From positions 5,458-69,457 of the forward strand of contig JAGQKV010000006.1 in assembly GCA_020429915.1 (NCBI GenBank): a stretch of 64,000 bases of DNA. The letters are read 5' to 3'. Positions within the stretch are counted from its first letter, which is position 1. Each line of letters starts with the position of its first letter. The notes under the pieces were generated by a model that saw only the letters and a list, made by a program, of their open reading frames with translations, was not told where the DNA came from and did not search any database. Below are positions 1 through 64,000 of this stretch, piece by piece. A program made the translations under genes and the position numbers. This DNA is from Candidatus Omnitrophota bacterium. Its GTDB lineage: Bacteria; Omnitrophota; Gorgyraeia; Zapsychrales; Zapsychraceae.

Positions 1-2
1 TC

Positions 3-389
3 GCACATGTGCTGGACGTCAGCGGGAGCGGGGCGCCGCTGCAATTCGGCGCATTTAAATACTACCTCTTTCCGAGCATGATGCAGCGTTTCGATAACCG
101 GTTTTTACGCATCCAGGATATTATGGCCCAGATCCCGGAATCGGAAATCAACCGGCTGCAGACCTTCGTGCCGGCCCCCAACGGCGCTCTGGTGATCGAC
201 GACGATCCGGTGCAGGAGCAGCCGTTTAACCGTGTCTGGCTGATGAGCGCCAGTTGGGACAATAAGGGTGATCAGGAGGCCATTCTCAATATTAACGCCT
301 TGCAGGTGCGTTCGCTGTTCGACAGGTTGTTCCATAAGAAATCAACTCAAATCAACGACGGGATTTATCTTGAACTTTACGAAAAGTAA
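3..389 (+). CDS. 3' end of an upstream gene, open from the window edge; function unknown
   Basis: Reading frame is open from base 3 with no upstream stop inside the window. Codon usage matches neighbouring genes. I recognise no motif. Confidence 0.35.
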   Translation, partial: AHVLDVSGSGAPLQFGAFKYYLFPSMMQRFDNRFLRIQDIMAQIPESEINRLQTFVPAPNGALVIDDDPVQEQPFNRVWLMSASWDNKGDQEAILNINALQVRSLFDRLFHKKSTQINDGIYLELYEK

Positions 390-2187
390 TCATATTCTCG
401 CGCTGCTGGTGTTTTTGTTTTTGTCGGTTTTGTTTACGGCGCCTATCTACGATAATTCCGACATGTGGGGACAGAAGGACTGGGACCAGTTCGTGATGTG
501 GAATGCGGTGCCGTACCGGACGATCACCGAGTTTCGTCAATTTCCCCTGTGGAACCCTTACGTCAACGGCGGGAACGTGATGCTGGCGCATCCTCAATCC
601 GCGTTCCTGTCACCGTTTTTTATCTTCGTCCTGATCTTCGGTCCGTATCTCGGGCTCAAGATCCAGATCACCGTGCATGTGTTTCTGGGATTGTGGGGCA
701 TGTTCCTGCTCGCCAAAAACCTGGCGCTGCGCGATATGGCGGCCTACCTGGCGGCGTTCGTCTTTATGTTTGCCGCCGTGTATCCGCTGCATCTGACCGA
801 AGGGCACACCGAATGGCTGTGCATGGCGTTTATGTCGTGGCTGTTTCTCGCCTATCGCAAAAGTCTCGACGATATCCGCTATGTGCTGGCCGGTATTGTC
901 TTTCTCAGCCTGATTCTGCTCAACGGCAGCGTGGACGTCTTCAATATCTTTAATGTCTTTCTAGGGTTGTACGCGGTCCTGACGGCCGCGCGTTCGCGCG
1001 ACTGGATGCCGGTCAAATCCCTGATGATGATCTTCGCGGGGACCTTTCTGCTGTGTGCGGTCAAACTGTTTCCCATGCTTGACTTTATCCGTGAATTTCC
1101 CCGCACGGGGGAAGAAGCGGGCGGTGGTGTGACTTTGGGGATTCTTTTCCGGATGTTGCTGGATCCCAACCAGGAAACGCTCGATATGATGAACTGGCTC
1201 GACGGGTACCGGATGGGCTTGACGCATGAGTGGCACGAGTACGGCGCGTATGTCGGAATTCTGCCGCTGGTGTTGGGACTCGCGGGCTGTGTCATTTTCT
1301 TCCGGAAATACTGGCCGCTGATCGTCTCTGGCATGGCTATGCTGCTGATCGCCCTGGGCGACGGGACTATGTTGAATGCGTGGCAGCTCTTGCGCCGTCT
1401 GCCGGTTTACGATTCGCTCACTGTCCCGTCGCGTTATATTGTGGGGTTCGTTTTTCTGTTGGCGCTCACCGCCGCGATGACCCTGCAGCTGATCAATGAC
1501 CGGTTGGCCGGTCAGCGCGGTCTACGGGCCAAGGTTCTTAAGGGGGCGGTGGTCCTGATGTTTCTGTTTATTCCGTACCATCTCATTGAGATGAATTCGA
1601 GCATCTTCTGGAACGCCTTCCGGGTGGAGCCGGTCACTTTGCGTCACAATCCGGTTTTTGCCCAGCGCTACCGCGAGGTCCGTTTTCAGGAAGAATATGT
1701 GACCAACAGTTCGATCTATCCGGTCTTTATGAGTAATTCCGGAATTGTCGAGGGGTACGAAGTGATGCAGTTGACACGGGGCGCCGTAACGGTGCTCGGC
1801 GAATCCGGCTACCGGGGAGAGTATTTTTTTGATTTTCCCCGGGGAGAGCGGGAGCTGGTTCTGTTTTCCCCGAATAAACTGGTATTCGACATCAAGCTGG
1901 ACCGTTCCAATCTGCTGATCATCAACCAGAATTATCACAAGGGGTGGACGGCGTCTATTCCGGGCCACCGGCTCGCCGTCTCCCAAACCGCCGGATTGAT
2001 TTCGGTCGTGTTGCCGGAAGGGGAGTACCGGCTTGAACTGACGTACCGGCCGCAGCCGTTTCTCGTCGGAGGTGCCGTTTCGTTGTTGACGCTGGTCCTG
2101 CTACTGGCTAAGGCTTGGGAATGGCGTTCCCCGTCCGGCGGGCGCGGACGGAAGAAGTCCGAGAAGCCGCACGCCGCCGTTTCCTGA
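388..2187 (+). CDS. YfhO-family polytopic membrane protein (putative exofacial glycosyltransferase)
   Basis: About 12 predicted TM helices. The 'FPLWNPYVNGGNVMLAHPQSAFLSPFF' segment matches the YfhO family signature (WNPY..GG...PQ). The track ORF starts at 268 but overlaps the preceding gene in another frame; the real start is probably a non-ATG codon near 388-465, just before the first TM helix. A C-terminal soluble domain is present. Confidence 0.6.
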   Translation, partial: NHILALLVFLFLSVLFTAPIYDNSDMWGQKDWDQFVMWNAVPYRTITEFRQFPLWNPYVNGGNVMLAHPQSAFLSPFFIFVLIFGPYLGLKIQITVHVFLGLWGMFLLAKNLALRDMAAYLAAFVFMFAAVYPLHLTEGHTEWLCMAFMSWLFLAYRKSLDDIRYVLAGIVFLSLILLNGSVDVFNIFNVFLGLYAVLTAARSRDWMPVKSLMMIFAGTFLLCAVKLFPMLDFIREFPRTGEEAGGGVTLGILFRMLLDPNQETLDMMNWLDGYRMGLTHEWHEYGAYVGILPLVLGLAGCVIFFRKYWPLIVSGMAMLLIALGDGTMLNAWQLLRRLPVYDSLTVPSRYIVGFVFLLALTAAMTLQLINDRLAGQRGLRAKVLKGAVVLMFLFIPYHLIEMNSSIFWNAFRVEPVTLRHNPVFAQRYREVRFQEEYVTNSSIYPVFMSNSGIVEGYEVMQLTRGAVTVLGESGYRGEYFFDFPRGERELVLFSPNKLVFDIKLDRSNLLIINQNYHKGWTASIPGHRLAVSQTAGLISVVLPEGEYRLELTYRPQPFLVGGAVSLLTLVLLLAKAWEWRSPSGGRGRKKSEKPHAAVS

Positions 2188-2205
2188 AAGGCTGTCGCGT
2201 ATTCC

Positions 2206-3723
2206 ATGAACACATCCGCGCGCAAATCCTCCTCAGCCGATCCTGCCATGACTGTGTGGTTGTGGATTATGATCGGCTTTATGGGCTACCGTTTGGTGTT
2301 ATACGCGCTGTACGCGGTGGACCACATTACCTATCCCTTCGACTACGATGCCGGTGAGGGGCTGATCCTCAGCCGTGCCTGGATCATGGCGCGGGGTGGC
2401 GATATCTATTCGCCCGTTACCGTCGAGCCTTACTTCGTCATGAACTACCCTCCGGTGTTTGAGGGGTTGGTCGCGGTCGTGGCCAGGCTGTTCGGTCCCG
2501 GCCACTGGATCGGCCGGCTGCTGTCGGTGACCGCCGCGGGCGTCTGTGCCTTTTGTGTCAGCCGGATTGTCCGGCAGCATTCCGGCAAATCCCTGTCGGC
2601 GGTCGCGGCGGGGCTCCTTTTGTACGCCTCCTGTTGGTTGACGAGCTGGTCCGTGATCAGCCGGGTGGATACTTTCGGTTTAATGTGCACGCTGGCCGGA
2701 TTGGCCGTCATGTCGCGGGATGCCTCGCGGCGGACGGTGCGGACAGTTCTAGCGGGAGCGGTGCTGTTCAGCTTGGCCTTATTCACCCGGCAGAGCCTGA
2801 TTGCCGCCCCGCTGGCCTGCGCCTTGGCCTACCTGTTTCCCAATGACAATGAACCGCAGCGCCGACGTCACAAGATCGTTTTTCTCGGCGCGATGATCGT
2901 CATCCCGGCGGTCTTGCTGGCGGTTATGCAGCTGGTCACCTGCGGAGAATTCTACCGGCACACAGTGCTCTATACCATGGGGGAATTTGAAGTTGCTCAT
3001 TTCACGCGCTGGATCGGCGACTACCTCAATATGCACGGAGCGACGGTTGTGCTGTGTGCGGGATATGCGTTCATGCGCCGGCGTGAGCCGCGTCTGCGAG
3101 TCCCGCTGTTGTTTTGGGTCCTGTCCCTGGCCGTGTCTTTCACGGCCGGTAAGGAGGGGGCATCGATCAACTACTTCCTGGAATTCTGGGCGGCCAGTTG
3201 TATTCTGATCGGATTGATGCTCGGTGAACTCGAACACTTTCGCGGTAGCGGCTGGCGCCGACTGGCCGGGCCGGTGATCGTCGGCATCCTGTTCGTACAG
3301 GTGCTGGTCATGCATTACCGTACCGATTTTAATCATGTGCGGGAAGTGTACCGCCAGAGTTCCGCCCGGTTATCCGCATACGTGCGCGACTCCCCCGGAG
3401 AGGTCCTTTCGGAGTACACCGGATATCTCGTGATTAACGGTAAACAGCCGGTTTATCAGCCGTTTTCCATGACGCAACTCGCTGAACGCGGACTGTGGGA
3501 TGAAGAAAAGTTTATTGCGGATATCGAACGCGGGCGGTTTTCCTTGATTGTTATGACCAATGTCGGGATGGGTTACGGCCGCTGGTCGCAGCGGATGATT
3601 GACGCGGTTAAATCTCATTATGATTTGATCGATACACTACCGTGCTACGAGTTGTCGTTTTATGAAAGCAGCGTCAACGTCAACAATGTGTATCGTCGTA
3701 AACAGATCGCGGGGAAGAGATGA
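2206..3723 (+). CDS. GT-C fold membrane glycosyltransferase (PMT/ArnT/GT87-like)
   Basis: Polytopic membrane protein with an acidic first-loop motif 'FDYDAGEGL' following TM1, as in GT-C enzymes. Its stop overlaps the next start (ATGA at 3720). Confidence 0.5.
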   Translation: MNTSARKSSSADPAMTVWLWIMIGFMGYRLVLYALYAVDHITYPFDYDAGEGLILSRAWIMARGGDIYSPVTVEPYFVMNYPPVFEGLVAVVARLFGPGHWIGRLLSVTAAGVCAFCVSRIVRQHSGKSLSAVAAGLLLYASCWLTSWSVISRVDTFGLMCTLAGLAVMSRDASRRTVRTVLAGAVLFSLALFTRQSLIAAPLACALAYLFPNDNEPQRRRHKIVFLGAMIVIPAVLLAVMQLVTCGEFYRHTVLYTMGEFEVAHFTRWIGDYLNMHGATVVLCAGYAFMRRREPRLRVPLLFWVLSLAVSFTAGKEGASINYFLEFWAASCILIGLMLGELEHFRGSGWRRLAGPVIVGILFVQVLVMHYRTDFNHVREVYRQSSARLSAYVRDSPGEVLSEYTGYLVINGKQPVYQPFSMTQLAERGLWDEEKFIADIERGRFSLIVMTNVGMGYGRWSQRMIDAVKSHYDLIDTLPCYELSFYESSVNVNNVYRRKQIAGKR

Positions 3724-5339
3724 GCGGGCGGCAGGTTAAGATTCTGTTGGCCGGCGGCGGAATGTTCGTGGCGGCGGCCTTATTGTTTGCCCGGTTGGGG
3801 GCGATCCCGTTATGGGATGATGAGGCCACGACCGCGTTGTTCGCGCAATCGGTGTGGCGGACCGGCGATACCGACGTGCGGGTGGGGCACAATATCGTGG
3901 CCTATCAGTCCGGCGTGGAAATCAGGGATGGGAAGAACCGGGTCATCCCGCCGTTGCCGTTTTATCTGGCCGCCCCTTTTGTGGGGAACGCACCGGGTTC
4001 GGCGCTGGCCGCGCGTTTGCCGTTTGCGTTGTGCGGCCTGGCCACCATCGGGGTGATTATTTTATGGCTGGCGCGCACGGGAGTATGCGCGGGGACGTGG
4101 CTGGCGATGCTCGCGGGACTCTTGTGCAATGTTTCGTTTCTGCTCTTCAGCCGGCAATGCCGCTATTATGCGCCGGTGATGCTGTTGTCGGTGATCTCTG
4201 CTTATTTCTATCAGTTTCGTGACCGGGGCCGTCTGTATTTGTTTGGATTGATCACCGCCGGCGTGTTGCTGCTGAGCGCCAACTATCTGTGTTACGCCGG
4301 GGTTATGGCCTGCCTGGCGGTGGACTACCTGATGTGGGGTCGGCGGGCGCGGGCATATCCGATCGGGGACATTCTGCTGTTTGTGGCGATCCAGCTGGCG
4401 GCGGTTGGCGCGGTCGTAATATTTTACAATCCGTTCGGCGTTGACATCTGGAACGTTCCGCGGCAGGCGTGGATCGTCGAAAAACTCACCTTATTTTTCT
4501 GGAACTGGCGGGATCTCAACAGCAATGAATTCGGGGCCGGATTGCTGATCGCGATGGCAGCGATCCTGGGGTTCTTCGGCAGGGACCGGCAGGCCCGCCG
4601 GGCGGTAACGGCGCTCACGGTATACATTGCGGTGGTGAGCGTGTTGACCCCACAGCCCGTCAACCTGTTGTCCGTGGCCTTTGTGCGTTATCTGGTTCCG
4701 GTCATACCGCTGTGCGTGTGGATTACGGTGATCTGTGTGCGGTACACCGCGACGCGTCACTACGTTTTGGCGGTCGTGCTGGCCGTTCTCGTCTTCGGGA
4801 CCAATATCCTGCACGGCGGTCCGCTCGTCGGAACCGACCCGCGGACGGTTTTCAGTTCGGTCATCGCGCAGGGGAAGTTTCGTAGCACCATTGCGCAATA
4901 CATCGGGGAACTGATCGACCCTCCGCCCAGCGCGTACGGCGAGATGGCGCAGTGGATCAACCGTCATGTCGGGGAGGGGCAAAGTGTATGGGTAACGCCC
5001 GGTTACGCGACGTACCCGCTGATGTACCACGCCCCGCGCGCGCTGTATGCCTGGCAGCTCGAGGCCGGATCCGGCCGTTTTCCCGGGCTGCCCGCGATTC
5101 ACTTTGCCGGACAACAGGCGCCCGAATTTATCGTTGCCTTCGGTCCGTACCGGGCGCAGGCCCTGGCGGCGATGGAGAAATTGAAGGCCCGGGGAATGTC
5201 GTACCGCGAAGAAGGGACCGTCAACCGTTACTGGTATGATCTGATCCGACCCGAACTGTTTTGGCACGCCTTTGGGGAGGTCCGTGAATTTTCGCCGGAT
5301 GACGAAGCGGTGTACCTGTACCGGAGACAGCGGCCGTAA
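3720..5339 (+). CDS. GT-C glycosyltransferase, family 39/83-like (ArnT/PMT_2-type)
   Basis: 'PLWDDEATTALFAQSVW' after TM1 is the canonical DE motif of ArnT/PMT_2 enzymes. 10-12 TM helices plus a C-terminal periplasmic domain. Confidence 0.6.
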   Translation: MSGRQVKILLAGGGMFVAAALLFARLGAIPLWDDEATTALFAQSVWRTGDTDVRVGHNIVAYQSGVEIRDGKNRVIPPLPFYLAAPFVGNAPGSALAARLPFALCGLATIGVIILWLARTGVCAGTWLAMLAGLLCNVSFLLFSRQCRYYAPVMLLSVISAYFYQFRDRGRLYLFGLITAGVLLLSANYLCYAGVMACLAVDYLMWGRRARAYPIGDILLFVAIQLAAVGAVVIFYNPFGVDIWNVPRQAWIVEKLTLFFWNWRDLNSNEFGAGLLIAMAAILGFFGRDRQARRAVTALTVYIAVVSVLTPQPVNLLSVAFVRYLVPVIPLCVWITVICVRYTATRHYVLAVVLAVLVFGTNILHGGPLVGTDPRTVFSSVIAQGKFRSTIAQYIGELIDPPPSAYGEMAQWINRHVGEGQSVWVTPGYATYPLMYHAPRALYAWQLEAGSGRFPGLPAIHFAGQQAPEFIVAFGPYRAQALAAMEKLKARGMSYREEGTVNRYWYDLIRPELFWHAFGEVREFSPDDEAVYLYRRQRP

Positions 5340-5485
5340 CCCGGTTCCGTGTCCGGAAGTATCTGAATCTGTTGTCTTTTGCGGTCTTAGTACGGTATGA
5401 TAGTCAACAATGCGACCGTCTGCGGCGGGAATTGATCCGCGATCGCGTTGTCCAGAGCCGCCAACCGGTATCGGGGAATACGCCG

Positions 5486-7417
5486 ATGAAGAAAATTTCC
5501 GTCCTGGCCATCATGGTATTCGTGATCGGGGTCGCCTTGCGTGTCCAGCTGTTGCAGGCGCCCTATATCGAGGACGAACGTAAAAATATATATATCGCGC
5601 AACAGATTTCGTTCGAGCCGGGACACGCGTATCTTCCGCTCGAACACAAAGAAATCACGCATCCGCTGTTAAACGTGTATCTGACCAAACTGGGCATGAG
5701 CGTGTGGGGTGAAAGCGGACCCGGCCCGCGTGTGATCCATTTTCTGCTCGGATCACTGACTTTGGCGCTGGTATACCTGTTGGCACGCACGTGGGGCGAA
5801 ATGGCCGGGGTATGGGCGCTGGCCGCGCTGGCTTTTAATCCTTATCATTTGCATGCCACCGTGCGTGCCGAGAATGCCAGCTCGCTGCTGTTTTTTACGG
5901 CGCTGGCGCTGTGGCTTTTTTACCGCGCGATGGAGACCCGGCGCGGTAAGTGGATGATCGCGCTGGGACCTGTTATGGGGGCCGCCTTTTTGACCAAGGG
6001 CGTCAGTCTCCTGCTGGTGCCGGCCATGGGACTGCTGTTGATAGGTCACGCCGATCAGCGCTTCTGGTGGCGCTCCCGCAGTCTTTACATCGCGGTCGGG
6101 CTTTTCATACTGACGATCAGCCCATGGCTGATTTGGGTGAGTGTGCACGGGACGTATCAGCTGATGTTCGAGCCGGGTATGTATAAACCCGCGATGATCC
6201 GGTTGAATCCGACCGCCGTTCATTTTTACCTGATTGATTTGTTTTGCCGGTTGAACCACGTCGAACCGCGGATGGTCACCAGTTGGGAGTACGGTCGTAT
6301 GGATATCGTCTCGGGACTGGTGTTGTTGCTGGGCGTCGTGTGGGCGGCTCTGAACAAGCCGGACCGCCTGGCGCGTTGGCTGCTGGCCTGTTTTACCGTC
6401 ATCGTGGTCGTGTTGAGTTTTTTCCGCCGGGATGGCAACGCCGTCGGTGAGTTTTGGTGGGTCAATCTGAGCTTGATTCCGGCGGTTTGTCTGGCCGGCA
6501 GGATGCTGTCGTCCTGGAACAGCTGCGGCAGGATGTTTCGTCTGATGACCTTCGGTGTCTTTGTTTTCTTATGCGTCCACGCGGCCTGTTTTGTCCGTAC
6601 GTTGCCGGGCGATATCTTGTATCCCCCGCGGCGGTTTTGTCCGTTGGTCGATCAGGATTACACGGTGGGCCGTCTGGCCATGACGGACGGCCGCTATGAT
6701 TTGGCCCGCAGCGAGTTTAAACAACATCTCCGGTACGCACCGAACAATGTCGAGATTCTCAGTTTTCTGGGATTGCTGAATTTTCACCAGGGCCACTTTG
6801 ATGCGGCCGTCGACTATTGGGCGCGGGCGTTGGTTTTGGATCCGCATTATGTTCATGTCAGCAACAAGCTGATCAATCACAGTGCGGTGTTGCGCGCGCA
6901 TTTCTTGCGGCGATGGTATGAGAATACAACCGATCCGCAGACCGCTTACTATTTGGGCGTGGTGAATTTCTACGACGGGCAGTTCGATCAGGCCCGGGCC
7001 TTTTTCGACCGCTTGTCCCGACTTGAGCCGGGGTTGCCCGCGGCGGCTTATTACAAGGCCCGTATTCACTATGCCAAAAAAGAGTACGCTGTGGCCGAGA
7101 CAATGCTCCGGGAGGTCTTGCGGGGAAGGCCGGGTTTCACCGGCGCCCATTTTGCGCTGGGCCAAGCCTACTTGAAAGAAGGCCGTTACCGGGAAGCCGT
7201 GGCCGCCTTTGACGGGGAATTGCGGTCCAATCCGCAGGATTTAAAATCGATGTACTACCGGGCACAAGCGTTCGAGAAATCGGGTGCCGCGGGCGAGGCG
7301 TCCGTTGCCTACCGGGCCGCGCTGGATCTCGTTCACGCCGATCTGATTCAGCGTCTGCGCGAGACGGATCCGTCGCCATACATCAAAATACTGTCATTAA
7401 CAAGGGGAGCGTCTTGA
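5486..7417 (+). CDS. GT-C (PMT_2/ArnT-like) glycosyltransferase fused to a C-terminal TPR domain (TMTC-like architecture)
   Basis: Start taken at the ATG at 5486 (MKKISVLAIMVF..). 'YIEDERKNIYIAQQI' is a first-loop DE motif. The C-terminal ~230 aa carry TPR-like repeats (e.g. 'AYYLGVVNFYDGQFDQARAFFDRL..', 'AHFALGQAYLKEGRYREAVAAF'). Confidence 0.6.
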   Translation: MKKISVLAIMVFVIGVALRVQLLQAPYIEDERKNIYIAQQISFEPGHAYLPLEHKEITHPLLNVYLTKLGMSVWGESGPGPRVIHFLLGSLTLALVYLLARTWGEMAGVWALAALAFNPYHLHATVRAENASSLLFFTALALWLFYRAMETRRGKWMIALGPVMGAAFLTKGVSLLLVPAMGLLLIGHADQRFWWRSRSLYIAVGLFILTISPWLIWVSVHGTYQLMFEPGMYKPAMIRLNPTAVHFYLIDLFCRLNHVEPRMVTSWEYGRMDIVSGLVLLLGVVWAALNKPDRLARWLLACFTVIVVVLSFFRRDGNAVGEFWWVNLSLIPAVCLAGRMLSSWNSCGRMFRLMTFGVFVFLCVHAACFVRTLPGDILYPPRRFCPLVDQDYTVGRLAMTDGRYDLARSEFKQHLRYAPNNVEILSFLGLLNFHQGHFDAAVDYWARALVLDPHYVHVSNKLINHSAVLRAHFLRRWYENTTDPQTAYYLGVVNFYDGQFDQARAFFDRLSRLEPGLPAAAYYKARIHYAKKEYAVAETMLREVLRGRPGFTGAHFALGQAYLKEGRYREAVAAFDGELRSNPQDLKSMYYRAQAFEKSGAAGEASVAYRAALDLVHADLIQRLRETDPSPYIKILSLTRGAS

Positions 7418-8670
7418 AAGTTATCCCGCGCCGGTTGGTCGCGTTTGAAAAAGGGGAATTGGCCGCGAGCTGGCGGGTCCTGCGCGGCGAAGAGGAGGCC
7501 GGACTGGTTGCTGAATTTGAGCAGCGGTTCACCGAGTACGTGAGCGTCCCCTACGCGATGGCGGTCTCTTCGGTGCGTGACGGTTTTTCGTGCCTGCTGG
7601 ACGTGCTCGAATTCGCGCCCGGCGACGAAATCATCATGGCCGCCTACAACTATCATGTCATGCCGCTGATCGTTAAAAAGCGCGGACTGGTGCCGGTCTT
7701 CGCGGACATCGATCCGGACACGCTGAATATCGATCCCGGTCAAATCGAAAGATTGATCACCGACAAGACCCGGGCGGTTATTGTGACCCATCTGTTCGGA
7801 CGGTCGGCACGCGCGACGGAAATCCAAAAGATCTGCCGGGAACGCGGGCTGATATTGCTCGAGGACGCGGCCCACGCGTGCGGGGCCGAATGCGACGGCC
7901 GCAAGGTCGGCGGGTTCGGCGATTTCGGGATGTTCAGCTTCGGGACCGGTAAATGTCTGGTGACGCTCGGCGGGGGGGTCATCGTCTCCCGGAACACGGA
8001 AGTGTTTACCAGGCTCCGGGAGCGGTTGGACAATCAGGACCACCCGGGGGAACGCTGGCACAGCACCAGTTACTATCTTAAATGCCTGCTGCAAATTGCA
8101 CTCACCAACCGGACGCTGTTTGCGGTCCTGGTATATCCTTGGATTTTGTTGGCCGACCTGATACGGCTGGACATCATCGAACGGCTGACCGGAGATAAAT
8201 ATACGTCGGCGGATGTCAGCGCCAAGAGCCAGGTGCAGCCGTTCGCTGAATTCCAGGCCCTGCTCGGATTGCAGCAACTCAAGCGGCTGGACGCCATGAA
8301 CGACAAACGGATCGCGCGCGCCCAGCTGCTCGACCGCTATCTTGAGGATGTGAAAGAGATCAAACGGATCCCGGTTGTGGGGAACCGCGAGCACATCGCC
8401 CAGTCGTACACCGTTATTTGCGATGATAAGAACGCGCTGCGGCGGCATTTGCTGCGTAAAGGCATCGACACCAAAGAATCGTCTATGCGCAATTGCGCGC
8501 AGTTCCTGGGGGCGGACGGCCCGTTTCCCGGTATGGCCGGGATCGACGACCGTATTGTCGAATTGCCCTGTTCCCAACACCTGAGTGAAAACGAGATGTT
8601 ATACCAGGCCAATGCGGTCCGGGACTTTTTCGGCTATCCGATGACATCCGGTCCGGGCGGAGGCAGATGA
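7414..8670 (+). CDS. DegT/DnrJ/EryC1/StrS-family PLP-dependent sugar aminotransferase
   Basis: 'GDFGMFSFGTGKCL' is the PLP-lysine region. Overall fold-type I aminotransferase layout typical of nucleotide-sugar aminotransferases. The overlapping 410-aa antisense ORF (7348-8580) is rejected. Confidence 0.8.
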   Translation: MKVIPRRLVAFEKGELAASWRVLRGEEEAGLVAEFEQRFTEYVSVPYAMAVSSVRDGFSCLLDVLEFAPGDEIIMAAYNYHVMPLIVKKRGLVPVFADIDPDTLNIDPGQIERLITDKTRAVIVTHLFGRSARATEIQKICRERGLILLEDAAHACGAECDGRKVGGFGDFGMFSFGTGKCLVTLGGGVIVSRNTEVFTRLRERLDNQDHPGERWHSTSYYLKCLLQIALTNRTLFAVLVYPWILLADLIRLDIIERLTGDKYTSADVSAKSQVQPFAEFQALLGLQQLKRLDAMNDKRIARAQLLDRYLEDVKEIKRIPVVGNREHIAQSYTVICDDKNALRRHLLRKGIDTKESSMRNCAQFLGADGPFPGMAGIDDRIVELPCSQHLSENEMLYQANAVRDFFGYPMTSGPGGGR

Positions 8671-9446
8671 TGGCAGATTTCTGGAAAGACAAGGTCGTGA
8701 TCGTCACCGGCGCTTCTTCGGGAGTGGGCCGCAGCTGCGTCGAGGAGATGTCCGCGCGGAGGGCCAAGGTTGTGCTGGCGGCCCGCCGGCTGGAGCGGAT
8801 GCAGGAAATCGGAGAGACACTTCCGCGGGAGTCGACGCTGATCGTTCAAACGGATGTGGGAAAACAGGGCCAGGTCGAGGCGATGGTCCGCCGGACGGTG
8901 GAACATTTCGGACGGGTGGACGTCCTGGTCAACAACGCCGCCGTCGGTATGGGCGGGAATGTGATCACCTGTCCGCTCGATAAATACGAAGAACTCATGC
9001 AGATCAATGTCTTCGGCGCGTTGTACTGCATGCGGGCCGTGTATCCGCACATGAAGGCACAGGGCGGCGGGGCGATTGTCAATGTCAGTTCGATCGCCGG
9101 CTTCAAAGGCTTTTACACCTGCGGGCTTTATGCCAGCTCCAAGCACGCCCTCAACGGCATGAGCGAAAGCTTAGGAGAAACGGCACGCAAAGACAACATT
9201 CACGTGGCGTTGATCTGTCCGGGAAAGATCGAGACGGAATTTGACCAGAAGCTTTTGTATTTCGAAGGGAAGCGCTCGACTGAGAACAGCGGCATCGAGC
9301 CGGTCGAAGTCTGCCGGGCGATCATGCGCGCCGTCGAGAAAAAGAAGTGCCTGATCGTCCTCGGAAAAAAGTGCATGCCGCTGTATTTGTTGAACCGACT
9401 GTCGCCGGAGCTGACGAACTTTCTGATCCGCAAGCTCTACGCCTGA
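8667..9446 (+). CDS. Short-chain dehydrogenase/reductase (SDR)
   Basis: 'VTGASSGVG' Rossmann motif and the 'YASSKHAL' catalytic YxxxK. About 259 aa, classical SDR length. Confidence 0.85.
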   Translation: MMADFWKDKVVIVTGASSGVGRSCVEEMSARRAKVVLAARRLERMQEIGETLPRESTLIVQTDVGKQGQVEAMVRRTVEHFGRVDVLVNNAAVGMGGNVITCPLDKYEELMQINVFGALYCMRAVYPHMKAQGGGAIVNVSSIAGFKGFYTCGLYASSKHALNGMSESLGETARKDNIHVALICPGKIETEFDQKLLYFEGKRSTENSGIEPVEVCRAIMRAVEKKKCLIVLGKKCMPLYLLNRLSPELTNFLIRKLYA

Positions 9447-9477
9447 CCGTGTCCCGGACGCGACTAAAATCGAATTC

Positions 9478-11226
9478 ATGAGAAGCAAAGACATCTCCAT
9501 CGCTTTTATTTGCAATGCCGTTTTATTGGGCCTGTTATGCGCCGATGCCCTCGGTCTCAATCTGTATCTCCGGGCTTTGTTCGTCAATTTGGCGATGTAT
9601 GTGGTCCCCGGAACGGGCTGGCTGGGCATCATGCGCCGGCATGTTTCGAGCGCGGTGTTCCTGTTGTTTTTTCAATTCGTCCTGTCCGTTGCCGCGTTGA
9701 TCGTCCTGCATTTGGGATTCCTCGCCGCGGGACACGTCCCGGACACGCACACGTTTTTAGTCGGTCTGCTGGTCCTGACAAATGCCGGTATTCTCGTCAG
9801 CCGGCCGGCAGCGGCGTTCGCCATGCTGCGTTTTGATTACTGGCGGATCGTGATTCTGGGCGTGACCCTGGTCTGCGTTTATACCTGCGTGTTTGCGGGC
9901 ATGCGCACTCTCCCCGGACAGTTGGACCTCGACGGCGAACATCAGGGAACGGCCTACGGGATCGTCCACGAGTTCCGGCCCTATCTGACCAGCGACATCA
10001 TCGCCTCGCCGTACTACTTCGCCCATCCGCCGTTAACCAATATTTTTAACGCCTACAGCACTTTGCTGTTGAACCGGACGGAAGATTACCGTTATTTTTA
10101 CGAAACCGCGAAACAGACCGAGCGCGTGCTCGGCTTGCGCCCCGGCGGACAGGAACCGGTGAGCCTTGGTCCGGAGCGGGGAAGTTTGATTTACTTCCAG
10201 GGCAGTACCTATGTCTTCCGGACGATGCGCGGCAATGACATGCTGGACCGGCCGATTTCCCGGCAAAGGGTGATGGAACATTTGGCGGCACCGGATCAAA
10301 AGAAGTTCTTCGACGATCCGCGGCCGTTTCCGGCGCGCGCTTCGAATATTTTTGCCAGCCTGTTCGTCCTGTGCGTGCTGTTTCAGTGGATCACCAAGCT
10401 GACGAATTCGCGGCTATTGGGTATCGTCGCCGGATTTGTCTATGTCTTCTCGCCGGGGATTTTCATCCGCTCCTGTTTCTCCGAGCACGTGGCCTTCACC
10501 AACGCCCTGTTGGTCGTATTGGCCTATCAGTTTTGTTTTCCCGAAGAATTCCGGGGAAAGGGACGTTGGGGCGGCCTGCTGGCCTATGTCCCGGGGCTGA
10601 TCGCCGGGCTGATCAATCAAAAAATAGTAATCATGGTCGCGCCGGTACTGGTGATGGAAGTCGTGACGTGTCTGCGGCAACGCGGGGCCGGGTCGTGGGC
10701 GGTCCGGCTTGTGAAGGCGGCGCCCATTCCCGCGGGTTTCGCGGCGGGCACGGTGCTGTTTTGGATCTACGGTCTGGCGATTGACCCGGCGGCGTTTTTT
10801 ATTTCGCATCTGCGGACACATTTTTTCGACCGTCTGCTGCATTTGAACACCATGTTCGGCGGGGATTATCCCGGCGCCGGTCTGCTCTGGTATCAGTTCA
10901 ATCACGAATTTCCGCCTTTTTTGCTGAGCGTCTTCGCTGTGTTGTATAGTTTAAAGAGCCAGCGCAACCGGACTGTCGTCTTTTTGACCGCCTGGGCCGT
11001 TTTCGGCGGAGTCCTGTTTTCCGTGGTCGACTGGAAACAAACCAATCATCTCACTCAGCTGACGATTCCGTTGTTGGCCGTGTTGATGATGTATATCGAA
11101 CAGCAGCCGCTCGCCTACAAACGGGTGTTAAAGGTTTTGGTGGGGTTGTGTCTGCTTTACGGTTTCTGGTTCGACATGCAGCTGCTGGCGGATTTTCATT
11201 TTTACAAACCGGTCAGCGGATGGTAA
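9478..11226 (+). CDS. Polytopic membrane protein, possibly a further GT-C-type glycosyltransferase
   Basis: More than 12 hydrophobic helices. A loop 'DGEHQGTAYGIVHEF' is reminiscent of GT-C first-loop motifs. No firm family assignment. Confidence 0.4.
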   Translation: MRSKDISIAFICNAVLLGLLCADALGLNLYLRALFVNLAMYVVPGTGWLGIMRRHVSSAVFLLFFQFVLSVAALIVLHLGFLAAGHVPDTHTFLVGLLVLTNAGILVSRPAAAFAMLRFDYWRIVILGVTLVCVYTCVFAGMRTLPGQLDLDGEHQGTAYGIVHEFRPYLTSDIIASPYYFAHPPLTNIFNAYSTLLLNRTEDYRYFYETAKQTERVLGLRPGGQEPVSLGPERGSLIYFQGSTYVFRTMRGNDMLDRPISRQRVMEHLAAPDQKKFFDDPRPFPARASNIFASLFVLCVLFQWITKLTNSRLLGIVAGFVYVFSPGIFIRSCFSEHVAFTNALLVVLAYQFCFPEEFRGKGRWGGLLAYVPGLIAGLINQKIVIMVAPVLVMEVVTCLRQRGAGSWAVRLVKAAPIPAGFAAGTVLFWIYGLAIDPAAFFISHLRTHFFDRLLHLNTMFGGDYPGAGLLWYQFNHEFPPFLLSVFAVLYSLKSQRNRTVVFLTAWAVFGGVLFSVVDWKQTNHLTQLTIPLLAVLMMYIEQQPLAYKRVLKVLVGLCLLYGFWFDMQLLADFHFYKPVSGW

Positions 11227-11241
11227 GAGAGAGGCGTCTGA

Positions 11242-13017
11242 ATGCAACGGGTCGTTGATTGGTTGAGGGACAATCGCACACTGTTGTGGCTGACATGCGC
11301 GCTGTGTCTGTTGCGGGCGGCGCCCTTATTCAGTGTGGAGGCGATTTGGCCGTCGCTCGAACGCTTCTATGCCGGAACCGTGGCCCGCGAGATGGCCGAC
11401 GGGCTGAAAATGCCACTCCTGGATTATCAATTCAGCAGCTATGAACCCGGATGGCTGCTGGCGGGTTTGCTTTGCCTGCCCTTTATGAAGCTCGTCGGTT
11501 TCACGTCGTTCGGCATGGCGTTGGCCGGGATATTATTGGACGCGATTCAATTTGTGATTTTTTATCGCATCCTGAACCGTTACATCAATCCACGCGTGGC
11601 ATTGTTTTACGGTTTGCAATATATCATCGCGCCCTACATTCTTCACGTCACCAACATCTTCGTCAACTTCAGTTATTTTGACCTGCCCTTTCTGACCGCC
11701 CTGTTTTTGGGAATGTATCTGAAGATTTTTCGTGACAACGGGGTTCACGCCGTTGTCGGGGGGACGGGCTTTTCGTTGTTTTGTCTGGGGCTGTTGGGTG
11801 GATTCTCGACGTGGCTTTGCCTGGCTTTTTTACTGATCGCCGTGCCGTGCCTGGTGCATTGGCGGGTTTATGTCCGCCGCGCGCGGCCGCGGGAAGTAGG
11901 CGCGTTTCTGGGCGGGTTCCTGATCGGCTTGAGCCCGTTGTTACTGCGCTGGTCCACCTTTGCCGGCGGAATCCAAAGCGGAATCCTTGAGCGGATCCTG
12001 GCGCAGGACGCCGGCGGGTTCATTTCAAGGTTGATTGGATTTCTTGCGGTGCGGCCGGCGTTTGCCTGGTCGGTGTTCTTTCAGTACATCGAGATCCTGG
12101 GTGTCCTGCTTTTTGTGATACTCATTATTCTGAGGAGAAAAGAGCTCGGCCGGGCCGTATCCGGATTATTCGGCGGCCGGGTCGGGGCTCCGGACGACAA
12201 CGGACTTCCGGTGATCTATATCGTCTATCTCCTGACGTTTATCACGGTATTCTGTTCGAGTGATTTTTCGAATGAACGGTATTTTCAGCCTGTGTATCCC
12301 TTTTTATTCGGCTGCAACGCCATGGCCGTTGACGGGCTGATGCGGATGCGGTCGCGCGTTTGGGGCCGGATCGGCACGGGGGTCCTGACTTTGCAATTGC
12401 TGCTGGCGGCGGCCGACTGCGCGACGGTCCCGCTGTATCGGACCGCGCCGAACCTGGCGCTCTTTCGCGACCGGGCCTATTCATACGCGTTGATCGGTTG
12501 CCTGTCCAGCTGGCGCTTCCGCCTGGACCCGCGGCGGGTGATGGCCATTTACGCGCGGTTGAAATCCGACGAAGACCGGCAGGCCTACATGCGGGGCTTC
12601 GGCTTCGAACTGGCAGTGGAAAGTGACGATACGCTTGCCGACGATTATTTCCAGTACCTGCGGGAGCATTTCCCCACAGACGACGGACGCCGCCGCGCTT
12701 TTCGCGTCGGACTCTTGCTGGGGCAGGGACAGCGGCAGTACGAAGGTACCGCGTTGTCCGAATTTTATCCGACGATACTGCAGTCCGTCACCCGGGAGGA
12801 GGTGCGACGATTCGTGAAGGAACAGGTTCGGCTGATCGGTTTTGAGGACGATGCCGACCGGCCGGCGTTATATGCGGGACTGGGTCAACAGTTTTTTGCG
12901 GTAGCCCCGGACATCGGGCTGCCCGCGGCGGAGGTAATTCCGTTTATTGAAGAGAAGTACCGGGGTGATTTCTTTCAAGGCCGGTTGCTGGCCGATCGTT
13001 ACCGGGATCAAATCTAG
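11242..13017 (+). CDS. ArnT/PMT-like membrane protein with a unique C-terminal soluble domain (paralog 1 of a tandem pair)
   Basis: 591 aa. 'WPSLERFYAGTVAREMADG' resembles the ArnT 'DEARYAEIAREM' loop. The N-terminal ~330 aa are membrane-embedded; the C-terminal ~250 aa are soluble. Clear paralog of the next gene. Confidence 0.5.
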   Translation: MQRVVDWLRDNRTLLWLTCALCLLRAAPLFSVEAIWPSLERFYAGTVAREMADGLKMPLLDYQFSSYEPGWLLAGLLCLPFMKLVGFTSFGMALAGILLDAIQFVIFYRILNRYINPRVALFYGLQYIIAPYILHVTNIFVNFSYFDLPFLTALFLGMYLKIFRDNGVHAVVGGTGFSLFCLGLLGGFSTWLCLAFLLIAVPCLVHWRVYVRRARPREVGAFLGGFLIGLSPLLLRWSTFAGGIQSGILERILAQDAGGFISRLIGFLAVRPAFAWSVFFQYIEILGVLLFVILIILRRKELGRAVSGLFGGRVGAPDDNGLPVIYIVYLLTFITVFCSSDFSNERYFQPVYPFLFGCNAMAVDGLMRMRSRVWGRIGTGVLTLQLLLAAADCATVPLYRTAPNLALFRDRAYSYALIGCLSSWRFRLDPRRVMAIYARLKSDEDRQAYMRGFGFELAVESDDTLADDYFQYLREHFPTDDGRRRAFRVGLLLGQGQRQYEGTALSEFYPTILQSVTREEVRRFVKEQVRLIGFEDDADRPALYAGLGQQFFAVAPDIGLPAAEVIPFIEEKYRGDFFQGRLLADRYRDQI

Positions 13018-13028
13018 GAGAGCGAAAG

Positions 13029-14804
13029 ATGGAAGGCATCGGCCGCTGGCTGAAGAATAACCGGAGTCTGGTGATCCTCACCGCCGCCCTTATCGCGGCG
13101 CGGGTGTCGTTGATTTTCTGCACCGAGCAGCTGTGGCCGTCGCTGGAACGGTTCTACACCGGGACCGTGGCCAAGGAGTTGGCCGACGGCATGGCCATGC
13201 CGCTGTGGGATTATCAGTTCAGCAGCTATGAGGCCGGGTGGCTGCTGGCGGCCCTGCTGTGCCTGCCGTTCTTTAAACTGTTCGGTTTTACGTCCTTTGC
13301 CATGGGCTTGTGCGGCATTATTCTCTACGTCATCCAGTTCGTTTTGCTCTACCGGCTGATCGAAAGGGGACTGAACCGCCGGGTCGCCGTTTTCTTCGGC
13401 CTGCAATACCTGTTCGCGCAGTATATCTTCAATCTCAACGCCCTGTTTGTCGGCTTTAACTACTTTAACATCGTTTTCCTGTACGCCCTGTTCCTCACTT
13501 TTTACCGGGCGGTCTTCCGCGACAATGCGATCCACGGTGTGGTCGGCGGGCCGTTGCTTTCGTTGTTTTTCTTAGGGCTGCTCGGCGGGTTTTCGACATG
13601 GGTGTGCTACGCCTTCGCGTTGATTGCGATCCCGTGCTTCATTCACTGGTGGATTTATTACCGTTCCCGGGATCTGCGGACGGTAGTGAGTTTTGTCGCC
13701 GGTTTCGTACTCGGCGGCAGCCCGTTGTTTTTTCGAATCGCCACGTTCGCCGGTGGGATCAAGACGGATATCCTGGCCAAGATCATCGCACAGGATTTGC
13801 CGGGCTTTATCGCGAAGTTTTGGCATTTTATCGGATTTGAACACAGTTACGCGCGTTCGGTGTTTTCCGATTACCTGGAGATCCTGGGAACGATTTTATT
13901 TGCGCTGATCATCTTTTTGAAGCGAAACGACCTGGGCCGTTTACTCGGTGCCGTTTTCGGATCGCGTGCCGTGGAAGAAGGCGAGAGCGGGACGTTTTTG
14001 CTGTTCTGTCTGTACCCCGCGGCCTTCCTGACCGTGTTCTGTCTGAGCGGTTTCGCGGACTACCGCTACTTTGCGCCGGTCTATCCGTTTGTCTTCGCTG
14101 TGAACGCCATTGCCGTCGATCTTCTGCTGAGTTACCGGAACCGATTTGTGAAGGGATTGGGGGCCGGATGTCTCGGGGTTTTATTGCTTTTTGGGGTGGC
14201 CGATAGTATAATTATACCGCTATATCCGGTTGCACCGAATCTTGCTTTATTCCGCGACGAGGCCTATTCCTACGAACTTTTGGGGTGTCTGGTCAGCTGG
14301 CGCTTTAAGGATGACCCCAGACGGGTTATGCGTGTGGTCAACCGGCTTTCCGACGATGAGAAACGCACGGATTTATTGCGCGGTTTCGGATTCGAGCTGG
14401 CCTTCGACGGGAACGAAGAACTCATCAAAGAGTACGATGTTTTTTTCGCCAACACCTACCGTCACCGGCCGGCGTTCCTGAAGGCTTATTCCAAGGGGTT
14501 TGTGATGGGGCTCGGCCACGAATATTTCGACGGCACGCCCCTCGGCGAATATTATCCGGAGGTCTTGCGGAATATCCCGCGCACCGGAGTCGAGCGGTAC
14601 TTGGTTAAGAAGCTGGACTTGATCGATATGCTCGATCCCCGGTACCGGCCGAAATGCTACATCGGTTTAGGTTTCCAGTTTTCCGCCCTTGAGGAGGAAT
14701 ACGGTCTGGACGCAGAATTTGTAACGCACCGGATCGGCACGGAGTATCACGACGACTTTATGCGTGGTGTCGCGCTTGGAAAAACATATACTTACCGGCT
14801 CTAA
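13029..14804 (+). CDS. ArnT/PMT-like membrane protein (paralog 2 of the tandem pair)
   Basis: 591 aa and collinear with the previous gene ('WPSLERFYTGTVAKELADG', 'DYQFSSYEAGWLLAALLCLPF', 'ALFRDEAYSYELLGCLVSWRF' conserved between the two copies). Confidence 0.5.
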   Translation: MEGIGRWLKNNRSLVILTAALIAARVSLIFCTEQLWPSLERFYTGTVAKELADGMAMPLWDYQFSSYEAGWLLAALLCLPFFKLFGFTSFAMGLCGIILYVIQFVLLYRLIERGLNRRVAVFFGLQYLFAQYIFNLNALFVGFNYFNIVFLYALFLTFYRAVFRDNAIHGVVGGPLLSLFFLGLLGGFSTWVCYAFALIAIPCFIHWWIYYRSRDLRTVVSFVAGFVLGGSPLFFRIATFAGGIKTDILAKIIAQDLPGFIAKFWHFIGFEHSYARSVFSDYLEILGTILFALIIFLKRNDLGRLLGAVFGSRAVEEGESGTFLLFCLYPAAFLTVFCLSGFADYRYFAPVYPFVFAVNAIAVDLLLSYRNRFVKGLGAGCLGVLLLFGVADSIIIPLYPVAPNLALFRDEAYSYELLGCLVSWRFKDDPRRVMRVVNRLSDDEKRTDLLRGFGFELAFDGNEELIKEYDVFFANTYRHRPAFLKAYSKGFVMGLGHEYFDGTPLGEYYPEVLRNIPRTGVERYLVKKLDLIDMLDPRYRPKCYIGLGFQFSALEEEYGLDAEFVTHRIGTEYHDDFMRGVALGKTYTYRL

Positions 14805-14818
14805 TTCAGGAGGCCTAC

Positions 14819-15985
14819 ATGTATCAATCCCAGGAAAAACCGACCCGCCTTAATTATTTCCAGAAAGTCGTCAGCCATCTTACTTATTTTGATTTCGTCT
14901 ACAAAAATCCCTGGGTTGTAGCCCGCCTTATCAAGAATTATTTCCGAATCATCGTCTTGCGGCAGCAGGTTATCCGCATTATCGATATCGGCGTTACCGC
15001 CGCATGCAACGCCAAGTGCGCGCATTGCTGCAGCGACGCCACCGTCGACACGCGCTGCACCACGCAAGGTGCGCCTGAGATGCGTGAACCGCTCGACATT
15101 GAAGAAATCGAAGATATCATCGCTCAAAGCGTGAAGATGGGTGCCGTGATTTTCAATTTCCTCGGTGGCGAACCACTGGTGTACAAAGACATTTACCGCG
15201 CCATCCGTTGCGTCAAGAAGCATCATGCCATCGCCGGGATGTCGACGAATGGATTTCTGCTTTCCGAAAAGGTCGTCGCTCAGTTGAAAGAAGCCGGGCT
15301 TGACTGCATTCAGGTGGACCTCGGCGGGGGACTCAATCCCAAGGAAATCGACGAGATCCGCGGACTCACCGGATGTCTTGACAGGGCGCTGAACGGGATC
15401 CGGCTGCTGAAGGAGGCCAACATCAAGGTCATTATGAGTACGATCATGACCAAGAAGAATGCCGCCAACGGGGACATCTGGAAGATGGTTCAGCTAGCCA
15501 AGGACCTGAACATCAAGATCAACGTCAATTGCTCCTCACGCACCGGCGGGTGGGCCGGCAATGAGGACAGCGAGCTGTCCGAAAAGGAATTTGCGATCTA
15601 CAAGGAAATCATCAAGATGCCGCACACGCGGTGGGCCGGCAGCACGAATTATTTTGCCGAGTTCTGTCCCTGCGGGACCGAAAAGATCATGATCACCACT
15701 TACGGTGAGATTCAGCCCTGCGGGTTGATCCCGCTTTCTTACGGGAATTTCCGCAGCGAGGCGATCAATGATATCTGGACCCGCATGCAGACCCAGAAGA
15801 TCATTTGTGACGGCAAGAAGGAAAAGGCCTGCCGCTCCGCCTGGGATAAGGACATCATCCGGCTGAACACATCCATGTATGAAACGGATAAGCCCAAACC
15901 GTTGCGGGTCGACGACATTCCCCAGGAGCGGTTGAAGGCCACGGAAAAGCCGGCGGATTCGACGGTCAATTCTTCCCAATCGTAG
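14819..15985 (+). CDS. Radical SAM enzyme with C-terminal SPASM/twitch domain
   Basis: 'CNAKCAHC' CX3CX2C radical SAM cluster motif. A second C-terminal Cys cluster 'CPCGTEK..PCG' is typical of SPASM/twitch auxiliary domains. An AGGAGG RBS lies 7 nt upstream. Confidence 0.75.
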   Translation: MYQSQEKPTRLNYFQKVVSHLTYFDFVYKNPWVVARLIKNYFRIIVLRQQVIRIIDIGVTAACNAKCAHCCSDATVDTRCTTQGAPEMREPLDIEEIEDIIAQSVKMGAVIFNFLGGEPLVYKDIYRAIRCVKKHHAIAGMSTNGFLLSEKVVAQLKEAGLDCIQVDLGGGLNPKEIDEIRGLTGCLDRALNGIRLLKEANIKVIMSTIMTKKNAANGDIWKMVQLAKDLNIKINVNCSSRTGGWAGNEDSELSEKEFAIYKEIIKMPHTRWAGSTNYFAEFCPCGTEKIMITTYGEIQPCGLIPLSYGNFRSEAINDIWTRMQTQKIICDGKKEKACRSAWDKDIIRLNTSMYETDKPKPLRVDDIPQERLKATEKPADSTVNSSQS

Positions 15986-16007
15986 TCACGATCCGGAGAC
16001 AAAAGTC

Positions 16008-16052
16008 AATTGCGGCAAGGGTTTGCGATAATCTCGCGCTTGCCGCCCGGGT
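16008..16052 (+). terminator. Stem-loop immediately downstream of the first rSAM gene (possible terminator or attenuator)
   Basis: GCGGCAAG(16008-16015)...CTTGCCGC(16045-16052): an 8-bp perfect inverted repeat with a 29-nt spacer/loop that contains a smaller hairpin. There is no strong T tract. Confidence 0.3.
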
Positions 16053-16105
16053 TTAAGTATTCTATCCTTGTAGCATAGATTTCCGCTCCGGCCGCCGTCC
16101 GATAT

Positions 16106-16136
16106 TTGTAGACAAAGAGGTTAATGGGGATATAAT
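16106..16136 (+). promoter_or_regulatory. Candidate sigma70-like promoter for the second SPASM rSAM gene
   Basis: TTGTAG(16106-16111)-N19-TATAAT(16131-16136) inside a 231-bp AT-rich intergenic region. Confidence 0.3.
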
Positions 16137-16216
16137 ATTACTACTATAAATCAGTAGAAACACGGATACCGGATGCGTGGACAGACGCCCGAACGACCCG
16201 CCTCAAAGGCCATAAG

Positions 16217-17272
16217 ATGATAAATATAAACAACTTATGGAAACACAGAAAATTGCTGCGTAACAATTTTCAGATTGTTCCCAGAGTTGTCCAGGATTAC
16301 TACCGGCTGCTGGTCCTGAAACAGCCGGTCCTGCGCAAAGTGGACATTGCCGTGATTGCCGGGTGCAACGCGAAATGTCCTTTTTGTTTTGCCGCGACCC
16401 TGGAAAATGAGGAGGGCCCGCAACTCAGCCTTCCCGAGATTCAGGGGATCGTCACCGAAGCGGTTAAGCTCGGGGCCATCGCGGTGGAGTTTATCGGCGG
16501 TGAACCGTTGATGTGCCGCCACCTCGCCGACGCGGTCCGCTTTGCCCGCCGCCAGAATGTCCTCACCAGCACCACCACCAACGGCCTGCTGCTTACACAC
16601 AAAAAGATCCATGAGCTCAACGACGCCGGCCTGAATGTCATCCAGATCAGTCTCGACAGCGCCGATCACCGCGAACACGATGCCAGCCGGGGTGTACCCG
16701 GCTGTTACGCCAAGATCATGCAGGCCATTGAATGGATTCGCGAAACCGATATCGAGCTGATGCTCAGCACGGTGGCCACCAATGAAAACCTCAGTAACGA
16801 CGGTGTCATGAAGGTTGTGAAGTTTGCCGAGCATCTCGACGTCCCGATCACCGTCAACCCGGCCTCCAAGGCCGGGGGCTGGAAAGGGAATGCCAACGTC
16901 CTGCTGACCGATGAGAACCGCCGCCGTTTCGAACAGATCGTGCAAACGTCCCACGCGCGCTGGGCCGGCCAGGTGAATTTCCTTAAAGAGGGGTGTCCGT
17001 GCGGTAAAGAGGTTATTTATGTCACGGCTTACGGACATGTGATCCCCTGCGGTTTTATCCAGATTTCTTACGGAAATATCCGGCAGGAACCCCTGACCCA
17101 AATCTGGGACCGGATGCAGGAGCACCGGCTCATGCAGGAAGATAAAAACACCTGTATCGCCGCCTTTGACAAGGCATTCATTAAGGATTACATCGATCCG
17201 CTCGATCGCCGGGAAGATTTGCCGGTTTACATCCACGACCATCCCACATACAAGCAGAAGGTGAACGGATAA
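16217..17272 (+). CDS. Radical SAM enzyme with SPASM/twitch domain (paralog of 14819-15985)
   Basis: 'CNAKCPFC' CX3CX2C motif and C-terminal 'CPCGKE..PCG'. Collinear similarity with the preceding rSAM (e.g. 'VLRKVDIAVIAGCNAKC' vs 'VIRIIDIGVTAACNAKC'; 'HARWAGQVNF' vs 'HTRWAGSTNY'). Confidence 0.75.
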   Translation: MININNLWKHRKLLRNNFQIVPRVVQDYYRLLVLKQPVLRKVDIAVIAGCNAKCPFCFAATLENEEGPQLSLPEIQGIVTEAVKLGAIAVEFIGGEPLMCRHLADAVRFARRQNVLTSTTTNGLLLTHKKIHELNDAGLNVIQISLDSADHREHDASRGVPGCYAKIMQAIEWIRETDIELMLSTVATNENLSNDGVMKVVKFAEHLDVPITVNPASKAGGWKGNANVLLTDENRRRFEQIVQTSHARWAGQVNFLKEGCPCGKEVIYVTAYGHVIPCGFIQISYGNIRQEPLTQIWDRMQEHRLMQEDKNTCIAAFDKAFIKDYIDPLDRREDLPVYIHDHPTYKQKVNG

Positions 17273-17274
17273 CT

Positions 17275-18699
17275 ATGAAAGTACTGCTCGTCAATCCCTG
17301 GTCGCTTAAGAAATTCAATGTGATTGTGATTCCCAACATCAGTCTGGGTTATCTCGCGGCGTCGCTGATGAAGGCGGGGCACGAGGTGGAAATTCTGGAT
17401 TGTGTCCGGGACCGTATCGATCCCGATCAATTTGAAAGCCGGATTCGTGAGAATCCCGACTATGACCTGATCGGATTTTCGTTGTTTACGACCTACGTAG
17501 GAGCGGTCAAGAAATATACCGAGGCGATCAAACGGATCAATCCGCGCATCGCAACCGCGGTGGGCGGTCCGCACGCCGTGCTCGAACCGGTGGAAACTTT
17601 GGAGATCCTCACGGACGTCGACTTCGGATTCCGTGGCGAGGCGGAAATCGGGATATGCCAACTCGTCGAAGTCCTCGGCATGGAGGCCGACCCGTATGGT
17701 CACGACCGGTTGCGCGAGGTGGATAATCTGGTGTGGCGCGACAAGGGCGGTGAAATCGTTTGCAATCCCCGCGTGATGATCGACGATCTGGACAGCCTGC
17801 CGTACCCGCCGTGGGATATTATGAATCCGGGCAAGTATCCGCTGGCCCCGATCGGAGTCTTTTCCAAACGGCGCAAAGTTGCGCCGATCATCGCCACGCG
17901 CGGCTGCCCGTACCCGTGCACTTTTTGCGCGGCCGGAAAGATGTCCGGCAAAAAGATGCGCACCCGTTCGGTGGAAAACATTCTGGATGAAATCAAACTG
18001 CTGGTGGACAAGTTTGGCGTCGAGGAAATCAATATCCTGGATGATAACTTTACGTTGCAACACAAGCTGGTCGAGGATTTTTGCCACGGATTGATCGACA
18101 ACAATATCGATATTACCTGGTCCTGTCCCAACGGGGTCCGGCTCGACACGCTCGACGCGGAGTTATTGAAGTTGATGGAGCGGGCCGGCTGCTATTCCTT
18201 CGGTGTCGGCATCGAGTGGGGCACGTCCAAGATGCTCAAGATCACGCGCAAGTGCGTGACGCTGGCCACCATCCGTGAAAAGGTGGACCTGATCAAGGCC
18301 AACACCAATATCCGGGTGACCGGCTTCTTCATGCTCGGGCATCCGGAAGAAACGATCGAAGACGTGGAGGCTACCATTGACTTTGCCTGCAGTCTGAATA
18401 TCGACCGGGCCAATTTTTTCAACTTTTCGCCGTTTCCGGGGATTGTCGAATACGACAAACTGAAACGGGAAGGGAAGGTCATCAAGAACTGGTATGACTC
18501 GCTTTATATCAACAGCGTCGTGTACACGCCGCGGCAGATGACCCGCCAGCAATTGGTCAATCTGCAGCGCAAGGCCTTTTGGCGGTTCTACACGCGCCCG
18601 CGGATATTCTTTAATATTCTGAAGGAGATTAAATCGTTCAGCCAGTTTATGGTGGTCTTCAAAAAATCGATGCGGTTAGTCTTCGTTCACGGTCAGTAG
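17275..18699 (+). CDS. B12-binding-domain radical SAM enzyme (class B rSAM)
   Basis: N-terminal Rossmann-like cobalamin-binding region ('VLLVNPW...GYLAASL..GHEVEILD'). 'TRGCPYPCTFC' CX3CX2C motif. Confidence 0.75.
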   Translation: MKVLLVNPWSLKKFNVIVIPNISLGYLAASLMKAGHEVEILDCVRDRIDPDQFESRIRENPDYDLIGFSLFTTYVGAVKKYTEAIKRINPRIATAVGGPHAVLEPVETLEILTDVDFGFRGEAEIGICQLVEVLGMEADPYGHDRLREVDNLVWRDKGGEIVCNPRVMIDDLDSLPYPPWDIMNPGKYPLAPIGVFSKRRKVAPIIATRGCPYPCTFCAAGKMSGKKMRTRSVENILDEIKLLVDKFGVEEINILDDNFTLQHKLVEDFCHGLIDNNIDITWSCPNGVRLDTLDAELLKLMERAGCYSFGVGIEWGTSKMLKITRKCVTLATIREKVDLIKANTNIRVTGFFMLGHPEETIEDVEATIDFACSLNIDRANFFNFSPFPGIVEYDKLKREGKVIKNWYDSLYINSVVYTPRQMTRQQLVNLQRKAFWRFYTRPRIFFNILKEIKSFSQFMVVFKKSMRLVFVHGQ

Positions 18700-18703
18700 T
18701 GAG

Positions 18704-20116
18704 GTGCGTACGGTGTCTACGGCGAAAGTATCGTTAATTCGACTCGACCTGGGAAACAGCAAAAATATCAAGCATCCCTACCATTGTTCTCCGCCTTTTT
18801 CTTTAAAATATCTGGAAGCGATCCTGCGGGAGAGCGGCTTTGAGGACGTACGACTCTACGATGCCATGCCGGGCCGTCACCGCAATGAAGATGTGCTTGC
18901 CGAACAATTGACCCGTCGGCCGGACTTTGTCATTTATACGGTGAACGTCACCACCCTCAAGGAATTCCGCGCCTTCAATGCCCGTCTCAAACAGGAGCGC
19001 CCGGTGCTGACGGTGGCTATGGGGTCGATCGATCCGCGGTTCGTTCCGCCGGAGCTGGATATCTATCTGCCCGGAGAGGCCGAGGTGGAGGCCGCACAGC
19101 TTTTGCAGCGCATCGTTGACGGGGAAAGCGACGCCGAGACGGAAATCACCCGTTACGCCAAATACAAACAGGGACCGCAGCCGAATTTTCTCGTCCACAA
19201 TCTGGATGACCTGCCGTTTCCGGTTTACACCCGTGATGAAATCAAGGACTACCGGTTCATTTATCCGGTGCGGATGTCGCGCAAATTGCGCTGGGGTCAT
19301 ATCCTGTCGTCGCGCGGATGCCCGTATAAATGCACCTTTTGCTCGCCGGTGACGCGGGAAAGTTACGGCGCGAAGGCCCGGTTACGCTCGGCCGCCAATG
19401 TAGTCGATGAGATCGAGCGTCTGAAAGAGCAGGGTGTGAACATGATCAGCTTTGACGACGACCTGTTGACCATTACCCGCCGGCATATCACGGAGTTGTG
19501 TGATGAGATGATCCGCCGCGACGTGCAGATGAACTGGCTGGCGCATTCGCGCATCGACAATATCGATTACGAATTGCTGCGCAAAATGAAGGCGGCTGGT
19601 TGCGTGCTGCTGCGTTTCGGCGTCGAGTCCGGATCCGCCCGGATTGTGGCGTCTTTGACCAAATCGTTCAAGAAGATCGACTGGAACGACCAGGCCAAGA
19701 GAATATTCCGTTATGCCAGGGAGCTCGATATCGCTACCCATGCGCTGTTGATTATCGGCAGCCCGACCGAAACCGAGGCTGAGATCCAGGAAACATTTCA
19801 ACTGGTAAAGGAAATCAACCCCGACATCATGCAGATCCACTTCTTCAGTCCGTATCCGGGTTCCGTCAGCTATGAGCAGCTCAAGACCGAGTTGAGCGAA
19901 GATCAGGTGATGAACATGTTTCATTACGAACTTCCGCGGCAGACCATGGGTTCCCTGAATTCGGAGCGTTTAGGGCAAATCCGGTCGGACCTGTACCGGC
20001 GCATCTTTCTTAATCCGCGCTTCTTTTTCAGTCACATGCGCAAGTATTTCAGTTTTTATATGACAAACCTCGATGTCTTCTACCGGCTGTCCAAGGGTCT
20101 GATTTACATTAGATAA
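18704..20116 (+). CDS. B12-binding-domain radical SAM enzyme (paralog of 17275-18699)
   Basis: GTG start. 'SRGCPYKCTFC' motif. Collinear with the preceding gene ('LDDLPFPV', 'AAGCVLLRFGVESGS'). Confidence 0.7.
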   Translation: MRTVSTAKVSLIRLDLGNSKNIKHPYHCSPPFSLKYLEAILRESGFEDVRLYDAMPGRHRNEDVLAEQLTRRPDFVIYTVNVTTLKEFRAFNARLKQERPVLTVAMGSIDPRFVPPELDIYLPGEAEVEAAQLLQRIVDGESDAETEITRYAKYKQGPQPNFLVHNLDDLPFPVYTRDEIKDYRFIYPVRMSRKLRWGHILSSRGCPYKCTFCSPVTRESYGAKARLRSAANVVDEIERLKEQGVNMISFDDDLLTITRRHITELCDEMIRRDVQMNWLAHSRIDNIDYELLRKMKAAGCVLLRFGVESGSARIVASLTKSFKKIDWNDQAKRIFRYARELDIATHALLIIGSPTETEAEIQETFQLVKEINPDIMQIHFFSPYPGSVSYEQLKTELSEDQVMNMFHYELPRQTMGSLNSERLGQIRSDLYRRIFLNPRFFFSHMRKYFSFYMTNLDVFYRLSKGLIYIR

Positions 20117-20120
20117 TTCC

Positions 20121-21389
20121 ATGACCAAGAAGTTACCCCGCGACAAGCGCGGCCCGCTCGTCGGGATTATATTCTTTCTCGTTCTTTTGTTTCTGATCGA
20201 AGCGGCGTCCTATTTGTGTCCGGCCAAACCCGACCGGCTGGAACGGATCCGCGCCGTATTGCGCCAGGACAGCCAGTTGTTCTGGCGCCAGCGCGCGCAT
20301 TTGAATACCGTCTTTGAGGGCGCGGCCGTACGGACCAACCGGTTGGGACTTCGCGACGAGCCGGTGAGCAAGGGCGGAAAGAAGCCGGTACTGCGCATCG
20401 TGACCCTCGGTGCCTCGCCGACATTCGGGTGGGGGGTAGAGCAAAACGATACCTACGCCCAGGTGCTTGAACGGATCCTGCGCGACACCTTAAATACCGA
20501 GCAGGTGGAGGTGATCAACGCCGGACAGATCGGTTTCAGTTCCTATCAGGGGCTGAAGTTTTTCCGGGAGGTGATCCTGCCGTTGAAGCCGAATATGATC
20601 ACCGTCTCGTATGTGATCAACGACGTGGACAAGTACCGGTTTTTCCGCAACCACTCGGCCCCTGACAGCCAGCTGAAGCCGCAGAGCGGATTGCTGGTGG
20701 CCGTGGAGAACGCGCTGGAACACAGCCGGTTTTTTCGTTTATATCGCAAGTTGGTCAACGGGACCAAATCGGCGTCGCAACAATTTTTCGGGGAGCGCGG
20801 CACCGGCGAATACCGGGAGTCACGGCGGGTGTCCCCGGAGGAATATCGCGCGAATATCACGGCACTGATCGATTTGGCACAACAGCACGGTATCGACGTG
20901 GTCCTGGTCAAGATGCCGGTCAATCTGCCGCAGCCGGTGAAGGTCCCGGAAAGCAATGTGATCCGGGCGAAGCAGACCGTGACCGAGGCGATGGTGTGGG
21001 CCGAGCGTGGTTACCGGGAGGAAGCCATCCGTTTACTGCAACAGGCGCTGGCGTACAATCCCAACACGCCCCGGGCGCACTATTATCTCGGGCAGCTCTA
21101 CCAGCGCACGGGCAAACGCAAGCAGGCCCGCAAACATTTTGAACGCACCGTTGTCCTGGAACTGTACGAATGCGCGCGGCTGGCCCTGGAGTACCACCGT
21201 GTGCTGGACGACATTGCCGCGCAGCGTGATGTTCGTCTGGTCGACGTGGTCACGGCCTTTGACGAATACCGCCGCTACGGCGGAGACTACCTGTTTCTGG
21301 ATCCGGAGCATGACACCATTCATCCCAACCGCACGGGTCACGCCGTGATCGGCTGGGCCATTTACGACGAAATCTTCGCGCGGCCGTGA
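20121..21389 (+). CDS. Membrane-anchored SGNH/GDSL-family hydrolase with an inserted TPR module
   Basis: N-terminal TM helix. Block I 'VTLGASPTFG', block III 'VINAGQIG', block V 'DTIHPNRTGH' (DxxHP). TPR-like 'AIRLLQQALAYNPNTPRAHYYLGQLYQRTGKRKQARKHFERT' sits between blocks III and V. Confidence 0.65.
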   Translation: MTKKLPRDKRGPLVGIIFFLVLLFLIEAASYLCPAKPDRLERIRAVLRQDSQLFWRQRAHLNTVFEGAAVRTNRLGLRDEPVSKGGKKPVLRIVTLGASPTFGWGVEQNDTYAQVLERILRDTLNTEQVEVINAGQIGFSSYQGLKFFREVILPLKPNMITVSYVINDVDKYRFFRNHSAPDSQLKPQSGLLVAVENALEHSRFFRLYRKLVNGTKSASQQFFGERGTGEYRESRRVSPEEYRANITALIDLAQQHGIDVVLVKMPVNLPQPVKVPESNVIRAKQTVTEAMVWAERGYREEAIRLLQQALAYNPNTPRAHYYLGQLYQRTGKRKQARKHFERTVVLELYECARLALEYHRVLDDIAAQRDVRLVDVVTAFDEYRRYGGDYLFLDPEHDTIHPNRTGHAVIGWAIYDEIFARP

Positions 21390-21402
21390 GCCTGCGCAAC
21401 CG

Positions 21403-21636
21403 GTGAAGACGATGACAAAGCCGAACGAACAACCCGATCCCCAACGGAAGCCGGAACGGCTCAAGAACAAGAAGATCAACACCAACAAAGAACTGTTGGT
21501 CGAGCTGTTCCAGATGATCAAGGAGCACAAGAAATGGTGGCTGTTGCCGTTCCTCTTAGTTCTGGCCTTTCTCAGTATTTTTGTGAACCTGGCCGGTAAC
21601 TCCTCCATTCTTCCCGCGATATACGCCCTGTTTTAG
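21403..21636 (+). CDS. DUF5989-like small membrane protein
   Basis: C-terminal 'ELLVELFQMIKEHKKWWLLPFLLVLAFLSIFVNLAGNSSILPAIYALF' matches the DUF5989 pattern (..KERKKWWLLPIIL..L.S..APFIYTLF). There is an unusual ~25-aa basic N-terminal extension; the start may be further downstream. Confidence 0.5.
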   Translation: MKTMTKPNEQPDPQRKPERLKNKKINTNKELLVELFQMIKEHKKWWLLPFLLVLAFLSIFVNLAGNSSILPAIYALF

Positions 21637-21686
21637 TATCAATCCGCGCACCGTCCGCCCGGACAGGCCATTCGGAATATTCCGTC

Positions 21687-22439
21687 ATGAACAAAAACCA
21701 TATGAAAATAGCGACCGTCATCCTCATTGTGGGTGCTGTGGCCTATAGTGTGTATGTTTTCCTGCAGGAGAGCGGCCGCGCGCGCATGGAGCAGCATTGG
21801 TCGGGGCAGCGTTTTGCCGCGCGGGATTATTATCCGCTGACGCCCGGGAACAAGTGGACATATCGTATCAGTGGTGATGACGAGCAATCCCGTTTGGACG
21901 TCGAAATCACCCAACGGGTGCAGTGGCAGGGACGCGATGCCGTCCGGGTGACTTTCAACGACGCGGCTTCAAAGATTCTCGGATTCGCCGAGAGCGGTCT
22001 GGTTAAATATCAGGAGATCGACGACGGAGAACAGGAAGTTTATGATCCTCCAGGCAGCATATTGCCCGATTTGACGTTCGGCGAATCCAGGGTGTTTCAT
22101 CCCAAATACGTTATGCAAACGGCGGACGCGGAGGTCGCCACCCGGGCTGCCGCCGAAATGAGTTTTTGGCTGGATACCATCGAAAGCGTCAAGGTGCCGG
22201 CCGGCACTTTCCGGGATGTCCTGAAAGTCGGCTATTACGACCGTTGGGAAGAAGAGGACGGGAGTTTCGATATCAGCCGCGGATATATCTGGTTTGCCAG
22301 GGGCGTCGGGATTGTTAAAATCAAAGGCTCGGCCACCGAAGTCGATCCCGAGAGCGGTCGGCGCGAGACGGAAAAGGAAATGCACGTGCTGGTATCGTAT
22401 CATATCGCCGGCGATGCACGGGAGGGCCGTAGTGAATAA
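21687..22439 (+). CDS. Hypothetical membrane-anchored protein
   Basis: N-terminal TM helix followed by a ~200-aa soluble domain. Codon usage is consistent with neighbouring genes. No motif recognised. Confidence 0.45.
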   Translation: MNKNHMKIATVILIVGAVAYSVYVFLQESGRARMEQHWSGQRFAARDYYPLTPGNKWTYRISGDDEQSRLDVEITQRVQWQGRDAVRVTFNDAASKILGFAESGLVKYQEIDDGEQEVYDPPGSILPDLTFGESRVFHPKYVMQTADAEVATRAAAEMSFWLDTIESVKVPAGTFRDVLKVGYYDRWEEEDGSFDISRGYIWFARGVGIVKIKGSATEVDPESGRRETEKEMHVLVSYHIAGDAREGRSE

Positions 22440-23757
22440 AACAGACGCCCAACGGAATTGGGGATTAGTCGTGGCCGGCATTTTGGCCGCATTTTTGTTG
22501 TTGGAAGCCGGGCTGCGGCTGGCCGGTTTTGTCTTCATGCAAACCCAGCAGGCCAGTAACCGCCGGGCCTTGAACACCGCCGGTGCGGTGCGGGTGTTGT
22601 GTCTGGGGGAATCGACCACCGCGTTGGGCGGCGCGCATGCGTATCCGCAGCTGTTGGAGCAGATTCTCAACCAAAATCCGGACGGCCGCGTGTTTCGGGT
22701 CATCAACAAGGGCGTGCCCGGGATCACCACCGACCACATTCTTGCCGGGCTCGATGACACCTTGAAGAAGTATGAACCGCATGTCGTGGTGGCGATGATG
22801 GGGATCAACGACGAGGACGGGGACGCGTCCTCCTGGGAAGAGCGCCTGCTGCATAAGTCCCGCGTGGTGCGGTTGCTGCAACTGATCGGCCGTCACGCCG
22901 CGCAGTCCCTGCCGTTTACTCACGCTGCACGCGAGAAGAAACTCTTTGACGAATTCATGAACAGCTGGGAGCAGGGGACTTCCGGCGAACCCGGCAAGGC
23001 CGAGTCGCTTTTCCGTCGCCAGCTGCGGGATCATCCCGATGATGTCGATGCTTATCTTGAACTGGCCAACTGGTTGCTTGTGCTCGACAAAGACGACGAG
23101 GCCATGTCCTTACTCGATGAAGCACAACGCAAATTTCCCGACAATGACGACATTCAGCTCGGCAAGGGGATCGCTTACCTGTTCCAGGACAGATGGGATG
23201 ACGCGGCGCGCGAACTTTACAACTACATCCAGCATGTAGGATATAACGATGATGCCTATATGGGCCTCGGCTGGGCCTTCATGCGGCAGGGCAAATACCT
23301 CCAGGCCGAAGAGATCCTGCGGCAAAATCTGGCGTTGAATCCCACGGACGCGGCCTTCGGGGCGTTGATCCTGTGTTACGAAAAGCAGGGTAAAACGGCC
23401 ATGGCAGAGAAGTACGGGCGGTTGGCGGAGGAGCGGCGCGCGCGCCGGCTGCTGCCGGTGACCCAGGACCGGTATCGGGAGCTGTACGCGGAGCTTCACC
23501 GGCGCGGGATCCCGCTGGTGGCTGTCCAGTATCCGCGGCGGGATGTCGGCCTGCTGCAGGCGGTTCTGGGCGAACGGGAGGGAATCGCGTTCGTGGACAA
23601 CAAGGCGAGCTTCGACGCGGCAGTCGCCCGGGACGGCTACGAGACGTATTTTATCAACAATTTCGCCGGGGATTTCGGTCACGGCACGGCGACCGGCAAC
23701 CGGCTGCTGGCCGAGAACGTGGCTAAGGCGGTGCTCGGGCTGGTCACGACGTTTTAA
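22414..23757 (+). CDS. Membrane-anchored SGNH hydrolase with inserted TPR module (paralog)
   Basis: Start set at the ATG at 22414 (the track ORF starts at 22294 and would overlap the previous gene by ~145 nt). One TM helix. 'VLCLGESTTALGG' (block I), 'VINKGVPGITTD' (block III), TPR repeats at aa ~240-370, 'FAGDFGHGTATGNRL' (block V). Confidence 0.65.
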   Translation: MHGRAVVNKTDAQRNWGLVVAGILAAFLLLEAGLRLAGFVFMQTQQASNRRALNTAGAVRVLCLGESTTALGGAHAYPQLLEQILNQNPDGRVFRVINKGVPGITTDHILAGLDDTLKKYEPHVVVAMMGINDEDGDASSWEERLLHKSRVVRLLQLIGRHAAQSLPFTHAAREKKLFDEFMNSWEQGTSGEPGKAESLFRRQLRDHPDDVDAYLELANWLLVLDKDDEAMSLLDEAQRKFPDNDDIQLGKGIAYLFQDRWDDAARELYNYIQHVGYNDDAYMGLGWAFMRQGKYLQAEEILRQNLALNPTDAAFGALILCYEKQGKTAMAEKYGRLAEERRARRLLPVTQDRYRELYAELHRRGIPLVAVQYPRRDVGLLQAVLGEREGIAFVDNKASFDAAVARDGYETYFINNFAGDFGHGTATGNRLLAENVAKAVLGLVTTF

Positions 23758-23811
23758 GTGAAAATATGCTAGAATATAAATACTTATATTATTACCCGGA
23801 CAGGATTCCCC

Positions 23812-25269
23812 ATGACCAAGAGAAAACTCGCGCTCCGCTATAAGCTTCTTATCAGCCTGATCAGCCTGCTTTTTAGTCTGACCGCCCTCGAACTGGGATT
23901 GGCAGCCGTCGGCCGGATTTATTACAGCCCGGACGAGGTCTACCGGGACGATGAATTGGAGGCGACGGGTAACGGTCCGGCCAAGACCCTGGTGGCCGTG
24001 GGCGATTCCTTTACCCACGGCGGTCTGGTCGCCGGGGACGCCACCTACACCCACTTCCTGCGTCAAATCCTGCGTGAGCAACAATACACCGATTACCGCG
24101 TCAAGAATCTTGGGATCTGCGAACTCAACAGCGGCGAGTTGCTCAAACGCATCCCGCGGATTATCGACCGGAACCAGCCCTACGCCATCCTGCTCCTGGT
24201 CGGTGCGACCAACCGTTTTAATCCCTGGGACTACGAGGCCTACGCCAACAAGGACTTTGTCAGCACGCTGAAAAAGAATTTCTTCAATCTGCGCGTGGTG
24301 AAGATGGCGCGTTTTATCGGTCTGGCCCTGACGGCGAACCGCGATATGGACCGCAACGGTTTGCTCAGTCTGATCGGTCCCGGCGACCGCAGCCGCAATA
24401 CACGGCATGACCTGCATCTGGAATATCTCGAGGAACGGCAGGAGGAGGCGGACATAAATTCCCCCGACGAGGTCGCCCGGGTGTGGGCTCTTTACAAGGA
24501 GGGCCGTAAAGCCGAAGCCCTGCACCGGGCCGAAAAACTCTTCACCGGACGCAGCCCGCGGGGACGCGAACTGCTGTTCGCCCTGACCTATTTTTACCTG
24601 AAGAATGACCGGCCCGATAAGGTTCAGGAAATGATCGCCTTGGCCACCAAAAACGACCGGGAGTCCGAGGAGATCCTCAATTTCATGACGTTCTACCGTT
24701 TTGAGCTGGCCCGCTGGCATCGGGAGCATTTGCAATATGACGAAGCCATCGACTGGTATCTTAAGGCCATCGCACTCGATCCGGATGCCGATTATTTTTT
24801 CTTTGAGCTTAACAAGATTTTCGATCTGCAGAGCCGGTATACCTCCAAGATGCTTTACGACAAACTCGCGGCGCTCGCCGACGAAAATCCGGACATCGCG
24901 CTCAGCCGGATGTATCAGAATCATCTCAAGCTCTACCGTGACAAACAAAAGTGGGAAGACGGAATCGGGGACTGGCTGCGGCATGATCTGGACGCCATCG
25001 CTGCCCTCTGTCGGCAGCGCGGGATCAAGCTGATTATCCAAAAGTATCCCGTGTCGTATCCGTTGGCGAATTCGGTGATCGAGGAGATTGCCCGTAAGTA
25101 CGACCTGCCCGTCGTCGATCATTTGACCCGCTTCCGTGACCTGGAACCGAAGAAAGATTATCTTTACGATGATGATCACTGCACGCCTGCCGGGCACCGG
25201 ATCATGGCGGAGAATATATACAAAACGCTGGTCAAGACGCAAACGGTCACTCATGAAAAGACAAATTAG
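23812..25269 (+). CDS. Membrane-anchored SGNH hydrolase with inserted TPR module (paralog)
   Basis: TM helix. 'LVAVGDSFTHGG' (GDSxx block I). TPR-like region ('ALYKEGRKAEALHRAEKLF', 'YDEAIDWYLKAIALDPDADYFF'). C-terminal 'DDDHCTPAGHRIMAENI' (block V DxxH). Confidence 0.65.
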   Translation: MTKRKLALRYKLLISLISLLFSLTALELGLAAVGRIYYSPDEVYRDDELEATGNGPAKTLVAVGDSFTHGGLVAGDATYTHFLRQILREQQYTDYRVKNLGICELNSGELLKRIPRIIDRNQPYAILLLVGATNRFNPWDYEAYANKDFVSTLKKNFFNLRVVKMARFIGLALTANRDMDRNGLLSLIGPGDRSRNTRHDLHLEYLEERQEEADINSPDEVARVWALYKEGRKAEALHRAEKLFTGRSPRGRELLFALTYFYLKNDRPDKVQEMIALATKNDRESEEILNFMTFYRFELARWHREHLQYDEAIDWYLKAIALDPDADYFFFELNKIFDLQSRYTSKMLYDKLAALADENPDIALSRMYQNHLKLYRDKQKWEDGIGDWLRHDLDAIAALCRQRGIKLIIQKYPVSYPLANSVIEEIARKYDLPVVDHLTRFRDLEPKKDYLYDDDHCTPAGHRIMAENIYKTLVKTQTVTHEKTN

Positions 25270-26758
25270 CAATGTCCATCTGATCCGCACCTTTATTCCG
25301 GTCGGCACCGGCGGACCCATTCCGCCGCTGGAGATGCTGTATGTGGCTTCGCAACTGCGCCGGACCTTCGCAGACACATTGCAACTGCGCTTGACGGACA
25401 CCGGTGTGGGAAATTTGAGTGTAGAGGATATCCGGGATGAATGGGGTGGGTTCGCTCCGGACCTGATCATCCTCTACGCGTTGTCGTGGGAAGCCGGTTT
25501 GGTCCACGCGCTCGCCGCGGTTGTCAAAGAGCTTCATCCCGATACGGCGGTCGTTGTCTTCGGGCAATTGGCCACGTTTTCGGGTCAGTACCTGTGCGAG
25601 GATCCGCATATCGATTTTGTGGTGGTCGGCGAGCCGGAGCTGACGGTCGCGGAACTGGTGGGGGCGCTGCGGGAGGAGCACAAAGATCTGAGTAGTATCA
25701 ACGGACTTGCTTACCGTGTGGACGGCGCCGTGACAATGACCGCGCCGCGGGTGTATCCCGACAATATCGATGCGTTTGAAATCATCCCGGAGATGTGGGA
25801 TGCCATCGATATCCGCCGTTACGCGCAGTACGAAAACTGGAACGGGGCGATCAAGGAAGACTTTTATATTCCCATCCTGACGCAGCGTGGATGCCCGTTC
25901 AAGTGCACGTTCTGCCGGGAAACGTACGGCAAGAAATTTCACGCCCGCTCGCCCGAGCACGTGCTGGCCGAAATAAAATTCCTGCACGAACGGTACGGAG
26001 CCAGAGAGTTTCATATTTACGATCCGGTCTTTAACTATGACCAGGACCGCGCCAAGCGGATTTGTCAGCTGATCATTGATGCCGGTTTACCGATCAGTCT
26101 GGCTTTTCCTCACGGGGTCCGTGCCGACATCATGACCGAGGAATTGCTGACCCTGATGCGCCGCGCCGGCACGTACAAATTGGTGTACGGCATTGAGTCG
26201 GCATCGCGGCGGCTGCAGAAGGCCTTCCGTAAAAATCTGAACCTCGAGCAGGTGCGCGAGATCATCCGCGTGACGGCGGACAAGGGTATCATCACCGGCG
26301 GCTATTTCATGCTCGGCCATCTCAGCGAAACCGCCGGGGAGATTGAAGAGACCATTCGCTTTGCCGTCACCTCGGACCTCGACGTGGCCTCGTTTTTCAA
26401 GGCCACCGATTATGATGACGTCAACAAGATCTACGCGTCCAAGTTCAAAGACAACCTCGACGACACGGATATCTTCGCCGGGATTCGCGACATCGCGTAT
26501 TACGCCGTGAACCGGTCGCAGGCCGCGGTGGACGCGGCGGAGTTGAACCGGCTGGTTCTGTCGGCACAGCGCCGGTTTTATTTTCACCCGCGCCGGATAT
26601 GGCGGGGATTCGGTCGGTATCCGAGCAAACGCAAATACATTAAGAATCTGATGACCGCTGCAGGGCTGATCCTGCAAGGGTATATCGTTCAGTCCCTGAC
26701 GGCGGACACAACCGCGAAAAAGCCGGCGGCCGGAGCCGTCGCGCATTCGCATGCCTGA
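25253..26758 (+). CDS. B12-binding-domain radical SAM enzyme
   Basis: Start at the ATG at 25253 (MKRQISNVH..), overlapping the previous stop by 17 nt. 'TQRGCPFKCTFC' CX3CX2C motif with an N-terminal cobalamin-binding-like domain. Confidence 0.7.
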   Translation: MKRQISNVHLIRTFIPVGTGGPIPPLEMLYVASQLRRTFADTLQLRLTDTGVGNLSVEDIRDEWGGFAPDLIILYALSWEAGLVHALAAVVKELHPDTAVVVFGQLATFSGQYLCEDPHIDFVVVGEPELTVAELVGALREEHKDLSSINGLAYRVDGAVTMTAPRVYPDNIDAFEIIPEMWDAIDIRRYAQYENWNGAIKEDFYIPILTQRGCPFKCTFCRETYGKKFHARSPEHVLAEIKFLHERYGAREFHIYDPVFNYDQDRAKRICQLIIDAGLPISLAFPHGVRADIMTEELLTLMRRAGTYKLVYGIESASRRLQKAFRKNLNLEQVREIIRVTADKGIITGGYFMLGHLSETAGEIEETIRFAVTSDLDVASFFKATDYDDVNKIYASKFKDNLDDTDIFAGIRDIAYYAVNRSQAAVDAAELNRLVLSAQRRFYFHPRRIWRGFGRYPSKRKYIKNLMTAAGLILQGYIVQSLTADTTAKKPAAGAVAHSHA

Positions 26759-26760
26759 TC

Positions 26761-26961
26761 ATGAAAACGATACGGAAAATAATGGCTTTTATCTTGTGCG
26801 GGATCGGATTGATTTTGCCGTGGAAGCTGCGCTGCATCTACATCGAGATCCTGGGCTGGATCACCCAGTTTGTTTATTTGTCTTATATCGTCATTCTCAA
26901 ATTTATTCTACAGGAACTGCAAAAGGCCAAGGCCGAACAGGCAAACTATGAAACTCAATGA
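26761..26961 (+). CDS. Small hydrophobic protein (two TM helices)
   Basis: 66-aa ORF starting 3 nt after the upstream stop. Hydrophobic. Overlaps the next start by 14 nt. Confidence 0.3.
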   Translation: MKTIRKIMAFILCGIGLILPWKLRCIYIEILGWITQFVYLSYIVILKFILQELQKAKAEQANYETQ

Positions 26962-27799
26962 GACGGCGACACTATTTTCAGGCGGGACCGACTCGACGCT
27001 GACCGCGGCCTTGATGGCCGAGAAGTTCGACAAGATCCATCTTATCACTTATGACCGATTCGCGTTTTCGTCGGTCATGAATCCGATGGTGAACGTTAAG
27101 AAGCTGCGCGATAAGTACGGCGAGGACAAGTTCGATTTCCACGTCATCAAGGTCGAGAAGCTGACCCGTTTCGTTTTCTACGAACGTTACTTGCACAACA
27201 TCCGTAAACACGGCTTCTTCTTATTGACGATATGCGGATTGTGCAAACTGGCGATGCACGTGCGTACCGTGATCTTTTGCCTGGAAAACGGGATCCCCAA
27301 TGTCTGCGACGGCGCCAATCAGGGCATGCACCTGTTCCCGGCCCAGATGGCCAGCGTGATCAAGGAGTACGGCGATATGTACACGCGCTACGGGATCACC
27401 TATTCCAATCCCGTATTTAAATATGAAGGGCCGCAAGATCTGGATTTTACGGACCGCCTGCGTCTGGAGCGCGTGCTGTCCCGGGACAAGGAGCCTGCAA
27501 CCGCGACGGCCGCACGCACCGCCAACACCACCGGCCGCAAACTGTATGAACTGGGCCTGATGCCGTCGGAAAACGTGAAGGGCACCGAACTCGACCGGAG
27601 GATGCAGCCGCGCTGTTTTCAATTTATCCTCTTTAATGTCTTCGTCCACTGGTTTTATCTGGCGGACCATACGTATGAAGAATACCAGGACGCGACGGTC
27701 CGGTTTTATCAGGATAAAATTCGGGCCATGGTGAAGCATTTGGATGACTATGCCGCCGCCGGCGCTGACAGCCGGTTGGCGAGAATGATCGAAAGGTGA
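26948..27799 (+). CDS. PP-loop superfamily ATP pyrophosphatase (putative sulfurtransferase/adenylyltransferase)
   Basis: Start at the ATG at 26948. 'LFSGGTDST' is the SGGxDS PP-loop motif. Conserved Cys pairs ('CGLCKLAMH','FCLENGIPNVCDGAN'). Confidence 0.65.
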   Translation: MKLNETATLFSGGTDSTLTAALMAEKFDKIHLITYDRFAFSSVMNPMVNVKKLRDKYGEDKFDFHVIKVEKLTRFVFYERYLHNIRKHGFFLLTICGLCKLAMHVRTVIFCLENGIPNVCDGANQGMHLFPAQMASVIKEYGDMYTRYGITYSNPVFKYEGPQDLDFTDRLRLERVLSRDKEPATATAARTANTTGRKLYELGLMPSENVKGTELDRRMQPRCFQFILFNVFVHWFYLADHTYEEYQDATVRFYQDKIRAMVKHLDDYAAAGADSRLARMIER

Positions 27800-27800
27800 A

Positions 27801-28169
27801 TTGATGATCGGTGATACCGGTTGCTGCGGATTTTCGGGGATACAGAAAGGGCCGAACCTGTTCGGGCTGCTGACGCTGTCGGTGCCGATGCTGGTGGTGT
27901 GCCTGGCAGTTTACCCGCTGATGTTTGTGCTCGGCGCCTTTAATCCGGCTGCGGCCCGACGCAGAGACCAGGTCCGGATCATCATCCGTGCCAACTTCAA
28001 TCTGATCCATCAAAAGACGTTCTTTCCGTTGTTCCGCTGTAAGATGGCCGGCACCGTGTTCCGTTTCTCACCGCGGTTGTCCGGATTGCTGTACCGTTCG
28101 TTTAATCTCGCCGCCTTTTTATTGATCTGGTTATGCGTGTTGTTGCCGGTCTTGGCGTGGATAAAATAG
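27801..28169 (+). CDS. Small membrane protein
   Basis: 122-aa ORF starting right after the upstream stop, with 3 hydrophobic helices. Confidence 0.35.
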   Translation: MMIGDTGCCGFSGIQKGPNLFGLLTLSVPMLVVCLAVYPLMFVLGAFNPAAARRRDQVRIIIRANFNLIHQKTFFPLFRCKMAGTVFRFSPRLSGLLYRSFNLAAFLLIWLCVLLPVLAWIK

Positions 28170-28172
28170 CTT

Positions 28173-29390
28173 ATGAGTTTGGATATCAACGCAATCCGTA
28201 ACGACTTTCCCGCGCTGCAACGCCTCATCAAAGGCAAACCGCCGGTTTATTTCGACAATGCCTGCATGACCCTGCGGCCGCAGACGGTTATCGACGCGAT
28301 GACGCACTATTACCGGGAACACCCCAGCTGTCATCGCCGGTCGATCCACAAATTCGGCAAGGAAACCACCGCCGCGTATGATAAAGCCAAGAAAACGGTG
28401 CGCGCGTATATCAATGCCAAGGACGCCGATGAGATCGTCTTTACCAAAAACGCCACCGCCGGGATCAACATTGTCGCGCACGGTTTGAACTTTCAGCCCG
28501 GGGATGTCCTTCTGACGACGACGCTGGAACACAACTCCAATTTCTTACCGTGGCAATTCGTGGCCAAAAAGGCGGGGGCGAATCTCGCGGCGGTGCCGTT
28601 GACGCCGGAACTGACCTTTGATCTGGACGCGTATCGCAAGGCCCTTACCGATGAGGTCAAGGTCGTGGCCGTTCCGCATAAGAGTCACATCACAGGGTAT
28701 ACCTATCCGGTCAAAGAGATCATTCAACTGGCCCACGCGCGGGGCGCGGTGGTGCTGATCGACGCGGCGCAAAGCGCGGCCCAGGACGACATCGACGTCC
28801 AGGAGCTGGATGCGGACTTCCTGGTGTTTTCTTTTCACAAGATGCTCGGTCCCAGCGGCACAGGCTGCCTGTACGGAAAGAAGAGTTATCTGGACAACCT
28901 GACGCCGGTGTTTATCGGCGGGGAGACCGTAGACGATGTCAGTCACAACGCCTATGCGTTAACCAAGGTCCCGGAACGGTTCGAGGCGGGGCTGCAGGAT
29001 TACGCCGGGGCAATGGGCGTGACCGCGGCAGTGGAATATTTGCAGCGTGTCGGTCGTCCTGCCGTCCGCGCGCATATCGGGAAATTGAACGCCTTGGTCA
29101 CCCAAGGCATCTCGGAATTGCCCAAGGTCCGCATCCTCGGTCCGGCCGCGGCGGCACAACGCGGCGGGATCGTTAATTTCCAGATCGACGGCATGGATGC
29201 GGGTGAGTTGTCGATCATTCTCGATGAAACCGACAATATCATGACCCGCAGCGGGGTGCATTGCTGCCACGCGGGATACAAACGGCACAATCTGAGCCCG
29301 AGTTTACGGGTATCGTTTTATATGTATAATACAGAACAAGAAGCGGAGCTTTTTGTCGACCGGCTGAAGAAGATCGTCCGTTTTTTCTAA
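28173..29390 (+). CDS. Cysteine desulfurase, class V aminotransferase (SufS/CsdA-like)
   Basis: 'FSFHKMLGPSGTGCLYG' is the PLP-lysine region; 'TRSGVHCCHAGY' matches the SufS active-site Cys loop (RxGxHCA). Confidence 0.8.
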   Translation: MSLDINAIRNDFPALQRLIKGKPPVYFDNACMTLRPQTVIDAMTHYYREHPSCHRRSIHKFGKETTAAYDKAKKTVRAYINAKDADEIVFTKNATAGINIVAHGLNFQPGDVLLTTTLEHNSNFLPWQFVAKKAGANLAAVPLTPELTFDLDAYRKALTDEVKVVAVPHKSHITGYTYPVKEIIQLAHARGAVVLIDAAQSAAQDDIDVQELDADFLVFSFHKMLGPSGTGCLYGKKSYLDNLTPVFIGGETVDDVSHNAYALTKVPERFEAGLQDYAGAMGVTAAVEYLQRVGRPAVRAHIGKLNALVTQGISELPKVRILGPAAAAQRGGIVNFQIDGMDAGELSIILDETDNIMTRSGVHCCHAGYKRHNLSPSLRVSFYMYNTEQEAELFVDRLKKIVRFF

Positions 29391-29393
29391 AAC

Positions 29394-30692
29394 ATGAATA
29401 TACTGCTGATCAAACCGTACTGGCCTTATCCCTACGGCAAAGGGGAGCACACCTATAACCGTATATGGCCGCCGTTGTCGCTGGCGAATTGCGCTGCGAT
29501 TCTGGAACAGCGGGGGCATACGGTGGCCATCCTCGACGCGCACGCGCGGCGTATCCGCCCCCGATATATCGCGCGGCACATCGGCGGCTACGACAAGATA
29601 TTCCTGACATCATCTTCCTTGGACCGCTGGCAGTGTCCCAACGTCAATATGGTCCCCTTCTACGAAACCACCTCCGCGCTACGCGAGGCAGGCGCCGGGT
29701 TTTACGTGATGGGTTATCACGGGACTGTCGACGCGCAGAATGTCTTGGAACAGAGCGGGGCGCGCGCCGTCATCCGCGGCGGGCCCGAATTCATCGTAGC
29801 CGATATTTGCGCCGGCACCCCGCTGGCACAGATCAACGGCGTGAGCTATTTTGAAGGCGAAACCTTCCGCGCCAATCCCGATTACGGCAATTTCGAACTG
29901 ACCGAGCTGCCGGTACCGGCGTTTCATCTGCTCGATATCGACAAATATTTCTACGAGATTCTGGGCAAACGGTTCATGCTGTTCGAACTGGGCCGGGGCT
30001 GCAACTTCGGCTGCAAGTTTTGCAACCGCATCATGTACGCGCCCAAGCTGCGGGTGAAGACCAGCGAGCAGATGTGCGAAGAGGTGCGGACGGCCGTGGA
30101 GGAGCACGGCGTGAAGACGGCCTATTTCATGGACCTGGAATTTCTGCACTACAAAAATCATGTCAGCCGGCTGTGCGACTTCTTGATTGAAAAGAACTAT
30201 AACTTCAAATGGTGCTGCCAGACGCGGGCCGATTCGGTTGACCCGGACATTCTCGCGAAAATGAAGCAGGCCGGTTGTCAACTCATCCACGTCGGGGTGG
30301 AGAGCGGAACGAAAAAATACCTCGACCTCACCAACAAGTCCATTTCCCCTGAGCAGATTTTGGAGGGGGTCTCCATGTGTCGGGCCGCCGGGATCAAGAC
30401 GCTGGCCTTTTATATGTTCGGGTTAAAAGAGGAATCGGAAGACGACCGCCGGGAGACGTTTCGCTTTGCCAAAAAGCTGAACACCAACTTTGTCTCCTTC
30501 CACAAGGTCTATCCGTACCTGAAGAGCAATGTGTACATGCCGGATATCAATTTCAACAAATACATCGATAATTACATCCGCCGGGTGTATATCCAGTACT
30601 ACCTCCGTCCGGAATACATCTGGAGTTCGGATATGCTGACCCTGCTGCGCAGTTTCCGGGTGTTCATGGGGCGTTTACTGACTCTTATATGA
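29394..30692 (+). CDS. B12-binding-domain radical SAM enzyme
   Basis: 'GRGCNFGCKFC' CX3CX2C motif. N-terminal Rossmann-like domain ('ILLIKPYW..LSLANCAAILEQRGHTVAILD'). Confidence 0.7.
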   Translation: MNILLIKPYWPYPYGKGEHTYNRIWPPLSLANCAAILEQRGHTVAILDAHARRIRPRYIARHIGGYDKIFLTSSSLDRWQCPNVNMVPFYETTSALREAGAGFYVMGYHGTVDAQNVLEQSGARAVIRGGPEFIVADICAGTPLAQINGVSYFEGETFRANPDYGNFELTELPVPAFHLLDIDKYFYEILGKRFMLFELGRGCNFGCKFCNRIMYAPKLRVKTSEQMCEEVRTAVEEHGVKTAYFMDLEFLHYKNHVSRLCDFLIEKNYNFKWCCQTRADSVDPDILAKMKQAGCQLIHVGVESGTKKYLDLTNKSISPEQILEGVSMCRAAGIKTLAFYMFGLKEESEDDRRETFRFAKKLNTNFVSFHKVYPYLKSNVYMPDINFNKYIDNYIRRVYIQYYLRPEYIWSSDMLTLLRSFRVFMGRLLTLI

Positions 30693-32722
30693 TGAATCCC
30701 ATCCGTATATCCATCATCCTTCCCGTTTACAATGAAGAAGCGAATATTCAGCGCACTGTTGAAGAGGCGGCGCAGTGGTTGAAGCAGTGCGCCGGTATCT
30801 CCGCTTACGAAATCGTGGCGGTGAACGACGGCAGCCGCGACAACAGCGGTAAAATCCTGGAGCGTTTGAAAACCGAAGTCGAGAATCTCGTGGTGGTGGA
30901 CTATCCCGGGAACAAGGGATACGGAGGCGCGCTGGTGAGCGGGATTCGCGTGGCCCGTTACGACTGGATCCTGCTGATGGACTCCGACGGACAGTTCAAG
31001 ATGGACGCGCTGGCCGGTCTGCTCGAGTATACAGAGGAACACGACATCGTGGCCGGATACCGCCGGCAGCGGCAAGATAATTTCCTGCGCATCTGGCTCG
31101 GCGAGCTGTATACATTCCTGGCCGGCGCCTTCCTGAAGGTTCGGCTGCGCGACATCAACTGCGGATTCAAATTGTTCCGCAAATCTTTTCTGGATGTCGA
31201 CGGGATCAACACACATGCCGGCGCATTTTATACCCATGTCTTTATGAACGCGCACGCCAAGAACGCGCGGATCAAGGAAGTCCCGGTTGCGCATCACCCG
31301 CGCCCGGCCGGACGGTCGACAGGAGCCAGCCCCAAGGTGGTGATGATGGCCGTCAGTGATTTTTGGGACCTGCTGTTCGGTCGGGGACGGTCATCCGCCG
31401 CGCCGACACGCACGTCATGGGCCGGCAAAGCGGGCCTGCTGATCCTCGGTTGTTTTCTGACGCTGGTCGTGCTCGAGGTAGGCATGCGGACGTCCGGCGC
31501 CCTGATCACCACGGCGCAGTCTTTGCAGAACCGTTTGGCTGTCCGTGACGACAGCCGCTACCGCATTCTGTGCGTGGGGGAATCGACCACCTTCTTCGGG
31601 ACCTACAATTACGCGTATCCGCATATGCTCGAGGAGATCCTTAACCAGCACCCGGCCGGAAGCGAGTACCGGGTCTTTAATGAAGGACAGATCGGCACCG
31701 ATACGGATGAAATTCTCGAAGACCTGTCGGACCATCTGCGACGGTACCGACCGCACATGGTGATCGCGATGATGGGTGTCAACGACGCCTTCGGAGAGGA
31801 TTTGGGAACGGTGCCGGCGGGAGGGTTCTCGCATTTGCGTGTGGTCCGTTTGATGCAGCTCATTCGTCGTCACTGGCAGGAAAAGTTCGGGTCCTATCGC
31901 GGTGACCGCCATGTCGAACGGGGATACGAGTTTTTGAGTGACGGTGACATCGAGGAGGCGTGGGCGGAGGTGGAACGGGCCCGGCGGGCCGGTGCGCCGC
32001 CGGCGGAAATTGAAGCTCTGACCGGACATATCCATTGGCTGGCTGCCGGTGATTTCGACCGGTCGGCGGCGGCCTATGACAAGGCCCTCAGTCTGGACCC
32101 CGGCCGCGAGTGGCTTTATGAAGATTATTTTCAGGTCCTGTACTACGGCAATCGTTATGAAGAGGCTGCCGGTGTGATGCAACGGATGCTGGCCCGCTTT
32201 CCCAAATCAGAGGATGCCTACCGGAAGCTGGGGAAGGTGTATCTTCAACTGAAACAGTACGACAAACTCGAGGCCCTCCTGCAAAAGGCGGACGAGCAGG
32301 TTCCCGATGATCCGGGGATGATCAGGATCCGGGCGGCCTATCATCTGGCCAAGGGGGAAACCGACCGGGCCGAACGTCTTTTTGAACGCTATGCCGAGTA
32401 TGAACGTCAACACACCAATCCGCGGACGGCGGATAATTACCGTATCCTGCGGGATACGGTCCTGGCCTCGGGGGCTGAATTGGTAGCCGTACAGTATCCG
32501 TTGCGGGACGTGGATTCGCTCAAGGCCATGCTGAACAATGACCGGCGGGTCACTTTCGTCTCCAACGAGGATAATTTCAAGTCAGCGGTCCTGGAACACG
32601 GCTACGGCCAGCTCTTCACCGACCAATTTGCCGGCGACTTCGGTCATTTGAGCGACCGCGGGAACCGTCTGCTGGCCGGTGCGGTGGCCGAAGCGATTTT
32701 AGGGCATCTGCAAAGGCGGTAA
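30689..32722 (+). CDS. Fusion protein: GT2 (DPM1/GtrB-like polyprenyl-phosphate glycosyltransferase) plus SGNH hydrolase with TPR insertion
   Basis: N-terminal 'ISIILPVYNEE...VAVNDGSRDNS...LMDSDGQ' is a GT2 DxD-type domain. A TM helix follows, then 'RILCVGESTTFFG' (block I), 'VFNEGQIGTDTD' (block III), TPR repeats and 'FAGDFGHLSDRGNRL' (block V). Confidence 0.7.
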   Translation: MMNPIRISIILPVYNEEANIQRTVEEAAQWLKQCAGISAYEIVAVNDGSRDNSGKILERLKTEVENLVVVDYPGNKGYGGALVSGIRVARYDWILLMDSDGQFKMDALAGLLEYTEEHDIVAGYRRQRQDNFLRIWLGELYTFLAGAFLKVRLRDINCGFKLFRKSFLDVDGINTHAGAFYTHVFMNAHAKNARIKEVPVAHHPRPAGRSTGASPKVVMMAVSDFWDLLFGRGRSSAAPTRTSWAGKAGLLILGCFLTLVVLEVGMRTSGALITTAQSLQNRLAVRDDSRYRILCVGESTTFFGTYNYAYPHMLEEILNQHPAGSEYRVFNEGQIGTDTDEILEDLSDHLRRYRPHMVIAMMGVNDAFGEDLGTVPAGGFSHLRVVRLMQLIRRHWQEKFGSYRGDRHVERGYEFLSDGDIEEAWAEVERARRAGAPPAEIEALTGHIHWLAAGDFDRSAAAYDKALSLDPGREWLYEDYFQVLYYGNRYEEAAGVMQRMLARFPKSEDAYRKLGKVYLQLKQYDKLEALLQKADEQVPDDPGMIRIRAAYHLAKGETDRAERLFERYAEYERQHTNPRTADNYRILRDTVLASGAELVAVQYPLRDVDSLKAMLNNDRRVTFVSNEDNFKSAVLEHGYGQLFTDQFAGDFGHLSDRGNRLLAGAVAEAILGHLQRR

Positions 32723-32726
32723 GACT

Positions 32727-33920
32727 ATGGAATTCGGATTCATGAAACGGGTGGACTACTGGGCGGGAAGGCCGCTGTGCTGGCTTTTGACGCTGTGGCG
32801 CCGGATCATACCCGGCCGGCCGGCTCGAGCAATGCCTCCCGAGCGGATCCTGATCATCAAGCCCTCGGAGTTGGGGGCGATTATCCTCGCTTTTCCGCTG
32901 ATCAACCGGTTGCAGCAACAGTACCCGCAGGCCCGGATCAGTTTTCTGACCTTTGCCGCCAATCGCTCGTTATTCGAAGTCAGCCGGATGGTCCCGGCCG
33001 ATCAGATAATCACCCTGCGGGAGGGGTCTTTCGGCGTTTTTCTGACCGATGTGATATCGGCTCTGGCCCGGATCCGGCGGGAGCGGTATGATGTGGTGAT
33101 CGATCTGGAGTTCTTTTCACGCTTCACCGCGATCGTGAGCTTTTTCAGCGGTGCCCCCAAGCGGGCCGGTTTTCACCGCTACAGCATCGAGGGGGTTTAT
33201 CGCGGGGATCTGTTCACTCACAGGGTGCCCTACAATCCGCACCGTCACGTCCAGCAGATGTACCTCCACATGATTTCCAGTTTGGACAAATCCTTTAAGG
33301 ATACCCCCGAGAATGATGCCCCGGATCCCGACTACGGAACGGATTGGCGCTACCAACCCTCCGACGACACACGTGACCGGATACGGACAAAATTGGCGGC
33401 TGAAGGGGTGGATCCGGCGGCCCGCCTCTATTTGTTGGCCCCGGGGGAGGGACGAATCCCGTTGCGGGAATGGCCGTTAGAGAACTTTGTGAGCCTGGCT
33501 GACCGGATTCTGGAGGACCCGCAGGCCAGGGTGGTGGTCGTCGGGCTGCAAGATCCTGCCGGACGTGCCGGGCATTTGCTCAATACGGTCCGCTCCCGCG
33601 ACCGGGTCACCGATTGGGTAGGCCGGACCGACCTCCCTGAGCTGCTGACGCTTTTCTCCCTGGCCAAGGGGGTGGTGGCCGCCGATTCGGGGCTGGCGCA
33701 TCTGGCCGCGCTGACCCCGGTTAAAAATTACGTCCTGTTCGGCCCCGAGCATCCGCGCATCTTCCAACCGTTGGGCGAGAACACCGTGGTATTCTATCTC
33801 GGCCTCCCATGTTCGCCGTGTCTGTCTGTCTTTAATCATCGCAACTCCGCCTGCCGGGACAATCTCTGTCTGAAGCATATCTCCGTGGACGAAGTTTACC
33901 GGTCGCTTGTGGATAACTGA
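32727..33920 (+). CDS. Glycosyltransferase family 9 (heptosyltransferase, WaaC/WaaF-like)
   Basis: 'ILIIKPSELGAII' N-terminal motif and 'VVAADSGLAHLAAL' (GT9 'DSGPMHLAAA' motif). Confidence 0.7.
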   Translation: MEFGFMKRVDYWAGRPLCWLLTLWRRIIPGRPARAMPPERILIIKPSELGAIILAFPLINRLQQQYPQARISFLTFAANRSLFEVSRMVPADQIITLREGSFGVFLTDVISALARIRRERYDVVIDLEFFSRFTAIVSFFSGAPKRAGFHRYSIEGVYRGDLFTHRVPYNPHRHVQQMYLHMISSLDKSFKDTPENDAPDPDYGTDWRYQPSDDTRDRIRTKLAAEGVDPAARLYLLAPGEGRIPLREWPLENFVSLADRILEDPQARVVVVGLQDPAGRAGHLLNTVRSRDRVTDWVGRTDLPELLTLFSLAKGVVAADSGLAHLAALTPVKNYVLFGPEHPRIFQPLGENTVVFYLGLPCSPCLSVFNHRNSACRDNLCLKHISVDEVYRSLVDN

Positions 33921-34005
33921 GTGGAAAACCCGTGGAAAACTTTGTGGGCAGGTGATCAGTATCGGGAATTTTTTGTGAAATATCTAGTTTATTTCGTTGT
34001 TGGTC

Positions 34006-34034
34006 TTGCAATCGAAATCATTGTGTTTTATATT
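34006..34034 (+). promoter_or_regulatory. Candidate sigma70-like promoter in the AT-rich region upstream of the PilZ genes
   Basis: TTGCAA(34006-34011)-N17-TATATT(34029-34034). The intergenic region 33921-34172 is about 35% GC. Confidence 0.3.
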
Positions 34035-34172
34035 TGAGGTAAGTTTCTCCGGAAAGCGTTTTCACTCCTGTCCATCGCATCTCTAGGTGAAAATAATTTA
34101 GATTTTAGTTGCAAACCCTTGAAAGATTGTTAGACTGAACATTAACAATCCGAGTAAATTAGAGTATATCTA

Positions 34173-34508
34173 ATGCCGAAAGTTCTCAACAAGCGTAGGA
34201 CCAAACGTCTCAGTTGTGAAGTTCCCCTCGAAGGGCAAAAGGGTAGTGTCTTTGAAGCCACCCAAGTTGTCGACTTCAGTAAAGGGGGACTAGGATTCGT
34301 ATCTTCTCGACGGATTCCCGTCAACAAACGCATCCCCATCCAACTCGATCTTCAGGAAGATGACATGCCCGTGCTGGTCATCGGCCGCGTCAAGTGGTCC
34401 CGTCCGATCAACGGCACCGGACAATACCGCGTCGGAATCACCTTTGAAGAGGTGATGCACGGATCAAAAACCCGCCTTCAGGAATTTTTCCGTAACAACC
34501 ATGAATGA
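34173..34508 (+). CDS. PilZ-domain c-di-GMP-binding protein
   Basis: 'RRTKRL' (RxxxR) and 'DFSKGGLGF' (D/NxSxGG) PilZ signatures. Confidence 0.7.
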   Translation: MPKVLNKRRTKRLSCEVPLEGQKGSVFEATQVVDFSKGGLGFVSSRRIPVNKRIPIQLDLQEDDMPVLVIGRVKWSRPINGTGQYRVGITFEEVMHGSKTRLQEFFRNNHE

Positions 34509-34851
34509 AGAAATCCGTAAGGACGACCGCCGGTTGTTCGAACGGTTTTCGGCCCGCTATCCCGCGCGATTTAAAGACGAGCGTGAAGACTTCGGGGAGA
34601 AAATCTATCTGCGCGATGCCTCGGCTTTCGGGGCGCGTTTATCAGGACGCGACCGTCTTTTTCTCAACGACAAAATCAGCATTGAAGTCGATGTTCCCGA
34701 CGGCATGGCGCCCATGGATCTGAAAGGCGAAGTGGTGTGGATCAGCAAGAATGCCCAGAACGTCTGGGATTTCGGAATCCGTTTTCATAAGGTTGAGTTG
34801 CTGCGCCTCGCCCGTCTCTACAAATTCCACGTTAACACCCTGCCCGCCTGA
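34501..34851 (+). CDS. PilZ-domain protein (second, tandem)
   Basis: 'RRLFER' (RxxxR) and 'DASAFGARL' (DxSxxG). Overlaps the first PilZ gene by 8 nt. Confidence 0.6.
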   Translation: MNEEIRKDDRRLFERFSARYPARFKDEREDFGEKIYLRDASAFGARLSGRDRLFLNDKISIEVDVPDGMAPMDLKGEVVWISKNAQNVWDFGIRFHKVELLRLARLYKFHVNTLPA

Positions 34852-35082
34852 CGGTTGGAAGCCGGGTTAAACCCCGATTTCCTGACCGCGACCGTTTAGT
34901 CCCCGGACATGTGACCGTTCCATACCCTTTGTTCAGGGGATCTGCCGGGTCCTGCCGCCTGCACGGGCACGTTTGCGGTGCAGGGTAAAGGCGGGTGAAT
35001 TCAGCTTGACCTGTCTGTCCCTGCCATGCTAAACTTTTGCCTCTATTAATTTCCCAGCTGGTTTCGTAGCCAAGACGCACCG

Positions 35083-37809
35083 ATGAGCCACCCTTTATAC
35101 ACATATCTTGATGACGCGATGACCTTCACATCGGCATCCGCGGCGCGCTGCCGTACACTTTACTTTCCATTATGCGGACCGACGGAGAATCAGCTCAAGT
35201 GCGCCGTCAGCCCGTACCTTGCCGGAGATATCAAACTCGACAAATCAGCTTATGTGACGCCGCCGGTGTCCCGGGAGGATCTGCGCCGTCCGCTGCGAAA
35301 TGTCTTTGTCTCCGTCGACGGGGCCGTATGCGCCCTGGCCGATCCCTACGGCGATGCCTCGTTGTTGACCGTGACCGCCGGACAGTTGTGGCATCAGGTC
35401 ACCCGGATTTTTCCCGAGGCCGGTATATCGGTCTCCGTGGTGAACTTTTGTCCCGCCGGCGACGACTGTGTCGAATTGATGCGGGTCAATGTGCGCAATG
35501 ACTCTGATACCGCCAAGACCGTCACTCCGACCGTCGCTGTGCCGTTGTTCGCCCGGGCTCTTGAGAACAAACACGATCACGAGCATGTGACCAGTTTGTT
35601 GAACCGGATCGAACAGGTCGCCGAAGGCGTGCTGGTGAATCCGACGATGAAGTTTGACGAAACCGGACACCTTCCCAATGAACGCGTCTATTTCGTATAC
35701 GGCGTGGACGGCAAGGGAGCCCCGGTGGACGGATCGTTTCCGACTATTTCAGCGTTCTGCGGTGAACAAGGTGATTTCCACCGGCCCGCCGCGATTTACG
35801 CAGCCCGTGAACCGGTCGCGTTGCCCGAGGGGGAGCGCCACGGTCAGGAGGCCGTCGGTGCCCTGCGGTTTGCGCGGATATCACTGCCGCCGGGACAAAC
35901 CGGATCCTATCTCGTGGCCGTGGGGATTGCCTCCGATTACGACAATTCTGTAGAGATATTCAACCGCTACAAAACCCCTCAGCTCATCGATCAGGCCCTG
36001 GCCGACAACAAGACTTATTGGGCCGCCAAGACGGCTTCGATCACCGTCCACAGCGGCGATGCCGATTACGACGCGTGGATGCGCTGGGTTGTTCTGCAAC
36101 CGGTGCTGCGGCGGATCTTCGGCTGCTCATTTTTGCCGGACCATGATTACGGCAAGGGCGGCAAGGGCTGGCGCGATATCTGGCAGGACCTGTTGTCCCT
36201 GATTCTCATTGAGCCGGAACAAGTGCGTGACAACCTGATCAATAATTTCGGCGGAGTGCGCATTGACGGATCAAACGCCACGATTATCGGCGCCCGTCCC
36301 GGTGAATTTATCGCCGACCGTAACAAAATTTCGCGGGTATGGATGGACCACGGCGTGTGGCCGTTGCTGACGCTTTCTCTTTATATAGACCAGACCGGCG
36401 ACTATGATATTTTGCTCGAACAGCAACCCTACTTCCGTGATCATCAGCGGGCCCGGAACATGCGTCGTGACGGCGCGGATTATTCCGGAAGCGGGGAAGA
36501 GGCCGCATTCGAAGGTAACCGGCTGCGTGACCACGAAGGGACCGAATACCGGGGCACGCTCATCGAACACCTCCTGGTCCAGGCGCTGGTGCAATTCTAT
36601 AATGTCGGCGAACACAACATCATCCGTTTGGAGAACGCCGACTGGAACGACGGGCTGGATATGGCCTTTGAACGCGGTGAAAGTGTCGCGTTTGCCAGCC
36701 AGTATGGCGGTAATCTGCTGCGTCTGGCCACCCTTTTGGATGAACTTGCCGAGCGTAAGGGCCTGGAAGATATTTCCGTAGCCAGGGAACTGTTGCTGCT
36801 GCTGGACAATGTCAGCGATCCGGTCGACTATGACGACATCGAGGCCAAACAGGCGGTCCTGTTGAAGCACTATTTTCCCGCGGTGGAACCCTGCGTGTCG
36901 GGAAAAAAGGAAAATGTGACGGTGAAGGATGTCGTGAAAAATCTGCGGCACAAAGGGCAGTGGATATTCGATCACATCCGCCAGCAGGAAAAAATCTCCG
37001 TTGACGGCCATACCTGGTTTAACGGCTATTATGATAATCAGGGACAGCGGGTGGAAGGGAAGGTCGGCGGCGTGACCCGCATGACATTGACCGGTCAGGT
37101 CTTTCCGGTCATGAGCGGATTGGCTAAGGAGAATGACATAGTAAAGATCATCGCGGCCGTGGACAAGCATCTGCGTGATACCGCATTGGGAGGTTACCGG
37201 TTAAATACAGATTTTCAGCGGCCGCATTATCTCGACCTCGGCCGAGCCTTCGGTTTTGCTTACGGCACCAAGGAAAACGGGGCGTTCTTCAGTCATATGA
37301 TCGTAATGTACGCTTACGCGCTGTACCGGCAGGGCTTCGCGCGGGCGGGACACGCGGTGCTCGACTCGATTTTCCGGATGTGCCAGGATACCGATAAAAG
37401 TCTGATCTATCCCGGGGTTCCCGAGTATCTTGATTCCCTGGGAAGAGGTATGTACCATTACCTGACCGGATCGGCCAGCTGGCTGGTCCTGACTGTGTTG
37501 ACACAGGTCTACGGCGTCGCCGGAGAAGGCGGACGGCTGCGGTTGCGTCCGCAGCTGGTGAAGGCGCAGTTCGACGGTGACGGTTGCGCGATTGTGCGCT
37601 GTATGTTTGCCGGTAAAAGGATCTGTGTGACATATTCCAACCCGCAACATCTGGAATTCGGGGACTACCAGGTGACCGGGGCGGCGGTAAACGGAACGAA
37701 AGTGGCAGGTGCCGGGTTGCCCGCGCCTGCCGTGTGCATTGAACGGTCGGTTATCGCCAAGGCCGTGGCCGACGTACAGATCAACGTGTCCCTGGGGCCG
37801 CGGGGTTGA
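35083..37809 (+). CDS. Large (alpha/alpha)6-type glycoside phosphorylase/hydrolase, GH94-like (cellobiose/beta-glucan phosphorylase family)
   Basis: 908 aa. 'GWRDIWQDLL' and 'ENADWNDGLDM' resemble conserved GH94 active-site segments. No signal peptide. The family call is tentative. Confidence 0.5.
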   Translation: MSHPLYTYLDDAMTFTSASAARCRTLYFPLCGPTENQLKCAVSPYLAGDIKLDKSAYVTPPVSREDLRRPLRNVFVSVDGAVCALADPYGDASLLTVTAGQLWHQVTRIFPEAGISVSVVNFCPAGDDCVELMRVNVRNDSDTAKTVTPTVAVPLFARALENKHDHEHVTSLLNRIEQVAEGVLVNPTMKFDETGHLPNERVYFVYGVDGKGAPVDGSFPTISAFCGEQGDFHRPAAIYAAREPVALPEGERHGQEAVGALRFARISLPPGQTGSYLVAVGIASDYDNSVEIFNRYKTPQLIDQALADNKTYWAAKTASITVHSGDADYDAWMRWVVLQPVLRRIFGCSFLPDHDYGKGGKGWRDIWQDLLSLILIEPEQVRDNLINNFGGVRIDGSNATIIGARPGEFIADRNKISRVWMDHGVWPLLTLSLYIDQTGDYDILLEQQPYFRDHQRARNMRRDGADYSGSGEEAAFEGNRLRDHEGTEYRGTLIEHLLVQALVQFYNVGEHNIIRLENADWNDGLDMAFERGESVAFASQYGGNLLRLATLLDELAERKGLEDISVARELLLLLDNVSDPVDYDDIEAKQAVLLKHYFPAVEPCVSGKKENVTVKDVVKNLRHKGQWIFDHIRQQEKISVDGHTWFNGYYDNQGQRVEGKVGGVTRMTLTGQVFPVMSGLAKENDIVKIIAAVDKHLRDTALGGYRLNTDFQRPHYLDLGRAFGFAYGTKENGAFFSHMIVMYAYALYRQGFARAGHAVLDSIFRMCQDTDKSLIYPGVPEYLDSLGRGMYHYLTGSASWLVLTVLTQVYGVAGEGGRLRLRPQLVKAQFDGDGCAIVRCMFAGKRICVTYSNPQHLEFGDYQVTGAAVNGTKVAGAGLPAPAVCIERSVIAKAVADVQINVSLGPRG

Positions 37810-37885
37810 AAGGAAAGGTTTTGATTTTTTTCAGGCCCCGTGTTATACTCCTAACTTCATAAATTTCAATACCATTGGAGTCACT

Positions 37886-39190
37886 ATGAAAAAGATCATA
37901 GCGTTAGTTTTGCTCGTCGTGATGGCCGTGGTCGGATGCTTTTTTTGGGGCTGCGGAAAGAAACCGGTCAACACCAACGAGATCCTCATCTGGCACTGGA
38001 TGACCGACCGCCACCAAGCCTTCGAAACACTCGCCCAGCAATATTCAGAACAAACCGGCGTCGCCATCAAAATCCAGCTTTTCGCTCCTCCCGATACCTA
38101 CAGTCAACGCATCACCGCCTCCGCTCAAGCCAACACACTTCCCGACATCTTCGGTATTCTCGACAAGAAGGAAATTTTTGCCGACTTTATCAAGTACGGA
38201 CTGGTTGCCGATTTGACGGACGAGTACAAGAAGGATGACGGGGCGTGGGAACAGGCCATGTTTCCCAAGGCGCTGGAAGTCAACCGTTTTACCGCGGACA
38301 ATATCTACGATGTAAAGCCCGGAATTTACGGAGTGCCGATCGACGTTACCAACATTCAAATGCTCTACAACAAGGATTTATTGGAGAAGGCCGGGGTGAA
38401 GGAAGTGCCGCGGACTTTCGATCAATTTCTGGCGGCGGTCAAAAAGCTCAATAGCGTCGGTATATCCGGCCTGGTCTCCGGATGGGGCGAAATTTGGCTG
38501 GCCGACGCCTTCGCGTCCAATTACGCCTTTAACATCATGGGCGAACAGAAGATCATGGACACTTATCAAGGGAAGGTGCCCTACACCGATCCGGATTGGC
38601 TGAAAGTCTTCCGGGTCTTCAAAACTTTGAGCGAGGCGGGCGCCTTTGCCGAGGGGGTCGTGACCAAGCCCAACAAGGAAGCCGAACAGGACTTCGCGCT
38701 GGGCCGGGCGGCATTCGCTTATAACGGTTCATGGTGCGTTAACGTTTATCACGATATGAACCCGGATTTGAATTACAGCGCGATGCTGCCGCCGAAGATG
38801 AATCCGGATCGTCCGATGAAAATTTGGGGCGGGGCCGGGTCGTCGTTTGTGGTGAATGAGCAGTCTGCGAAGAAGGAACAGGCGATTGCCTTTTTGAAAT
38901 GGTTGTCCGCTGAAAAACAGCAGGCTTATCTCGCCAGGGAAACACGCAACCTGCCGGCGAACCGCAAGGCCCTTGCTGCGATTCCCGAGGTCCTGTCCGA
39001 TTTTGCCAAGGTCATGGACAACACCACCCACCCCACGATCTGGAAGTACAATGAACTTCCCAAGGTGACGGAGGCCTTCGACAAAGGTCTGCAGTCCATC
39101 GTCATCGGTGAGAAAACGCCGAAACAGGTGGCGGAAGAAGTGCAAAAGGTCAAGGAACGCGAAATGGAAAAACAACGCAACCGGCAGTAG
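37886..39190 (+). CDS. ABC transporter extracellular solute-binding lipoprotein (CUT1 sugar family)
   Basis: Start at the ATG at 37886 (MKKIIALVLLVVMAVVGC..). Lipobox signal. SBP family 1-like sequence ('ILIWHWMTDRHQAFETLAQQYSEQTGV'). Confidence 0.8.
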   Translation: MKKIIALVLLVVMAVVGCFFWGCGKKPVNTNEILIWHWMTDRHQAFETLAQQYSEQTGVAIKIQLFAPPDTYSQRITASAQANTLPDIFGILDKKEIFADFIKYGLVADLTDEYKKDDGAWEQAMFPKALEVNRFTADNIYDVKPGIYGVPIDVTNIQMLYNKDLLEKAGVKEVPRTFDQFLAAVKKLNSVGISGLVSGWGEIWLADAFASNYAFNIMGEQKIMDTYQGKVPYTDPDWLKVFRVFKTLSEAGAFAEGVVTKPNKEAEQDFALGRAAFAYNGSWCVNVYHDMNPDLNYSAMLPPKMNPDRPMKIWGGAGSSFVVNEQSAKKEQAIAFLKWLSAEKQQAYLARETRNLPANRKALAAIPEVLSDFAKVMDNTTHPTIWKYNELPKVTEAFDKGLQSIVIGEKTPKQVAEEVQKVKEREMEKQRNRQ

Positions 39191-39193
39191 ACT

Positions 39194-40111
39194 ATGGCTA
39201 AACGTCAAAAAATGAGTTCCATCAAACTCGCCGACATTTCGGAGAACTACCTGTTCATCCTGCCCGCCGTCATCATTTTCGCCATCTTTTACATCTATCC
39301 TTTTATCGATATCATCAATTTGTCCCTTCATGAATGGAAGGGGATCGGTCCGAAGGTGTTTGTCGGATTGCGCAATTTCAAGGAATTGATGTCCGACAAG
39401 ATTTGGTGGAAGTCGATCTGGAACGCGACCTACATCACCCTGTGGGCGCTGACCTTCCAAAACGTGCTGGCATTCATGCTCGCGTTGGCCTGCGACCGCG
39501 AAATCCGCTTCAAGAAGTTTTACCGGGTGGTGTTTTTTATCCCGCCGGTACTTTCGCAGGTGGTGGTCGGTTTGATCTGGCGGTGGATTCTCAACGCGGG
39601 CAAGCAGGACGGCCAGTACATCGGACTGCTGAATCATCTGCTCGACAGCATCGGGTTGCATCATCTGACCAATGATTGGTTGTCGGATCCGGCAACGGCG
39701 CTGACTTGTATCGCCATTGTGCATTGCTGGATGGGGTTCGGCTGGGGCTTCATCATGTTGCTGGCCGGTCTGCAGACCATCGACAAGCAGTTATACGAAG
39801 CGGCCAAAGTCGACGGTGCCAGCAGCTGGTCCACGTTCTGGAATGTGACCATTCCGATGATGGTACCCGTCATCCTGGTGGTTGTGATCCTGACCGTACT
39901 CGGATCGATGCAGGCCTTCATCCTTGTGCTGTCGATGGTCGGCCAGGGACTGGTGCATCACACCGATGTCCCCGTCACCCGGATATTGGGCGCGATGCAG
40001 GGGACCAAGGAGTTCGGCTACGCCTGCGCCATGGGTGTGAACTTCGCCATCATCCTGATCGCGGTCTCGGCCCTGATGAAGATGGGCTCGAATAAACTCA
40101 AACAAGCCTAG
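39194..40111 (+). CDS. ABC sugar transporter permease (MalF/UgpA-like)
   Basis: Six TM helices and an EAA-type loop 'YEAAKVDGASSWSTFWNVTIPM'. Confidence 0.85.
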   Translation: MAKRQKMSSIKLADISENYLFILPAVIIFAIFYIYPFIDIINLSLHEWKGIGPKVFVGLRNFKELMSDKIWWKSIWNATYITLWALTFQNVLAFMLALACDREIRFKKFYRVVFFIPPVLSQVVVGLIWRWILNAGKQDGQYIGLLNHLLDSIGLHHLTNDWLSDPATALTCIAIVHCWMGFGWGFIMLLAGLQTIDKQLYEAAKVDGASSWSTFWNVTIPMMVPVILVVVILTVLGSMQAFILVLSMVGQGLVHHTDVPVTRILGAMQGTKEFGYACAMGVNFAIILIAVSALMKMGSNKLKQA

Positions 40112-40140
40112 CGTTAAACGGATACAGGAGAAGCCCGGGA

Positions 40141-40980
40141 ATGAACGGATATATCATACGGCGAAACATGCGGTATTTCGTGTTACACCTTTTTCTTATG
40201 TCGGTGGCCGTCACCTGCCTGTTTCCCCTCTTTTACATGATCCGTTGTTCGGTCATGGACAATCAGACCATTTTTACCGACAAAGGTATTCTGCCCAGCG
40301 TGGTGAATTTCGGTAATTATGCCACGGCCTGGGTTGACGGAAATTTCGGGACGTTTTTCTTTAACAGTATGCTGTACACCACCAGCGTGGTGATCGGGAT
40401 CGTCGTGATTTCTTCCATGGCGGCTTATGCCTTCTCCCGGCTGAGCTTTCCCGGGCGTGACTGGTTTTACTACATGTTCGTGATCGCGATGATGATCCCG
40501 TTACCCGGGTCTTTCGTGCCGCTGTTCGTTTTGATGAACAAGCTGCATCTTACGAATACCAAGATCGGTTATATCCTGTGTATGATCAACGTGGGGCTGT
40601 CGTTGAGTGTCATCCTGCTCAAGACGTTCTTCGACAAAATGCCGTCGGACCTGGAAGATGCGGCACGCATCGACGGCTGCACCAAGTGGCAAATCTGGTG
40701 GAACGTCGCCCTGCCGTTGGCCCGTCCCGCGGTGGCCGTTATTGTCATCTTCAATGCCTTGAACGTCTGGAATGAGTTTATCCTGGCGCAATTACTATTA
40801 AGTGAAGAGGTCCATATGCCGTTGCAGGTGGGGCTCATGAAGTTCATCAACGTACATACCGTCAATTACCCCATCATGATGGCCGGACTGACCATCGCCG
40901 CTGTTCCGATCATCCTGTTGTACTTAGCCATGCAAAAACACATCATTAAGGGACTTTCATCAGGAGCTGTTGTAGGATGA
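40141..40980 (+). CDS. ABC sugar transporter permease (MalG/UgpE-like)
   Basis: 'EDAARIDGCTKWQIWWNVALPLARPAV' EAA motif and six TM helices. Confidence 0.85.
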   Translation: MNGYIIRRNMRYFVLHLFLMSVAVTCLFPLFYMIRCSVMDNQTIFTDKGILPSVVNFGNYATAWVDGNFGTFFFNSMLYTTSVVIGIVVISSMAAYAFSRLSFPGRDWFYYMFVIAMMIPLPGSFVPLFVLMNKLHLTNTKIGYILCMINVGLSLSVILLKTFFDKMPSDLEDAARIDGCTKWQIWWNVALPLARPAVAVIVIFNALNVWNEFILAQLLLSEEVHMPLQVGLMKFINVHTVNYPIMMAGLTIAAVPIILLYLAMQKHIIKGLSSGAVVG

Positions 40981-43310
40981 TTTCAAACGTATCTTTTCGT
41001 ACCTGGGCGCTCGCCGCGGCGGGCGTTGTATTCCTTTCTCTGTCAACCGCCATGCCGGCTGCAGCCGACGATTATGACACTGCCAAGGTTAAAGATCCGG
41101 TCGTCGACGAGGCTTGGGCCGCTTCCGCGCAACGGCAAAAGGAGAAACTCGACGAGTTGGTCTCCACCTGCCGAGAGAAGTTCGAGAAGAAGGCCGAGAA
41201 ACTGCAGGCCGGGCTCACCGAATTTCCCAAAGTTTCGGAACGGATCAAATACCAGCCACTGAACGATCTGGCTACCTGTCTCTTTATTGAAGCCGAATAC
41301 ACCATGAACTCCGGTAAGAAAGACGAGGCCATCGAGAAATTTGAGTTTATTCTGGATAACTTCAGCTGGGGCCAGGCGTGGGACGCGCGCACCGGGGCGT
41401 TTTGGTCTATTGCCGAAAAGAGCCAGGCTTCGATCGATGTGATGAAGGGGATCGAGCGCAAGGAGGAAACCGTAGATTTGGAAAATCTCCTGCGGACAGT
41501 CCCCAAAATGCACACACCGGGAACCGAGAAGATCGTGGACTACAAGAAATACGGCGAATTTCTTAACGTCGGCAAAGAAAACTATCACTACAGGATTAAG
41601 GACATCGATGGACTCAAGGCCGCCGTCGGCGAGGGAATATATCCCAATATCGGAGCGATCTATCAGAATCCCGGCTACAAGAAGGCCAAGAAAGAGGGCC
41701 GGCTCGAAGGAAGCCACTGGCCCTTCGTGAATTCGACCGACCTGGAGGCCGCGTACTTCAAGTGGTTTACCGCCCCGGAACCGTGGGGCGTGCGCATGTA
41801 TTACATCGGATTGATCTTCGAGAGGGCCGGCCTGTACTATGAGGCGCTACGGGCGTATCATTCGTTGCTCGTCCATTATCCCAAGACTATCGGTTACACC
41901 TACTGGGACACTCCCTGGTATCCGGCCCAGGCGGCCATTGCCAAGATCCGGCATATCCTGCGCACGCATCCGGAACTGAATCTCGAGGCGAAGTATATGA
42001 AGGTGGAGGTCCTCAAAGGATTCGACAACAATCCCAAGAATGACAAGATCCTCACCTGGCCCGGCAAGATCGTCAAGCGCGGGCTGGTCGAAAAGGTCGA
42101 CGAGCTGTTCCCGTGGAGCGAAAAGAAGGTCGAGCTTGATACCGTGGTGGAACGTAAAGGGGAAGGCAAGGTGCAAGTCGTTAAATACGACAACGGCCAT
42201 TGGCAGTTGATCGTGGAAGGCAAACCCTTCCTGATCAAGGGGATGACCTACGATCCGACCAAGGTCGGTCAGTCGCCCAACAAAGGCACGCTCGAAAACT
42301 GGATGGAAGAAGACACCAACGGCAACGGACTGGCCGACGGGCCTTTCGACTCATGGATCGACGTTAATCTCAACAATAAGCAGGACGAAGACGAGCCGGT
42401 TGTGGGTGACTTTCAGCTGATGAAGGAAATGGGGGTCAACGCCATCCGTTTCTATCATGTGCCCACCACACCGCACAAGGAAGTCCTGCGCAGACTGTAT
42501 GAAGAGTACGGGATCCGGGTCATCCTGGGCGACTTCCTCGGCAAGTACGCGGTCGGCTCCGGTGCCACCTGGCTGGAAGGGACCGATTACGAAAACGAGG
42601 AACATAAGGCCAAGATGATGGAGAACGTCAAGAAAATGGTCATGGAGCACAAGGATGAGCCGTATATCCTGATGTGGCTGCTGGGGAACGAAAACAACTA
42701 CGGCGTTGCCTGCAACGCCGATAAAAAGCCCGCGGCGTTCTTTAAGTTCGCCGACGAGGCTGCGCAATGGATCAAATCGGTCGACAAGGACCACCCGGTG
42801 GCGATCGCCAGCGGGGACACGCTTTATCTCGACATCTTTGCCGAGAATGCGCCCAACATCGACATATATGCCGCCAATGTGTACCGCGGTGACTACGGGT
42901 TCGGGTCATACTGGGAGCAGGTATACGACGCGACGAAAAACAGCAAACCGGCGTTCATTACGGAGTACGGAGCGCCGGCTTATGCCGGAAACATGACACT
43001 GGAGGAAGCGGAACAGGCCCAGGCCGATTATCATCGCGGGAACTGGTTGGATATCTACGATAACTCCGCCGGTCAACCCAACGGAGTCGGTAATGCGCTC
43101 GGTGGCGTTGCCTTTGAATTTCTGGACGAGTGGTGGAAGAACTACGAGCCCTTCCGTCACGACCGCAAGTCGGACACCGTCGGTCCGTTCCCCGGGGGGT
43201 ACTATTACGAGGAATGGTTCGGCCTCGTCGGACAGGGCAACGGCCAGCACAGTCCCTTCCTGCGTCAGCCGCGCAAGGCATACTATCAATACAAGGAATT
43301 ATGGAACTAA
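40977..43310 (+). CDS. Secreted GH2-like (TIM-barrel beta-glycosidase) protein with a novel N-terminal module
   Basis: Signal peptide. 'MWLLGNENNYG' (acid/base region, WxxGNE) and 'AFITEYGAPAYAG' (nucleophile ITEYG) are typical of GH2 beta-glucuronidase/mannosidase-type TIM barrels. The N-terminal ~150 aa are homologous to repeats in 43561-44415. Confidence 0.55.
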   Translation: MISNVSFRTWALAAAGVVFLSLSTAMPAAADDYDTAKVKDPVVDEAWAASAQRQKEKLDELVSTCREKFEKKAEKLQAGLTEFPKVSERIKYQPLNDLATCLFIEAEYTMNSGKKDEAIEKFEFILDNFSWGQAWDARTGAFWSIAEKSQASIDVMKGIERKEETVDLENLLRTVPKMHTPGTEKIVDYKKYGEFLNVGKENYHYRIKDIDGLKAAVGEGIYPNIGAIYQNPGYKKAKKEGRLEGSHWPFVNSTDLEAAYFKWFTAPEPWGVRMYYIGLIFERAGLYYEALRAYHSLLVHYPKTIGYTYWDTPWYPAQAAIAKIRHILRTHPELNLEAKYMKVEVLKGFDNNPKNDKILTWPGKIVKRGLVEKVDELFPWSEKKVELDTVVERKGEGKVQVVKYDNGHWQLIVEGKPFLIKGMTYDPTKVGQSPNKGTLENWMEEDTNGNGLADGPFDSWIDVNLNNKQDEDEPVVGDFQLMKEMGVNAIRFYHVPTTPHKEVLRRLYEEYGIRVILGDFLGKYAVGSGATWLEGTDYENEEHKAKMMENVKKMVMEHKDEPYILMWLLGNENNYGVACNADKKPAAFFKFADEAAQWIKSVDKDHPVAIASGDTLYLDIFAENAPNIDIYAANVYRGDYGFGSYWEQVYDATKNSKPAFITEYGAPAYAGNMTLEEAEQAQADYHRGNWLDIYDNSAGQPNGVGNALGGVAFEFLDEWWKNYEPFRHDRKSDTVGPFPGGYYYEEWFGLVGQGNGQHSPFLRQPRKAYYQYKELWN

Positions 43311-43384
43311 GCCCGGGATTTTTTGGGCCGGTCTTAAGTTCATAATATACAATATTTTACGATTTTTTGTCGACGACCGATTCG

Positions 43385-43413
43385 TTGGCAAAAAAAGGGA
43401 AATATTGTATACT
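43385..43413 (+). promoter_or_regulatory. Candidate sigma70 promoter for the repeat-protein gene
   Basis: TTGGCA(43385-43390)-N17-TATACT(43408-43413). A strong RBS AAGGAGG lies 8 nt before the ATG at 43561. Confidence 0.4.
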
Positions 43414-43560
43414 TATGTAACTTATTCACACGGTTCCACTTTCCCCAGCGCCGGACCGGTTCTGTTCCAGCCAAGTACGGTCACGGAATTTCATATTTGC
43501 CTGACATTACATAGAGCAGGACGGAGTTTAATTAGCATTATTTTTAAGGAGGAGAAGGTA

Positions 43561-44415
43561 ATGAAAAAGATGGTACTCGCACTCACGATTTTAACAGCGT
43601 CCCTGGGAATGATCCATCCCCCGCAGGCCATGGCCTACAATTTTGGTGATTTCCGTTCAGAGACCTTGACGACAAAGGCCTGGATGGCGCTGAAGGAAGG
43701 TGATATCGAAGCCGTACTCGCTTACACCAACAAATGTCTCGAGCTTTACGCCGAGCAGGCACAAAAGATGCAAGCCAGTCTCGAAGACTATCCGCAAGGC
43801 AGCAACGACGATATTTTTTCTTACTGGGCATTGAACGACATCTCGACATCGTTGTTTATCCAGGGAGAGGCCTACCGTCAAGCCGGGATGGAAGATGAAG
43901 CCAAGGAAGCCTTCATGAAGGTCGTCAACGACTACACGTACGGACAGGCGTGGGACCCGAAAGGATGGTTTTGGAAGCCGGCCGAGGCCTCCAAGGAAAA
44001 GTTGCTGATGATCGAAACGGGTTCCGATATCGACTTCGGCGACTATACCTCATCGTTTATGACAACGCAGGCATGGAAGGCCCTGAAGGACAACGACCTC
44101 GAATCTGTTTTGATCTACACCGACAAGGTGATCGCGCTGTACGGCGACAAGGCCGTGGAAATGCAAAACTCCCTGACGGAATACGCTTGGGAATCCAAAG
44201 ACAAGATCTTCAGCTACTGGGCCCTCAATGACGTAGGAACTTCGCTGTTCATCCGCGGGGAAGCTTACAAGAAGGCCGGCGAAACGGACAAGGCCCGTGA
44301 AGCCTACAAGTCCCTGGTCGATGACTTCTATTACTCACAATGCTGGGACCCGAACGGCTGGTTCTGGAAGCCGGCCGAAGCCGCTCAGCAAGCCCTTGAA
44401 GAATTAGAAGCGTAA
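43561..44415 (+). CDS. Secreted protein made of two tandem ~125-aa repeats of an undescribed module
   Basis: Start at 43561 (MKKMVLALTILTASLG signal peptide). The two repeats share 'F(S)YWALND..TSLFI.GEAY..AG..D.A.EA...V(V)D...Y.Q.WDP.GWFWKPAEA'. Confidence 0.6.
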   Translation: MKKMVLALTILTASLGMIHPPQAMAYNFGDFRSETLTTKAWMALKEGDIEAVLAYTNKCLELYAEQAQKMQASLEDYPQGSNDDIFSYWALNDISTSLFIQGEAYRQAGMEDEAKEAFMKVVNDYTYGQAWDPKGWFWKPAEASKEKLLMIETGSDIDFGDYTSSFMTTQAWKALKDNDLESVLIYTDKVIALYGDKAVEMQNSLTEYAWESKDKIFSYWALNDVGTSLFIRGEAYKKAGETDKAREAYKSLVDDFYYSQCWDPNGWFWKPAEAAQQALEELEA

Positions 44416-44563
44416 AACGCCCGTTTTTTCGCAATTATCTCAAAATTCTTCTTCCAATTTTTCTCCATCCCGATACAATAAAGTTCTGTATCGGGATGGA
44501 GAATCCCGAGTTTCTAATCGATCCCAACCGCAATCAATCCAATGTCAGGAAGGCAATGACACC

Positions 44564-45253
44564 ATGATGATCCGAGTTCTCATCCTGCTTCTGGCGGTCA
44601 GTCTGGCTGCCTGTGATTCCGCCCAAAGCCCGAAAATGCCCACTGTCGTCTCAAATAAGGCGCAGGCCGAGACGCCGCCGCAACCGGCCCAGCCGGCCAA
44701 ACCGGTGGTGGAGGAGGAGTCCCAAGAGTCCGATTTCAGACGGTTTTATGTTTATTCCGACAAGGGAGCCCGGGACAATCATTATGTTCCTTCAGGATTT
44801 ATGCCGGACGGCAAGTGCATTTCCTTCAATGACCGTTGGCAGGAAGAATGTCAGAACGGCAAGACCTGCATCAAGATCGTTTACGACATCGAGTGCTCCA
44901 AGGAGCATCAGGAATGGGCCGGCATCTATTGGTTGAATCCGGCCAACAACTGGGGCCGCCGCAAGGGCGGTTACAACCTGACCGGCGCCACTAAGCTGAC
45001 GTTTTGGGCCAAGGGAGAGATCGGCGGGGAACAGATCCAGGAATTCACCATCGGCGGCGTCGAAGGCGATTATCCCGATTCCGACAAAATCGTCATCGGT
45101 CCGGTCATCCTTTCCGACGAGTGGAAGCAATATTCGGTGGATCTGCAGGGTAAAGACCTGTCCTATATCAGCGGCGGATTTGCCTGGTCGACCGAGGTCG
45201 CAGTCAATCCCGAGTCGTGCGTGTTTTATCTCGACGAAATCAAATTTCAGTAA
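44564..45253 (+). CDS. Lipoprotein with a beta-sandwich (CBM/galactose-binding-like) C-terminal domain
   Basis: Lipobox 'LAAC', a Pro/Gln-rich linker, then ~150 aa with 'WAKGEIGG...FYLDEIKF' reminiscent of carbohydrate-binding modules. Confidence 0.5.
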   Translation: MMIRVLILLLAVSLAACDSAQSPKMPTVVSNKAQAETPPQPAQPAKPVVEEESQESDFRRFYVYSDKGARDNHYVPSGFMPDGKCISFNDRWQEECQNGKTCIKIVYDIECSKEHQEWAGIYWLNPANNWGRRKGGYNLTGATKLTFWAKGEIGGEQIQEFTIGGVEGDYPDSDKIVIGPVILSDEWKQYSVDLQGKDLSYISGGFAWSTEVAVNPESCVFYLDEIKFQ

Positions 45254-45294
45254 TCCGTTTGTGCGAACCGCGTCTGAACGCGGTTCCGCGCCGA

Positions 45295-45325
45295 AGACAG
45301 GCCGTTTCCGGCCTGTCTTTTTTTG
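45295..45325 (+). terminator. Rho-independent terminator
   Basis: AGACAGGCCG-tttc-CGGCCTGTCT followed by TTTTTTT. It is preceded by a second hairpin GAACCGCG-tctgaa-CGCGGTTC at 45265-45286. Confidence 0.7.
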
Positions 45326-45458
45326 TCCTGCCCGGTAAAAATCCTTCTGAGATAACCATTTAGAAAAAAATACCCGTCAAAAAAAAGGGGATTATTCTTG
45401 TTAATATATTAATACTTTGATATATTCAGTATTAAATTGTGTTAACAATAGAGGGGTT

Positions 45459-46817
45459 ATGTCCAGATCTATCAAAGTCGGATATGTGATTCTGATCGTT
45501 ATGATTCTGGGGGTGCTCGGATTTCTGGGGTACACCCTCATGGAGATGCAAAAGCTCACCGACACCAAGGCTGTGGTCGAGGAAGAGCTTGAATTAGCCG
45601 ACGCCCGCACCAACGAAAAGATCAAAGAAAACAAGAAATTGACCGAACAGGTCGAGACCCTCACGACGGAAAAGGAAGCGCTGGAGAAACAGCTCAGCGA
45701 AACCACCGCCAAGTCCATCGAACTCGAGCAGCAATTGCTCGGGATGACCGCCGAACGCGACAAGTGGAAGACGGACTTCGACACCATCACCAAGACCCGC
45801 ATCGATCTCGAAAATCAAGTCAAGACGCTGACCAAGCAAATCGACGACACCAAGAATCAACTGGACGAACAGAAACAACTCGCCCGCCAATTGAACGAGT
45901 CCGCGATCGGTTTCGGGACCAGTGGCGACAAAAACGGCGGCGGTCCTGTGGCCTACACCGTCGAAAAATCCAAATCGCAAGTCATCGAGATCCCCAAAGA
46001 TATTCCCCCGGCTTCGGATGAATCGTATTGGGCCAATCTGCTCCGGGACAAGGCCGAACTTGAGGTTAAGCTCCAGGGTATGGAAGACAACCTTGCCCAG
46101 AGTTCGATTCAAATTGTCGAACTGCGTCAGCAAAATGAAGATCTGCAGTTGGAACTCGACACGTTGCAGGCGCAAAGTGACGACCTCGCGCAGGAAATCA
46201 AATATAAAAGCAACATGATCAACAATCTTTCGCTGGAGTTGGCCCGCACCAAGAACGACAAGAAATTTATCTCCGACCGGCTGACTCGTATCCAACAGGA
46301 GAACGGCGGATTGCGTGAGGAGTTGCGCCAGCTCGTCGAGGCCAAGAGCTCCCTGCAGAAATCCATAGTGCGGCTGACCCAGGACAAGAACAAGGTCGAA
46401 CGCGAACTCGGCAGCGCCGAGAATTTGATTCAAAGCAAGATCGACGAGATTTGGGAAATCAAGGAGAGCCTCGACCGGACGTTTAAAGAATCCACCCAAA
46501 AGTTTCAGTCGCCGGGCACTGTTGAACTCCCCCCGATCATGGTGAGCTCCGGAGGCAACGCTCCGGCTATCAAATTCGACTCGGGCGCCACCGAACCGGG
46601 ATTCAACGGTCGCATCGTCAGCGTCAATGAAGAGAACAATTTTGTCATCGTGGACGTCGGGGAAGAGGCCGGCGTGGGGCTGGGAGACGCGCTTAGCGTC
46701 TACCGGGATTCCAAATACGTGGCCCAGTTGGAAGTGATTCAGGTCCGCAAGGATATTGCCGCCGCCGACATCAAGAACCAGTGGACGCAGGTTCAGGTGG
46801 GCGATACGATCCGCTAG
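45459..46817 (+). CDS. Membrane-anchored coiled-coil protein with a C-terminal beta domain
   Basis: Start at the ATG at 45459. N-terminal TM helix, then ~300 aa of heptad-rich low-complexity sequence (E/L/K/Q-rich). C-terminal 'GRIVSVNEENNFVIVDVGEEAGVGLGDAL'. The 429-aa antisense ORF is rejected. Confidence 0.5.
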   Translation: MSRSIKVGYVILIVMILGVLGFLGYTLMEMQKLTDTKAVVEEELELADARTNEKIKENKKLTEQVETLTTEKEALEKQLSETTAKSIELEQQLLGMTAERDKWKTDFDTITKTRIDLENQVKTLTKQIDDTKNQLDEQKQLARQLNESAIGFGTSGDKNGGGPVAYTVEKSKSQVIEIPKDIPPASDESYWANLLRDKAELEVKLQGMEDNLAQSSIQIVELRQQNEDLQLELDTLQAQSDDLAQEIKYKSNMINNLSLELARTKNDKKFISDRLTRIQQENGGLREELRQLVEAKSSLQKSIVRLTQDKNKVERELGSAENLIQSKIDEIWEIKESLDRTFKESTQKFQSPGTVELPPIMVSSGGNAPAIKFDSGATEPGFNGRIVSVNEENNFVIVDVGEEAGVGLGDALSVYRDSKYVAQLEVIQVRKDIAAADIKNQWTQVQVGDTIR

Positions 46818-46897
46818 GGCCGGCGGTCCTGTCTCGGCCCCGTTCCGGGTAACCTTCAACGGACAACGCCAATCGCCGCACAATCCGAGGAGAGTTC

Positions 46898-47902
46898 ATG
46901 CCCAAGAAAAAAATCAGCATCGAGGACGTCGCCCAGCGGGCCAAGGTCTCCATCACCACCGTCTCACGAGTAATCAATAACGTTCCCACCGTATCCGACA
47001 AGAACAGAGCCAAAGTCGAAGAGGCCATCGCGGCCCTTAAATTCAAACCCAATGTCAGCGCCCAGCGTCTGGCCCGCGGTGTCAACAACGCCATCGGCTT
47101 GGTGATGCCCGGGTATCCCGGGATCTTCCATTCGTATTATGCGATCGAACTGATCCGCGGGGTGGGGCATGCCTGCGAAACACACCGCATGGACATGGTG
47201 TTCCATATCACCGACGGGAACAATCCCATCAACTCGAATAATGTCGACGGGATCATCTTTGCGGATATTATCGAAAACCGTAAGCAGGTCGACGCGGCCA
47301 TGGCCGGCGGGACCCCGGTGCTGATCATCAACAACCGGGTCGACGATATGGAAATCAATTACGTGGCGATCGACAATTTCGAAGGCGGCCGCATCGTGGC
47401 TGAATATCTCACCGGGTTCGGTCATGAACGCATCGCCACGATCACCGGCAAGCTTACCACGCAAAGCGGTCATCACCGCTTCGAAGGTTTCAAGCAGTAT
47501 TTGGAATCGCATAACGGCGGCATTCCGCCGCAATATGTCATCGAGGGTGATTACTCCCGGCGCAGCGCGCGTTTGGCCGCCGAAGATTTTCTCAAACTGG
47601 ACGAGCGGCCCACGGCTATCTTTGCGGCCAGTGACGACATGGCGTTGGAGGCTATTGCCGTCCTGTTGGAGAAGGGCCTGCGGGTCCCGGAAGATATCTC
47701 GGTGATCGGGTTTGATGATAATCCTGCCTGTCTGTTTGGACCGGTCGCGTTAACGACCGTTCGCCAGCCGCTGTTCCAAATGGCGGAACAGGCCGTCAAG
47801 GTCCTGGTTGACGCCATTAACAAGAAGAACGAGGGCCACGTTCAGCAGGTGCTCACGCCGGAGATCGTAGTCCGGGAGACCTGCTGCCCCCCCCAAAAGT
47901 AA
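46898..47902 (+). CDS. LacI-family transcriptional regulator
   Basis: N-terminal HTH 'ISIEDVAQRAKVSITTVSRVINN' and a periplasmic-binding-protein-like sugar-binding domain. Confidence 0.85.
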   Translation: MPKKKISIEDVAQRAKVSITTVSRVINNVPTVSDKNRAKVEEAIAALKFKPNVSAQRLARGVNNAIGLVMPGYPGIFHSYYAIELIRGVGHACETHRMDMVFHITDGNNPINSNNVDGIIFADIIENRKQVDAAMAGGTPVLIINNRVDDMEINYVAIDNFEGGRIVAEYLTGFGHERIATITGKLTTQSGHHRFEGFKQYLESHNGGIPPQYVIEGDYSRRSARLAAEDFLKLDERPTAIFAASDDMALEAIAVLLEKGLRVPEDISVIGFDDNPACLFGPVALTTVRQPLFQMAEQAVKVLVDAINKKNEGHVQQVLTPEIVVRETCCPPQK

Positions 47903-48006
47903 GCCTCCACGCCGCCGCCGTGATCCAGCAATTGAAGTTGACAATTCATCCCGCGGCAGGTATCTTATACCTTACCAATTAAACCTTTTTAACCGGTTTT
48001 TAAACT

Positions 48007-49899
48007 ATGTCTCAGCATTTTGATGTCATTGTGATCGGGGGCGGACACGCCGGCGTGGAAGCGGCCTTGGCGGCCAGCCGGATGGGGGCTGCGACCCTGA
48101 TGATGACCTTTTCCAAGCATACGATCGGTCAAATGAGCTGCAATCCCGCCATCGGCGGTGTCGGCAAGGGTCAGCTGGTGAAGGAGATCGACGCGCTGGG
48201 CGGCGAAATGGGTTTGGCCGCGGACCGCACCGGCATCCAGTTCCGTCAGTTGAACGCCTCCAAGGGGCAGGCCGTGCGCTCGTCGCGTTGCCAGTCCGAC
48301 CGCAAGCGTTACAAAGAATATATTCAGCGGGTTGTCCTCAGTCAACCGAACCTGAGCGTGATCGAAGACAAAGCCGCCGAAGTGATTGTGACCAACGGCC
48401 GTGTGACCGGGCTGAAGTCCGAAGGCGGGTTGACCTTTGCCTGTCGGACCGTGGTCGTGACCACCGGGACCTTTTTGCGCGGCCGTATTCATGTGGGCCG
48501 TGAGATCACCCCGGCGGGACGGGTGGGGGAACCGAATTCTACCCGGTTGGCGGATAACTTCGAAGATCTCGGTTTTGAGGTGGTGCTGTTCAAGACGGGA
48601 ACGCCGCCGCGGATCGACGGCAAGAGCATCGATTTTTCCCAATTGACCCCGCAGTTTTCCGACGATGTCCCGGTCCCGTTTTCTTTCCGCACGCCGGAGA
48701 TTCCCCGGGACCAGCCGTTGCTGCCGTGCCACATTACCTTTACCAACGAACGGACGCACCAAATTATCGCGGACAATATGCATTTGTCTCCGATGTATTC
48801 CGGGCAGATTGAGGCCACGGGAGTGCGCTATTGCCCGTCCATCGAAGACAAGCTCGATAAGTTCTCGGGCAAGAACAGCCATCACGTTTTTCTGGAACCG
48901 GAAGGACTGGACACCGACGAGTACTATCCTAACGGGATTTCCACCGGATTGCCGCTGGCCGTCCAGGAAGAATTTGTCCATTCTATCGCCGGACTGGAAC
49001 ACGCGGTGATCACACAGCCGGGGTATTCTATCGAGCACGGTGTCGTTCCGCCGACGAGCTTGAAACCCAATCTGGAGACCAAGACGGTCGGCGGACTCTT
49101 TTTGGCCGGTCAGATCAACGGGACCACCGGTTATGAAGAGGCCGGCGCCCAGGGGTTGATGGCCGGCATCAACGCCACGCTGTACGCGCGCGACGCCGAA
49201 CCGTTCATCCTGCGCCGCGATGAGGCCTATATCGGCGTGTTGATCGATGATTTGACCACCAAAGGGACGCAGGAACCTTACCGCATGTTCACGTCACGGG
49301 TGGAATACCGTCTGATTGTCCGCGAAGACAATGCGGACAAACGGCTGTCGGGACACGGCCACCGTCTGGGCATCCTGGATGACCGGACCTATGCCGGGAT
49401 TGAGGCGAAGTACGCGCTCATCACCCGGGAGATACGACATTTACGTGAAACCCGGATCCATCCCGGTAAAGAGATTAATGCCCGGCTCGCTGAATATAGC
49501 AGCAGTCCGCTGCTGCAGCCGGCCTCGCTGGCCGACCTGATCAAACGGCCGGAGCTGTGTTATGCGACCGTGGCCCCTTGGGACGGCGAATTGAAGGATT
49601 GTCCGCCCAAGGTGATCGAGCAGATCGAATATGAGCTTAAGTATGAAGGCTTTATCCAGCGTCAGCTGAAGGATGTCGAAAAATTCAAGCATCTGGAGAA
49701 CATCCGGATCCCCGGTGAGCTGGATTATGACGCGATTCCGGGGCTCTCCATCGAGGTCCGCCAGAAGCTCAAGTGTTTTACCCCGCTCAATCTGGGGCAG
49801 GCCAACCGGATTTCCGGGATCACGCCGGCCGCCATCTCCCTGCTGATGGTCTACTTGCGCAAGCATTTCGACCGGCAGAATCACGTCCCCGCGGCATAG
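48007..49899 (+). CDS. mnmG: tRNA uridine 5-carboxymethylaminomethyl modification enzyme MnmG (GidA)
   Basis: 'FDVIVIGGGHAGVEAALAASRMGA' FAD-binding motif and 'CNPAIGGVGKGQLV'. About 630 aa with high overall similarity to MnmG. Confidence 0.95.
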   Translation: MSQHFDVIVIGGGHAGVEAALAASRMGAATLMMTFSKHTIGQMSCNPAIGGVGKGQLVKEIDALGGEMGLAADRTGIQFRQLNASKGQAVRSSRCQSDRKRYKEYIQRVVLSQPNLSVIEDKAAEVIVTNGRVTGLKSEGGLTFACRTVVVTTGTFLRGRIHVGREITPAGRVGEPNSTRLADNFEDLGFEVVLFKTGTPPRIDGKSIDFSQLTPQFSDDVPVPFSFRTPEIPRDQPLLPCHITFTNERTHQIIADNMHLSPMYSGQIEATGVRYCPSIEDKLDKFSGKNSHHVFLEPEGLDTDEYYPNGISTGLPLAVQEEFVHSIAGLEHAVITQPGYSIEHGVVPPTSLKPNLETKTVGGLFLAGQINGTTGYEEAGAQGLMAGINATLYARDAEPFILRRDEAYIGVLIDDLTTKGTQEPYRMFTSRVEYRLIVREDNADKRLSGHGHRLGILDDRTYAGIEAKYALITREIRHLRETRIHPGKEINARLAEYSSSPLLQPASLADLIKRPELCYATVAPWDGELKDCPPKVIEQIEYELKYEGFIQRQLKDVEKFKHLENIRIPGELDYDAIPGLSIEVRQKLKCFTPLNLGQANRISGITPAAISLLMVYLRKHFDRQNHVPAA

Positions 49900-49926
49900 T
49901 CCGCCCGCCCGTGGCAGGACAACTTA

Positions 49927-49956
49927 TTGACAGCCGAAACCGGGCAGTGTTATAAT
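49927..49956 (+). promoter_or_regulatory. Near-consensus sigma70 promoter upstream of cysK
   Basis: TTGACA(49927-49932)-N18-TATAAT(49951-49956), about 85 nt upstream of the cysK ATG. Confidence 0.45.
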
Positions 49957-50041
49957 CCCCTTTCCACAGCAAAATTAGCCTAAAAATAAGCATTTCAATA
50001 AGTTTAGTCTTAATTACCAGCCACCATCACGGAGGACGATT

Positions 50042-51004
50042 ATGAGTACAGCCGCCACCAACACCGGTATGAATGTCGCCAATGACGTTACGGAACTCAT
50101 CGGCAAGACGCCGCTGGTCCGTCTCAACAAAATGAACACGGGCTGCCATGCGGAAATCCTGCTCAAGCTTGAGTTCTTCAACCCGTTGGGTTCGGTCAAG
50201 GACCGTATCGGCCTGGCCATGATCGAGGCGGCGGAACGTGACGGAAAGATCACCAAGGGCAAGACGGTCATCCTCGAGCCGACCTCGGGCAATACCGGGA
50301 TTGCGCTGGCGTTTGTGGCCGCGGTCAAAGGATACAAGTGTACCCTGACCATGCCGGAGACGATGAGTCTCGAACGGCGCGCCCTGCTGAAGGCGTTCGG
50401 GGCCAACTTGGTCCTCACGCCGGGGGCCGAAGGGATGAAGGGGGCGATCAACAAGGCTAATGAACTGGCCCAGAGCGATCCGAATTATTTCATTCCCCAA
50501 CAATTCGAGAATCCGGCTAATCCGGAAGTTCACCGCAATACCACGGCCGAGGAAATTTGGGCCGATACCGCCGGCAAGGCCGATATCCTGATCTCGGGAA
50601 TCGGGACGGGCGGAACGATCACGGGTGTATCGGAAGTCCTCAAGAAAAAGAAATCTGAATTCAAGACGGTGGCGGTGGAGCCGAAAGGATCGCCTGTTCT
50701 GTCCGGCGGCCAACCCGGACCGCACAAGATCCAGGGGATCGGCGCCGGCTTTGTTCCGGGAATTCTCAACACCGGTATTATTGATGAAATCGTTCAGGTC
50801 GATAACGAAGAGGCCTTCGAACATGCCAAGACCGCGATGCGGGAAGAAGGGATCCTGTGCGGGATCTCTTCAGGAGCCGCGATTTGCGCCGCTCTGCAAG
50901 TCGCCCGCCGGGAAGAAAACAAAGGCAAGATCATTGTGGCGATCATCCCCAGTACCGGAGAGCGCTATCTGAGTACCGATCTTTTCGCCGAATATCGTAA
51001 CTAG
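50042..51004 (+). CDS. cysK: Cysteine synthase (O-acetylserine sulfhydrylase)
   Basis: '[32 protein letters not shown]' PLP-binding region. 320 aa. Confidence 0.9.
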
Positions 51005-51013
51005 TCTTTATCC

Positions 51014-51058
51014 GGGGAGCATCGTCCGTACCCGCGTCGATGCTTCCCGTTTTTATTT
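51014..51058 (+). terminator. Rho-independent terminator after cysK
   Basis: GGGGAGCATCG(51014-51024), a 13-nt loop, CGATGCTTCCC(51038-51048), then GTTTTTATTTT. Confidence 0.6.
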
Positions 51059-51079
51059 TGAAGAAGTAGCCCGGCGAAC

Positions 51080-51862
51080 ATGGACCAATCGCTGTCCCGT
51101 AAAATTTTCAAGTTTGTGCTGCTGTTTTTGTTGCTCCTGCTTTGCTGGAGCGCCAGTCAGCACTATGATGTGAGCCTGGAGGAGATTCAGCAGAAATTCC
51201 GCGGCTACTCGCTGGCCGCCTCGGGTTTGATTTTTATCGGCACTTATGTCGTCCTGACCAATCTGGTCTGGTTCGGGCCCAAGGATATCTTGCGCACCGC
51301 TGCAGCGCTGATCTTCGGCGGAACGGTGAGCACGGTCTTCGTGGTCGTGGGGGAAATGATTAATTCCGTCGTGCTGTTTCATATCAGCCGGTTCTTCGGC
51401 CGGGAATTTGTGGAAAGCCGGTTGGGCGATAAGAAGGGGAAGCTGGCCAAGATTACCCGCAGCCGTTCGGCCGTCGGCGTGTTTACGATCCGTATCAATC
51501 TGCTGGTGCCGCTGCGTTTTACGGACTTGGGTTACGGCTTGACTAACATATCTTTTAACAGGTATCTGTGGCCGGCGAGTCTGGCATTGCTTCCGCGGGT
51601 GTTTTGGCAGCAGTATTTTCTGGCCACCGGCGGTGTGGCCGTGCTGGAATCGATGGGAAAGCTCGTTTCAGGCCGTCCGGCCGACGCGCGGGTCTTGCTG
51701 CTTCCGGGCCCGGACAACCCGTTGTACACCTACTATATGGAAAATACGCTGTTCTGGGTTTGCACGTTATGTTATATTTTAATAATTGTCATTCTGACCC
51801 TTCTGGTGAGCAGCCGGAAAATTATGGAGCTGATGAACAAAGAGGAAGCCTCGGATGGATGA
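51080..51862 (+). CDS. TVP38/TMEM64 (DedA superfamily) membrane protein
   Basis: 'LIFGGTVSTVFVVVGEMINSVVLFHISRFFGREFV' matches the TVP38/DedA core. Confidence 0.6.
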   Translation: MDQSLSRKIFKFVLLFLLLLLCWSASQHYDVSLEEIQQKFRGYSLAASGLIFIGTYVVLTNLVWFGPKDILRTAAALIFGGTVSTVFVVVGEMINSVVLFHISRFFGREFVESRLGDKKGKLAKITRSRSAVGVFTIRINLLVPLRFTDLGYGLTNISFNRYLWPASLALLPRVFWQQYFLATGGVAVLESMGKLVSGRPADARVLLLPGPDNPLYTYYMENTLFWVCTLCYILIIVILTLLVSSRKIMELMNKEEASDG

Positions 51863-52445
51863 AGAAGCGTCCAAACTAATGCGTATTATATTTCTGATTC
51901 TCTTCGTTTGCTACGGCATCAAGCTGTGGTTCACGCGGGGTGATCACATCTACCGTGGAGACGGATACTCCATCGAGTTTCCCGTGGGATGGACCGATTA
52001 CGAAAAGGTGAATCCGGATCGCCGCCGCAAAAAGAAGAAATTCTCCGTGGAGGACCGGGATAAACCGAAAACGGTCACATATGTCACCGAAGAGGTGGAT
52101 CAGGACTCCGGCGCTTATGCCGCCAGTATGAGTATTTCGTCTTTGAAGCTTGAGACCGCCGCCTGGCTGGAAGATGAATGGGGCAAGATCGTGATGTCCG
52201 TGATGGAGCAGGGTAACCGTATCATCGACAAGGGCCAGGTCCTGATTGACGAGGAAGAATCCAAATGGATATTTTATGAAAGCCCACCCCAGCTGAACGC
52301 GGTCACTTTTGAGTTTTACATTATTACTGAAGGGAACATGTTTTACCGGATTTCTTTCACCGCCCTGCGCAACAGCTTCGACAAGTACCGCCCGGAATTC
52401 GAACGCGCCAAAGACACCATGAAGATCAAGAAGGGGCTCTTCTAA
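51855..52445 (+). CDS. Hypothetical protein with N-terminal TM anchor
   Basis: 196-aa ORF overlapping the upstream gene by 8 nt. No recognised motif. Confidence 0.4.
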   Translation: MDEEASKLMRIIFLILFVCYGIKLWFTRGDHIYRGDGYSIEFPVGWTDYEKVNPDRRRKKKKFSVEDRDKPKTVTYVTEEVDQDSGAYAASMSISSLKLETAAWLEDEWGKIVMSVMEQGNRIIDKGQVLIDEEESKWIFYESPPQLNAVTFEFYIITEGNMFYRISFTALRNSFDKYRPEFERAKDTMKIKKGLF

Positions 52446-52497
52446 TCACCGGTCCCCCCGCCGATCGTTTCAGTTCACAATACAATATAAAAGAAAA

Positions 52498-53526
52498 TTA
52501 ACGGGCCGGTTCGTTTTGGATCCGCCGCCAGTCGGTAAAGACCGGGTCGAAATTGCGCGCCTTGAGCATGGCCACCACGTCGTCGACACCGCGCCCGTCC
52601 TCGATATCGAATTGAGGATCCTGCCGGTCACGGTCAATCAACGTGTATCCGCCGACGGCGGTGTTCGAGCCGGCCGACATGCGGGTGATGCCGAATTCCA
52701 GGATACGGTCGCGTAATGCCGGGGTTTCACGTGTAGAGAGATTGATGCCGACGCGCGGAAAGAGGATCCGGGTCAGGCAGATGATCTTGACGAAGGTGGC
52801 ATCGTCCACGTTCGCGCGAATGAAATCAACGTCCTTGATCGGCTGCAACCGGGGAAAAGAGAGGCTGTACTCGACCCCGGGATAAGTCTTTTCCATGGCC
52901 CGCAGATGCGAGTACAGCGCGCACAAATCTTCCGTGATGTCGGCCAGGCCCAGCAGAATCCCCATGGCGATAGTGCGCATGCCGGCGGCCGCGGCGCGCG
53001 CCGGGGCGCGGTAGCGAAAGTTGTAATCCGCCTTGATGCCCGACAGATGTACTTCCGTATATCGCTGCCGGTCATATGTCTCCTGATAGACGGTAATCCC
53101 GTCGGCCCCGGCTTCAAACAATGCCCGGTAATCCTCTTCGTCCATCGGATGCACTTCGAGCGCGATGCTGGGGAAATAATCCCTGGCGACACCCACCGCC
53201 TCTTTCAGATAGGACAGCGGCGTGACTTTGTACGATTCACCGGTCAACAGCAGGACATTCTCGATGCCTTGCCGGGCCAGGAAGGCCATTTCCCGGTGCA
53301 TCTGTTCTGGCGTGAGTTTAAATCGCGTAATCCGGTTCTTACTGTGGAATCCGCAGTAGGTGCAGTGACTGGAACAAAAGTTTGACAGATACAACGGCGC
53401 GTACAGAGCGATCGTGCGTCCGAACTGGCGTTCGGTCAGTTCCTTGGCCTCGCGCGCCAGGGCTTCCAGCGTCGCGGGTCGCTCGTCCTGCAAGACTCGT
53501 CGGATATGGTCCGGGCTGATGGTCAT
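52498..53526 (-). CDS. thiH: 2-iminoacetate synthase ThiH (radical SAM tyrosine lyase)
   Basis: '[16 protein letters not shown]' CX3CX2C motif. Sits with thiG and thiS. Confidence 0.8.
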
Positions 53527-54326
53527 TCGTAGAGAAATCCGGTTAAGGGGGAAGAGGCGTCGGCGTCGGACTTTTTGCGCGGAAGACCGCTTAGGTAGGC
53601 CTGCCGTCCGGCCCGGACCGCCAGCGCAAATGCCTCGGCCAACGGGGCGGGATGCCCGGCGGTAGCGACGGCCGTATTGACCAGCACCGCGTCGGCGCCC
53701 ATCTCCATGGCCTCGGCCGCTTGGGACGGCCTGCCGATCCCGGCATCCACCACAATCGGCACATCGATTTCGTCGATCAGCACACGAATCAGCTCCGCGG
53801 TCTTCAGCCCCTGGTTGCTGCCGATCAGTGATCCGAGCGGCATCACCGTCGCCGCGCCGGCCTTCACCAGCGCGCGCGCCACGTACAAATCGGGCGTGAC
53901 ATAAGGCAGCACCGTGAATCCGTCTGCGGCCAGGATCTCGGTGGCCTTGATCGTTTCCTGGTTATCCGGCAGGAGGTACTTGGAATCGTTGATGACCTCG
54001 ATCTTAACCCATTTGCCGCAGCCCGAGGCCTCAGCCAGCCGCGCGATGCGGACGGCCTCCTGAGCGGTTCGCGCGCCCGAGGTATTAGTCAGCAGGGTCA
54101 CGTCGGGGGGAATATACTCGAGGATATTTTCTTCGTGCCGTTCCAGATCGATGCGGCGCAGGGCCACGGTCACCAGTTCGGTGCGGCAGGCCCGGATACT
54201 GTCGGCGAGGTCCTGCTTGTTTTTGAATTTGCCTGTCCCCAGAAAGAAACGGCTGGTGAAGGTCTTGCCCCCGATACACAACGGTTCGTCGGGACGGATG
54301 TTTGTCGTTGGCGACGGAATCTGCAT
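53523..54326 (-). CDS. thiG: Thiazole synthase ThiG
   Basis: 'LGTGKFKN', '[21 protein letters not shown]', '[16 protein letters not shown]' are ThiG hallmarks. Confidence 0.9.
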
Positions 54327-54432
54327 GATAGTCTACTGTGCCCTTGTTTTTGGTGACCTTTTGGGATGTCCCGCCGACCGGTAACGCGGGATAAGGTTCG
54401 GATGGGAGTGAGACCGGTCGTAAATTGGGGGG

Positions 54433-54633
54433 TTATCCGCCCCCCACAAAGCTGACCAGCTCGAGGATATCGCCCTCACGGATCCTGATTTCATCCCAAC
54501 GGGGGTCCCGGACGATCTCGCCGTTGAGTTCGGCAATCACCCGGCGGGATTGCGGACTGAACTGTTGCACAATGTCGTTCAGGGACGGTTCGCCCGCCAA
54601 TTCCTGCATTTTGCCGTTCAGGGTGATGGTCAT
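54433..54633 (-). CDS. thiS: Sulfur-carrier protein ThiS
   Basis: 66 aa, 'MTITLNGK...' ending in GG. Confidence 0.85.
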   Translation of the reverse strand: MTITLNGKMQELAGEPSLNDIVQQFSPQSRRVIAELNGEIVRDPRWDEIRIREGDILELVSFVGGG

Positions 54634-54722
54634 GCGTGTATATTAGAGCATCCACATGGAAATTGCAACATTTTCTCCCCGGGTACCGACCGGATTTGAC
54701 GTTACCGGCGGATGATGGGATA

Positions 54723-54929
54723 ATGGCCGCTATGAGTGAGTATATTTGCCCCCATTGCCGCAATCCGATCTATGATGAGGATGCCCTGTCCTGTCATTTT
54801 TGCGGGGAAAGCCTGAACCGCTCCGGTTCGGGATTCCTCGGCAAACTGCGCTACCAGAATCCCCGGATCGTCTGGTATGTGCTGGCCGGGCTGGTGGCCC
54901 TGTCGGTGTTTCTGCTGTTTGTGCGCTAA
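54723..54929 (+). CDS. Small zinc-ribbon protein with C-terminal TM helix
   Basis: 'CPHC...(18 aa)...CHFC' zinc-ribbon cysteines, then 'IVWYVLAGLVALSVFLLFV'. Start chosen at the internal ATG at 54723. Confidence 0.4.
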   Translation: MAAMSEYICPHCRNPIYDEDALSCHFCGESLNRSGSGFLGKLRYQNPRIVWYVLAGLVALSVFLLFVR

Positions 54930-55026
54930 TTCCTTCAGAACATTAGTCTAACGGGAATTCCCTGGCATTCGGGACGGATTTGTAGTATAAAAGGGCAATA
55001 TCGGGCATTCCCCATTCAAGGCTAAC

Positions 55027-55599
55027 ATGCTGAATTCGAAATTTTCCCGGTTTTTTGTTTGTTTCTGCCTAGGCCTGATATTGAGCGTCCCGGCGGCATG
55101 GGGGTACCATTGCGCCGATCCCCACTTTAGCAGTAAAAAATGCCGGATCGCGCACAGCTACGCTAATTCGGACGTCATCTTCATGGGGCAATTGCTGAGC
55201 GTGGATGAGCGCCTGTCCGATTCCGGCCTGCCGGTCTTTACCAGTGAATTCTTTGTAAAGGAATCGTATCGCGGCGGGGTCACCGGTCAGATTAAGATAT
55301 TCTCGGAGGGTGGGGTCAATCCGCCCCAAAATATTGCCGGGCATTACATCGTGTTCGCGATTAAGGCAGGGACGGGGAAATACTTTTCCAATCCCTGTTC
55401 GAATTACCGGTTCGTTCCGATCGAAACGCCGTTGGTCGATACGCCCATGCAGACGCAGCTGAGGCGCATCGCCACCACAACCGATTGGTCATTTAGCGAC
55501 GAAGGTTGCGTCGCGGTTAAAACGACTTTTATTAAGCCTCACGAGAAACACACAACGCATCAAGATGCCGTATACGATACACGAAATCAAGAAGATTGA
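55027..55599 (+). CDS. Secreted hypothetical protein
   Basis: Signal peptide '[18 protein letters not shown]'. 190 aa. Its 3' end overlaps the leuS start by 35 nt. Confidence 0.45.
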
Positions 55600-58045
55600 G
55601 CAGAAGTGGCAGGAATACTGGCGCACCCACAAGGTGTTTGAGGCCTCCTCCGATACCTCCCGTGAGAAATACTATGTGCTGGAGATGTACCCGTATCCCT
55701 CCGGCAAACTGCACATGGGGCACGTCCGCAACTATACCATCGGCGACGTAATAGCCCGTTTCCGCCGCATGCAGGGCTGCAATGTCCTCTATCCGATGGG
55801 TTTCGATTCCTTCGGCTTGCCCGCCGAGAATGCCGCCATCAAGAACAACGTCCATCCGCGCGCCTGGACCGATCAACGTATGAACGACATGGTCGCCCAG
55901 ATGAAGACGCTCGGTCTCAGCTATGACTGGACGCGTTTTCTGTACAGCCACAGCGAAGAATATTACCGCTGGAACCAGTGGATCTTTATCCAAATGTTCA
56001 AGCAGGGACTGGTATACCGAAAAAAGGCCCTGGTCAACTGGGACCCGGTGGATCAGACCGTACTGGCCAATGAGCAGGTGATCGACGGAAAAGGCTGGCG
56101 TTCCGGGGCGGAGGTCGAGAAGCGCGAGATCGACCAGTGGTTTATCAAGATCACCGCTTTTACCGAGGATCTGCTCGCCGACCTGGACAAGCTCGAGAAC
56201 TGGCCGGAACGGGTCAAGACGATGCAGCGCAACTGGATCGGCAAGAGCCACGGGACCACGATCAATTTCGACGTGCTCGACGCCGGCGGCAACAAGATCG
56301 ACGAACTGCAGACATTTACTACGCGTCCGGATACGGTTTTCGGAATCGAATACGTGGTGCTGGCGCCGGAGCATCCCAAGTGCCGCGAATGGGTGAAAGG
56401 ACGCGACCACGAACAGGATGTCCTGGATTTTATCGCCAGTATGGACAAGGAGTCCCTGATCGACCGTATGGGCGAGGGCCGCGAAAAGAACGGCCGGCCG
56501 CTCGGGGTCTTTGCCAGGAATCCGGTCAACGGCAAGGTCGTGCCGTTGTGGACGGCGGACTACGTATTGATGGATTATGGGACCGGCGCCGTCATGGCCG
56601 TGCCCGCGCACGATCAGCGTGATTATCTCTTCGCCAAAAAATATAATTTGCCGATCTCGGTGGTCATCCGGCCGGAAGACGTTGCCGAGCTGAAGGCCGA
56701 GGATATGACCGCGGCGTATGTCGAGCCGGGGATCATGGTCCATTCCGAGCAGTTCGACGGCATCGGCAGCACCGAGGCGATCACCAAGATTTCGGAATGG
56801 ATGGAGGAGCAGGGGACCGGTGAACGCACGATCACTTACCGTCTCAAGGACTGGCTGATTTCGCGCCAACGTTATTGGGGAACGCCGATCCCGATTTACT
56901 ACGACAATGACGGTAATCCACATCCCGTTCCGGAGAGCGAGCTGCCCGTCAAGCTTCCCGACGACATCGAATTCGGCAAGGGCAACCCGCTGCAGACCTC
57001 GGAGAGTTTTCGGTACTACACCGATCCGGACACCGGCAAACAATACCGCCGCGAGACAGACACCATGGACACCTTCTTCGATTCGTCTTGGTACTACATC
57101 CGGTACACCGACGCGCAGAACCGCAATGAAATCTTCAGCAAGGATATGGCCAACTACTGGCTGCCGGTGGACCAGTACATCGGCGGCATCGAGCATGCCA
57201 TCCTGCACTTGCTGTATTCCCGGTTTTTTACCAAGTTCTTCAAGAGCATCGGCCTGGTCGAGACCGAAGAGCCGTTCTTCCGGCTGCTGACCCAGGGGAT
57301 GGTTCTGTTGCACGGCGAGGTGATGTCTAAGTCCAAGGGCAACGTCGTCGATCCGGATGACATCATCAAGAAGTACGGCGCCGACTCGATGCGGTTGTTT
57401 ATCCTGTTTGCCGCGCCGCCCGAAGACCAGCTGGAATGGAACGACCAGGCCATCGACGGGGCATGGAAGTTTCTCGGGCGGATCTGGAGCCTGGTCGAGA
57501 AACGCTATCAGCCGACCGACGAGTTCGTCGATCCGTCCAAGTTCGACAAGGACGACAAAGACATCTTCCGCGAGATCAACGCCGCCGTTAAAAAGGTCGG
57601 CGAGGACATTCAGAATTACAAATTCAACACCGCCATCAGCTGCCTGATGATCCTCATGAACAACCTCGACAAGTATGAAGTCGATGAGGCCAAACCGCAC
57701 AAACAGGCCCTCTTCAACCACATCGCCCAGACCGTGGTCCTGCTGCTGGTCCCGTTTGCTCCGCATATGTGCGAGGAGTTATGGGAAAAGCTCGGGCACA
57801 GCGACTGCGCGGCGCTGACGACCTGGCCGGAGTTCGACGAAAAGGCGCTCGAGTTGGATGAGGTCGAGGTCATCGTCCAGGTCAACGGCAAACTGCGCGC
57901 GCGGGTGACCGTCGCCGCCGACATCGCCGAAGACGCCCTCAAAGAAATCTGCCTGGCCCAGGAGCACGTTAAGACCTTCGTCGACGGCAAGCCCATCCGC
58001 CGCTTCATCTACGTCCCCGGCAAACTGGCGAATATCGTCGTTTAA
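55565..58045 (+). CDS. leuS: Leucine--tRNA ligase
   Basis: '[20 protein letters not shown]' (HIGH) and '[10 protein letters not shown]' (KMSKS). 826 aa. Confidence 0.97.
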
Positions 58046-58095
58046 TCCACCCTTACTATCACTCGCTTCCCCTCCCAAACAAAGCGTTGCCTAAT

Positions 58096-58113
58096 GGTAA
58101 CATTTGTGTTACC
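58096..58113 (+). promoter_or_regulatory. Perfect 7-4-7 palindrome (putative operator) overlapping the toxin start region
   Basis: GGTAACA-tttg-TGTTACC, 3-20 nt upstream of the ATG at 58116. Confidence 0.45.
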
Positions 58114-58115
58114 TT

Positions 58116-58439
58116 ATGATTAGAGTCGAGGAATATATCACCGCAGACGGAAGGAGTCCGTTTGCGGAATGGTTTGATGGTCTGAGTCCGCAGGCGGCGG
58201 CCAAGGTAAATACCTATTTAACCCGTGTCGGATATGGAAATACGTCCAGTTTCAAGCCAATAAAAGGTGCGTTGCAGGAGATCCGCATCAACTGGGGTCC
58301 CGGTTACCGGATTTATGTCGGCCGGGACGGCCGAACAGTAATTATTTTATTGGGCGGCGGGACCAAACAACGGCAGCAGAAAGATATTCAAACCGCTGCG
58401 GCCCTGTGGGATGAATATAAGAATCGTAAAAAGGGATGA
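58116..58439 (+). CDS. Type II toxin, RelE/ParE superfamily (HigB/HI1419-type addiction-module killer protein)
   Basis: 'MIRVEEYITADGRSPFAEWFDGL...IKGALQEIRINWGPGYRIYVGRDGRTVIILLGGGTKQRQQKDIQTA' fits the HI1419-like killer family. An alternative TTG start lies at 58104. Confidence 0.7.
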   Translation: MIRVEEYITADGRSPFAEWFDGLSPQAAAKVNTYLTRVGYGNTSSFKPIKGALQEIRINWGPGYRIYVGRDGRTVIILLGGGTKQRQQKDIQTAAALWDEYKNRKKG

Positions 58440-58443
58440 CCTT

Positions 58444-58761
58444 ATGGCGATCACACGGAAATTTAAGGGGACCGTTCAGGCCCGCGCCGAGCGCGATCCC
58501 GAGTTTCGCACAGCAATCCTGCGGGAGAGTATTGAGTGTATGCTCGCTGGAGATCTCAAAACGGGCAAGGCATTGCTGAGGGATTATATCAACGCGGCAG
58601 TCGGATTTGAAAAGCTGAGCAAGCTGACGAAAAAGGATCCCAAGAGCCTGATGCGCATGTTCAGCGCCACCGGCAATCCCACCGCCGCTAATTTGTTTCA
58701 GGTGATCAGGATTTTGCAGAAGAAGGAAGGTGTACGGTTTGTTGTTAGAGCGGTAGACTAA
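58444..58761 (+). CDS. Addiction-module antidote protein (HigA/HI1420-type HTH antitoxin)
   Basis: Starts 5 nt after the toxin stop. 'MAITRKFKGTVQARAERDPEFRTAILRESIECMLAGDLKTGKALLRDYINA...' matches the putative addiction-module antidote family. Confidence 0.65.
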   Translation: MAITRKFKGTVQARAERDPEFRTAILRESIECMLAGDLKTGKALLRDYINAAVGFEKLSKLTKKDPKSLMRMFSATGNPTAANLFQVIRILQKKEGVRFVVRAVD

Positions 58762-58783
58762 ACGAAGATTATATAAGAATTCC

Positions 58784-59269
58784 ATGAAAGTTTTCAAAAC
58801 CAAATTGTCCAGTCACTTACCGTTTCTTTTCCTAGATGGAATAGTATTGGGTGTACTCTGTTTTGGTGGGATCGGTAAAAGTAATTTGCCGGCAGATATT
58901 CTGATTACTTCTACTGTATTCATGGTGTTTTTGCTTGTAGGTCATGTTCTACTCTTTAGCAGACGTCTCATTATATCAGAATCGAACATTACCGAGACAA
59001 TCCTAGGAAAATGGCATCGCGGTTTAAACTGGACAGACGTAGCAAAAGTTCACAGCACTTACCTGTTGTATCCGGAGTCTGAAGGAATACTTATCTTGAA
59101 GACGAAGACAAGTTCAAGGCAAAAGGGACTCGCAATTCTTATCACATCATATCCAATTGAAGCTTTGCGAGAATTCCTGAGGCGTACACCGGAGGACGTG
59201 CCGGTCTATATCTACAAGTACCTTCAACGAAAGTTGGACAGTCAGCAAACACTTTTTTACAGTGATTAG
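58784..59269 (+). CDS. Orphan membrane protein in a low-GC islet
   Basis: 161 aa, two TM helices, about 42% GC versus ~60% for the window, AT-rich codon usage. Confidence 0.4.
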   Translation: MKVFKTKLSSHLPFLFLDGIVLGVLCFGGIGKSNLPADILITSTVFMVFLLVGHVLLFSRRLIISESNITETILGKWHRGLNWTDVAKVHSTYLLYPESEGILILKTKTSSRQKGLAILITSYPIEALREFLRRTPEDVPVYIYKYLQRKLDSQQTLFYSD

Positions 59270-59330
59270 CTACTCATAGCCTGGTCTAACACACCCCCAT
59301 CCCCACCCGTTTCCCCTCGGAACATGGAAG

Positions 59331-59678
59331 ATGTTTTCTTTATCGAAGAACGAGACCCGCTTTGTGCTGGTCGTCCTGGCCGTGATCCTTTCGGGATCGG
59401 GGCTGAACTATCTCATCAAATGTTATCCGCATTTGTTGCAGATCGTCAATCTCGTCGACAGCGAGTGGATCTATCCGTGGTATGACGTCAACACGGCCAC
59501 GGCCGACGAACTCATCCAAATCCCGTACATCGGCAATTATACCGCGCGAGCGATCATCCGGTTCCGAGAAGAGCGCGGACCGGTCACCGATCTCGAACAA
59601 CTCAAAGAAATCCCCGGTATCCGCGATGCCAATTTTCGGCGCTTTGCCCCCTACCTGCGGGTGAGGAGGCAAAAATGA
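59331..59678 (+). CDS. comEA: ComEA-family helix-hairpin-helix DNA-binding competence protein
   Basis: 'VNTATADELIQIPYIGNYTARAIIRFREERGPVTDLEQLKEIPGIRDANFRRF' is the classic ComEA HhH tandem. Confidence 0.8.
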   Translation: MFSLSKNETRFVLVVLAVILSGSGLNYLIKCYPHLLQIVNLVDSEWIYPWYDVNTATADELIQIPYIGNYTARAIIRFREERGPVTDLEQLKEIPGIRDANFRRFAPYLRVRRQK

Positions 59679-61240
59679 AGCCGCGCGGGCCGGCGCTGTT
59701 GTGGCTGACCGGCGCGTTCATGGTCGGGATCGTGTTGGACGGACACGTCACCTTACCGCACGTGATCAGTGCCTTTGGTGCGGCCGGACTCTTGTTGAGC
59801 CTGAAAACGATCCGCGACCGCGGCCGCGCCCGCGCGTTTTTGGTCGGTATTTTGTGTCTGTGCGCCGGTGTGATTCATACCCGGGCTCATCAGTACCTTG
59901 CGGCCGATCACATCGTTCGTCACGCCAAATCCCTGGGTTCCCGTCCGCTTACCGTGGAGGGGGTGGTGGTCTCCGAGGTCCGCCGCCGTGTTCTGGTCAA
60001 CACGGTCAAGACATCGTTCACCTTAAAGATGGAACGCGTTATGGTCGACGGAACGGTACGTGCTGTTTGCGGCCGGGTGCTGGTCAATCTCTTTGCTCCC
60101 GTCGACGTAATCTACGGTGACCGGCTGCGCCTCACCGGGAAATTGCACCGGCCGTTTGAATTCTCCGCCAACGATAATTTTTCCTACCGTAAGTATTTGC
60201 AAAACAAGGGCGTTCACTACATCTTCAGCGTCAAGCGTGGAAATCCGGTAGCGATCACCGGGCAGGACGCCCGCTACCGCTGGCGCGCCGTTTTCCTTGA
60301 AGCACGCCGGCGGCTGATCGGGTATCTCAAAGGGTATCTGACGGAAAACGAAACCGGTATCATGCAGGCGGTCGTGCTCGGCGAACGCTCGGCCATTCCG
60401 CCGCATGTCCGTGAACTCTTCGTGCGCACCGGCACCGCGCACGTGCTGGCGGTCAGCGGCCTGCATGTGGGGATCGTGGCGCTGCTGGTCATGACGGCAC
60501 TGCAGCTTCTGCGCCTGCCGCGGAGTTGGCAATATGTGCTGACTATAGTGCTGATTATGTTGTATGTTCTGCTGACCGGCGCGCGGCCGTCCACGGTGCG
60601 CGCGGCGGTGATGTCGGTCGTCTTCGTCGGCAGTCTGATCCGCGAACGCGAAGCGAATGCCCTGGCGATGTTGAGCTGCGCGGCGCTGCTGATCCTCCTG
60701 AACAATCCTTTGAACCTGTACGATATCGGTTTTCAGCTGTCTTTCGCCTGTATCCTGGCGATGATCACCATCGGCCGGCGTCTCGAAAGGGCGATCGAAC
60801 CGCTGGCGGAACGCCGTGAGTGGAAAGGCTGGCGCCGGCGGCTGCTGCGTGCGGTCATCATTTCGTTTGCGGTATGGATCGGGGTGGAAGGGCTGGTGAT
60901 GTATCACTTCAATCTGATCACCCCGGTGTCGGTGCTGGCGAATGTGTTCGTGATCCCGCTCATTACCGCGGTGGTCCTGCTCGGGACGGGATTGCTGAGT
61001 ACGGCGCTGTGCTGGCCGTGGCTGGCCGCGCAGGCGGCCGTCTGCCTGAAGGCGGCGTTGAGCCTGATGGTGGCCGTGACATTTCTGTGCGCCCGCCTGC
61101 CCGGGGCGTATATCTACATCCGGCCTATCGGCTTGCCGGAACTGGCGCTCTATTATGTTATTATTGGGATGATTTTTGGAATGCCGTGGGGTATAATAGG
61201 GTCAAAATTCAACCTCTTTCAGCTCTGGTCGAAAAATTGA
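59675..61240 (+). CDS. comEC: ComEC/Rec2-family DNA internalisation channel (competence domain only, no metallo-beta-lactamase domain)
   Basis: 'TGTAHVLAVSGLHVGIVALL' ComEC signature. 521 aa. Confidence 0.8.
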   Translation: MKPRGPALLWLTGAFMVGIVLDGHVTLPHVISAFGAAGLLLSLKTIRDRGRARAFLVGILCLCAGVIHTRAHQYLAADHIVRHAKSLGSRPLTVEGVVVSEVRRRVLVNTVKTSFTLKMERVMVDGTVRAVCGRVLVNLFAPVDVIYGDRLRLTGKLHRPFEFSANDNFSYRKYLQNKGVHYIFSVKRGNPVAITGQDARYRWRAVFLEARRRLIGYLKGYLTENETGIMQAVVLGERSAIPPHVRELFVRTGTAHVLAVSGLHVGIVALLVMTALQLLRLPRSWQYVLTIVLIMLYVLLTGARPSTVRAAVMSVVFVGSLIREREANALAMLSCAALLILLNNPLNLYDIGFQLSFACILAMITIGRRLERAIEPLAERREWKGWRRRLLRAVIISFAVWIGVEGLVMYHFNLITPVSVLANVFVIPLITAVVLLGTGLLSTALCWPWLAAQAAVCLKAALSLMVAVTFLCARLPGAYIYIRPIGLPELALYYVIIGMIFGMPWGIIGSKFNLFQLWSKN

Positions 61241-61272
61241 CATTCGGGCCGGAGTGTGTAGAATAGGCCGAT

Positions 61273-62235
61273 ATGAAACGAATCCCGCTTACTCTATTAT
61301 GTCTGATCTGCCTGCTGGGCGGCGCGGCCGTGCCGGCGCAGGCCTTCTGGGTATGGACCCCCGAGACCAACAAATGGGTCAATCCCAAGTACGCGGTCAA
61401 GGACACCCCCAAGGAACAATTCGAATTCGCCATGGGTTTCTTCGAGGCGAAAGACTACAAAGAGGCTATCCGAGAATTCCGCAAACTGCTCAAGAATTAC
61501 CCGCGTTCGGTGGAGGCCCCCGATGCCCAGTTTTACATCGGCAAGGTCTTCGAGGCCGAAGGCGACCTGATGGGAGCGTTCAAGCACTATCAGAAGGTGG
61601 TCGACCGCTACCCGTTCAGTGAACGGTCCGGTGACATCGTTCAGCAGCAGTATGACATCGCGGTAAAGATGCTGGAGGGGGAACAAGAACGCGGCATGCT
61701 CAAGGAGATCATTTCCGGCAGCGGCCCCGATTATGACGTCATCGAGGTCTTCCGCACGGTGATTAAGAACGCACCGTACGGCCCGTTGGCCGCGGTGTCC
61801 CAATACAAAATTGGCCTCTACCTGATGGAAAAGGGGATGTACCCGGACGCGCGGGACGAATTCGAAAAGGTGATCAACGACTACCCTACCAGCGAATGGG
61901 TGAAGGCCGCCCAATACCAGATCGCGGTGGCCGATTCCAAGCGGTCCGTTGACGCCGAGTACGATCAGCGCATCACCGCCTCGGCCAAGGAAGAGTTTCA
62001 GGATTTCCTGGAGGTCTACCCGGACGCGGAACTGTCCGACAAGGCCAAGGACGAAATCGAGCGCCTCAAGGACAAGGAAGCCGAAAACAACTTCGTCATC
62101 GCGCAGTTTTACGAAAAACAAAAGCGCTTTGAATCCGCCAAGATTTACTACCAAATCGTCGTCGACCAATATCCCACATCCAAGTGGTCCTCCAAGTCGC
62201 TCAAGAGGATCCGGGAGTTGAATAAAAAGGATTAA
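61273..62235 (+). CDS. BamD/YfiO-like TPR lipoprotein
   Basis: Signal peptide. TPR hairpins ('FEFAMGFFEAKDYKEAIREFRKLLKNYPRSVEAPDAQFYIGKVFEA..', 'AVSQYKIGLYLMEKGMYPDARDEFEKVINDYPTSEWVKAAQYQIAV'). Position next to lptE. Confidence 0.6.
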   Translation: MKRIPLTLLCLICLLGGAAVPAQAFWVWTPETNKWVNPKYAVKDTPKEQFEFAMGFFEAKDYKEAIREFRKLLKNYPRSVEAPDAQFYIGKVFEAEGDLMGAFKHYQKVVDRYPFSERSGDIVQQQYDIAVKMLEGEQERGMLKEIISGSGPDYDVIEVFRTVIKNAPYGPLAAVSQYKIGLYLMEKGMYPDARDEFEKVINDYPTSEWVKAAQYQIAVADSKRSVDAEYDQRITASAKEEFQDFLEVYPDAELSDKAKDEIERLKDKEAENNFVIAQFYEKQKRFESAKIYYQIVVDQYPTSKWSSKSLKRIRELNKKD

Positions 62236-62762
62236 TGAAACTCTTCCGCGTGCTTATCCTTTTGACCGTGGCCGTTTCACTTTATGGCTGCGGTTATACC
62301 TTCAAATCCGCGCTGCCCGCCGGTCTGACCACCATCTACGTGGAGACGTTCGAGAACAAGATCGACTTTACCGCCGAGAACCGCCGCAATCTGTATCTCC
62401 CGCTGCTCGAGCAGGACGTGCGCCGCGCCGTGACCGACCGCTTTCTGTTTGACGGAAATCTGAAACTCAATGACGAAAATAACGCTGATCTGATCCTGAC
62501 CGGAAAACTCCTGAACTACCGCCGGGTCGGTTTGCGCTTTTCCAGCAACGACGACGTTGAGGAGTATCGCGTTTACATCACGGTCAGTCTGACATTGACC
62601 CGTAACGGCGAGGAAGAACCGATGTGGGAGGAGTCGTCGTTTATCGGCGAGGCCACCTATTTCGTGAGCGGATCTCGGGCGACCAGCGAAGAATCGGCCG
62701 TGCGCGAGGCCGTGGAAGATTTGGCCCGCCGCATCGTCGAGCGGACCGTCGAGAATTGGTAA
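62235..62762 (+). CDS. lptE: LPS-assembly lipoprotein LptE
   Basis: Lipobox 'SLYGCGY', 175 aa, LptE-like sequence, and conserved neighbour holA downstream. Confidence 0.7.
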   Translation: MKLFRVLILLTVAVSLYGCGYTFKSALPAGLTTIYVETFENKIDFTAENRRNLYLPLLEQDVRRAVTDRFLFDGNLKLNDENNADLILTGKLLNYRRVGLRFSSNDDVEEYRVYITVSLTLTRNGEEEPMWEESSFIGEATYFVSGSRATSEESAVREAVEDLARRIVERTVENW

Positions 62763-62804
62763 CGGCCGATATGCGAGACCACCGGACGGGAGGCTGACCA
62801 CCGC

Positions 62805-63452
62805 ATGATTTACTTACTCAAAGGCGATGACTACCGGGCCAAAGAAGCCAAGATCGACGCATTGAAAAAGGAAATCCTCGTCCACCCGGACGCGCCGCGC
62901 TTCGACTTCGACCACTTCAACGCCGAAAAGCTTCCCCCCGCTGAGTTAAAGAAAGCCCTCGTGGCCGTACCGGCTGTCAATCCCCGCCGTCTTGTTTTTA
63001 TCCGAAATATCCAAAAAGCCGTCGAACAGAATCAGAGGATCCTGCTGGAGTTCGCGCAGAGTGAACCGGATCATTGCGTGGTGATTGGCGATATCAGCGC
63101 TCCGTCGCAAAAGGGGTTCCTGACCAAACTTTCCAAGATCGGCCGGAAGCTTGAGTTCGATGCGGGCCGAAAGACCGTGGTGTGGGACGTAACCAACCAG
63201 ATCGAAGCCCGGAATACGAAGGAGGCGGTGCGTTTGTTATGTGTGATGATCAGCGAAGGGAATCATCCGCTGCAGATCATGGGGGGATTGGTTTGGTTTT
63301 GGGGCAGAATGAAGAACAAAGTCCCGGCGGGAAGATTTCAGCAGGGCTTGCGGGAATTGCAGGCCGCCGACTTGAATATAAAACGATCCCGGCTGGCGCC
63401 GGATCACGCGGTTCAGATTCTGGTTACGAAGCTATGCTTGTTAGCAGCTTAG
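62805..63452 (+). CDS. holA: DNA polymerase III delta subunit (short form)
   Basis: 'MIYLLKGDDYRAKEAKIDALKKEI' is a typical HolA N-terminus. Conserved lptE-holA synteny. Only 215 aa. Confidence 0.6.
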   Translation: MIYLLKGDDYRAKEAKIDALKKEILVHPDAPRFDFDHFNAEKLPPAELKKALVAVPAVNPRRLVFIRNIQKAVEQNQRILLEFAQSEPDHCVVIGDISAPSQKGFLTKLSKIGRKLEFDAGRKTVVWDVTNQIEARNTKEAVRLLCVMISEGNHPLQIMGGLVWFWGRMKNKVPAGRFQQGLRELQAADLNIKRSRLAPDHAVQILVTKLCLLAA

Positions 63453-63690
63453 CGTAGCGGGACTTGCGGCGGCCGGCCGTGTTCTTTTGCAGGATGCCTC
63501 TTTTAGCGGCCTTATCCAGCTTCTTGTACACCGTCTTCAGATTTGATTTGGCCTCATCCCCGTTTTTTTCTTCGACCGACTTGATGTAGGACTTGACCGT
63601 CTTCTTCAGATCCGTTTTGATGTCCAGATTGCGCAGATGCCGCTTGCGGTTCTTACGTAACTCTTTGACGCCTGAGTATCTTTGTGGCAC
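63424..63690 (-). CDS. rpsT: 30S ribosomal protein S20
   Basis: 88 aa, '...ELRKNRKRHLRNLDIKTDLKKTVKSYIKSVEEKNGDEA...AAKRGILQKNTAGRRKSRYAKL'. Divergent from murJ as in many bacteria. Confidence 0.9.
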   Translation of the reverse strand: MPQRYSGVKELRKNRKRHLRNLDIKTDLKKTVKSYIKSVEEKNGDEAKSNLKTVYKKLDKAAKRGILQKNTAGRRKSRYAKLLTSIAS

Positions 63691-63768
63691 AGTCGTGACT
63701 CCTTTGTGTGTTAACGAAAATCGCTTCCCTTGCGTAAATGAGCGATAAATATAGCAAATAGGGGATTA

Positions 63769-64000
63769 AATGTCAAATGATAAATTGTCCCCGGAGCCCT
63801 CTCCCGGGGCCCGGCCGGCCCCGGACCACGATTCCCACCGATCGCTGATCCGTTCCACCTCGATCCTGTCGCTGGGGACCCTCAGTTCCCGGATTTTGGG
63901 CTTTTTGCGGGATATCGTGCTTGCCCGGCTGCTGGGAACGGGACTCCGGGCGGACGCCTTTTTTGTCGCCCTGAAAATCCCTAACCTGTTCCGGGACATG
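63769..64000 (+). CDS. murJ: Lipid II flippase MurJ (MviN), 5' fragment running off the window
   Basis: 'SLIRSTSILSLGTLSSRILGFLRDIVLARLLGTGLRADAFFVALKIPNLFRDM' is the MurJ N-terminus. Not in the supplied ORF track; truncated at the window end. Confidence 0.8.

Follow-up and report, generated by a model that had tools for sequence, protein, structure and literature searches.

Positions 20121-25269 of a 64,000-nucleotide stretch of a Candidatus Omnitrophota contig (the window) raise the question of what SGNH enzymes would do with TPR repeats inside their fold. Much of the editing of bacterial surface glycans falls to SGNH enzymes, which add or remove O-acetyl groups on peptidoglycan, capsules, alginate and O-antigens, and such pathways usually rely on TPR proteins for scaffolding. 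A first-pass annotation had reported four SGNH/TPR copies in the cluster, here called P1 to P4. Four such ORFs do lie on the + strand (Table 1), but the repeats of P3 fall under the Pfam thresholds. The range also holds a DUF5989 gene and a DUF3108-like gene, which that annotation had not mentioned. The start of P2 was taken as ATG 22414, in agreement with the database protein (the listed ORF began at TTG 22294). A minus-strand ORF of 786 aa (23110-25470) was regarded as the antisense shadow of P2 and P3, whose + strand products have homologues by the hundreds. Scanning the window for Rfam families and tRNAs gave no matches.

Table 1. SGNH/TPR genes, their motifs and neighboring genes (window positions).
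Feature	Position	Strand	Remarks
P1, SGNH enzyme, 422 aa	20121-21389	+	signal-anchored, TM aa 11-32
P1 block I GAS	20409-20417	+	
P1 block II NAG	20517-20525	+	
P1 block III VIND	20613-20624	+	
P1 conserved PVNLP loop	20916-20930	+	
P1 TPR insert, two TPR motifs, aa 277-345	20949-21155	+	between SGNH β4 and β5
P1 block V DTIH	21312-21323	+	
DUF5989 small membrane protein, 77 aa	21403-21636	+	PF19451 E 5.4e-15, above cutoff
DUF3108-like secreted or anchored protein, 250 aa	21687-22439	+	weak Pfam match, E 1.1e-3
P2, SGNH enzyme, 447 aa	22414-23757	+	signal-anchored, TM aa 16-41 with ExxLR motif
P2 block I GES	22606-22614	+	
P2 block II NKG	22705-22713	+	
P2 block III GIND	22801-22812	+	
P2 TPR array, ten helices, ~five TPRs, aa 170-345	22921-23448	+	block III to pre-β4 helix
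P2 β4 VQYP	23524-23535	+	
P2 block V DFGH	23671-23682	+	
P3, SGNH enzyme, 485 aa	23812-25269	+	signal-anchored, TM aa 12-34
P3 block I GDS	24001-24009	+	
P3 block II NLG	24106-24114	+	
P3 block III GATN	24202-24213	+	
P3 divergent TPR-like helical repeats, ~aa 200-380	24409-24951	+	insertion point as in P2
P3 β4 QKYP	25039-25050	+	
P3 block V DDDH	25168-25179	+	
B12-binding radical SAM	25253-26758	+	Pfam, NCBIfam
~60-aa membrane protein	26761-26961	+	
YcfA-like PP-loop ATPase	26948-27799	+	PDB match to YcfA (9kq6), E 8e-9
Class-V PLP enzyme	28173-29390	+	Pfam, NCBIfam
P4, GT2-SGNH/TPR fusion, 677 aa	30689-32722	+	
P4 N-terminal GT2 domain, aa 1-230	30689-31378	+	PF00535 E 5e-30
P4 TM helix (aa 248-266) and SGNH/TPR module	31430-32722	+	
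P4 block I GES	31577-31585	+	
P4 block II NEG	31679-31687	+	
P4 block III GVND	31775-31786	+	
P4 TPR region	~31901-32428	+	TPR_19 E 2e-12, 47.7 bits, above gathering score (Pfam)
P4 VQYP	32489-32500	+	
P4 block V DFGH	32636-32647	+	

Pfam searches, a four-way alignment and AlphaFold models of P1 and P2 show that P1 to P4 each contain a predicted SGNH-fold serine hydrolase/acyltransferase domain with an intact Ser/His pair, interrupted, as had been proposed, by genuine TPR repeats in P1, P2 and P4 and by TPR-like repeats in P3. In the alignment G-x-S (block I), N-x-G (block II) and D-x-x-H (block V, with the His that the annotation had assigned) are invariant, as are D398, H401 and E27. The block I Ser, block II Gly, block III Asn (oxyanion hole) and block V His, together with a three-layer α/β/α fold of five parallel strands, place the modules in the SGNH/GDSL class. 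In each SGNH module Lipase_GDSL_2 matched the N-terminal half (E 7e-13 in P1, 6e-10 in P2, 3.5e-13 in P3 and 3e-6 in P4; Pfam), and in P3 the Lipase_GDSL model matched too, with its C-terminal end. Carbohydrate esterases (CE3, Axe) and PatB are among the nearest SGNH structures. Scores against the SGNH esterase families of Leptospira LA_2490 and LA_2486 stayed far under the NCBIfam cutoffs (21.9 vs 325 and 19.1 vs 300 bits). What had been labeled block III, G-Q/x-xD (e.g. NAGQIG), is in fact block II; the true block III reads VIND, GIND, GATN or GVND, and the TPRs lie between blocks III and V by this assignment as well.

The TPR matches exceed the Pfam gathering scores in P1 (TPR_2, 41.9 bits, E 6.8e-11), P2 (TPR_19, 62.7 bits) and P4. 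The P1 family profile matched consensus TPR proteins over positions 283-347 (E down to 4e-56), and in the P1 model (pLDDT 92.5, pTM 0.89) four TPR helices (aa 277-369) separate strands 4 and 5 of the SGNH core; the AF2 secondary structure delimits these helices at aa 277-295, 299-312, 317-329 and 333-369. In the P2 model (pLDDT 87, pTM 0.80) five SGNH strands are accompanied by ten TPR helices after strand 3, and the insert resembles MamA-type TPRs (TM 0.73-0.78, Foldseek), with KLC TPRs also matched. For P3 the scores stayed just below cutoff (TPR_11, 26.1 vs 26.8 bits; TPR_2, 24.8 vs 27 bits); its repeats could be aligned to the P2-family array column by column, within a full-length homology at E 2e-62 (hhalign). 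Insert lengths in the P2 family gave no clean 34-residue periodicity, as the repeats come after a variable linker; members of this family span 401-776 aa, with 221-573 aa between block III and β4.

A single insertion design had been described. The repeats are internal in all four proteins, but P1 has two TPRs following β4 and the PVNLP loop, whereas P2, P3 and P4 carry longer arrays that begin a few residues past the block III Asn. The two different insertion points therefore suggest independent insertion events. The chain departs into the array and returns from it at the C-terminal ends of the β-strands, on the catalytic face, and from the fold topology we infer that the array lies beside or over the active site. 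The insertion had been called unusual, and indeed neither solved structures nor literature searches yielded an SGNH fold harboring internal TPR repeats; searches on SGNH plus TPR, DUF5989 and Omnitrophota clusters likewise returned no description of this architecture or its cassette. A 347-aa SGNH protein at locus L050, considered as a TPR-less ancestral form, was uninformative, as it aligns over blocks I-III alone.

The four modules had also been read as a local expansion to four paralogs, a view that did not survive comparison with homologues. P1 shares about 20-22% identity with the other three in the four-way alignment, and the P4 module is paralogous to P2 (36% identity, E 2e-69, BLASTP). 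To judge from their homologues, the proteins fall into three families of ancient origin and wide distribution, whose members number in the hundreds (to thousands) and come from at least seven phyla, among them Omnitrophota, Elusimicrobiota, Patescibacteria, Planctomycetota, Myxococcota and Bdellovibrionota; members are usually annotated as "TPR protein" or "GDSL esterase" alone. The P1 family is a tight group of ~425 aa with the signature GAS...VINDVDKYRF...DTIHPN, in which G[AG]S occurs in 114/120 and DxxH in 117/120 members, and N167 and D170 of block III are invariant. The P2 family (GESTT...GDFGHCT) has GES in 118 and xFGH in all of 120 members, an invariant G130 in block III and N132/D133 conserved at ≥90%; the block V Asp is present in 100/120, with N, E, S or C in the other 20. 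The P3 family (GDSFT...DDDHCT) comprises 109 cluster representatives at E<=1e-30 and has GDS in 91/98 members. Conservation is strong in the SGNH halves and at the Ser/His pair, but not on the TPR surface or in repeat number.

The SGNH domains are predicted to face the periplasm, tethered to the inner membrane by one TM helix, because this helix is N-in. A hydrophobic 19-mer is present in each of the three families (mean Kyte-Doolittle 2.4-2.5), a K/R bias marks its N-terminal side in 55/67, 49/67 and 36/37 members, and in two families a juxtamembrane ExxLR motif occurs in 64/67 and 34/37 members. An N-terminal anchor had been assigned to every protein; this applies to P1, P2 and P3, but that of P4 is internal (aa 248-266), C-terminal to the GT2 domain. 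The GT2 domain should be cytoplasmic, and the order GT2, one TM helix, SGNH would therefore place the P4 SGNH module outside, an independent argument for this topology. The genome encodes a BamD-like protein, and the organism is therefore diderm.

The reported fusion of the fourth copy to a GT2 domain was confirmed (P4). Only P0241 (45 contigs) and P0242, its 79% relative, show it, and more distant orthologues are stand-alone proteins of 441 aa. In sequence the domain resembles polyprenyl-phosphate sugar synthases of the PgfS, ArnC or DPM1 type, although it scored far below the equivalog cutoff of NCBIfam PgfS (E 9e-21, 74.4 bits vs 500) and the cutoff of the ArnC-type model NF007986 (E 1e-19, 70.8 bits vs 529), so that its formal membership is generic GT2 alone.

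The glycosyltransferase link that the first-pass annotation had suggested holds for one half of these proteins. P2/P4-type genes adjoin, or are fused to, polyprenyl-phosphate-type GT2 and GT-C enzymes: a GT2 gene lies directly 5' of the SGNH gene in five loci (L003, L004, L043, L045 and L050, the last with recorded TPR Pfam matches on that SGNH gene), the stop and start codons of such pairs often overlap, and a GT2/SGNH-TPR/PMT_2 triad was found. The DUF3108-like gene sits directly 5' of P2, a pair kept in related Omnitrophota loci (L001, L003, L004). P1/P3-type genes, in contrast, are tied more tightly to a radical-SAM/PP-loop/PLP cassette than to any glycosyltransferase. Across 46 loci they co-occur with the B12-radical SAM, the 60-aa membrane protein, the YcfA-like PP-loop protein and the PLP enzyme, in a cassette that is conserved across phyla and also includes DUF5989. 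DUF5989, a frequent partner of these SGNH genes, has homologues in about 30 of the 46 P1-family loci. Some genomes carry the cassette without a nearby glycosyltransferase, and in Myxococcota a GT9 gene follows it; a census of flanking genes was heterogeneous and gave no further universal partner. The cluster in the window also holds PMT_2, YfhO-like, DegT, SDR and GT9 genes, and two PilZ genes come directly after it. Four large membrane proteins in the window (3720, 9478, 11242 and 13029) had no family match, the one at 13029 being weakly PMT_2-like. A shared origin of the TPRs of the GT-C enzyme and those of P2 was rejected, since their similarity is only generic. The annotation's proposals of serial acyl editing and of TPRs docking onto the glycosyltransferases are conjectural.

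Our preferred reading, to which we give an even chance, is that P1 to P4 act in the periplasm as finishing (de)acylases on a lipid-linked envelope glycoconjugate, the TPR array serving as a built-in substrate- or partner-binding arm. A sugar would be built and tailored by the cytoplasmic DegT, SDR, radical-SAM and PP-loop/PLP enzymes, loaded onto polyprenyl phosphate by the GT2, flipped, and transferred by the GT-C enzymes (PMT_2, YfhO-like). The SGNH core would then strip or transfer an acyl group on the membrane-proximal product (candidates are a sugar on polyprenyl phosphate, a glycolipid resembling LPS or a glycoprotein), possibly removing a transient protecting group in the manner of ArnD of the Arn pathway. 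The TPR arm would keep an acceptor polymer, peptide or partner enzyme beside the active site, uniting in one chain the arrangement of AlgK (TPR) and AlgX (SGNH) or of TviD. Pfam matched no AT3 or MBOAT acyl-donor translocase among the scanned window ORFs; this tips the balance somewhat toward hydrolysis rather than O-acetyl transfer and weakens an OatA/PatB-style O-acetyltransferase reading. For the P1/P3 type a non-glycan substrate is possible, since its cassette lacks a nearby glycosyltransferase in some genomes.

The same lack of an acetyl translocase would also suit inner-membrane-anchored periplasmic lipases, lysophospholipases, lipid A/LPS deacylases or phospholipid-dependent acyltransferases that use the TPRs for complex formation. 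This is the alternative that survives best, although we consider it unlikely. The conserved juxtamembrane Glu/Arg motif (E27; ExxLR), the JGI name "lysophospholipase L1-like esterase" for some members and the GT9 genes (LPS-core type) adjoining the cassette are consistent with it. However, scores against the TesA/lysophospholipase L1 model NF007819 were negligible (20.2 and 15.5 bits, cutoff 270; NCBIfam), the structures that come closest belong to acetyl and short-chain carbohydrate esterases, and fusion and adjacency to GT2 favor a sugar-centered substrate.

The coupling of P1/P3-type genes across phyla to a B12-radical SAM, a YcfA-like PP-loop protein and a class-V PLP enzyme could instead mean that these proteins are periplasmic hydrolases processing a peptide or small molecule made by radical-SAM and thioamide-forming enzymes, the TPR arm holding the peptide while the SGNH core cuts an ester or amide, as with CgnD in crocagin maturation. 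SPASM and other radical-SAM genes in the cluster, and the frequency of peptide binding among TPRs, point the same way. We rank this just behind the lipid substrates and likewise think it improbable: no precursor-peptide-like ORF was found near the radical-SAM genes, where the small ORFs (DUF5989 and the 60-aa protein) encode hydrophobic membrane proteins conserved over their full length, the CgnD score barely exceeds those of generic GDSL esterases, P2/P4-type genes are coupled to GT2 and GT-C genes, and glycan enzymes dominate the wider cluster. That the SGNH parts are decayed pseudo-enzymes or non-catalytic scaffolds, or the chimeras misassembly or frameshift artefacts, is strongly disfavored and hardly credible: the replaced block V Asp in the P2 family, the weak TPR signal of P3 and the confinement of the GT2 fusion to two close lineages would fit, but several hundred homologues at 30-40% identity keep the Ser and His almost without exception, independent contigs from many phyla share one colinear architecture, and the fusion protein is on record from 45 contigs.

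A further reading is offered as a speculation with low odds of being right. P1/P3-type enzymes might be the periplasmic arm of an unrecognized, self-contained envelope-modification cassette installing a C-methylated, sulfur-substituted (thioamide/thiocarbonyl) group on a lipid-linked sugar or glycolipid, for example an N-thioacyl amino sugar. The cassette would comprise SGNH (P3), DUF5989, B12-radical SAM, 60-aa membrane protein, YcfA-like PP-loop adenylating enzyme, often a PLP C-S lyase/desulfurase, SGNH (P1), and sometimes GT9; the TPR-bearing SGNH enzymes would transfer or unmask the thio group outside the membrane. We know of no such chemistry in bacterial envelopes.

Defining the three SGNH-TPR families would improve the annotation of many MAGs from poorly studied phyla. 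The families also offer a natural model for grafting a binding arm onto an esterase and point to a conserved radical-SAM/thioamidation cassette; their practical consequence is limited for now, pending a substrate.

Among characterized proteins, literature searches found SGNH and TPR together in TviD alone, the O-acetyltransferase of the Salmonella Typhi Vi antigen, whose TPR mediates membrane association and binds the glycosyltransferase TviE and which was reported without homologues outside Vi systems (PMC8760489). TviD likewise joins an SGNH-like acyl-transfer domain and TPR repeats in one polypeptide (PMC8760489). Its TPRs, however, form a C-terminal appendage and those of P1 to P4 are internal to the fold; it is cytoplasmic and peripheral, with an atypical Cys/His pair and unrecognizable blocks II and III, whereas P1 to P4 use Ser and are predicted to be periplasmic. 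P1 to P4 thus fall outside the TviD type (C-terminal TPR, Cys/His, cytoplasmic), and no sequence relationship to TviD was detectable. PatB, the OatA C-domain, OafA/OafB and Ape1 are periplasmic SGNH O-acetyltransferases or esterases, none with TPR repeats; the PatB/OatA/OafA-type transferases need an MBOAT or AT3 partner or fused domain, and with none matched among the scanned window ORFs P1 to P4 fall outside that type too. CgnD, the crocagin RiPP SGNH hydrolase (PDB 8a2n; PMC10070186), is soluble, cytoplasmic and TPR-free, with 18% identity.

A likeness in organization is seen in the AlgK-AlgX complex, in which a periplasmic TPR scaffold meets a polymer-modifying enzyme (PMC9734138). In this and the PelB-PelA and PgaA-PgaB type systems, envelope polysaccharides are handled by a periplasmic SGNH-like modifier attached to TPRs, much as proposed for P1 to P4, and the PilZ pair after the cluster counts as a further resemblance. 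In AlgK-AlgX, however, TPR and SGNH are separate and the TPR protein is outer-membrane-linked and porin-coupled, whereas P1 to P4 are single inner-membrane-anchored chains, and an AlgK-AlgX-like synthase or porin set was not found here. With the Arn pathway (ArnB/ArnC/ArnD/ArnT) and three-component GT2/flippase/GT-C glycosylation systems the cluster shares a DegT aminotransferase, a GT2 of polyprenyl-phosphate sugar synthase type and PMT_2-family GT-C enzymes; ArnD is of a fold family other than SGNH and acts on the cytoplasmic side, and by analogy a GT2-coupled deacylase would be its parallel.

Among the four window proteins P1 to P4, the SGNH/TPR architecture is secure for P1, P2 and P4 and probable for P3, whose repeats are divergent. 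Pfam matched Lipase_GDSL_2 across the N-terminal SGNH half of each protein, and TPR families scored above the gathering score in P1, P2 and P4 and slightly under it in P3; the repeats proposed in the first-pass annotation are thus real in the former three. In a four-way alignment of the modules, G-x-S, N-x-G and D-x-x-H were invariant; block V is DTIH in P1, DFGH in P2 and P4, and DDDH in P3. What had been called block III (NAGQIG and similar) is block II, the true block III being VIND (P1), GIND (P2), GATN (P3) and GVND (P4). Since the true blocks III and V do flank the repeats, the central observation of a TPR insertion between these blocks is upheld despite the mislabelling. The fourth copy had been described as fused to GT2, and P4 does begin with a GT2 domain (Pfam, E 5e-30). 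The stretch at 20121-25269 contains three SGNH/TPR genes, as reported, together with the DUF5989 and DUF3108-like genes that had been omitted. P2 and P4 are each 100% identical to an NCBI protein, named "tetratricopeptide repeat protein" and "glycosyltransferase", respectively. The minus-strand ORF opposite P2 and P3 most probably just shadows this GC-rich coding region, since the plus-strand proteins have hundreds of homologues.

Features of the window discussed in the text
Feature	Coordinates	Strand	Remarks
Window cluster	268-33920		envelope-type gene set around P1-P4
YfhO-like and PMT_2 (GT-C) enzymes	in 268-33920		one with C-terminal TPRs
DegT aminotransferase and SDR	in 268-33920		
GT2 fusion (P4) and GT9	in 268-33920		
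539-aa protein	3720-5339		without assigned family
Three tandem ~590-aa membrane proteins	9478-11226, 11242-13017, 13029-14804	+	
Seven radical-SAM enzymes	14819-20116, 25253-26758, 29394-30692	+	3 or 4 B12-binding, one with SPASM domain
P1	20121-21389	+	SGNH/TPR protein, 422 aa
DUF5989 small membrane protein	21403-21636	+	77 aa; Pfam E 5.4e-15
DUF3108-like protein	21687-22439	+	
P2	22414-23757	+	SGNH/TPR protein, 447 aa from ATG; mechanical ORF start TTG 22294
Antisense ORF	23110-25470	-	786 aa
P3	23812-25269	+	SGNH/TPR protein, 485 aa
Hydrophobic ORF	26761-26961	+	66 aa, motif LPWxLR...LGWITQ; between B12-radical-SAM and PP-loop genes
PP-loop ATPase	26948-27799	+	SGGTDS motif; in 268-33920
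Class-V PLP enzyme	28173-29390	+	cysteine-desulfurase-like; downstream of PP-loop gene; in 268-33920
P4	30689-32722	+	677 aa; SGNH/TPR copy is C-terminal two-thirds
PilZ-domain genes	34173-34508, 34501-34851	+	adjacent
BamD-like gene	61273-62235		

Confident AlphaFold models were obtained for P2 and P1 from family alignments of 68 and 70 sequences (pLDDT 87 and pTM 0.80 for P2; pLDDT 92.5 and pTM 0.89 for P1). In the P2 model, a long N-terminal helix comprising TM and stalk is followed by SGNH strands 1-3 (aa 59-65, 94-98 and 124-128), a low-confidence linker (~134-190), ten well-predicted helices (aa 170-345) and then the canonical helix, strand 4 (368-371), strand 5 (391-394) and block V. 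The P1 model has three short helices (190-223) after block III, followed by the regular helix with strand 4 (259-264) and the conserved PVNLP loop; only after this loop do four TPR helices (277-369) occur, running into strand 5. Structure searches bear out both folds: in Foldseek, the P2 insert resembled five-repeat TPRs of the MamA type, and the P1 family profile matched consensus TPR proteins at positions 283-347 and SGNH esterases at positions 78-168 and 352-420. These searches found no solved chain with both SGNH and TPR folds. Catalytic residues of SGNH enzymes occupy the C-terminal ends of the parallel strands, and for this reason both insertion points, directly past the block III Asn and directly past strand 4, would lie on the catalytic face.

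The four proteins belong to three families. The P2/P4 family ("GESTT ... VQYP ... F(A/G)GDFGHCT.KGN.LLAENIA"; 401-776 aa) gave >120 matches below 1e-61 at 30-37% identity and ~95% coverage, in Omnitrophota, Elusimicrobia, Patescibacteria and the PVC group. The P1 family ("GASPTFGWGV ... SYVINDVDKYRF ... PVNLP ... DTIHPN..GH") is tightly constrained in length (median 424 aa), with loci in Omnitrophota, Elusimicrobiota, Planctomycetota, Myxococcota, Bdellovibrionota, Thermodesulfobacteriota and Gottesmanbacteria. In the P3 family ("GDSFT ... DDDHCT..GH"), 109 cluster representatives pass E<=1e-30 and 704 pass E<=1e-10. Profile-profile comparison showed the P3 and P2 families to be homologous from end to end, through the repeats as well (E 2e-62, 444 columns), and on this homology their common ancestor would already have carried the insertion. 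The P1 and P2 families are alike only from block I to block III and across the next helix (E 1.6e-25), which, together with the different site of the P1 TPR pair, suggests a second, independent insertion. Judged by these relationships, the four window copies are old paralogues and not the local four-paralogue expansion previously proposed: they fall into three large, old families, and P2 and P4 are 36% identical. Tandem arrays of 3-5 SGNH paralogues, many with TPRs, also occur at L011, L035, L043/L045 and L050 (retrieved comparison loci), in Elusimicrobiota, Omnitrophota, Halobacteriovorax and one Patescibacteria-labelled contig; several SGNH paralogues per locus are therefore typical of these families in general and no peculiarity of the window.

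All families share a single strongly hydrophobic N-terminal segment with a K/R excess on its N-terminal side. The Glu with which the helix ends on the outer side is conserved, E27 being invariant in the four-way alignment, and an ExxLR motif is present in 64/67 and 34/37 members. Independently of the K/R bias, the order in P4 of a cytoplasmic-type GT2, a single TM helix and the SGNH/TPR module places this module, by prediction, outside the cytoplasm. The BamD-like gene indicates a diderm cell, in which "outside" means the periplasm.

For P2/P4-type genes, the link to GT2 extends beyond the fusion. A GT2 gene lies directly upstream of an SGNH gene of these families in four retrieved loci (L003, L004, L043 and L045), and a Patescibacteria-labelled contig has the order GT2, SGNH-TPR, PMT_2 (L050 9042-13343); where unfused, the adjacent GT2 and SGNH-TPR genes often have overlapping stop and start codons (e.g. 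L003 18316-20506). The fusion itself is limited to this organism (45 contigs) and one 79% relative, more distant P4 orthologues being free-standing 441-aa proteins, and from this distribution it is evidently recent and lineage-specific. The P4 GT2 resembles the polyprenyl-phosphate sugar synthases PgfS, ArnC and DPM1 and reaches no equivalog cutoff.

Around P1 to P4, the density of radical-SAM genes is unusual, with seven in ~16 kb; none of the seven reaches an NCBIfam equivalog cutoff, the BchE, HpnJ, AprD4 and P-methyltransferase types giving the best partial similarity. The three tandem ~590-aa membrane proteins match no Pfam or NCBIfam family; the third bears a weak resemblance to PMT_2 (E 5e-5). 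Together with the 539-aa protein they are syntenic in related Omnitrophota loci; all are probably divergent GT-C-type enzymes. Directly downstream of the cluster's GT9 lies the PilZ pair, a hint of c-di-GMP control of the kind seen in synthase-dependent exopolysaccharide systems.

P1/P3-type genes recur with a set of partners. At 46 genome loci with a P1 relative, many of them on incomplete contigs, we counted within 7 kb the PP-loop gene (24 loci), the ~60-aa membrane protein directly upstream of it (23), a P3-like SGNH (22), a B12-radical SAM of the 25253-26758 type (22) and the PLP enzyme (8). DUF5989, counted anywhere in the retrieved locus without the 7-kb filter, was present at ~30 of the 46; its homologues stand beside P1/P3-type SGNH genes in several phyla, mostly directly upstream of the B12-radical-SAM gene. 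At no fewer than 23 loci, spread from Omnitrophota to Myxococcota, the 66-aa ORF, which has no Pfam family, is conserved right in front of the PP-loop gene (phmmer E 1e-8 to 1e-34). A Myxococcota chromosome carries the operon SGNH(P3-like), DUF5989, B12-rSAM, 57-aa protein, PP-loop, SGNH(P1-like), GT9, and the other genes flanking the set are heterogeneous. The PP-loop/PLP pair, the B12-radical SAM and the two SGNH genes form a cassette conserved across phyla. The nearest solved relative of the PP-loop protein is YcfA (E 8e-9), the thioamide-forming enzyme of 6-thioguanine biosynthesis, whose partner is a PLP C-S lyase, and the window pair resembles this YcfA-YcfC system. A peptide or natural-product role of the cassette is a less likely alternative, with CgnD as the top structural match, but the lead of CgnD among the structure matches is only marginal.

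Functionally, P1 to P4 are most economically read as periplasmic finishing enzymes for a membrane-proximal envelope glycoconjugate: an acyl group would be removed or transferred by the SGNH core, and the acceptor or a partner enzyme would be bound by the TPR arm. A lipid-directed role of these enzymes is likewise a less likely alternative. Across the families, the catalytic Ser and His hardly vary, while the DxxH Asp is substituted in 20 of 120 P2-family members; the inserts, which range from 221 to 573 residues in the P2 family, conserve only the structural TPR consensus. Such conservation agrees with an active enzyme whose binding arm is variable, and conservation and recurrence speak strongly against a pseudo-enzyme or artefact.

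For the proposed periplasmic finishing enzymes, the GT2 coupling suggests, by analogy with the known Arn pathway, that an ArnD-like unmasking step may be linked to GT2. The scanned window ORFs yielded no AT3 or MBOAT acyltransferase, and the lack of a detected acetyl translocase tilts the reading to hydrolysis or lipid-donor transacylation. P1 to P4 are ordinary members of the SGNH and TPR superfamilies, common in MAGs; the Halobacteriovorax and Myxococcota carriers (e.g. L045, L052) are MAGs as well. Their interest lies in a repeat arm grafted twice, apparently independently, onto the catalytic face, and in the conserved cassette. The literature searched contained no paper on a TPR array set within an SGNH fold, on the cassette or on DUF5989. 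It does offer precedents, in two forms, for an SGNH-like enzyme working with TPRs: TviD, an SGNH-like O-acetyltransferase whose own C-terminal TPRs bind its glycosyltransferase (PMC8760489), and AlgK-AlgX, a periplasmic complex of a TPR scaffold with an SGNH-like enzyme (PMC9734138).

Follow-up and report, generated by a model that had tools for sequence, protein, structure and literature searches.

Positions 26761-29390 on the + strand of the window, the whole 64,000-nucleotide stretch of DNA analysed here, contain four genes that run in one direction, with overlaps or 4-nt gaps between them. These four genes constitute an undescribed cassette seen repeatedly, across several bacterial phyla, within clusters of cell-envelope sugar genes; they are listed here with the genes that flank them.

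23812-25269, + strand: membrane-anchored SGNH/GDSL-TPR protein (Lipase_GDSL_2 and TPR; N-terminal hydrophobic anchor)
25253-26758, + strand: B12-binding radical SAM enzyme, directly upstream of the cassette (Radical_SAM and B12-binding)
26761-26961, + strand: 66-aa small hydrophobic partner protein (ORF list, synteny)
26948-27799, + strand: 283-aa PP-loop (AANH) ATP pyrophosphatase of an unclassified YcfA-like family (profiles, AF2, Foldseek)
27804-28169, + strand: 121-aa two-TM protein, here called the CC-protein (alignments, profile search, hydropathy)
28173-29390, + strand: 405-aa SufS-type (type II) cysteine desulfurase-like PLP enzyme (Aminotran_5, TIGR01979)
29394-30692, + strand: B12-binding radical SAM enzyme, directly downstream of the SufS-like gene (domain profiles)
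30689-32722, + strand: GT2 (polyprenyl-phosphate sugar synthase-like)-TM-SGNH-TPR fusion (Glycos_transf_2, 105 bits; Lipase_GDSL_2; TPR)

The strand and places of the four open reading frames are as the initial annotation had them, but two of its start codons were shifted. The PP-loop gene most likely starts at the ATG at 26948 (MKLNETATLFSGGTDS) and not at the TTG at 26870, so that its first 14 nt are shared with the 66-aa ORF, whose stop codon is at 26959-26961. The next ORF, of 122 aa, most likely starts at the ATG at 27804 and yields a 121-aa product, because its homologues are 121 aa long and begin MIGDTGCCG. The SufS-like gene begins 4 nt past the stop of the CC-protein ORF, and the downstream B12-binding radical SAM gene begins 4 nt past the SufS-like stop.

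The PP-loop protein carries the motifs SGGTDS, C96-G-L-C99-K, C111, DGAN, F130-P-A-Q133, K211-G, D216 and Q220-x-R-C223-F-Q. Searches against Pfam and NCBIfam returned matches to DUF7411, QueC, Asn_synthase and QatC, all of them N-terminal and below threshold. Its family comprises 270 homologues (clusters) of ~280 aa in 5.8 billion proteins, nearly all unnamed, and gave 116 matches when 185,579 species, each represented by a single genome, were searched. When its profile was compared with the PDB, YcfA was matched at E 7e-19 and every other entry at E 2e-3 or worse; the AF2 model (pLDDT 83.8) retrieved YcfA in Foldseek (E ~1e-9, target-normalised TM 0.72-0.79), and all non-YcfA structures gave a query-normalised TM of 0.40 or below. 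Judged by sequence profile and predicted fold, YcfA is the sole close solved relative of the PP-loop protein. In the 6-thioguanine thioamide synthase YcfA-YcfC of Erwinia amylovora (PDB 9KQ6, 9KQ7, 9KQ9 and 9KQD), YcfA activates a carbonyl by adenylation and, jointly with the class-V PLP enzyme YcfC, replaces its O with S; YcfC is a C-S lyase from which the persulfide-forming Cys is absent (PMC12494993). The profile and fold classification excluded QueC, a tRNA thiolase, LarE, AsnB and DndC as identities of the PP-loop protein; the QueC or tRNA-modifying assignment that had been named at the outset as the sign of a housekeeping role was not returned, and the HMM results support a non-QueC, non-tRNA, non-cofactor class.

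Alignment of the orthologs bore out the SGGxDS motif and the conserved cysteines reported earlier. SGGTDS is kept in all but 3 of the 82 orthologs that align there (those 3 carry Ser for Thr14), C111 and C223 are present in 100% of the orthologs that align at those positions, and C96 and C99 occur in 76/83 and 74/83 orthologs, respectively, which puts the CxxC overall at ~90%. In the AF2 model, helix 95-114 has C96 and C99 at its N-terminus, and C223 opens helix 224-237; the CxxC...C spacing appears to repeat that of TtuA-type clusters. One or both CxxC cysteines are missing from a subclade (L059, L066, L074-L077, L079 and L081), and no significant association was found across the loci between CxxC status and the presence of SufS (Fisher p = 0.25). 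With respect to YcfA, the substrate-stacking and -aligning residues F132, P133 and Q135 are retained as F130, P131 and Q133, but the L-Cys-binding residues R18, Y128 and Q129 are replaced by T14, G126 and M127, and the general base E134 is not kept.

The class-V, SufS-like assignment of the fourth gene product was upheld by its scores against Aminotran_5 (379 bits) and TIGR01979 SufS (426.9 bits, under the 475.1 cut-off). Solved structures of SufS and CsdB match the enzyme over its full length (E 3e-97 to 1e-73), but a C-DES lyase structure does so at E 1e-22 only. It bears the PLP lysine Lys223 (SFHK) and the catalytic Cys364 (RSGVHCCHAGY); the lysine is kept in all cassette orthologs, and the cysteine in all orthologs that reach that position. 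A 96%-identical protein was found in an NCBI Omnitrophota MAG.

Both small proteins, which had been described as tiny TM proteins and possible membrane partners, are products of real genes: under several phylum-level labels, homologous proteins are encoded at the corresponding place; strong hydrophobicity was confirmed for the 121-aa protein, but the 66-aa protein is only marginally hydrophobic (peak 1.74). The 66-aa protein shows a conserved LPxxxR followed by an E-x-LGW-x-TQ-x-x-Y-x-x-Y helix, with P20 invariant and R24 at least 90% conserved in an alignment of 79 sequences, and it gave no match in Pfam, NCBIfam or PADLOC. We propose that it tethers the PP-loop enzyme to the membrane or forms one of its subunits. 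The CC-protein has an N-terminal arm with a Cys-Cys, two strong hydrophobic segments (17-51 and 95-122), a basic loop with SPRxSG, and a third, mostly conserved Cys (C80 from the 27801 start, C79 from ATG 27804). The Cys-Cys is invariant among the sequences examined, namely 31 locus orthologs and the most distant representatives (MACCG, MGCCS). The AF2 model is all-helical (pLDDT 68.6), with the Cys-Cys arm predicted to be disordered, and by the positive-inside rule the N-terminus could face the periplasm, beyond the reach of a cytoplasmic SufS. An exhaustive profile search of 1.84 billion proteins yielded 91 cluster representatives, among which no domain fusion was found; they are stand-alone proteins of 111-167 aa, save ~8 shorter fragment-like matches (77-97 aa). 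No match was obtained in Pfam or NCBIfam, and the profile search retrieved only the protein's own family.

Partner counts were made over 51 species-representative loci with sufficient flank. In 48/51 loci the gene just upstream of the PP-loop gene encodes a homologue of the 66-aa protein, and an SGNH protein is encoded within 4 kb of the PP-loop gene in 44/51; the SGNH cluster, found in 60/82 loci, is the family most often beside this gene. The CC-protein/SufS pair is present in only 18-19 of the 51 loci, which makes it an accessory sub-module of the PP-loop/small-protein/SGNH unit. The two genes of the pair co-occur almost strictly, the exceptions being L009 (at a contig end) and L036/L062, and loci L088 and L032 carry the CC-protein without a SufS-like gene. 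Where the CC-protein gene is present, the PP-loop gene is always its immediate 5' neighbour, and the SufS-like gene usually comes next on its 3' side. In ~26/80 species-representative loci the genes stand in the order small ORF, PP-loop, CC-protein, SufS-like; therefore, the adjacency is not due to chance. Omnitrophota, Elusimicrobiota, Bacteriovoracia and a Gottesmanbacteria MAG are among those with this arrangement, and in Bacteriovorax stolpii (CP030035) the cassette lies at about 191.8-194.4 kb. In each lineage examined the context is glycan-modifying (GT-C, GT2, GT9, DegT, SGNH, carbamoyltransferase, SxtJ and DUF5989). Minimal stand-alone modules also occur, such as L077, in which an SGNH gene stands beside the small ORF, PP-loop, SGNH and DUF5989 genes, and no desulfurase or glycosyltransferase was found near modules of this type. 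Clustering of neighbours across related loci gave no other recurrent family among the larger, annotated clusters.

Domain searches confirmed six radical SAM genes around the cassette, four of the B12 type and two of the SPASM type. The enzyme directly upstream (25253-26758) reached no NCBIfam equivalog; it is a frequent neighbour of the small-ORF/PP-loop pair, with a homologue encoded ~1.6 kb before the PP-loop gene in ~15 loci. The one directly downstream (29394-30692) is context and not a conserved cassette member: a B12-type enzyme directly follows SufS only in L006, L007, L012 and L019, and the radical SAM enzyme after SufS in Bacteriovorax is unrelated (BLASTP E 0.59). The SGNH-TPR protein (23812-25269) has two paralogues encoded in tandem with it (20121-21389 and 22294-23757), and in the fusion protein a hydrophobic segment (243-269) separates the two catalytic domains.

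Taken together, the tight operon (14-nt overlap, 4-nt gaps) and the recurrent gene order argue for membrane-tethered sulfur insertion, and we tentatively propose, with a probability of roughly 45%, that the cassette is a putative membrane-tethered, persulfide-fed system for O-to-S exchange on an adenylated envelope-glycan precursor. The Cys that forms the persulfide, absent from YcfC, is retained in the PLP partner, which favors a persulfide route over a Cys-adduct route. In the direction of sulfur flow that we infer, the SufS-type enzyme would desulfurate L-cysteine and carry the sulfur as a Cys364 persulfide, and the flexible Cys-Cys arm of the CC-protein, the proposed persulfide acceptor or shuttle, would accept it in a role akin to that of SufE/SufU for an ordinary SufS and pass it to the YcfA-like PP-loop enzyme, which the 66-aa hydrophobic partner would hold at the membrane. 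With ATP, the PP-loop enzyme would adenylate a carbonyl or carboxyl oxygen of the substrate, and sulfur at C96/C99/C223, a candidate 3-Cys Fe-S site as in TtuA, would displace AMP to give a thio-carbonyl, i.e., a thioamide or thiocarboxylate. The substrate would probably be a sugar intermediate of the local glycan, linked to a nucleotide or to polyprenyl phosphate; the builders of this glycan may be the products of the neighboring GT-C, GT2, GT9, DegT, radical SAM and SGNH genes. The sequence is compatible with either product suggested by the initial annotation, a thiosugar or a thiolipid. In the ~63% of species without the CC-protein and SufS, housekeeping desulfurases would supply the sulfur, or another nucleophile would be used. 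To our knowledge, no thio-modified bacterial envelope glycan has been described. The earlier view that the PP-loop protein and the class-V enzyme act as a functional pair is supported by their conserved order and tight gene coupling and by the analogous pair YcfA-YcfC; its description of them as a canonical duo goes too far, as the PP-loop protein falls outside every canonical thiolase family.

The small ORF and SGNH genes are far steadier neighbors of the PP-loop gene than SufS (19/51 loci) is, and for that reason sulfur chemistry may not be the general function of the PP-loop family. It is conceivable, if on balance unlikely, that the PP-loop enzyme is an acyl- or carbonyl-adenylate former and not primarily a sulfurtransferase, that its unit with the small protein and SGNH decorates extracytoplasmic glycans, and that the SufS/CC pair is a lineage-specific add-on. 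The activated group could then travel via Cys223 or CC-protein thioesters to outward-facing SGNH domains anchored in the membrane, loosely like DltA/DltX/DltD of the Dlt system, or ammonia or an amine could serve as the nucleophile, as it does in PP-loop enzymes that form acetamidino or uronamide groups. The minimal L077-type modules, the CxxC-less subclade, and the N-terminal anchors of the SGNH proteins and the GT2-TM-SGNH fusion, which fit an outward-facing transferase, agree with this; however, an MBOAT/AT3-type acyl translocase, a glutaminase or an ammonia-delivering partner was not seen among the recurrent neighbors, and sulfur chemistry more readily explains why C111, C223 and the CxxC are retained and why several lineages have repeatedly recruited a desulfurase dedicated to this unit. 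Furthermore, YcfA, the nearest characterized relative, carries out O-to-S exchange.

The initial annotation had also offered Fe-S supply to the six radical SAM enzymes as a role; that the SufS-like enzyme, perhaps with the CC-protein, serves as such a sulfide or Fe-S source, with the PP-loop protein in an unrelated role, is improbable. The six surrounding genes speak for it, as do the radical SAM genes found within 10 kb in 13/17 SufS-positive loci and a distinct radical SAM family that lies within ~3 kb of the cassette in 13 Bacteriovoracia loci, directly 3' of SufS in five; yet radical SAM genes are not enriched with SufS (13/17 SufS-positive vs 14/23 SufS-negative loci), and L014, L015, L038 and L046 carry the cassette without any detected radical SAM gene. 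The window showed no gene for an Fe-S scaffold (SufBCD, SufU, IscU or NifU), the SufS-adjacent radical SAM enzymes are not orthologous between lineages, and the SufS-like gene always follows and adjoins the PP-loop and CC-protein genes regardless of which radical SAM type is nearby. A true YcfA-YcfC-type pathway, in which free L-cysteine is added to an adenylated nucleotide and a class-V C-S lyase releases a thionucleotide antimetabolite or signal, appears quite unlikely: the closest solved relative by sequence and fold, the conserved base-stacking and -aligning F-P-x-Q and the identical class-V PLP pairing point that way, but YcfA R18, Y128, Q129 and E134 are not conserved, the PLP enzyme keeps its catalytic Cys and is far nearer SufS than C-DES-type lyases (E 1e-92 to 1e-97 vs 1e-22), YcfA-YcfC needs no membrane partners, and the context is glycan and not nucleotide metabolism. 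Least probable of all is a housekeeping or defence role, whether in tRNA or cofactor thiolation (ThiI, MnmA, TtcA, TtuA, QueC, LarE-like) or in DNA phosphorothioation (DndA/DndC, SspA/SspD-like), which sequence classification has largely refuted. A PP-loop protein with a cysteine desulfurase is standard in such systems, but the weak N-terminal matches to QueC (17.4 bits vs a cut-off of 22; TIGR00364, 19.5 vs 150) and QatC (23 vs 280) span the PP-loop motif only, DndC and SspD were not matched in PADLOC, and the TtuA, NcsA, MnmA and LarE folds are poor matches (query-normalised TM < 0.4). Moreover, the protein lacks THUMP, RNA-binding and zinc-finger domains, its family is rare and patchy (the 270 clusters and 116 species-level matches given above), and it always occurs with membrane partners and glycan-type neighbors.

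The proposed sulfur-insertion cassette shares individual features with several known systems. DndA-DndC and SspA-SspD likewise encode a cysteine desulfurase together with a PP-loop ATPase; however, no DndC or SspD model matches the PP-loop protein, the PLP enzyme scores 144-151 bits on the DndA and SspA models vs 427 on SufS, and DndB, DndD, DndE and restriction partners are absent. LarE, which adenylates a carboxylate and makes a thiocarboxylate via a conserved cysteine, shares the DG-x-N motif after strand 4, but its fold match is weak (E 4e-4, query-normalised TM 0.29), it has no profile match and its partners are different. The [4Fe-4S]-dependent PP-loop thiolases TtuA, TtcA and NcsA (Ncs6) transfer sulfur to an adenylated carbonyl, with cysteines as cluster ligands, and likewise combine a PP-loop with a CxxC...C at comparable spacing, whose cysteines may be equivalent; they gave no profile match and a fold match of E ~1e-4 (query-normalised TM 0.33-0.37), and the PP-loop protein has none of their zinc-finger modules or RNA-binding features.

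As in SufS-SufE and SufS-SufU, the PLP enzyme (full-length alignment down to E 3e-97, with PLP Lys and Cys kept) is encoded alongside a small cysteine-bearing protein that is a potential acceptor. It differs in scoring below the NCBIfam SufS cut-off, SufBCD is absent, and the two-TM CC-protein, with its Cys-Cys near the N-terminus, shows no detectable similarity to SufE, SufU or CsdE. PP-loop N-acetyl-sugar amidotransferases of the WbpG/WbuX/PseA type adenylate the acetamido carbonyl of a sugar and swap its O for a nucleophile; encoded in polysaccharide clusters, they set a precedent for the kind of substrate proposed, but the PP-loop protein has no NCBIfam or Pfam match to them, and the HisH/HisF-like partners that provide their ammonia are absent around the cassette. 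The closest comparison is with YcfA-YcfC, despite ~19% identity between YcfA and the PP-loop protein and the replacement of the L-Cys site and general base. The PP-loop protein adds C96xxC99, C223, a ~30-residue disordered insert and C-terminal helices, its PLP partner is a desulfurase by its catalytic Cys and not a C-S lyase, and the cassette has two membrane-associated partner proteins and a glycan rather than a purine context. Nevertheless, both systems join a PP-loop AANH enzyme to a class-V PLP enzyme, the F-P-x-Q motif and Cys111 (Cys113 in YcfA) are common to both, and by this analogy carbonyl adenylation by ATP followed by O-to-S exchange is likely common to YcfA and the PP-loop protein.

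The initial annotation had described a PP-loop ATPase and a SufS-like cysteine desulfurase set among B12-radical SAM (B12-rSAM) genes and bracketed by two small membrane proteins. Four genes were found in tight order at window 26761-29390, and this observation of a four-gene set was therefore confirmed, with two start sites corrected. The four genes, referred to here as the cassette, encode a hydrophobic protein of 66 residues (the small ORF), the PP-loop enzyme, a two-TM protein with an N-terminal Cys-Cys (the CC-protein) and the SufS-like enzyme, with 4-nt gaps at the PP-loop/CC-protein and CC-protein/SufS-like junctions. The cassette lies inside a long + strand operon (window ~268-33920) on a chromosomal fragment with a GC content near 0.55, and the operon is composed as follows.

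Genes of the operon in window coordinates
operon start, + strand, first in gene order: seven GT-C/YfhO-like polytopic membrane proteins
after the GT-C/YfhO-like set, + strand: DegT aminotransferase and SDR
after DegT/SDR, + strand: two SPASM radical SAM and two B12-radical SAM enzymes
upstream of the third B12-rSAM, + strand: three tandem membrane-anchored SGNH-TPR proteins
25253-26758, + strand: third B12-rSAM, upstream of the cassette
26761-26961, + strand: small ORF, 66 aa
26948-27799, + strand: PP-loop enzyme, 283 aa; its ATG overlaps the small-ORF stop by 14 nt
27804-28169, + strand: CC-protein, 121 aa
28173-29390, + strand: SufS-like enzyme, 405 aa
29394-30692, + strand: fourth B12-rSAM, downstream of the cassette
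operon end, + strand: GT2-TM-SGNH-TPR fusion, then GT9

Downstream of the operon, a GH94 gene is followed by genes for an ABC sugar transporter, a GH2 and a regulator of the LacI type, and further on by the housekeeping genes MnmG, BioB, LeuRS and ComEC. The nearest syntenic loci belong to Omnitrophota, and an NCBI MAG named 'Candidatus Omnitrophica' encodes a protein 96% identical to the SufS-like enzyme on a contig of 2.0 Mb; an Omnitrophota origin of the window is therefore almost certain. A scan of the window for Rfam families, tRNAs and riboswitches returned no RNA genes, riboswitches or tRNAs, and promoter-like sequences in window 20-36 kb occurred at chance (11 vs 8.8 expected). Terminator-like sites in the same interval numbered 29 against 17.7 ± 5.4 expected; these were short and scattered within genes, and the scan was therefore uninformative.

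Several further features of the window were recorded. The seven polytopic proteins follow one another in series at 268-14804, with 6-12 hydrophobic segments apiece, and comprise a YfhO-like, a PMT_2 and a PMT_2-TPR protein plus four with a weak or no Pfam match; two of the seven (11242-13017 and 13029-14804) are tandem duplicates with 49% identity, and the number of GT-C-like transferases is unusually large for one operon. The membrane-anchored SGNH-TPR paralogues occupy 20121-21389, 22294-23757 and 23812-25269, and a 250-aa single-TM ORF of no family (21687-22439) sits between the first two. The fusion at 30689-32722 is one polypeptide in which a cytoplasmic GT2 domain, resembling polyprenyl-phosphate sugar synthases, is joined through a TM segment (residues 243-269) to SGNH-TPR, and this implies that sugar activation inside is coupled with ester or acyl chemistry outside. 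From the end of GT9 to GH94 (33921-35082), about 1.16 kb contain no ORF of at least 150 aa and no Rfam family, tRNA or convincing terminator. A 786-aa ORF on the - strand (23110-25470) overlaps the first part of the B12-rSAM gene as well as two SGNH-TPR genes. All of it is antisense to three + strand genes with domain matches, and the translated sequence seems to be of low complexity, so the frame is most likely spurious. Comparable ORFs antisense to the PP-loop gene form a cluster found at 39 loci. The sole other sulfur-amino-acid enzyme of the window is a PALP-family (cysteine synthase-like) gene at 50042-51004, approximately 20 kb downstream among MnmG, BioB and LeuRS, and it is probably unrelated to the cassette.

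The PP-loop protein belongs to the AANH superfamily, with a Rossmann-like alpha/beta fold (AF2 model pLDDT 83.8) and Foldseek matches at E <1e-3 that are all AANH enzymes. Its PP-loop motif, S11-G-G-T-D-S16 at the end of strand 1, is present in all orthologs aligning there, with Thr14 replaced by Ser in 3/82. Classification by HMM, proposed in the initial annotation, assigned the protein neither to QueC nor to a tRNA or cofactor family, and all Pfam and NCBIfam matches were short N-terminal ones around SGGTDS and well under their cut-offs: DUF7411 (PF24167; 20.4 bits vs 28.7, over 38 residues only), QueC PF06508 (17.4 vs 22), Asn_synthase (16.3 vs 21), QatC (23 vs 280) and TIGR00364 (QueC; 19.5 vs 150.3). 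PF24167 matches are precomputed and weak in many of the homologues, and DUF7411 would be at best a distant relative. A QueC identity was rejected, as PF06508 and TIGR00364 match residues 34-62 only and the PP-loop alignment has no C-terminal Zn CxxCxxC; AsnB, QatC and PRK14561 were likewise rejected as matches at the level of the motif, well under cut-offs. A Dnd/Ssp or other defence system was also discarded, since PADLOC gave only a 16.5-bit QatC match to the PP-loop protein, with no relationship to DndC or SspD and no Dnd or Ssp partner.

Homologues of the PP-loop protein form 270 clusters in a 5.8-billion-protein collection; all are approximately 280 aa and nearly all are unnamed. When a profile built from 27 of the 270 was compared with solved proteins, YcfA was matched at E 7e-19 (YcfA residues 11-166) and everything else at 2e-3 or worse. 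The AF2 model gave the same result in Foldseek, where the top 20 matches were YcfA chains (E ~1e-9, target-normalised TM 0.72-0.79), followed by carbapenam synthetase, TtuA, NcsA, MnmA, NAD synthetase, QueC and LarE (E of at least 3e-5, query-normalised TM of at most 0.40). These data indicate that the PP-loop enzyme is specifically related to YcfA by sequence and fold. In the searchable literature, no paper found describes the family: DUF7411 is mentioned in none, the YcfA papers do not describe the PP-loop family of the cassette, and the cassette goes unmentioned in the Omnitrophota genome preprint.

In the 6-thioguanine pathway of Erwinia amylovora, YcfA adenylates the C6=O of guanine nucleotides and then adds free L-cysteine, and its partner YcfC, a class-V PLP enzyme without a desulfurase cysteine, cleaves the adduct to the thioamide (PMC12494993). 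The activity of YcfA needs a two-layer heptameric (14-mer) assembly. Residues were compared through an HMM alignment to YcfA and an alignment of 83 orthologs. The L-Cys site of YcfA (R18/Y128/Q129) is replaced by T14/G126/M127 in the PP-loop enzyme, with G, E, N, A or D at position 126 and M, L or W at position 127 among orthologs, and A132 (A, D, G or S among orthologs) stands in place of the general base E134. F132, P133 and Q135, which stack and align the substrate in YcfA, are retained as F130, P131 and Q133, a conserved F-P-x-Q motif that would suit a planar amide or a base.

The PP-loop enzyme carries cysteines that are absent from YcfA, namely C96-G-L-C99-K (C96 in 76/83 orthologs and C99 in 74/83) and C223 in Q-x-R-C-F-Q (83/83); C111, which is common to YcfA, is present in 82/83, and K211-G212, D216 and Q220 are invariant. 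In its pattern and spacing, CxxC...C is reminiscent of the [4Fe-4S] site built on three cysteines in TtuA, TtcA and NcsA. In the AF2 model, C96 and C99 lie at the start of helix 95-114 and C223 at that of helix 224-237, and these predicted positions are compatible with such a site. About four helical turns separate C111 from C96/C99 in the model, which makes a shared metal site unlikely. The PP-loop protein has no Pfam or NCBIfam match to TtuA, TtcA or NcsA, reaches a query-normalised TM of 0.33-0.37, and has none of the extra terminal CxxC pairs of their zinc-finger modules. A subclade of orthologs (loci L059, L066, L074-L077, L079 and L081) is missing one or both CxxC cysteines and retains C111 and C223; here TCGLCKLAMH becomes (T/A)-(P/C)-G-(F/Y)-(S/T)-(S/T)-L-S-W-H and R-C-F-Q becomes D-C-Y-P. 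This CxxC-poor subclade may use another nucleophile or sulfur route. A link between the CxxC motif and the presence of SufS was considered and was not significant (p = 0.25).

The SufS-like enzyme matched solved type II desulfurases from end to end (4W91, E 3e-97; Bacillus subtilis SufS, 5e-92; Escherichia coli SufS/CsdB, ~1e-74), compared with only ~1e-22 for C-DES-type C-S lyases. It scored 426.9 bits against TIGR01979 (SufS), under the 475.1 cut-off, and is a divergent branch of the SufS type. The PLP lysine K223 (SFHK) aligns to solved SufS and is present in all cassette orthologs, and the persulfide cysteine C364 (RSGVHCC) is found in every cassette ortholog whose sequence reaches it. Because the match is full-length and both K223 and C364 are retained, the protein looks like a true desulfurase, unlike YcfC. 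The active-site loop is not unique to the cassette, as R-S-G-x-H-C-x-H-x-W-F/Y is common to a larger group of unnamed class-V enzymes. No SufE/SufU-like acceptor gene was found among the window proteins scanned; for the related loci, Pfam annotation covered a few. The CC-protein is a candidate non-homologous substitute for SufE/SufU/CsdE.

The suggestion that the two small proteins are partners of the ATPase was borne out. Among 51 species-representative loci with at least 4 kb on each side, a small-ORF homologue was located immediately upstream of the PP-loop gene in 48. The CC-protein gene, where present, was always directly 3' of the PP-loop gene, with the SufS-like gene nearly always next; in two exceptions (L088 and L032) the order is PP-loop, CC-protein and then SGNH or rSAM, without SufS. 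In the small ORF, the Pro of an LPxxxR motif is invariant and the Arg nearly so, a conserved helix comes next, and hydropathy is only marginal; the protein may be a membrane-interface hairpin or hydrophobic subunit and not a classical TM protein. A RiPP precursor or sulfur carrier was ruled out for it by conserved hydrophobic helices, the lack of a variable core and the lack of a conserved Cys. Hydropathy gave the CC-protein two strong TM segments, and its N-terminal arm is predicted to be disordered (AF2 model weak, pLDDT 68.6). When 1.84 billion representatives were searched exhaustively with a profile, just 91 relatives were returned; these are stand-alone proteins of 111-167 aa barring about eight shorter fragment-like matches, and no fusion or remote homologue pointing to function was found among these 91. 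The N-terminal Cys-Cys is present in all CC-proteins examined, which are 31 locus orthologs and the most distant representatives (MACCG, MGCCS, MVCCGG).

Across the same 51 loci, the SGNH family was the commonest neighbour of the PP-loop gene across phyla, with an SGNH protein within 4 kb in 44, as against 48 for the small ORF. A SufS-like gene was nearby in 19 and a CC-protein gene in 18, and within 4 kb a B12-rSAM occurred in 19 and a SPASM-rSAM in 8. All-against-all clustering of the locus ORFs revealed no additional universal partner; carbamoyltransferases recurred at 17 loci, an rSAM family specific to Bacteriovoracia at 13 and DUF5989 at 9. Furthermore, one Bdellovibrionales locus (L077) is a minimal stand-alone module of SGNH / small ORF, PP-loop, SGNH and DUF5989 with unrelated genes around it. 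These counts together with the minimal module demonstrate that the core unit is the small protein, the PP-loop enzyme and membrane-anchored SGNH protein(s), and that the CC-protein/SufS pair is an accessory sub-module in ~37% of species. This pair was found in Omnitrophota, Elusimicrobiota, Bacteriovoracia, one Gottesmanbacteria MAG and several poorly labelled MAGs, and the complete cassette is present in Bacteriovorax stolpii. A five-gene module that includes a downstream rSAM was rejected, because the gene after SufS varies (B12-rSAM, SPASM, SGNH or another rSAM family) and the B12-rSAM of the window is unrelated to the rSAM after SufS in Bacteriovorax.

Individual loci showed additional arrangements. 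At L077 (JADJOF010000001, 8482-12876), one SGNH gene is on the - strand, and the small ORF, a CxxC-less PP-loop gene, an anchored SGNH and DUF5989 (SxtK-like) are accompanied by a 254-aa secreted-looking protein, with no glycosyltransferase, desulfurase or carbamoyltransferase nearby. Two tandem PP-loop paralogues, which could form a heteromeric enzyme, stand before the CC-protein/SufS pair or alone at L036, L038, L046, L051, L055 and L061, in MAGs labelled Rickettsiales or Enterobacterales with labels that look unreliable. In B. stolpii (L001, CP030035, where the cassette occupies ~191.8-194.4 kb) and at 17 other loci, a carbamoyltransferase of the NodU/CmcH type lies near the cassette with the small membrane proteins SxtJ and DUF5989; like the PP-loop enzyme, it forms adenylates and has tiny membrane proteins beside it.

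Pairing a PP-loop enzyme with a cysteine desulfurase is the standard way to exchange oxygen for sulfur, whether in DNA, tRNA and cofactors or in the antimetabolite 6-thioguanine. The best-supported reading of the cassette is an O-to-S exchange at the membrane that is driven by adenylation and fed by persulfide, and we assign this reading a probability of roughly 0.45. A persulfide would form on Cys364 of the SufS-like enzyme, and the sulfur would pass to the Cys-Cys arm of the CC-protein, as an acceptor analogous to SufE/SufU, and then to the cysteine site of the PP-loop enzyme, from which an AMP-activated carbonyl or carboxyl of the substrate would be attacked. Formation of the Cys364 persulfide is suggested by homology and the conserved catalytic residues, and the later steps by synteny, the YcfA precedent and two substitutions: protein cysteines in place of the free-cysteine site of YcfA, and a PLP partner that regained (or kept) the desulfurase cysteine. 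The context is invariably of a glycan type (GT-C, GT2 that is GtrB/ArnC-like and fused to SGNH, GT9, DegT, carbamoyltransferase, SxtJ, DUF5989 and SGNH), and it therefore suggests a nucleotide- or polyprenyl-phosphate-linked sugar as the substrate.

The main rival holds that the PP-loop family acts in essence as the activating enzyme when SGNH proteins decorate glycans, with sulfur as a lineage-specific extra; it ranks first among the alternatives because SGNH and the small ORF are much more constant partners than SufS, and we consider it unlikely overall. Provision of Fe-S clusters to the six rSAM enzymes of the operon, which the initial annotation had offered as its other option, is disfavoured and improbable, given that a scaffold gene is absent from the window, that rSAM genes are not enriched with SufS (13/17 SufS-positive vs 14/23 SufS-negative loci), and that several cassettes have no rSAM neighbour. 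A literal YcfA-YcfC mechanism leading to a thionucleotide would draw on the kinship of the PP-loop enzyme, but the L-Cys site is missing and Cys364 is retained, and we regard it as more improbable still. Housekeeping thiolation of tRNA or a cofactor, or DNA phosphorothioation, has the slightest chance of all, as the classification, rarity and context of the family exclude it for practical purposes.

Membrane-associated O-to-S exchange can be extended to a wider joint reading, which is possible but on balance doubtful: with the cassette, a dedicated machinery would be known for the first time that places a thio-carbonyl, as thioamide or thioacid, on envelope glycans or lipid-linked sugars of bacteria; the CC-protein would be a new class of membrane persulfide carrier that takes the place of SufE/SufU and links the desulfurase of SufS type with a YcfA-like adenylating enzyme tethered to the membrane; and in Omnitrophota, Elusimicrobiota, Bdellovibrionota, Myxococcota and CPR bacteria alike, the PP-loop/small-protein/SGNH unit would act as a new system for ATP-driven decoration of glycans. 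To our knowledge, sulfur insertion in an envelope-glycan context is without precedent, and we know of no PP-loop/desulfurase pair linked with envelope glycans or with partners embedded in the membrane. The cassette defines three families without a curated model (the YcfA-like PP-loop enzyme, the small partner and the CC-protein) that travel together over distant, mostly uncultured phyla. The CC-protein and the small partner are families without described relatives, and the former is a candidate new membrane persulfide carrier. B. stolpii, a cultivable predator, offers a testable case. If sulfur reaches the glycan, a new bacterial-surface modification and a new type of persulfide carrier would follow; if it does not, the PP-loop/small-protein/SGNH unit would still be a widespread, unexplained ATP-dependent module for envelope modification.

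In comparison with known systems, the cassette would function like the established PP-loop/desulfurase pairs for sulfur insertion, and its PP-loop enzyme is nearest to YcfA in structure. YcfA's partner is a C-S lyase without a persulfide-forming Cys, whereas the PLP partner in the cassette has Cys364, and the features that define the YcfA mechanism are absent from the cassette.

Follow-up and report, generated by a model that had tools for sequence, protein, structure and literature searches.

The stretch of DNA analysed here, which we call the window, comprises 64,000 nucleotides of a Candidatus Omnitrophota contig and carries a gene in which a glycosyltransferase of family GT2 and an SGNH-TPR enzyme are joined in one reading frame. 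This raises the question whether the fusion tells us that one enzyme acts on the product of the other, as the initial annotation had proposed, or only that the two enzymes share a pathway.

Layout of the fused gene

The gene is a single uninterrupted ORF that starts with ATG, codes for 677 aa followed by a stop codon and has no internal stops in the ORF listing. In the protein, the GT2 domain (aa 1-235) is followed by a short linker, one TM helix and an SGNH domain that contains a TPR insertion. The parts of the gene are given below with the evidence for each in brackets.

30689..32722, + strand: whole fused ORF; the start codon ATG and the stop codon TGA of the B12-radical-SAM gene before it overlap as ATGA
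30689..31393, + strand: GT2 domain, polyprenyl-phosphate glycosyltransferase class (Pfam, NCBIfam, PDB phmmer, AF2 with Foldseek, alignment A3)
31394..31408, + strand: fusion scar SAAPT, aa 236-240 (junction comparison, pLDDT, dN/dS)
31394-31429, + strand: disordered linker of 12 residues, aa 236-247, which encloses the fusion scar
31430..31486, + strand: TM helix, aa 248-266 (hydropathy, alignment A1, AF2 helix)
31550..31837, + strand: N-terminal part of the SGNH domain, aa ~288-383 (blocks I GESTT, II and III GVND)
31838..32467, + strand: TPR array, all-helical, aa ~384-593 (Pfam TPR families, PDB TPR matches, AF2 secondary structure)
32468..32719, + strand: C-terminal part of the SGNH domain, aa ~594-677 (strands beta4 and beta5, block V DFGH)

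The initial annotation had parsed the protein into a GT2 domain of about 235 aa with three motifs, a TM helix and a full SGNH-TPR module, and this parse was confirmed: the motifs LPVYNEE (aa 11-17), VNDGSRDNS (aa 45-53) and DSDGQ (aa 98-102) are present, aa 8-168 match Pfam PF00535 with an E value of 5e-30, there is one TM helix and the SGNH domain is complete and catalytically intact. The AF2 models used below were built separately for the two halves from alignments A1 and A3; the full-length alignment A2 was dropped as model input because MAFFT had placed GT2-only homologues over the SGNH region.

The GT2 half

The closest PDB sequences to the GT2 half in a phmmer search were ArnC (E 1e-17 over aa 4-214) and then GtrB and DPMS, and when its AF2 model (pLDDT 86) was used in Foldseek the top 25 matches were all ArnC, GtrB or DPMS. 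In NCBIfam there were partial matches to ArnC, PgfS, PpgS, and AglJ, and the ArnC model aligned to aa 6-229 with a score far under its equivalog cut-off. The GT2 half has the GT-A fold and the DxD motif for metal and nucleotide-sugar, with no variation at D98 and D100 and almost none at Q102 in alignment A3, and it is nearer to polyprenyl-phosphate GT2 enzymes than to other GT2 enzymes, the juxtamembrane region after the GT-A domain included. The most likely explanation is that the GT2 half is an enzyme of the ArnC/GtrB/DPMS class that moves a sugar from a nucleotide-sugar onto a predicted polyprenyl phosphate acceptor.

GtrB and ArnC have two TM helices and the Pyrococcus DPMS has four. The GT2 half has no C-terminal TM hairpin or bundle of its own, and its split orthologues stop at aa 235-237 without a hydrophobic segment. 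We take it to resemble the TM-less subclass of human DPM1, mycobacterial Ppm1 D2, and PpgS.

Gene neighbourhood

The fused gene lies in a cluster with the following features.

29394..30692, + strand: B12-binding radical SAM gene (432 aa), upstream of and translationally coupled to the fused gene, syntenic in all related loci
32727..33920, + strand: GT9 (heptosyltransferase-like) gene, downstream, syntenic in all related loci that are long enough
268..14804, + strand: array of GT-C-like polytopic membrane proteins with YfhO and PMT_2 matches
20121..25269, + strand: three stand-alone TM-SGNH-TPR paralogs (20121-21389, ~22432-23757, 23812-25269), none of which adjoins a GT2

The GT9 gene begins 4 nt past the stop codon of the fused ORF. 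Within the GT-C array, 5372-7417 codes for a protein with PMT_2 and TPR matches, and genes for a DegT aminotransferase and an SDR lie among the GT-C genes. GT-C proteins are the usual consumers of polyprenyl-P-monosaccharides; those of the array are presumed to be periplasmic users of the polyprenyl-P-sugar.

A Gtr-like three-component system consists of a polyprenyl-P GT2, a GtrA-type flippase and a GT-C transferase, and of these the GT2 and several GT-C proteins are present. The cluster resembles the GtrB/GtrA/GtrC, CsbB/GtcA/YfhO, and ArnC/ArnEF/ArnT systems in that the GT2 half is nearest to ArnC, GtrB, and DPMS in sequence and in predicted structure and in that many of its GT-C proteins match YfhO or PMT_2. 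Three points set it apart: its GT2 lacks the TM hairpin that GtrB and ArnC carry at the C-terminus, the window yielded no flippase of the GtrA or ArnE/F type, and none of those systems has an equivalent of the SGNH-TPR partner. GtrA (PF04138) gave no match in a scan of the window in which small ORFs were only partly covered, and the cluster may reach upstream of position 1. The closest non-orthologous relatives of the GT2 half are GT2-GtrA fusions, an architecture that is absent here. In the literature we found no account of an SGNH-TPR/GT-C cluster or of this cluster in Omnitrophota.

The SGNH-TPR half

The second half has the three-layer alpha/beta/alpha flavodoxin-like fold and the conserved blocks of an SGNH enzyme, namely, block I GESTT with the nucleophile S299, block II with G333, block III GVND with N365, and block V DFGH with D650 and H653. 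S299, G333, and H653 are invariant in 15 family sequences, and at least 90% of these also have N365 and D650. The TPR array of about 210 residues, of which aa ~440-590 are covered by Pfam TPR families, splits the SGNH fold between blocks III and V. In sequence, the SGNH half had no significant match to any solved SGNH protein in the PDB; its best structural matches are carbohydrate esterases, that is, hydrolases.

The TM-SGNH-TPR family has at least 1,274 representative clusters, among which we found no characterised members. The fusion had been called unusual and this is borne out, because among the best 150 of the 1,274 strong family representatives an N-terminal GT2 is limited to the window clade. 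On the other hand, a general link of the family to GT2 enzymes does not follow: the three window paralogs, which are 17-33% identical to the C-terminal half of the fused protein, are not beside a GT2 and neither are most of the distant family members. One distant SGNH relative, in locus L014, has a short GT2 nearby.

The TM segment contains the sequence ILGC, which was considered as a lipoprotein lipobox. This was rejected, since the Cys is not conserved: the fused orthologue P0002 has Ala in its place, and the paralogs and more distant relatives lack it. The hydrophobic stretch also runs on beyond it.

As in CE3 esterases, Ape1, PatB, the SGNH domains of OatA/OafB, and AlgJ/AlgX, the window protein combines the SGNH fold with the Ser-Gly-Asn-His blocks, and like AlgJ and the AT3-linked SGNH domains (PMC4148444; PMC9833829), it is membrane-tethered with its SGNH domain predicted to lie outside the cytoplasmic membrane. 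It differs from these extracytoplasmic enzymes in carrying the TPR array inside the SGNH fold and in being fused to a GT2 and not to an acyl-translocating domain, and it has no MBOAT/AT3 partner in the cluster. Neither MBOAT (PF03062) nor AT3 (PF01757) was found among the scanned window ORFs of at least 200 aa or in the gene tables of the syntenic loci, and a search for cryptic MBOAT, AT3, and GtrA in the unannotated membrane proteins gave nothing even at E values up to 5. Since these scans gave no MBOAT/AT3 acyl conduit and the best structural matches are carbohydrate esterases, an esterase is favoured over a transferase, and the SGNH domain is most likely an O-acyl esterase. Alternatively, SGNH-TPR could transfer O-acyl groups in the periplasm in the manner of PatB, OatA or AlgJ/AlgX, its acyl source being an MBOAT/AT3 protein from another locus or phospholipids. 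In the Planctomycetales contig L007 an MBOAT is directly followed by a family member of 24% identity, so that some SGNH-TPR relatives probably are acyltransferases, and the N-terminal anchoring is like that of AlgJ (PMC4148444). Against this, the 64-kb window and every syntenic locus are without MBOAT/AT3 and the top structural matches are hydrolases; we therefore hold the transferase reading to be possible for the window protein but on the unlikely side.

Fused and split forms

A search for fused and split forms in other genomes, which the initial annotation had suggested, gave both. The window group and L001 are fused, whereas four lineages with the same synteny (L002, L003/L004, L016, and L017) are split into a TM-less GT2 of 235-237 aa and a TM-SGNH-TPR protein of 441-442 aa. 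In 6/6 related lineages examined the two are adjacent, overlapping or abutting, and hence the claim that GT2 and SGNH-TPR are linked was upheld. The split junctions are of three kinds: an ATGA overlap, TAA-CCG-ATG in frame, and TAG-GT-ATG. No further fused or split orthologues were found in scans of GTDB species representatives and JGI metagenomes, which gave only relatives with 24-31% identity, and the census therefore rests on six lineages. The split relatives manage without a covalent link between GT2 and SGNH.

Neighbour-joining trees of the two halves are congruent and place the fused forms as a monophyletic group inside the split forms. These results show that the fusion had one origin, recent and narrow, in one Omnitrophota sub-clade. 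The scar SAAPT stands where the split orthologues have a stop codon, a spacer and a Met-Lys start, and pLDDT is below 50 at aa 236-242. The stop and start codons between two abutting genes would thus have been replaced once by sense codons. Between the window and L001, dN/dS is 0.06 for GT2, 0.10 for the N-terminal SGNH part, 0.10 for TPR, 0.13 for the C-terminal SGNH part, and 0.38 for the linker and TM helix (aa 231-270), values that are approximate since dS is about 1.3 and near saturation. Both halves are under purifying selection.

It could be argued that the fusion is a neutral accident in which the stop codon was lost between in-frame abutting genes, the read-through being tolerated because the topology, a cytoplasmic N-terminus and then a TM helix, was already compatible; the fusion would then tell us no more than operon membership does. 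The L003/L004 junction would need only one substitution, being in frame with merely TAA-CCG ahead of ATG; the fusion arose just once, and neither the JGI and GTDB scans nor the best 150 representatives of the family gave any others; and the linker is disordered and faster-evolving. However, the fusion has been kept without re-splitting over a dS of about 1.3 under strong purifying selection on both halves, and the GT2 has no anchor of its own, so that tethering plausibly matters, as has been argued for Ppm1/Ppm2 (PMC3460810). We consider a purely neutral origin unlikely. Nevertheless, the weight that had been put on the fusion as a Rosetta-stone link has to be reduced, because it is one recent loss of a stop and start in a sub-clade with four sister lineages split.

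Topology and proposed role

The only hydrophobic segment in the protein by the Kyte-Doolittle scale is aa 248-266, which is in origin the signal-anchor of the SGNH-TPR protein and is closed by the family-invariant motif LLExGxR (E263, R267). From aa 220 to aa 261 there is no in-frame ATG, GTG or TTG from which a separate SGNH-TPR product could be made. The stand-alone orthologues begin with the K/R-rich sequence MK(A/K)RTSLR(H/Q)(R/K) followed by the TM helix, and by the positive-inside rule their N-terminus is cytoplasmic. The GT2 must also be cytoplasmic since it uses a nucleotide-sugar, and a BamD homologue encoded in the window points to a diderm cell envelope, which includes a periplasm. 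Judged from one hydropathy peak, the charge bias and the cytosolic donor, we infer that GT2 is cytoplasmic and SGNH-TPR periplasmic.

The explanation that best accounts for the whole, and which we regard as reasonably probable, is that the protein is a bitopic two-enzyme protein of the inner membrane in a Gtr/Arn-like pathway that feeds the GT-C array. The cytoplasmic GT2 would load a sugar from a nucleotide-sugar onto polyprenyl phosphate while being tethered by the former signal-anchor helix of its partner, and the same helix would set the SGNH domain and the TPR array in the periplasm. The polyprenyl-P-sugar would be flipped, and the GT-C enzymes of the cluster would build a glycoconjugate from it. 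The SGNH domain would most likely strip O-acyl groups, or less likely transfer them, and its probable substrate would be this glycoconjugate. The fusion would then report a shared pathway, obligatory 1:1 co-expression and, probably, recruitment of GT2 to the membrane by the TM helix of its partner.

The initial annotation had instead taken the SGNH domain to act on the lipid-linked sugar or on its immediate product. In such a model the flipped monosaccharide would be (de-)acylated in the periplasm before its use by GT-C enzymes. There are lipid-linked sugars that are de-acylated before transfer, for example Und-P-Ara4FN by ArnD. Also consistent with this reading are the universal and often translationally coupled adjacency of GT2 and SGNH-TPR in the orthologous cluster, where fusion is tolerated, the invariant Glu and Arg at the periplasmic end of the TM anchor, where the head group of a lipid-phosphate would lie, and the arrangement in L014. 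However, with a single TM helix between them the two domains are on opposite faces of the membrane, and a product cannot be handed over directly unless a flippase moves it across; the fusion happened once and recently, and four sister lineages are split; the three paralogs and most of the distant relatives have no neighbouring GT2; and in the Ppm1/Lnt case the polyprenyl-P-sugar is not what the acyltransferase acts upon (PMC3460810). This reading is improbable, and the fusion is a minor variant specific to its lineage that does not count as evidence for direct feeding of one enzyme by the other. Still more doubtful is its extension to the whole TM-SGNH-TPR family as periplasmic editors of lipid-linked sugars, with the Glu/Arg pair binding the lipid-phosphate and the GT2 fusion being a producer-editor Rosetta stone across the membrane.

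The preferred reading, a shared pathway with anchoring of GT2, has a parallel in Mt-Ppm1. The catalytic domain of Lnt faces outward. Mt-Ppm1 (Rv2051c) of Mycobacterium tuberculosis consists of Lnt (D1) and a TM-less polyprenol-monophosphomannose synthase (D2), whereas M. smegmatis and C. glutamicum encode the two side by side as ppm2 and ppm1, whose products interact and act in a common pathway (PMC3460810). The window fusion and Mt-Ppm1 have in common a polyprenyl-phosphate GT2 without TM helices that some lineages fuse to its partner and others encode next to it in an operon. The partner, in each case anchored in the membrane and acting by acyl-transfer chemistry, is taken to hold GT2 at the membrane, and both enzymes belong to one envelope-modification pathway. 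By analogy, such a fusion can mean membrane anchoring and a shared downstream target and not the passing of a product (PMC3460810). The two differ in that GT2 is C-terminal in Ppm1 and N-terminal here, and in that the partner there is a polytopic Lnt of the CN-hydrolase fold and here a single-pass SGNH-TPR protein unrelated to it in sequence; moreover, Ppm1 is from another phylum and its function has been experimentally demonstrated, whereas the window fusion is read from sequence.

The fusion reveals no new mechanism and its uses are modest. It fixes the likely orientation of the large SGNH-TPR family, because a nucleotide-sugar GT2 ahead of a single TM helix requires N-in, C-out, and it ties one member of the family to a polyprenyl-phosphate-sugar/GT-C pathway, which is a starting point for biochemistry. 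It would also be a second independent case of the Ppm1 pattern, in which a TM-less polyprenyl-P-sugar synthase is fused to or lies beside a membrane enzyme of acyl-transfer chemistry. In addition, it points to a conserved and unexplained Omnitrophota gene set of a GT-C array, B12-radical-SAM, radical-SAM-SPASM, and SGNH-TPR.

Integrity of the reading frame

A frameshift or sequencing error had been named in the initial annotation as what would refute the fusion. In one assembly of the same 90% cluster the gene is indeed broken up, into P0059 (250 aa) and P0058 (412 aa). An assembly or sequencing artefact (frameshift or missed stop) is nevertheless extremely improbable: 64 indexed collection blocks (45 contigs in one search), from dozens of assemblies and many samples, contain the 677-aa protein without any change, and the variant P0056 of about 95% identity on a 2.0 Mb contig and the 79% identical P0002/L001 are also fused, with differing linker sequences. 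The error is in the P0059/P0058 copy, the only broken one, where the homopolymer run GATTTTTGGG (T5G3) has lost 1 bp; the frame of P0059 is the +1 frame of the window and P0058 begins past the TM helix.

The fused gene and its operon

The initial annotation had claimed a fused gene at 30689-32722, and the same coordinates were recovered as a + strand ORF of 677 aa without interruption. Since the ATG of the fused gene overlaps the TGA that closes the B12-binding radical-SAM gene upstream, and the GT9 gene starts 4 nt past its stop, it lies in a tightly packed co-directional operon. Window 268-33920 is a single co-directional cluster with the contents listed here, and no description of it was found in literature searches.

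Contents of the co-directional cluster
268-33920, + strand: at least seven GT-C-like polytopic proteins, a DegT aminotransferase, an SDR and two radical-SAM-SPASM genes
268-33920, + strand, continued: four B12-binding radical-SAM genes, four TM-SGNH-TPR paralogs, a class-V aminotransferase and a GT9

At 5372-7417 (+) a PMT_2 GT-C domain is joined to a long C-terminal TPR array, the architecture of TMTC protein O-mannosyltransferases in eukaryotes; taken with the SPASM radical-SAM genes, this hints that the target of the cluster might be a protein or peptide. Two tandem polytopic paralogs of 591 aa each (11242-13017 and 13029-14804, +) have near-identical TM motifs, such as LLCLPFxKLxGFTSF, and a weak PMT_2 match is present in the second but not in the first. 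Two long antisense ORFs are probably non-coding; one of 786 aa (23110-25470, -) lies opposite an SGNH-TPR paralog and a B12-radical-SAM gene and one of 744 aa (55532-57766, -) opposite LeuRS, all well-supported + strand genes.

Authenticity and origin of the fusion

An assembly artefact as the source of the fusion was ruled out, because the identical fused protein (MCA9393594.1) is present in 64 collection blocks drawn from more than one source and on 45 contigs in one search, a variant of about 95% identity (MCB9719865.1) is on a 2.0 Mb contig, and P0002 of locus L001, 79% identical, is a fusion as well, fully syntenic although its linker sequence differs. The sole broken copy, P0059 (250 aa) plus P0058 (412 aa) from one ENA assembly, has lost 1 bp from the GATTTTTGGG run at window 31355-31366, which shifts it to the +1 frame of the window and deprives the SGNH fragment of its TM helix; it is this copy, and not the fusion, that is the artefact. 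Such a homopolymer error could pass for a native split form.

A search of other genomes for fused versus split genes gave both, fused in the window group and L001 and split in four related lineages (L002, L003/L004, L016 and L017). The next-closest homologues (55-66% identity) are SGNH-TPR proteins of 441-442 aa, and in each of the split loci a separate GT2 gene of 235-237 aa abuts the SGNH-TPR gene within the common order class-V aminotransferase, B12-radical-SAM, GT2, SGNH-TPR and GT9. The synteny of L002 extends further to two PilZ genes, GH94 and the ABC transporter.

Junctions between the GT2 and SGNH-TPR genes in the split loci
L002, L016: ATGA overlap
L003/L004: TAA-CCG-ATG, in frame
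L017: TAG-GT-ATG

Gene boundaries drawn from L002 have to be read with caution because its assembly is error-prone with frameshifts (the 908-aa GH94 of window 35083-37809 is three consecutive ORFs at L002 8279-10944), but its GT2/SGNH-TPR junction has a proper stop and start, the same as in L016. Where the split forms have a stop, a spacer and Met-Lys, the window has SAAPT (aa 236-240), followed by the conserved RTS that trails the start in split forms. The fusion is a well-documented case of stop-codon loss joining genes. Neighbour-joining trees of the two halves are congruent: the three fused sequences group in a single clade within the split ones, L016 is basal, and this nesting indicates that the fusion was a single, derived event. 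Between the window and the other fused lineage (dS about 1.3), dN/dS is lowest in GT2 (0.06), followed by the SGNH N-part and TPR (0.10 each) and the SGNH C-part (0.13), and reaches 0.38 in the linker plus TM; judged from these ratios, both enzymes have been under purifying selection ever since they were joined. No start codon lies in frame from aa 220 to aa 261, and therefore SGNH-TPR can be made only as the fusion.

The two halves and their predicted topology

That the N-terminal half is a DPM1/GtrB-type GT2 is supported by sequence matches, predicted fold and conserved residues. PF00535 matches at aa 8-168 (E 5e-30), and the partial, sub-cut-off NCBIfam matches (PgfS, ArnC at aa 6-229, PpgS, AglJ and a haloarchaeal dolichyl-phosphate hexose transferase) are all to polyprenyl-phosphate GT2 enzymes. 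The best PDB sequences are ArnC (E 1e-17, aa 4-214), GtrB sll0501 and Pyrococcus DPMS, and when aa 1-275 were modelled with AF2 (pLDDT 86), the top 25 Foldseek matches were all ArnC, GtrB and DPMS. D98, D100 and Q102 of DSDGQ are invariant or nearly so in 31 homologues. Beyond the fused/split clade, the nearest GT2 relatives (35-38% identity) are GT2-GtrA fusions.

The Pfam parse was clear for PF00535 but not for the other half, where Lipase_GDSL_2 matched below threshold and at profile positions 1-99 only; nor did this half match the sequence of any solved SGNH protein. The reason is that a TPR array interrupts the SGNH domain. In the family alignment block I is GESTT (S299), block II G333 and block III GVND (N365), after which come about 210 helical TPR residues, two further strands and block V, DFGH (D650/H653). 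With all four blocks present around the array, the module is full, as had been claimed, and the SGNH domain is complete and, from its motifs, apparently catalytically competent.

Hydropathy gave one TM segment in the entire protein (aa 248-266), the helix annotated between the two halves, and one N-terminal TM segment in each of the three stand-alone SGNH-TPR paralogs in the window. Split orthologues start with MK(A/K)RTSLR(H/Q)(R/K) and then a TM helix, by sequence a classic N-in signal-anchor. The fused protein would also be N-in because GT2 depends on cytosolic nucleotide-sugar, and with a single TM helix in this orientation the SGNH-TPR module is predicted to be periplasmic. A BamD homologue encoded in the window indicates a diderm envelope. 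At the predicted periplasmic end of the anchor is LLExGxR (window 31475-31492, aa 263-268), invariant or nearly so in orthologues, paralogs and 30%-identical relatives, whose E263 and R267 form a conserved charged pair at the membrane interface.

Proposed role

The fusion tells us that the GT2 and SGNH-TPR proteins belong together, and the TM-less GT2 is probably held at the membrane by the SGNH-TPR anchor. We propose a bitopic two-enzyme protein of a Gtr/Arn-like pathway, in which the cytoplasmic GT2 would make a polyprenyl-P-sugar that would be flipped and then consumed by the GT-C array of the cluster, and the periplasmic SGNH-TPR paralogs would then edit O-acyl groups of the product. MBOAT, AT3 and GtrA were not found in the window or the syntenic loci, and hydrolysis by SGNH-TPR is favoured over transfer because no acyl conduit is encoded.

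While the ORF, the domains and the fusion stood as first described, the deduction that the lipid-linked sugar or its immediate product is the SGNH substrate did not. Because a flippase step must intervene, the fusion neither implies nor excludes such a substrate, and we consider it unlikely. There is a precedent in Mycobacterium tuberculosis Rv2051c, in which an Lnt domain is fused to PPM synthase, while M. smegmatis and C. glutamicum have the two as separate neighbours, ppm2 and ppm1 (PMC3460810). As here, a polyprenyl-P GT2 is fused in some lineages and has an adjacent-gene partner in others. Ppm2-Ppm1 interaction comes from earlier work cited in PMC3460810, whose own experiments show that Lnt and PPM synthase act in one pathway; the Lnt domain (D1) of Rv2051c supported lipoprotein glycosylation but failed to restore N-acylation in the host used. 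By analogy with Ppm1, the fusion would make sense even if SGNH acted on something other than the lipid-linked sugar.

Rarity of the fusion and the wider family

An exhaustive HMMER search of 50% representatives with the SGNH-TPR half gave 14,664 matches at E ≤ 1e-3, of which 1,274 reached E ≤ 1e-30. Of the best 150 representatives only P0002, of the fused clade, aligned from about residue 237, which bears out the description of the fusion as unusual; the others aligned from their own N-terminus, and their spread in length is mostly variable TPR repeat number. GTDB representatives and JGI metagenomes yielded no additional orthologues. The fusion is a new, lineage-restricted domain architecture built from known enzyme classes, and its main value is as a topology and pathway clue for the large uncharacterised SGNH-TPR family, and also for the unusual GT-C/radical-SAM cluster surrounding it.

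The GT2 link is confined to the fused/split orthologous cluster, since distant relatives sit in differing gene contexts. In another Omnitrophota locus type (L005, L012 and L013, about 30% identity) SGNH-TPR has radical-SAM genes on one side and a PMT_2 GT-C on the other; in L014 a 240-aa GT2, a B12-radical-SAM gene and a large membrane protein are nearby; and in L010 it is in a housekeeping region. In the Planctomycetales locus L007 (1911-3377; 24% identity) an MBOAT gene is immediately upstream of TM-SGNH-TPR, and some distant relatives are probably MBOAT-dependent acyltransferases. The L007 pair has the classic two-component O-acyltransferase layout, which is not present in the window.

L005 (1062-11743), L012 and L013 carry a B12-radical-SAM gene, two radical-SAM-SPASM genes, a RidA-like gene, SGNH-TPR and PMT_2 GT-C, as well as a beta-propeller protein of about 1200 aa and a 351-aa protein without assigned function. 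This gene set has the same ingredients as the window cluster, which suggests a conserved uncharacterised module. Downstream of the window cluster, two small tandem PilZ-domain genes (34173-34851, +; 8 nt overlap) separate the glycan cluster from a unit made up of GH94, an ABC sugar transporter and GH2; c-di-GMP control is conceivable, and the synteny of the pair is kept in L001, L002, L008 and L009.
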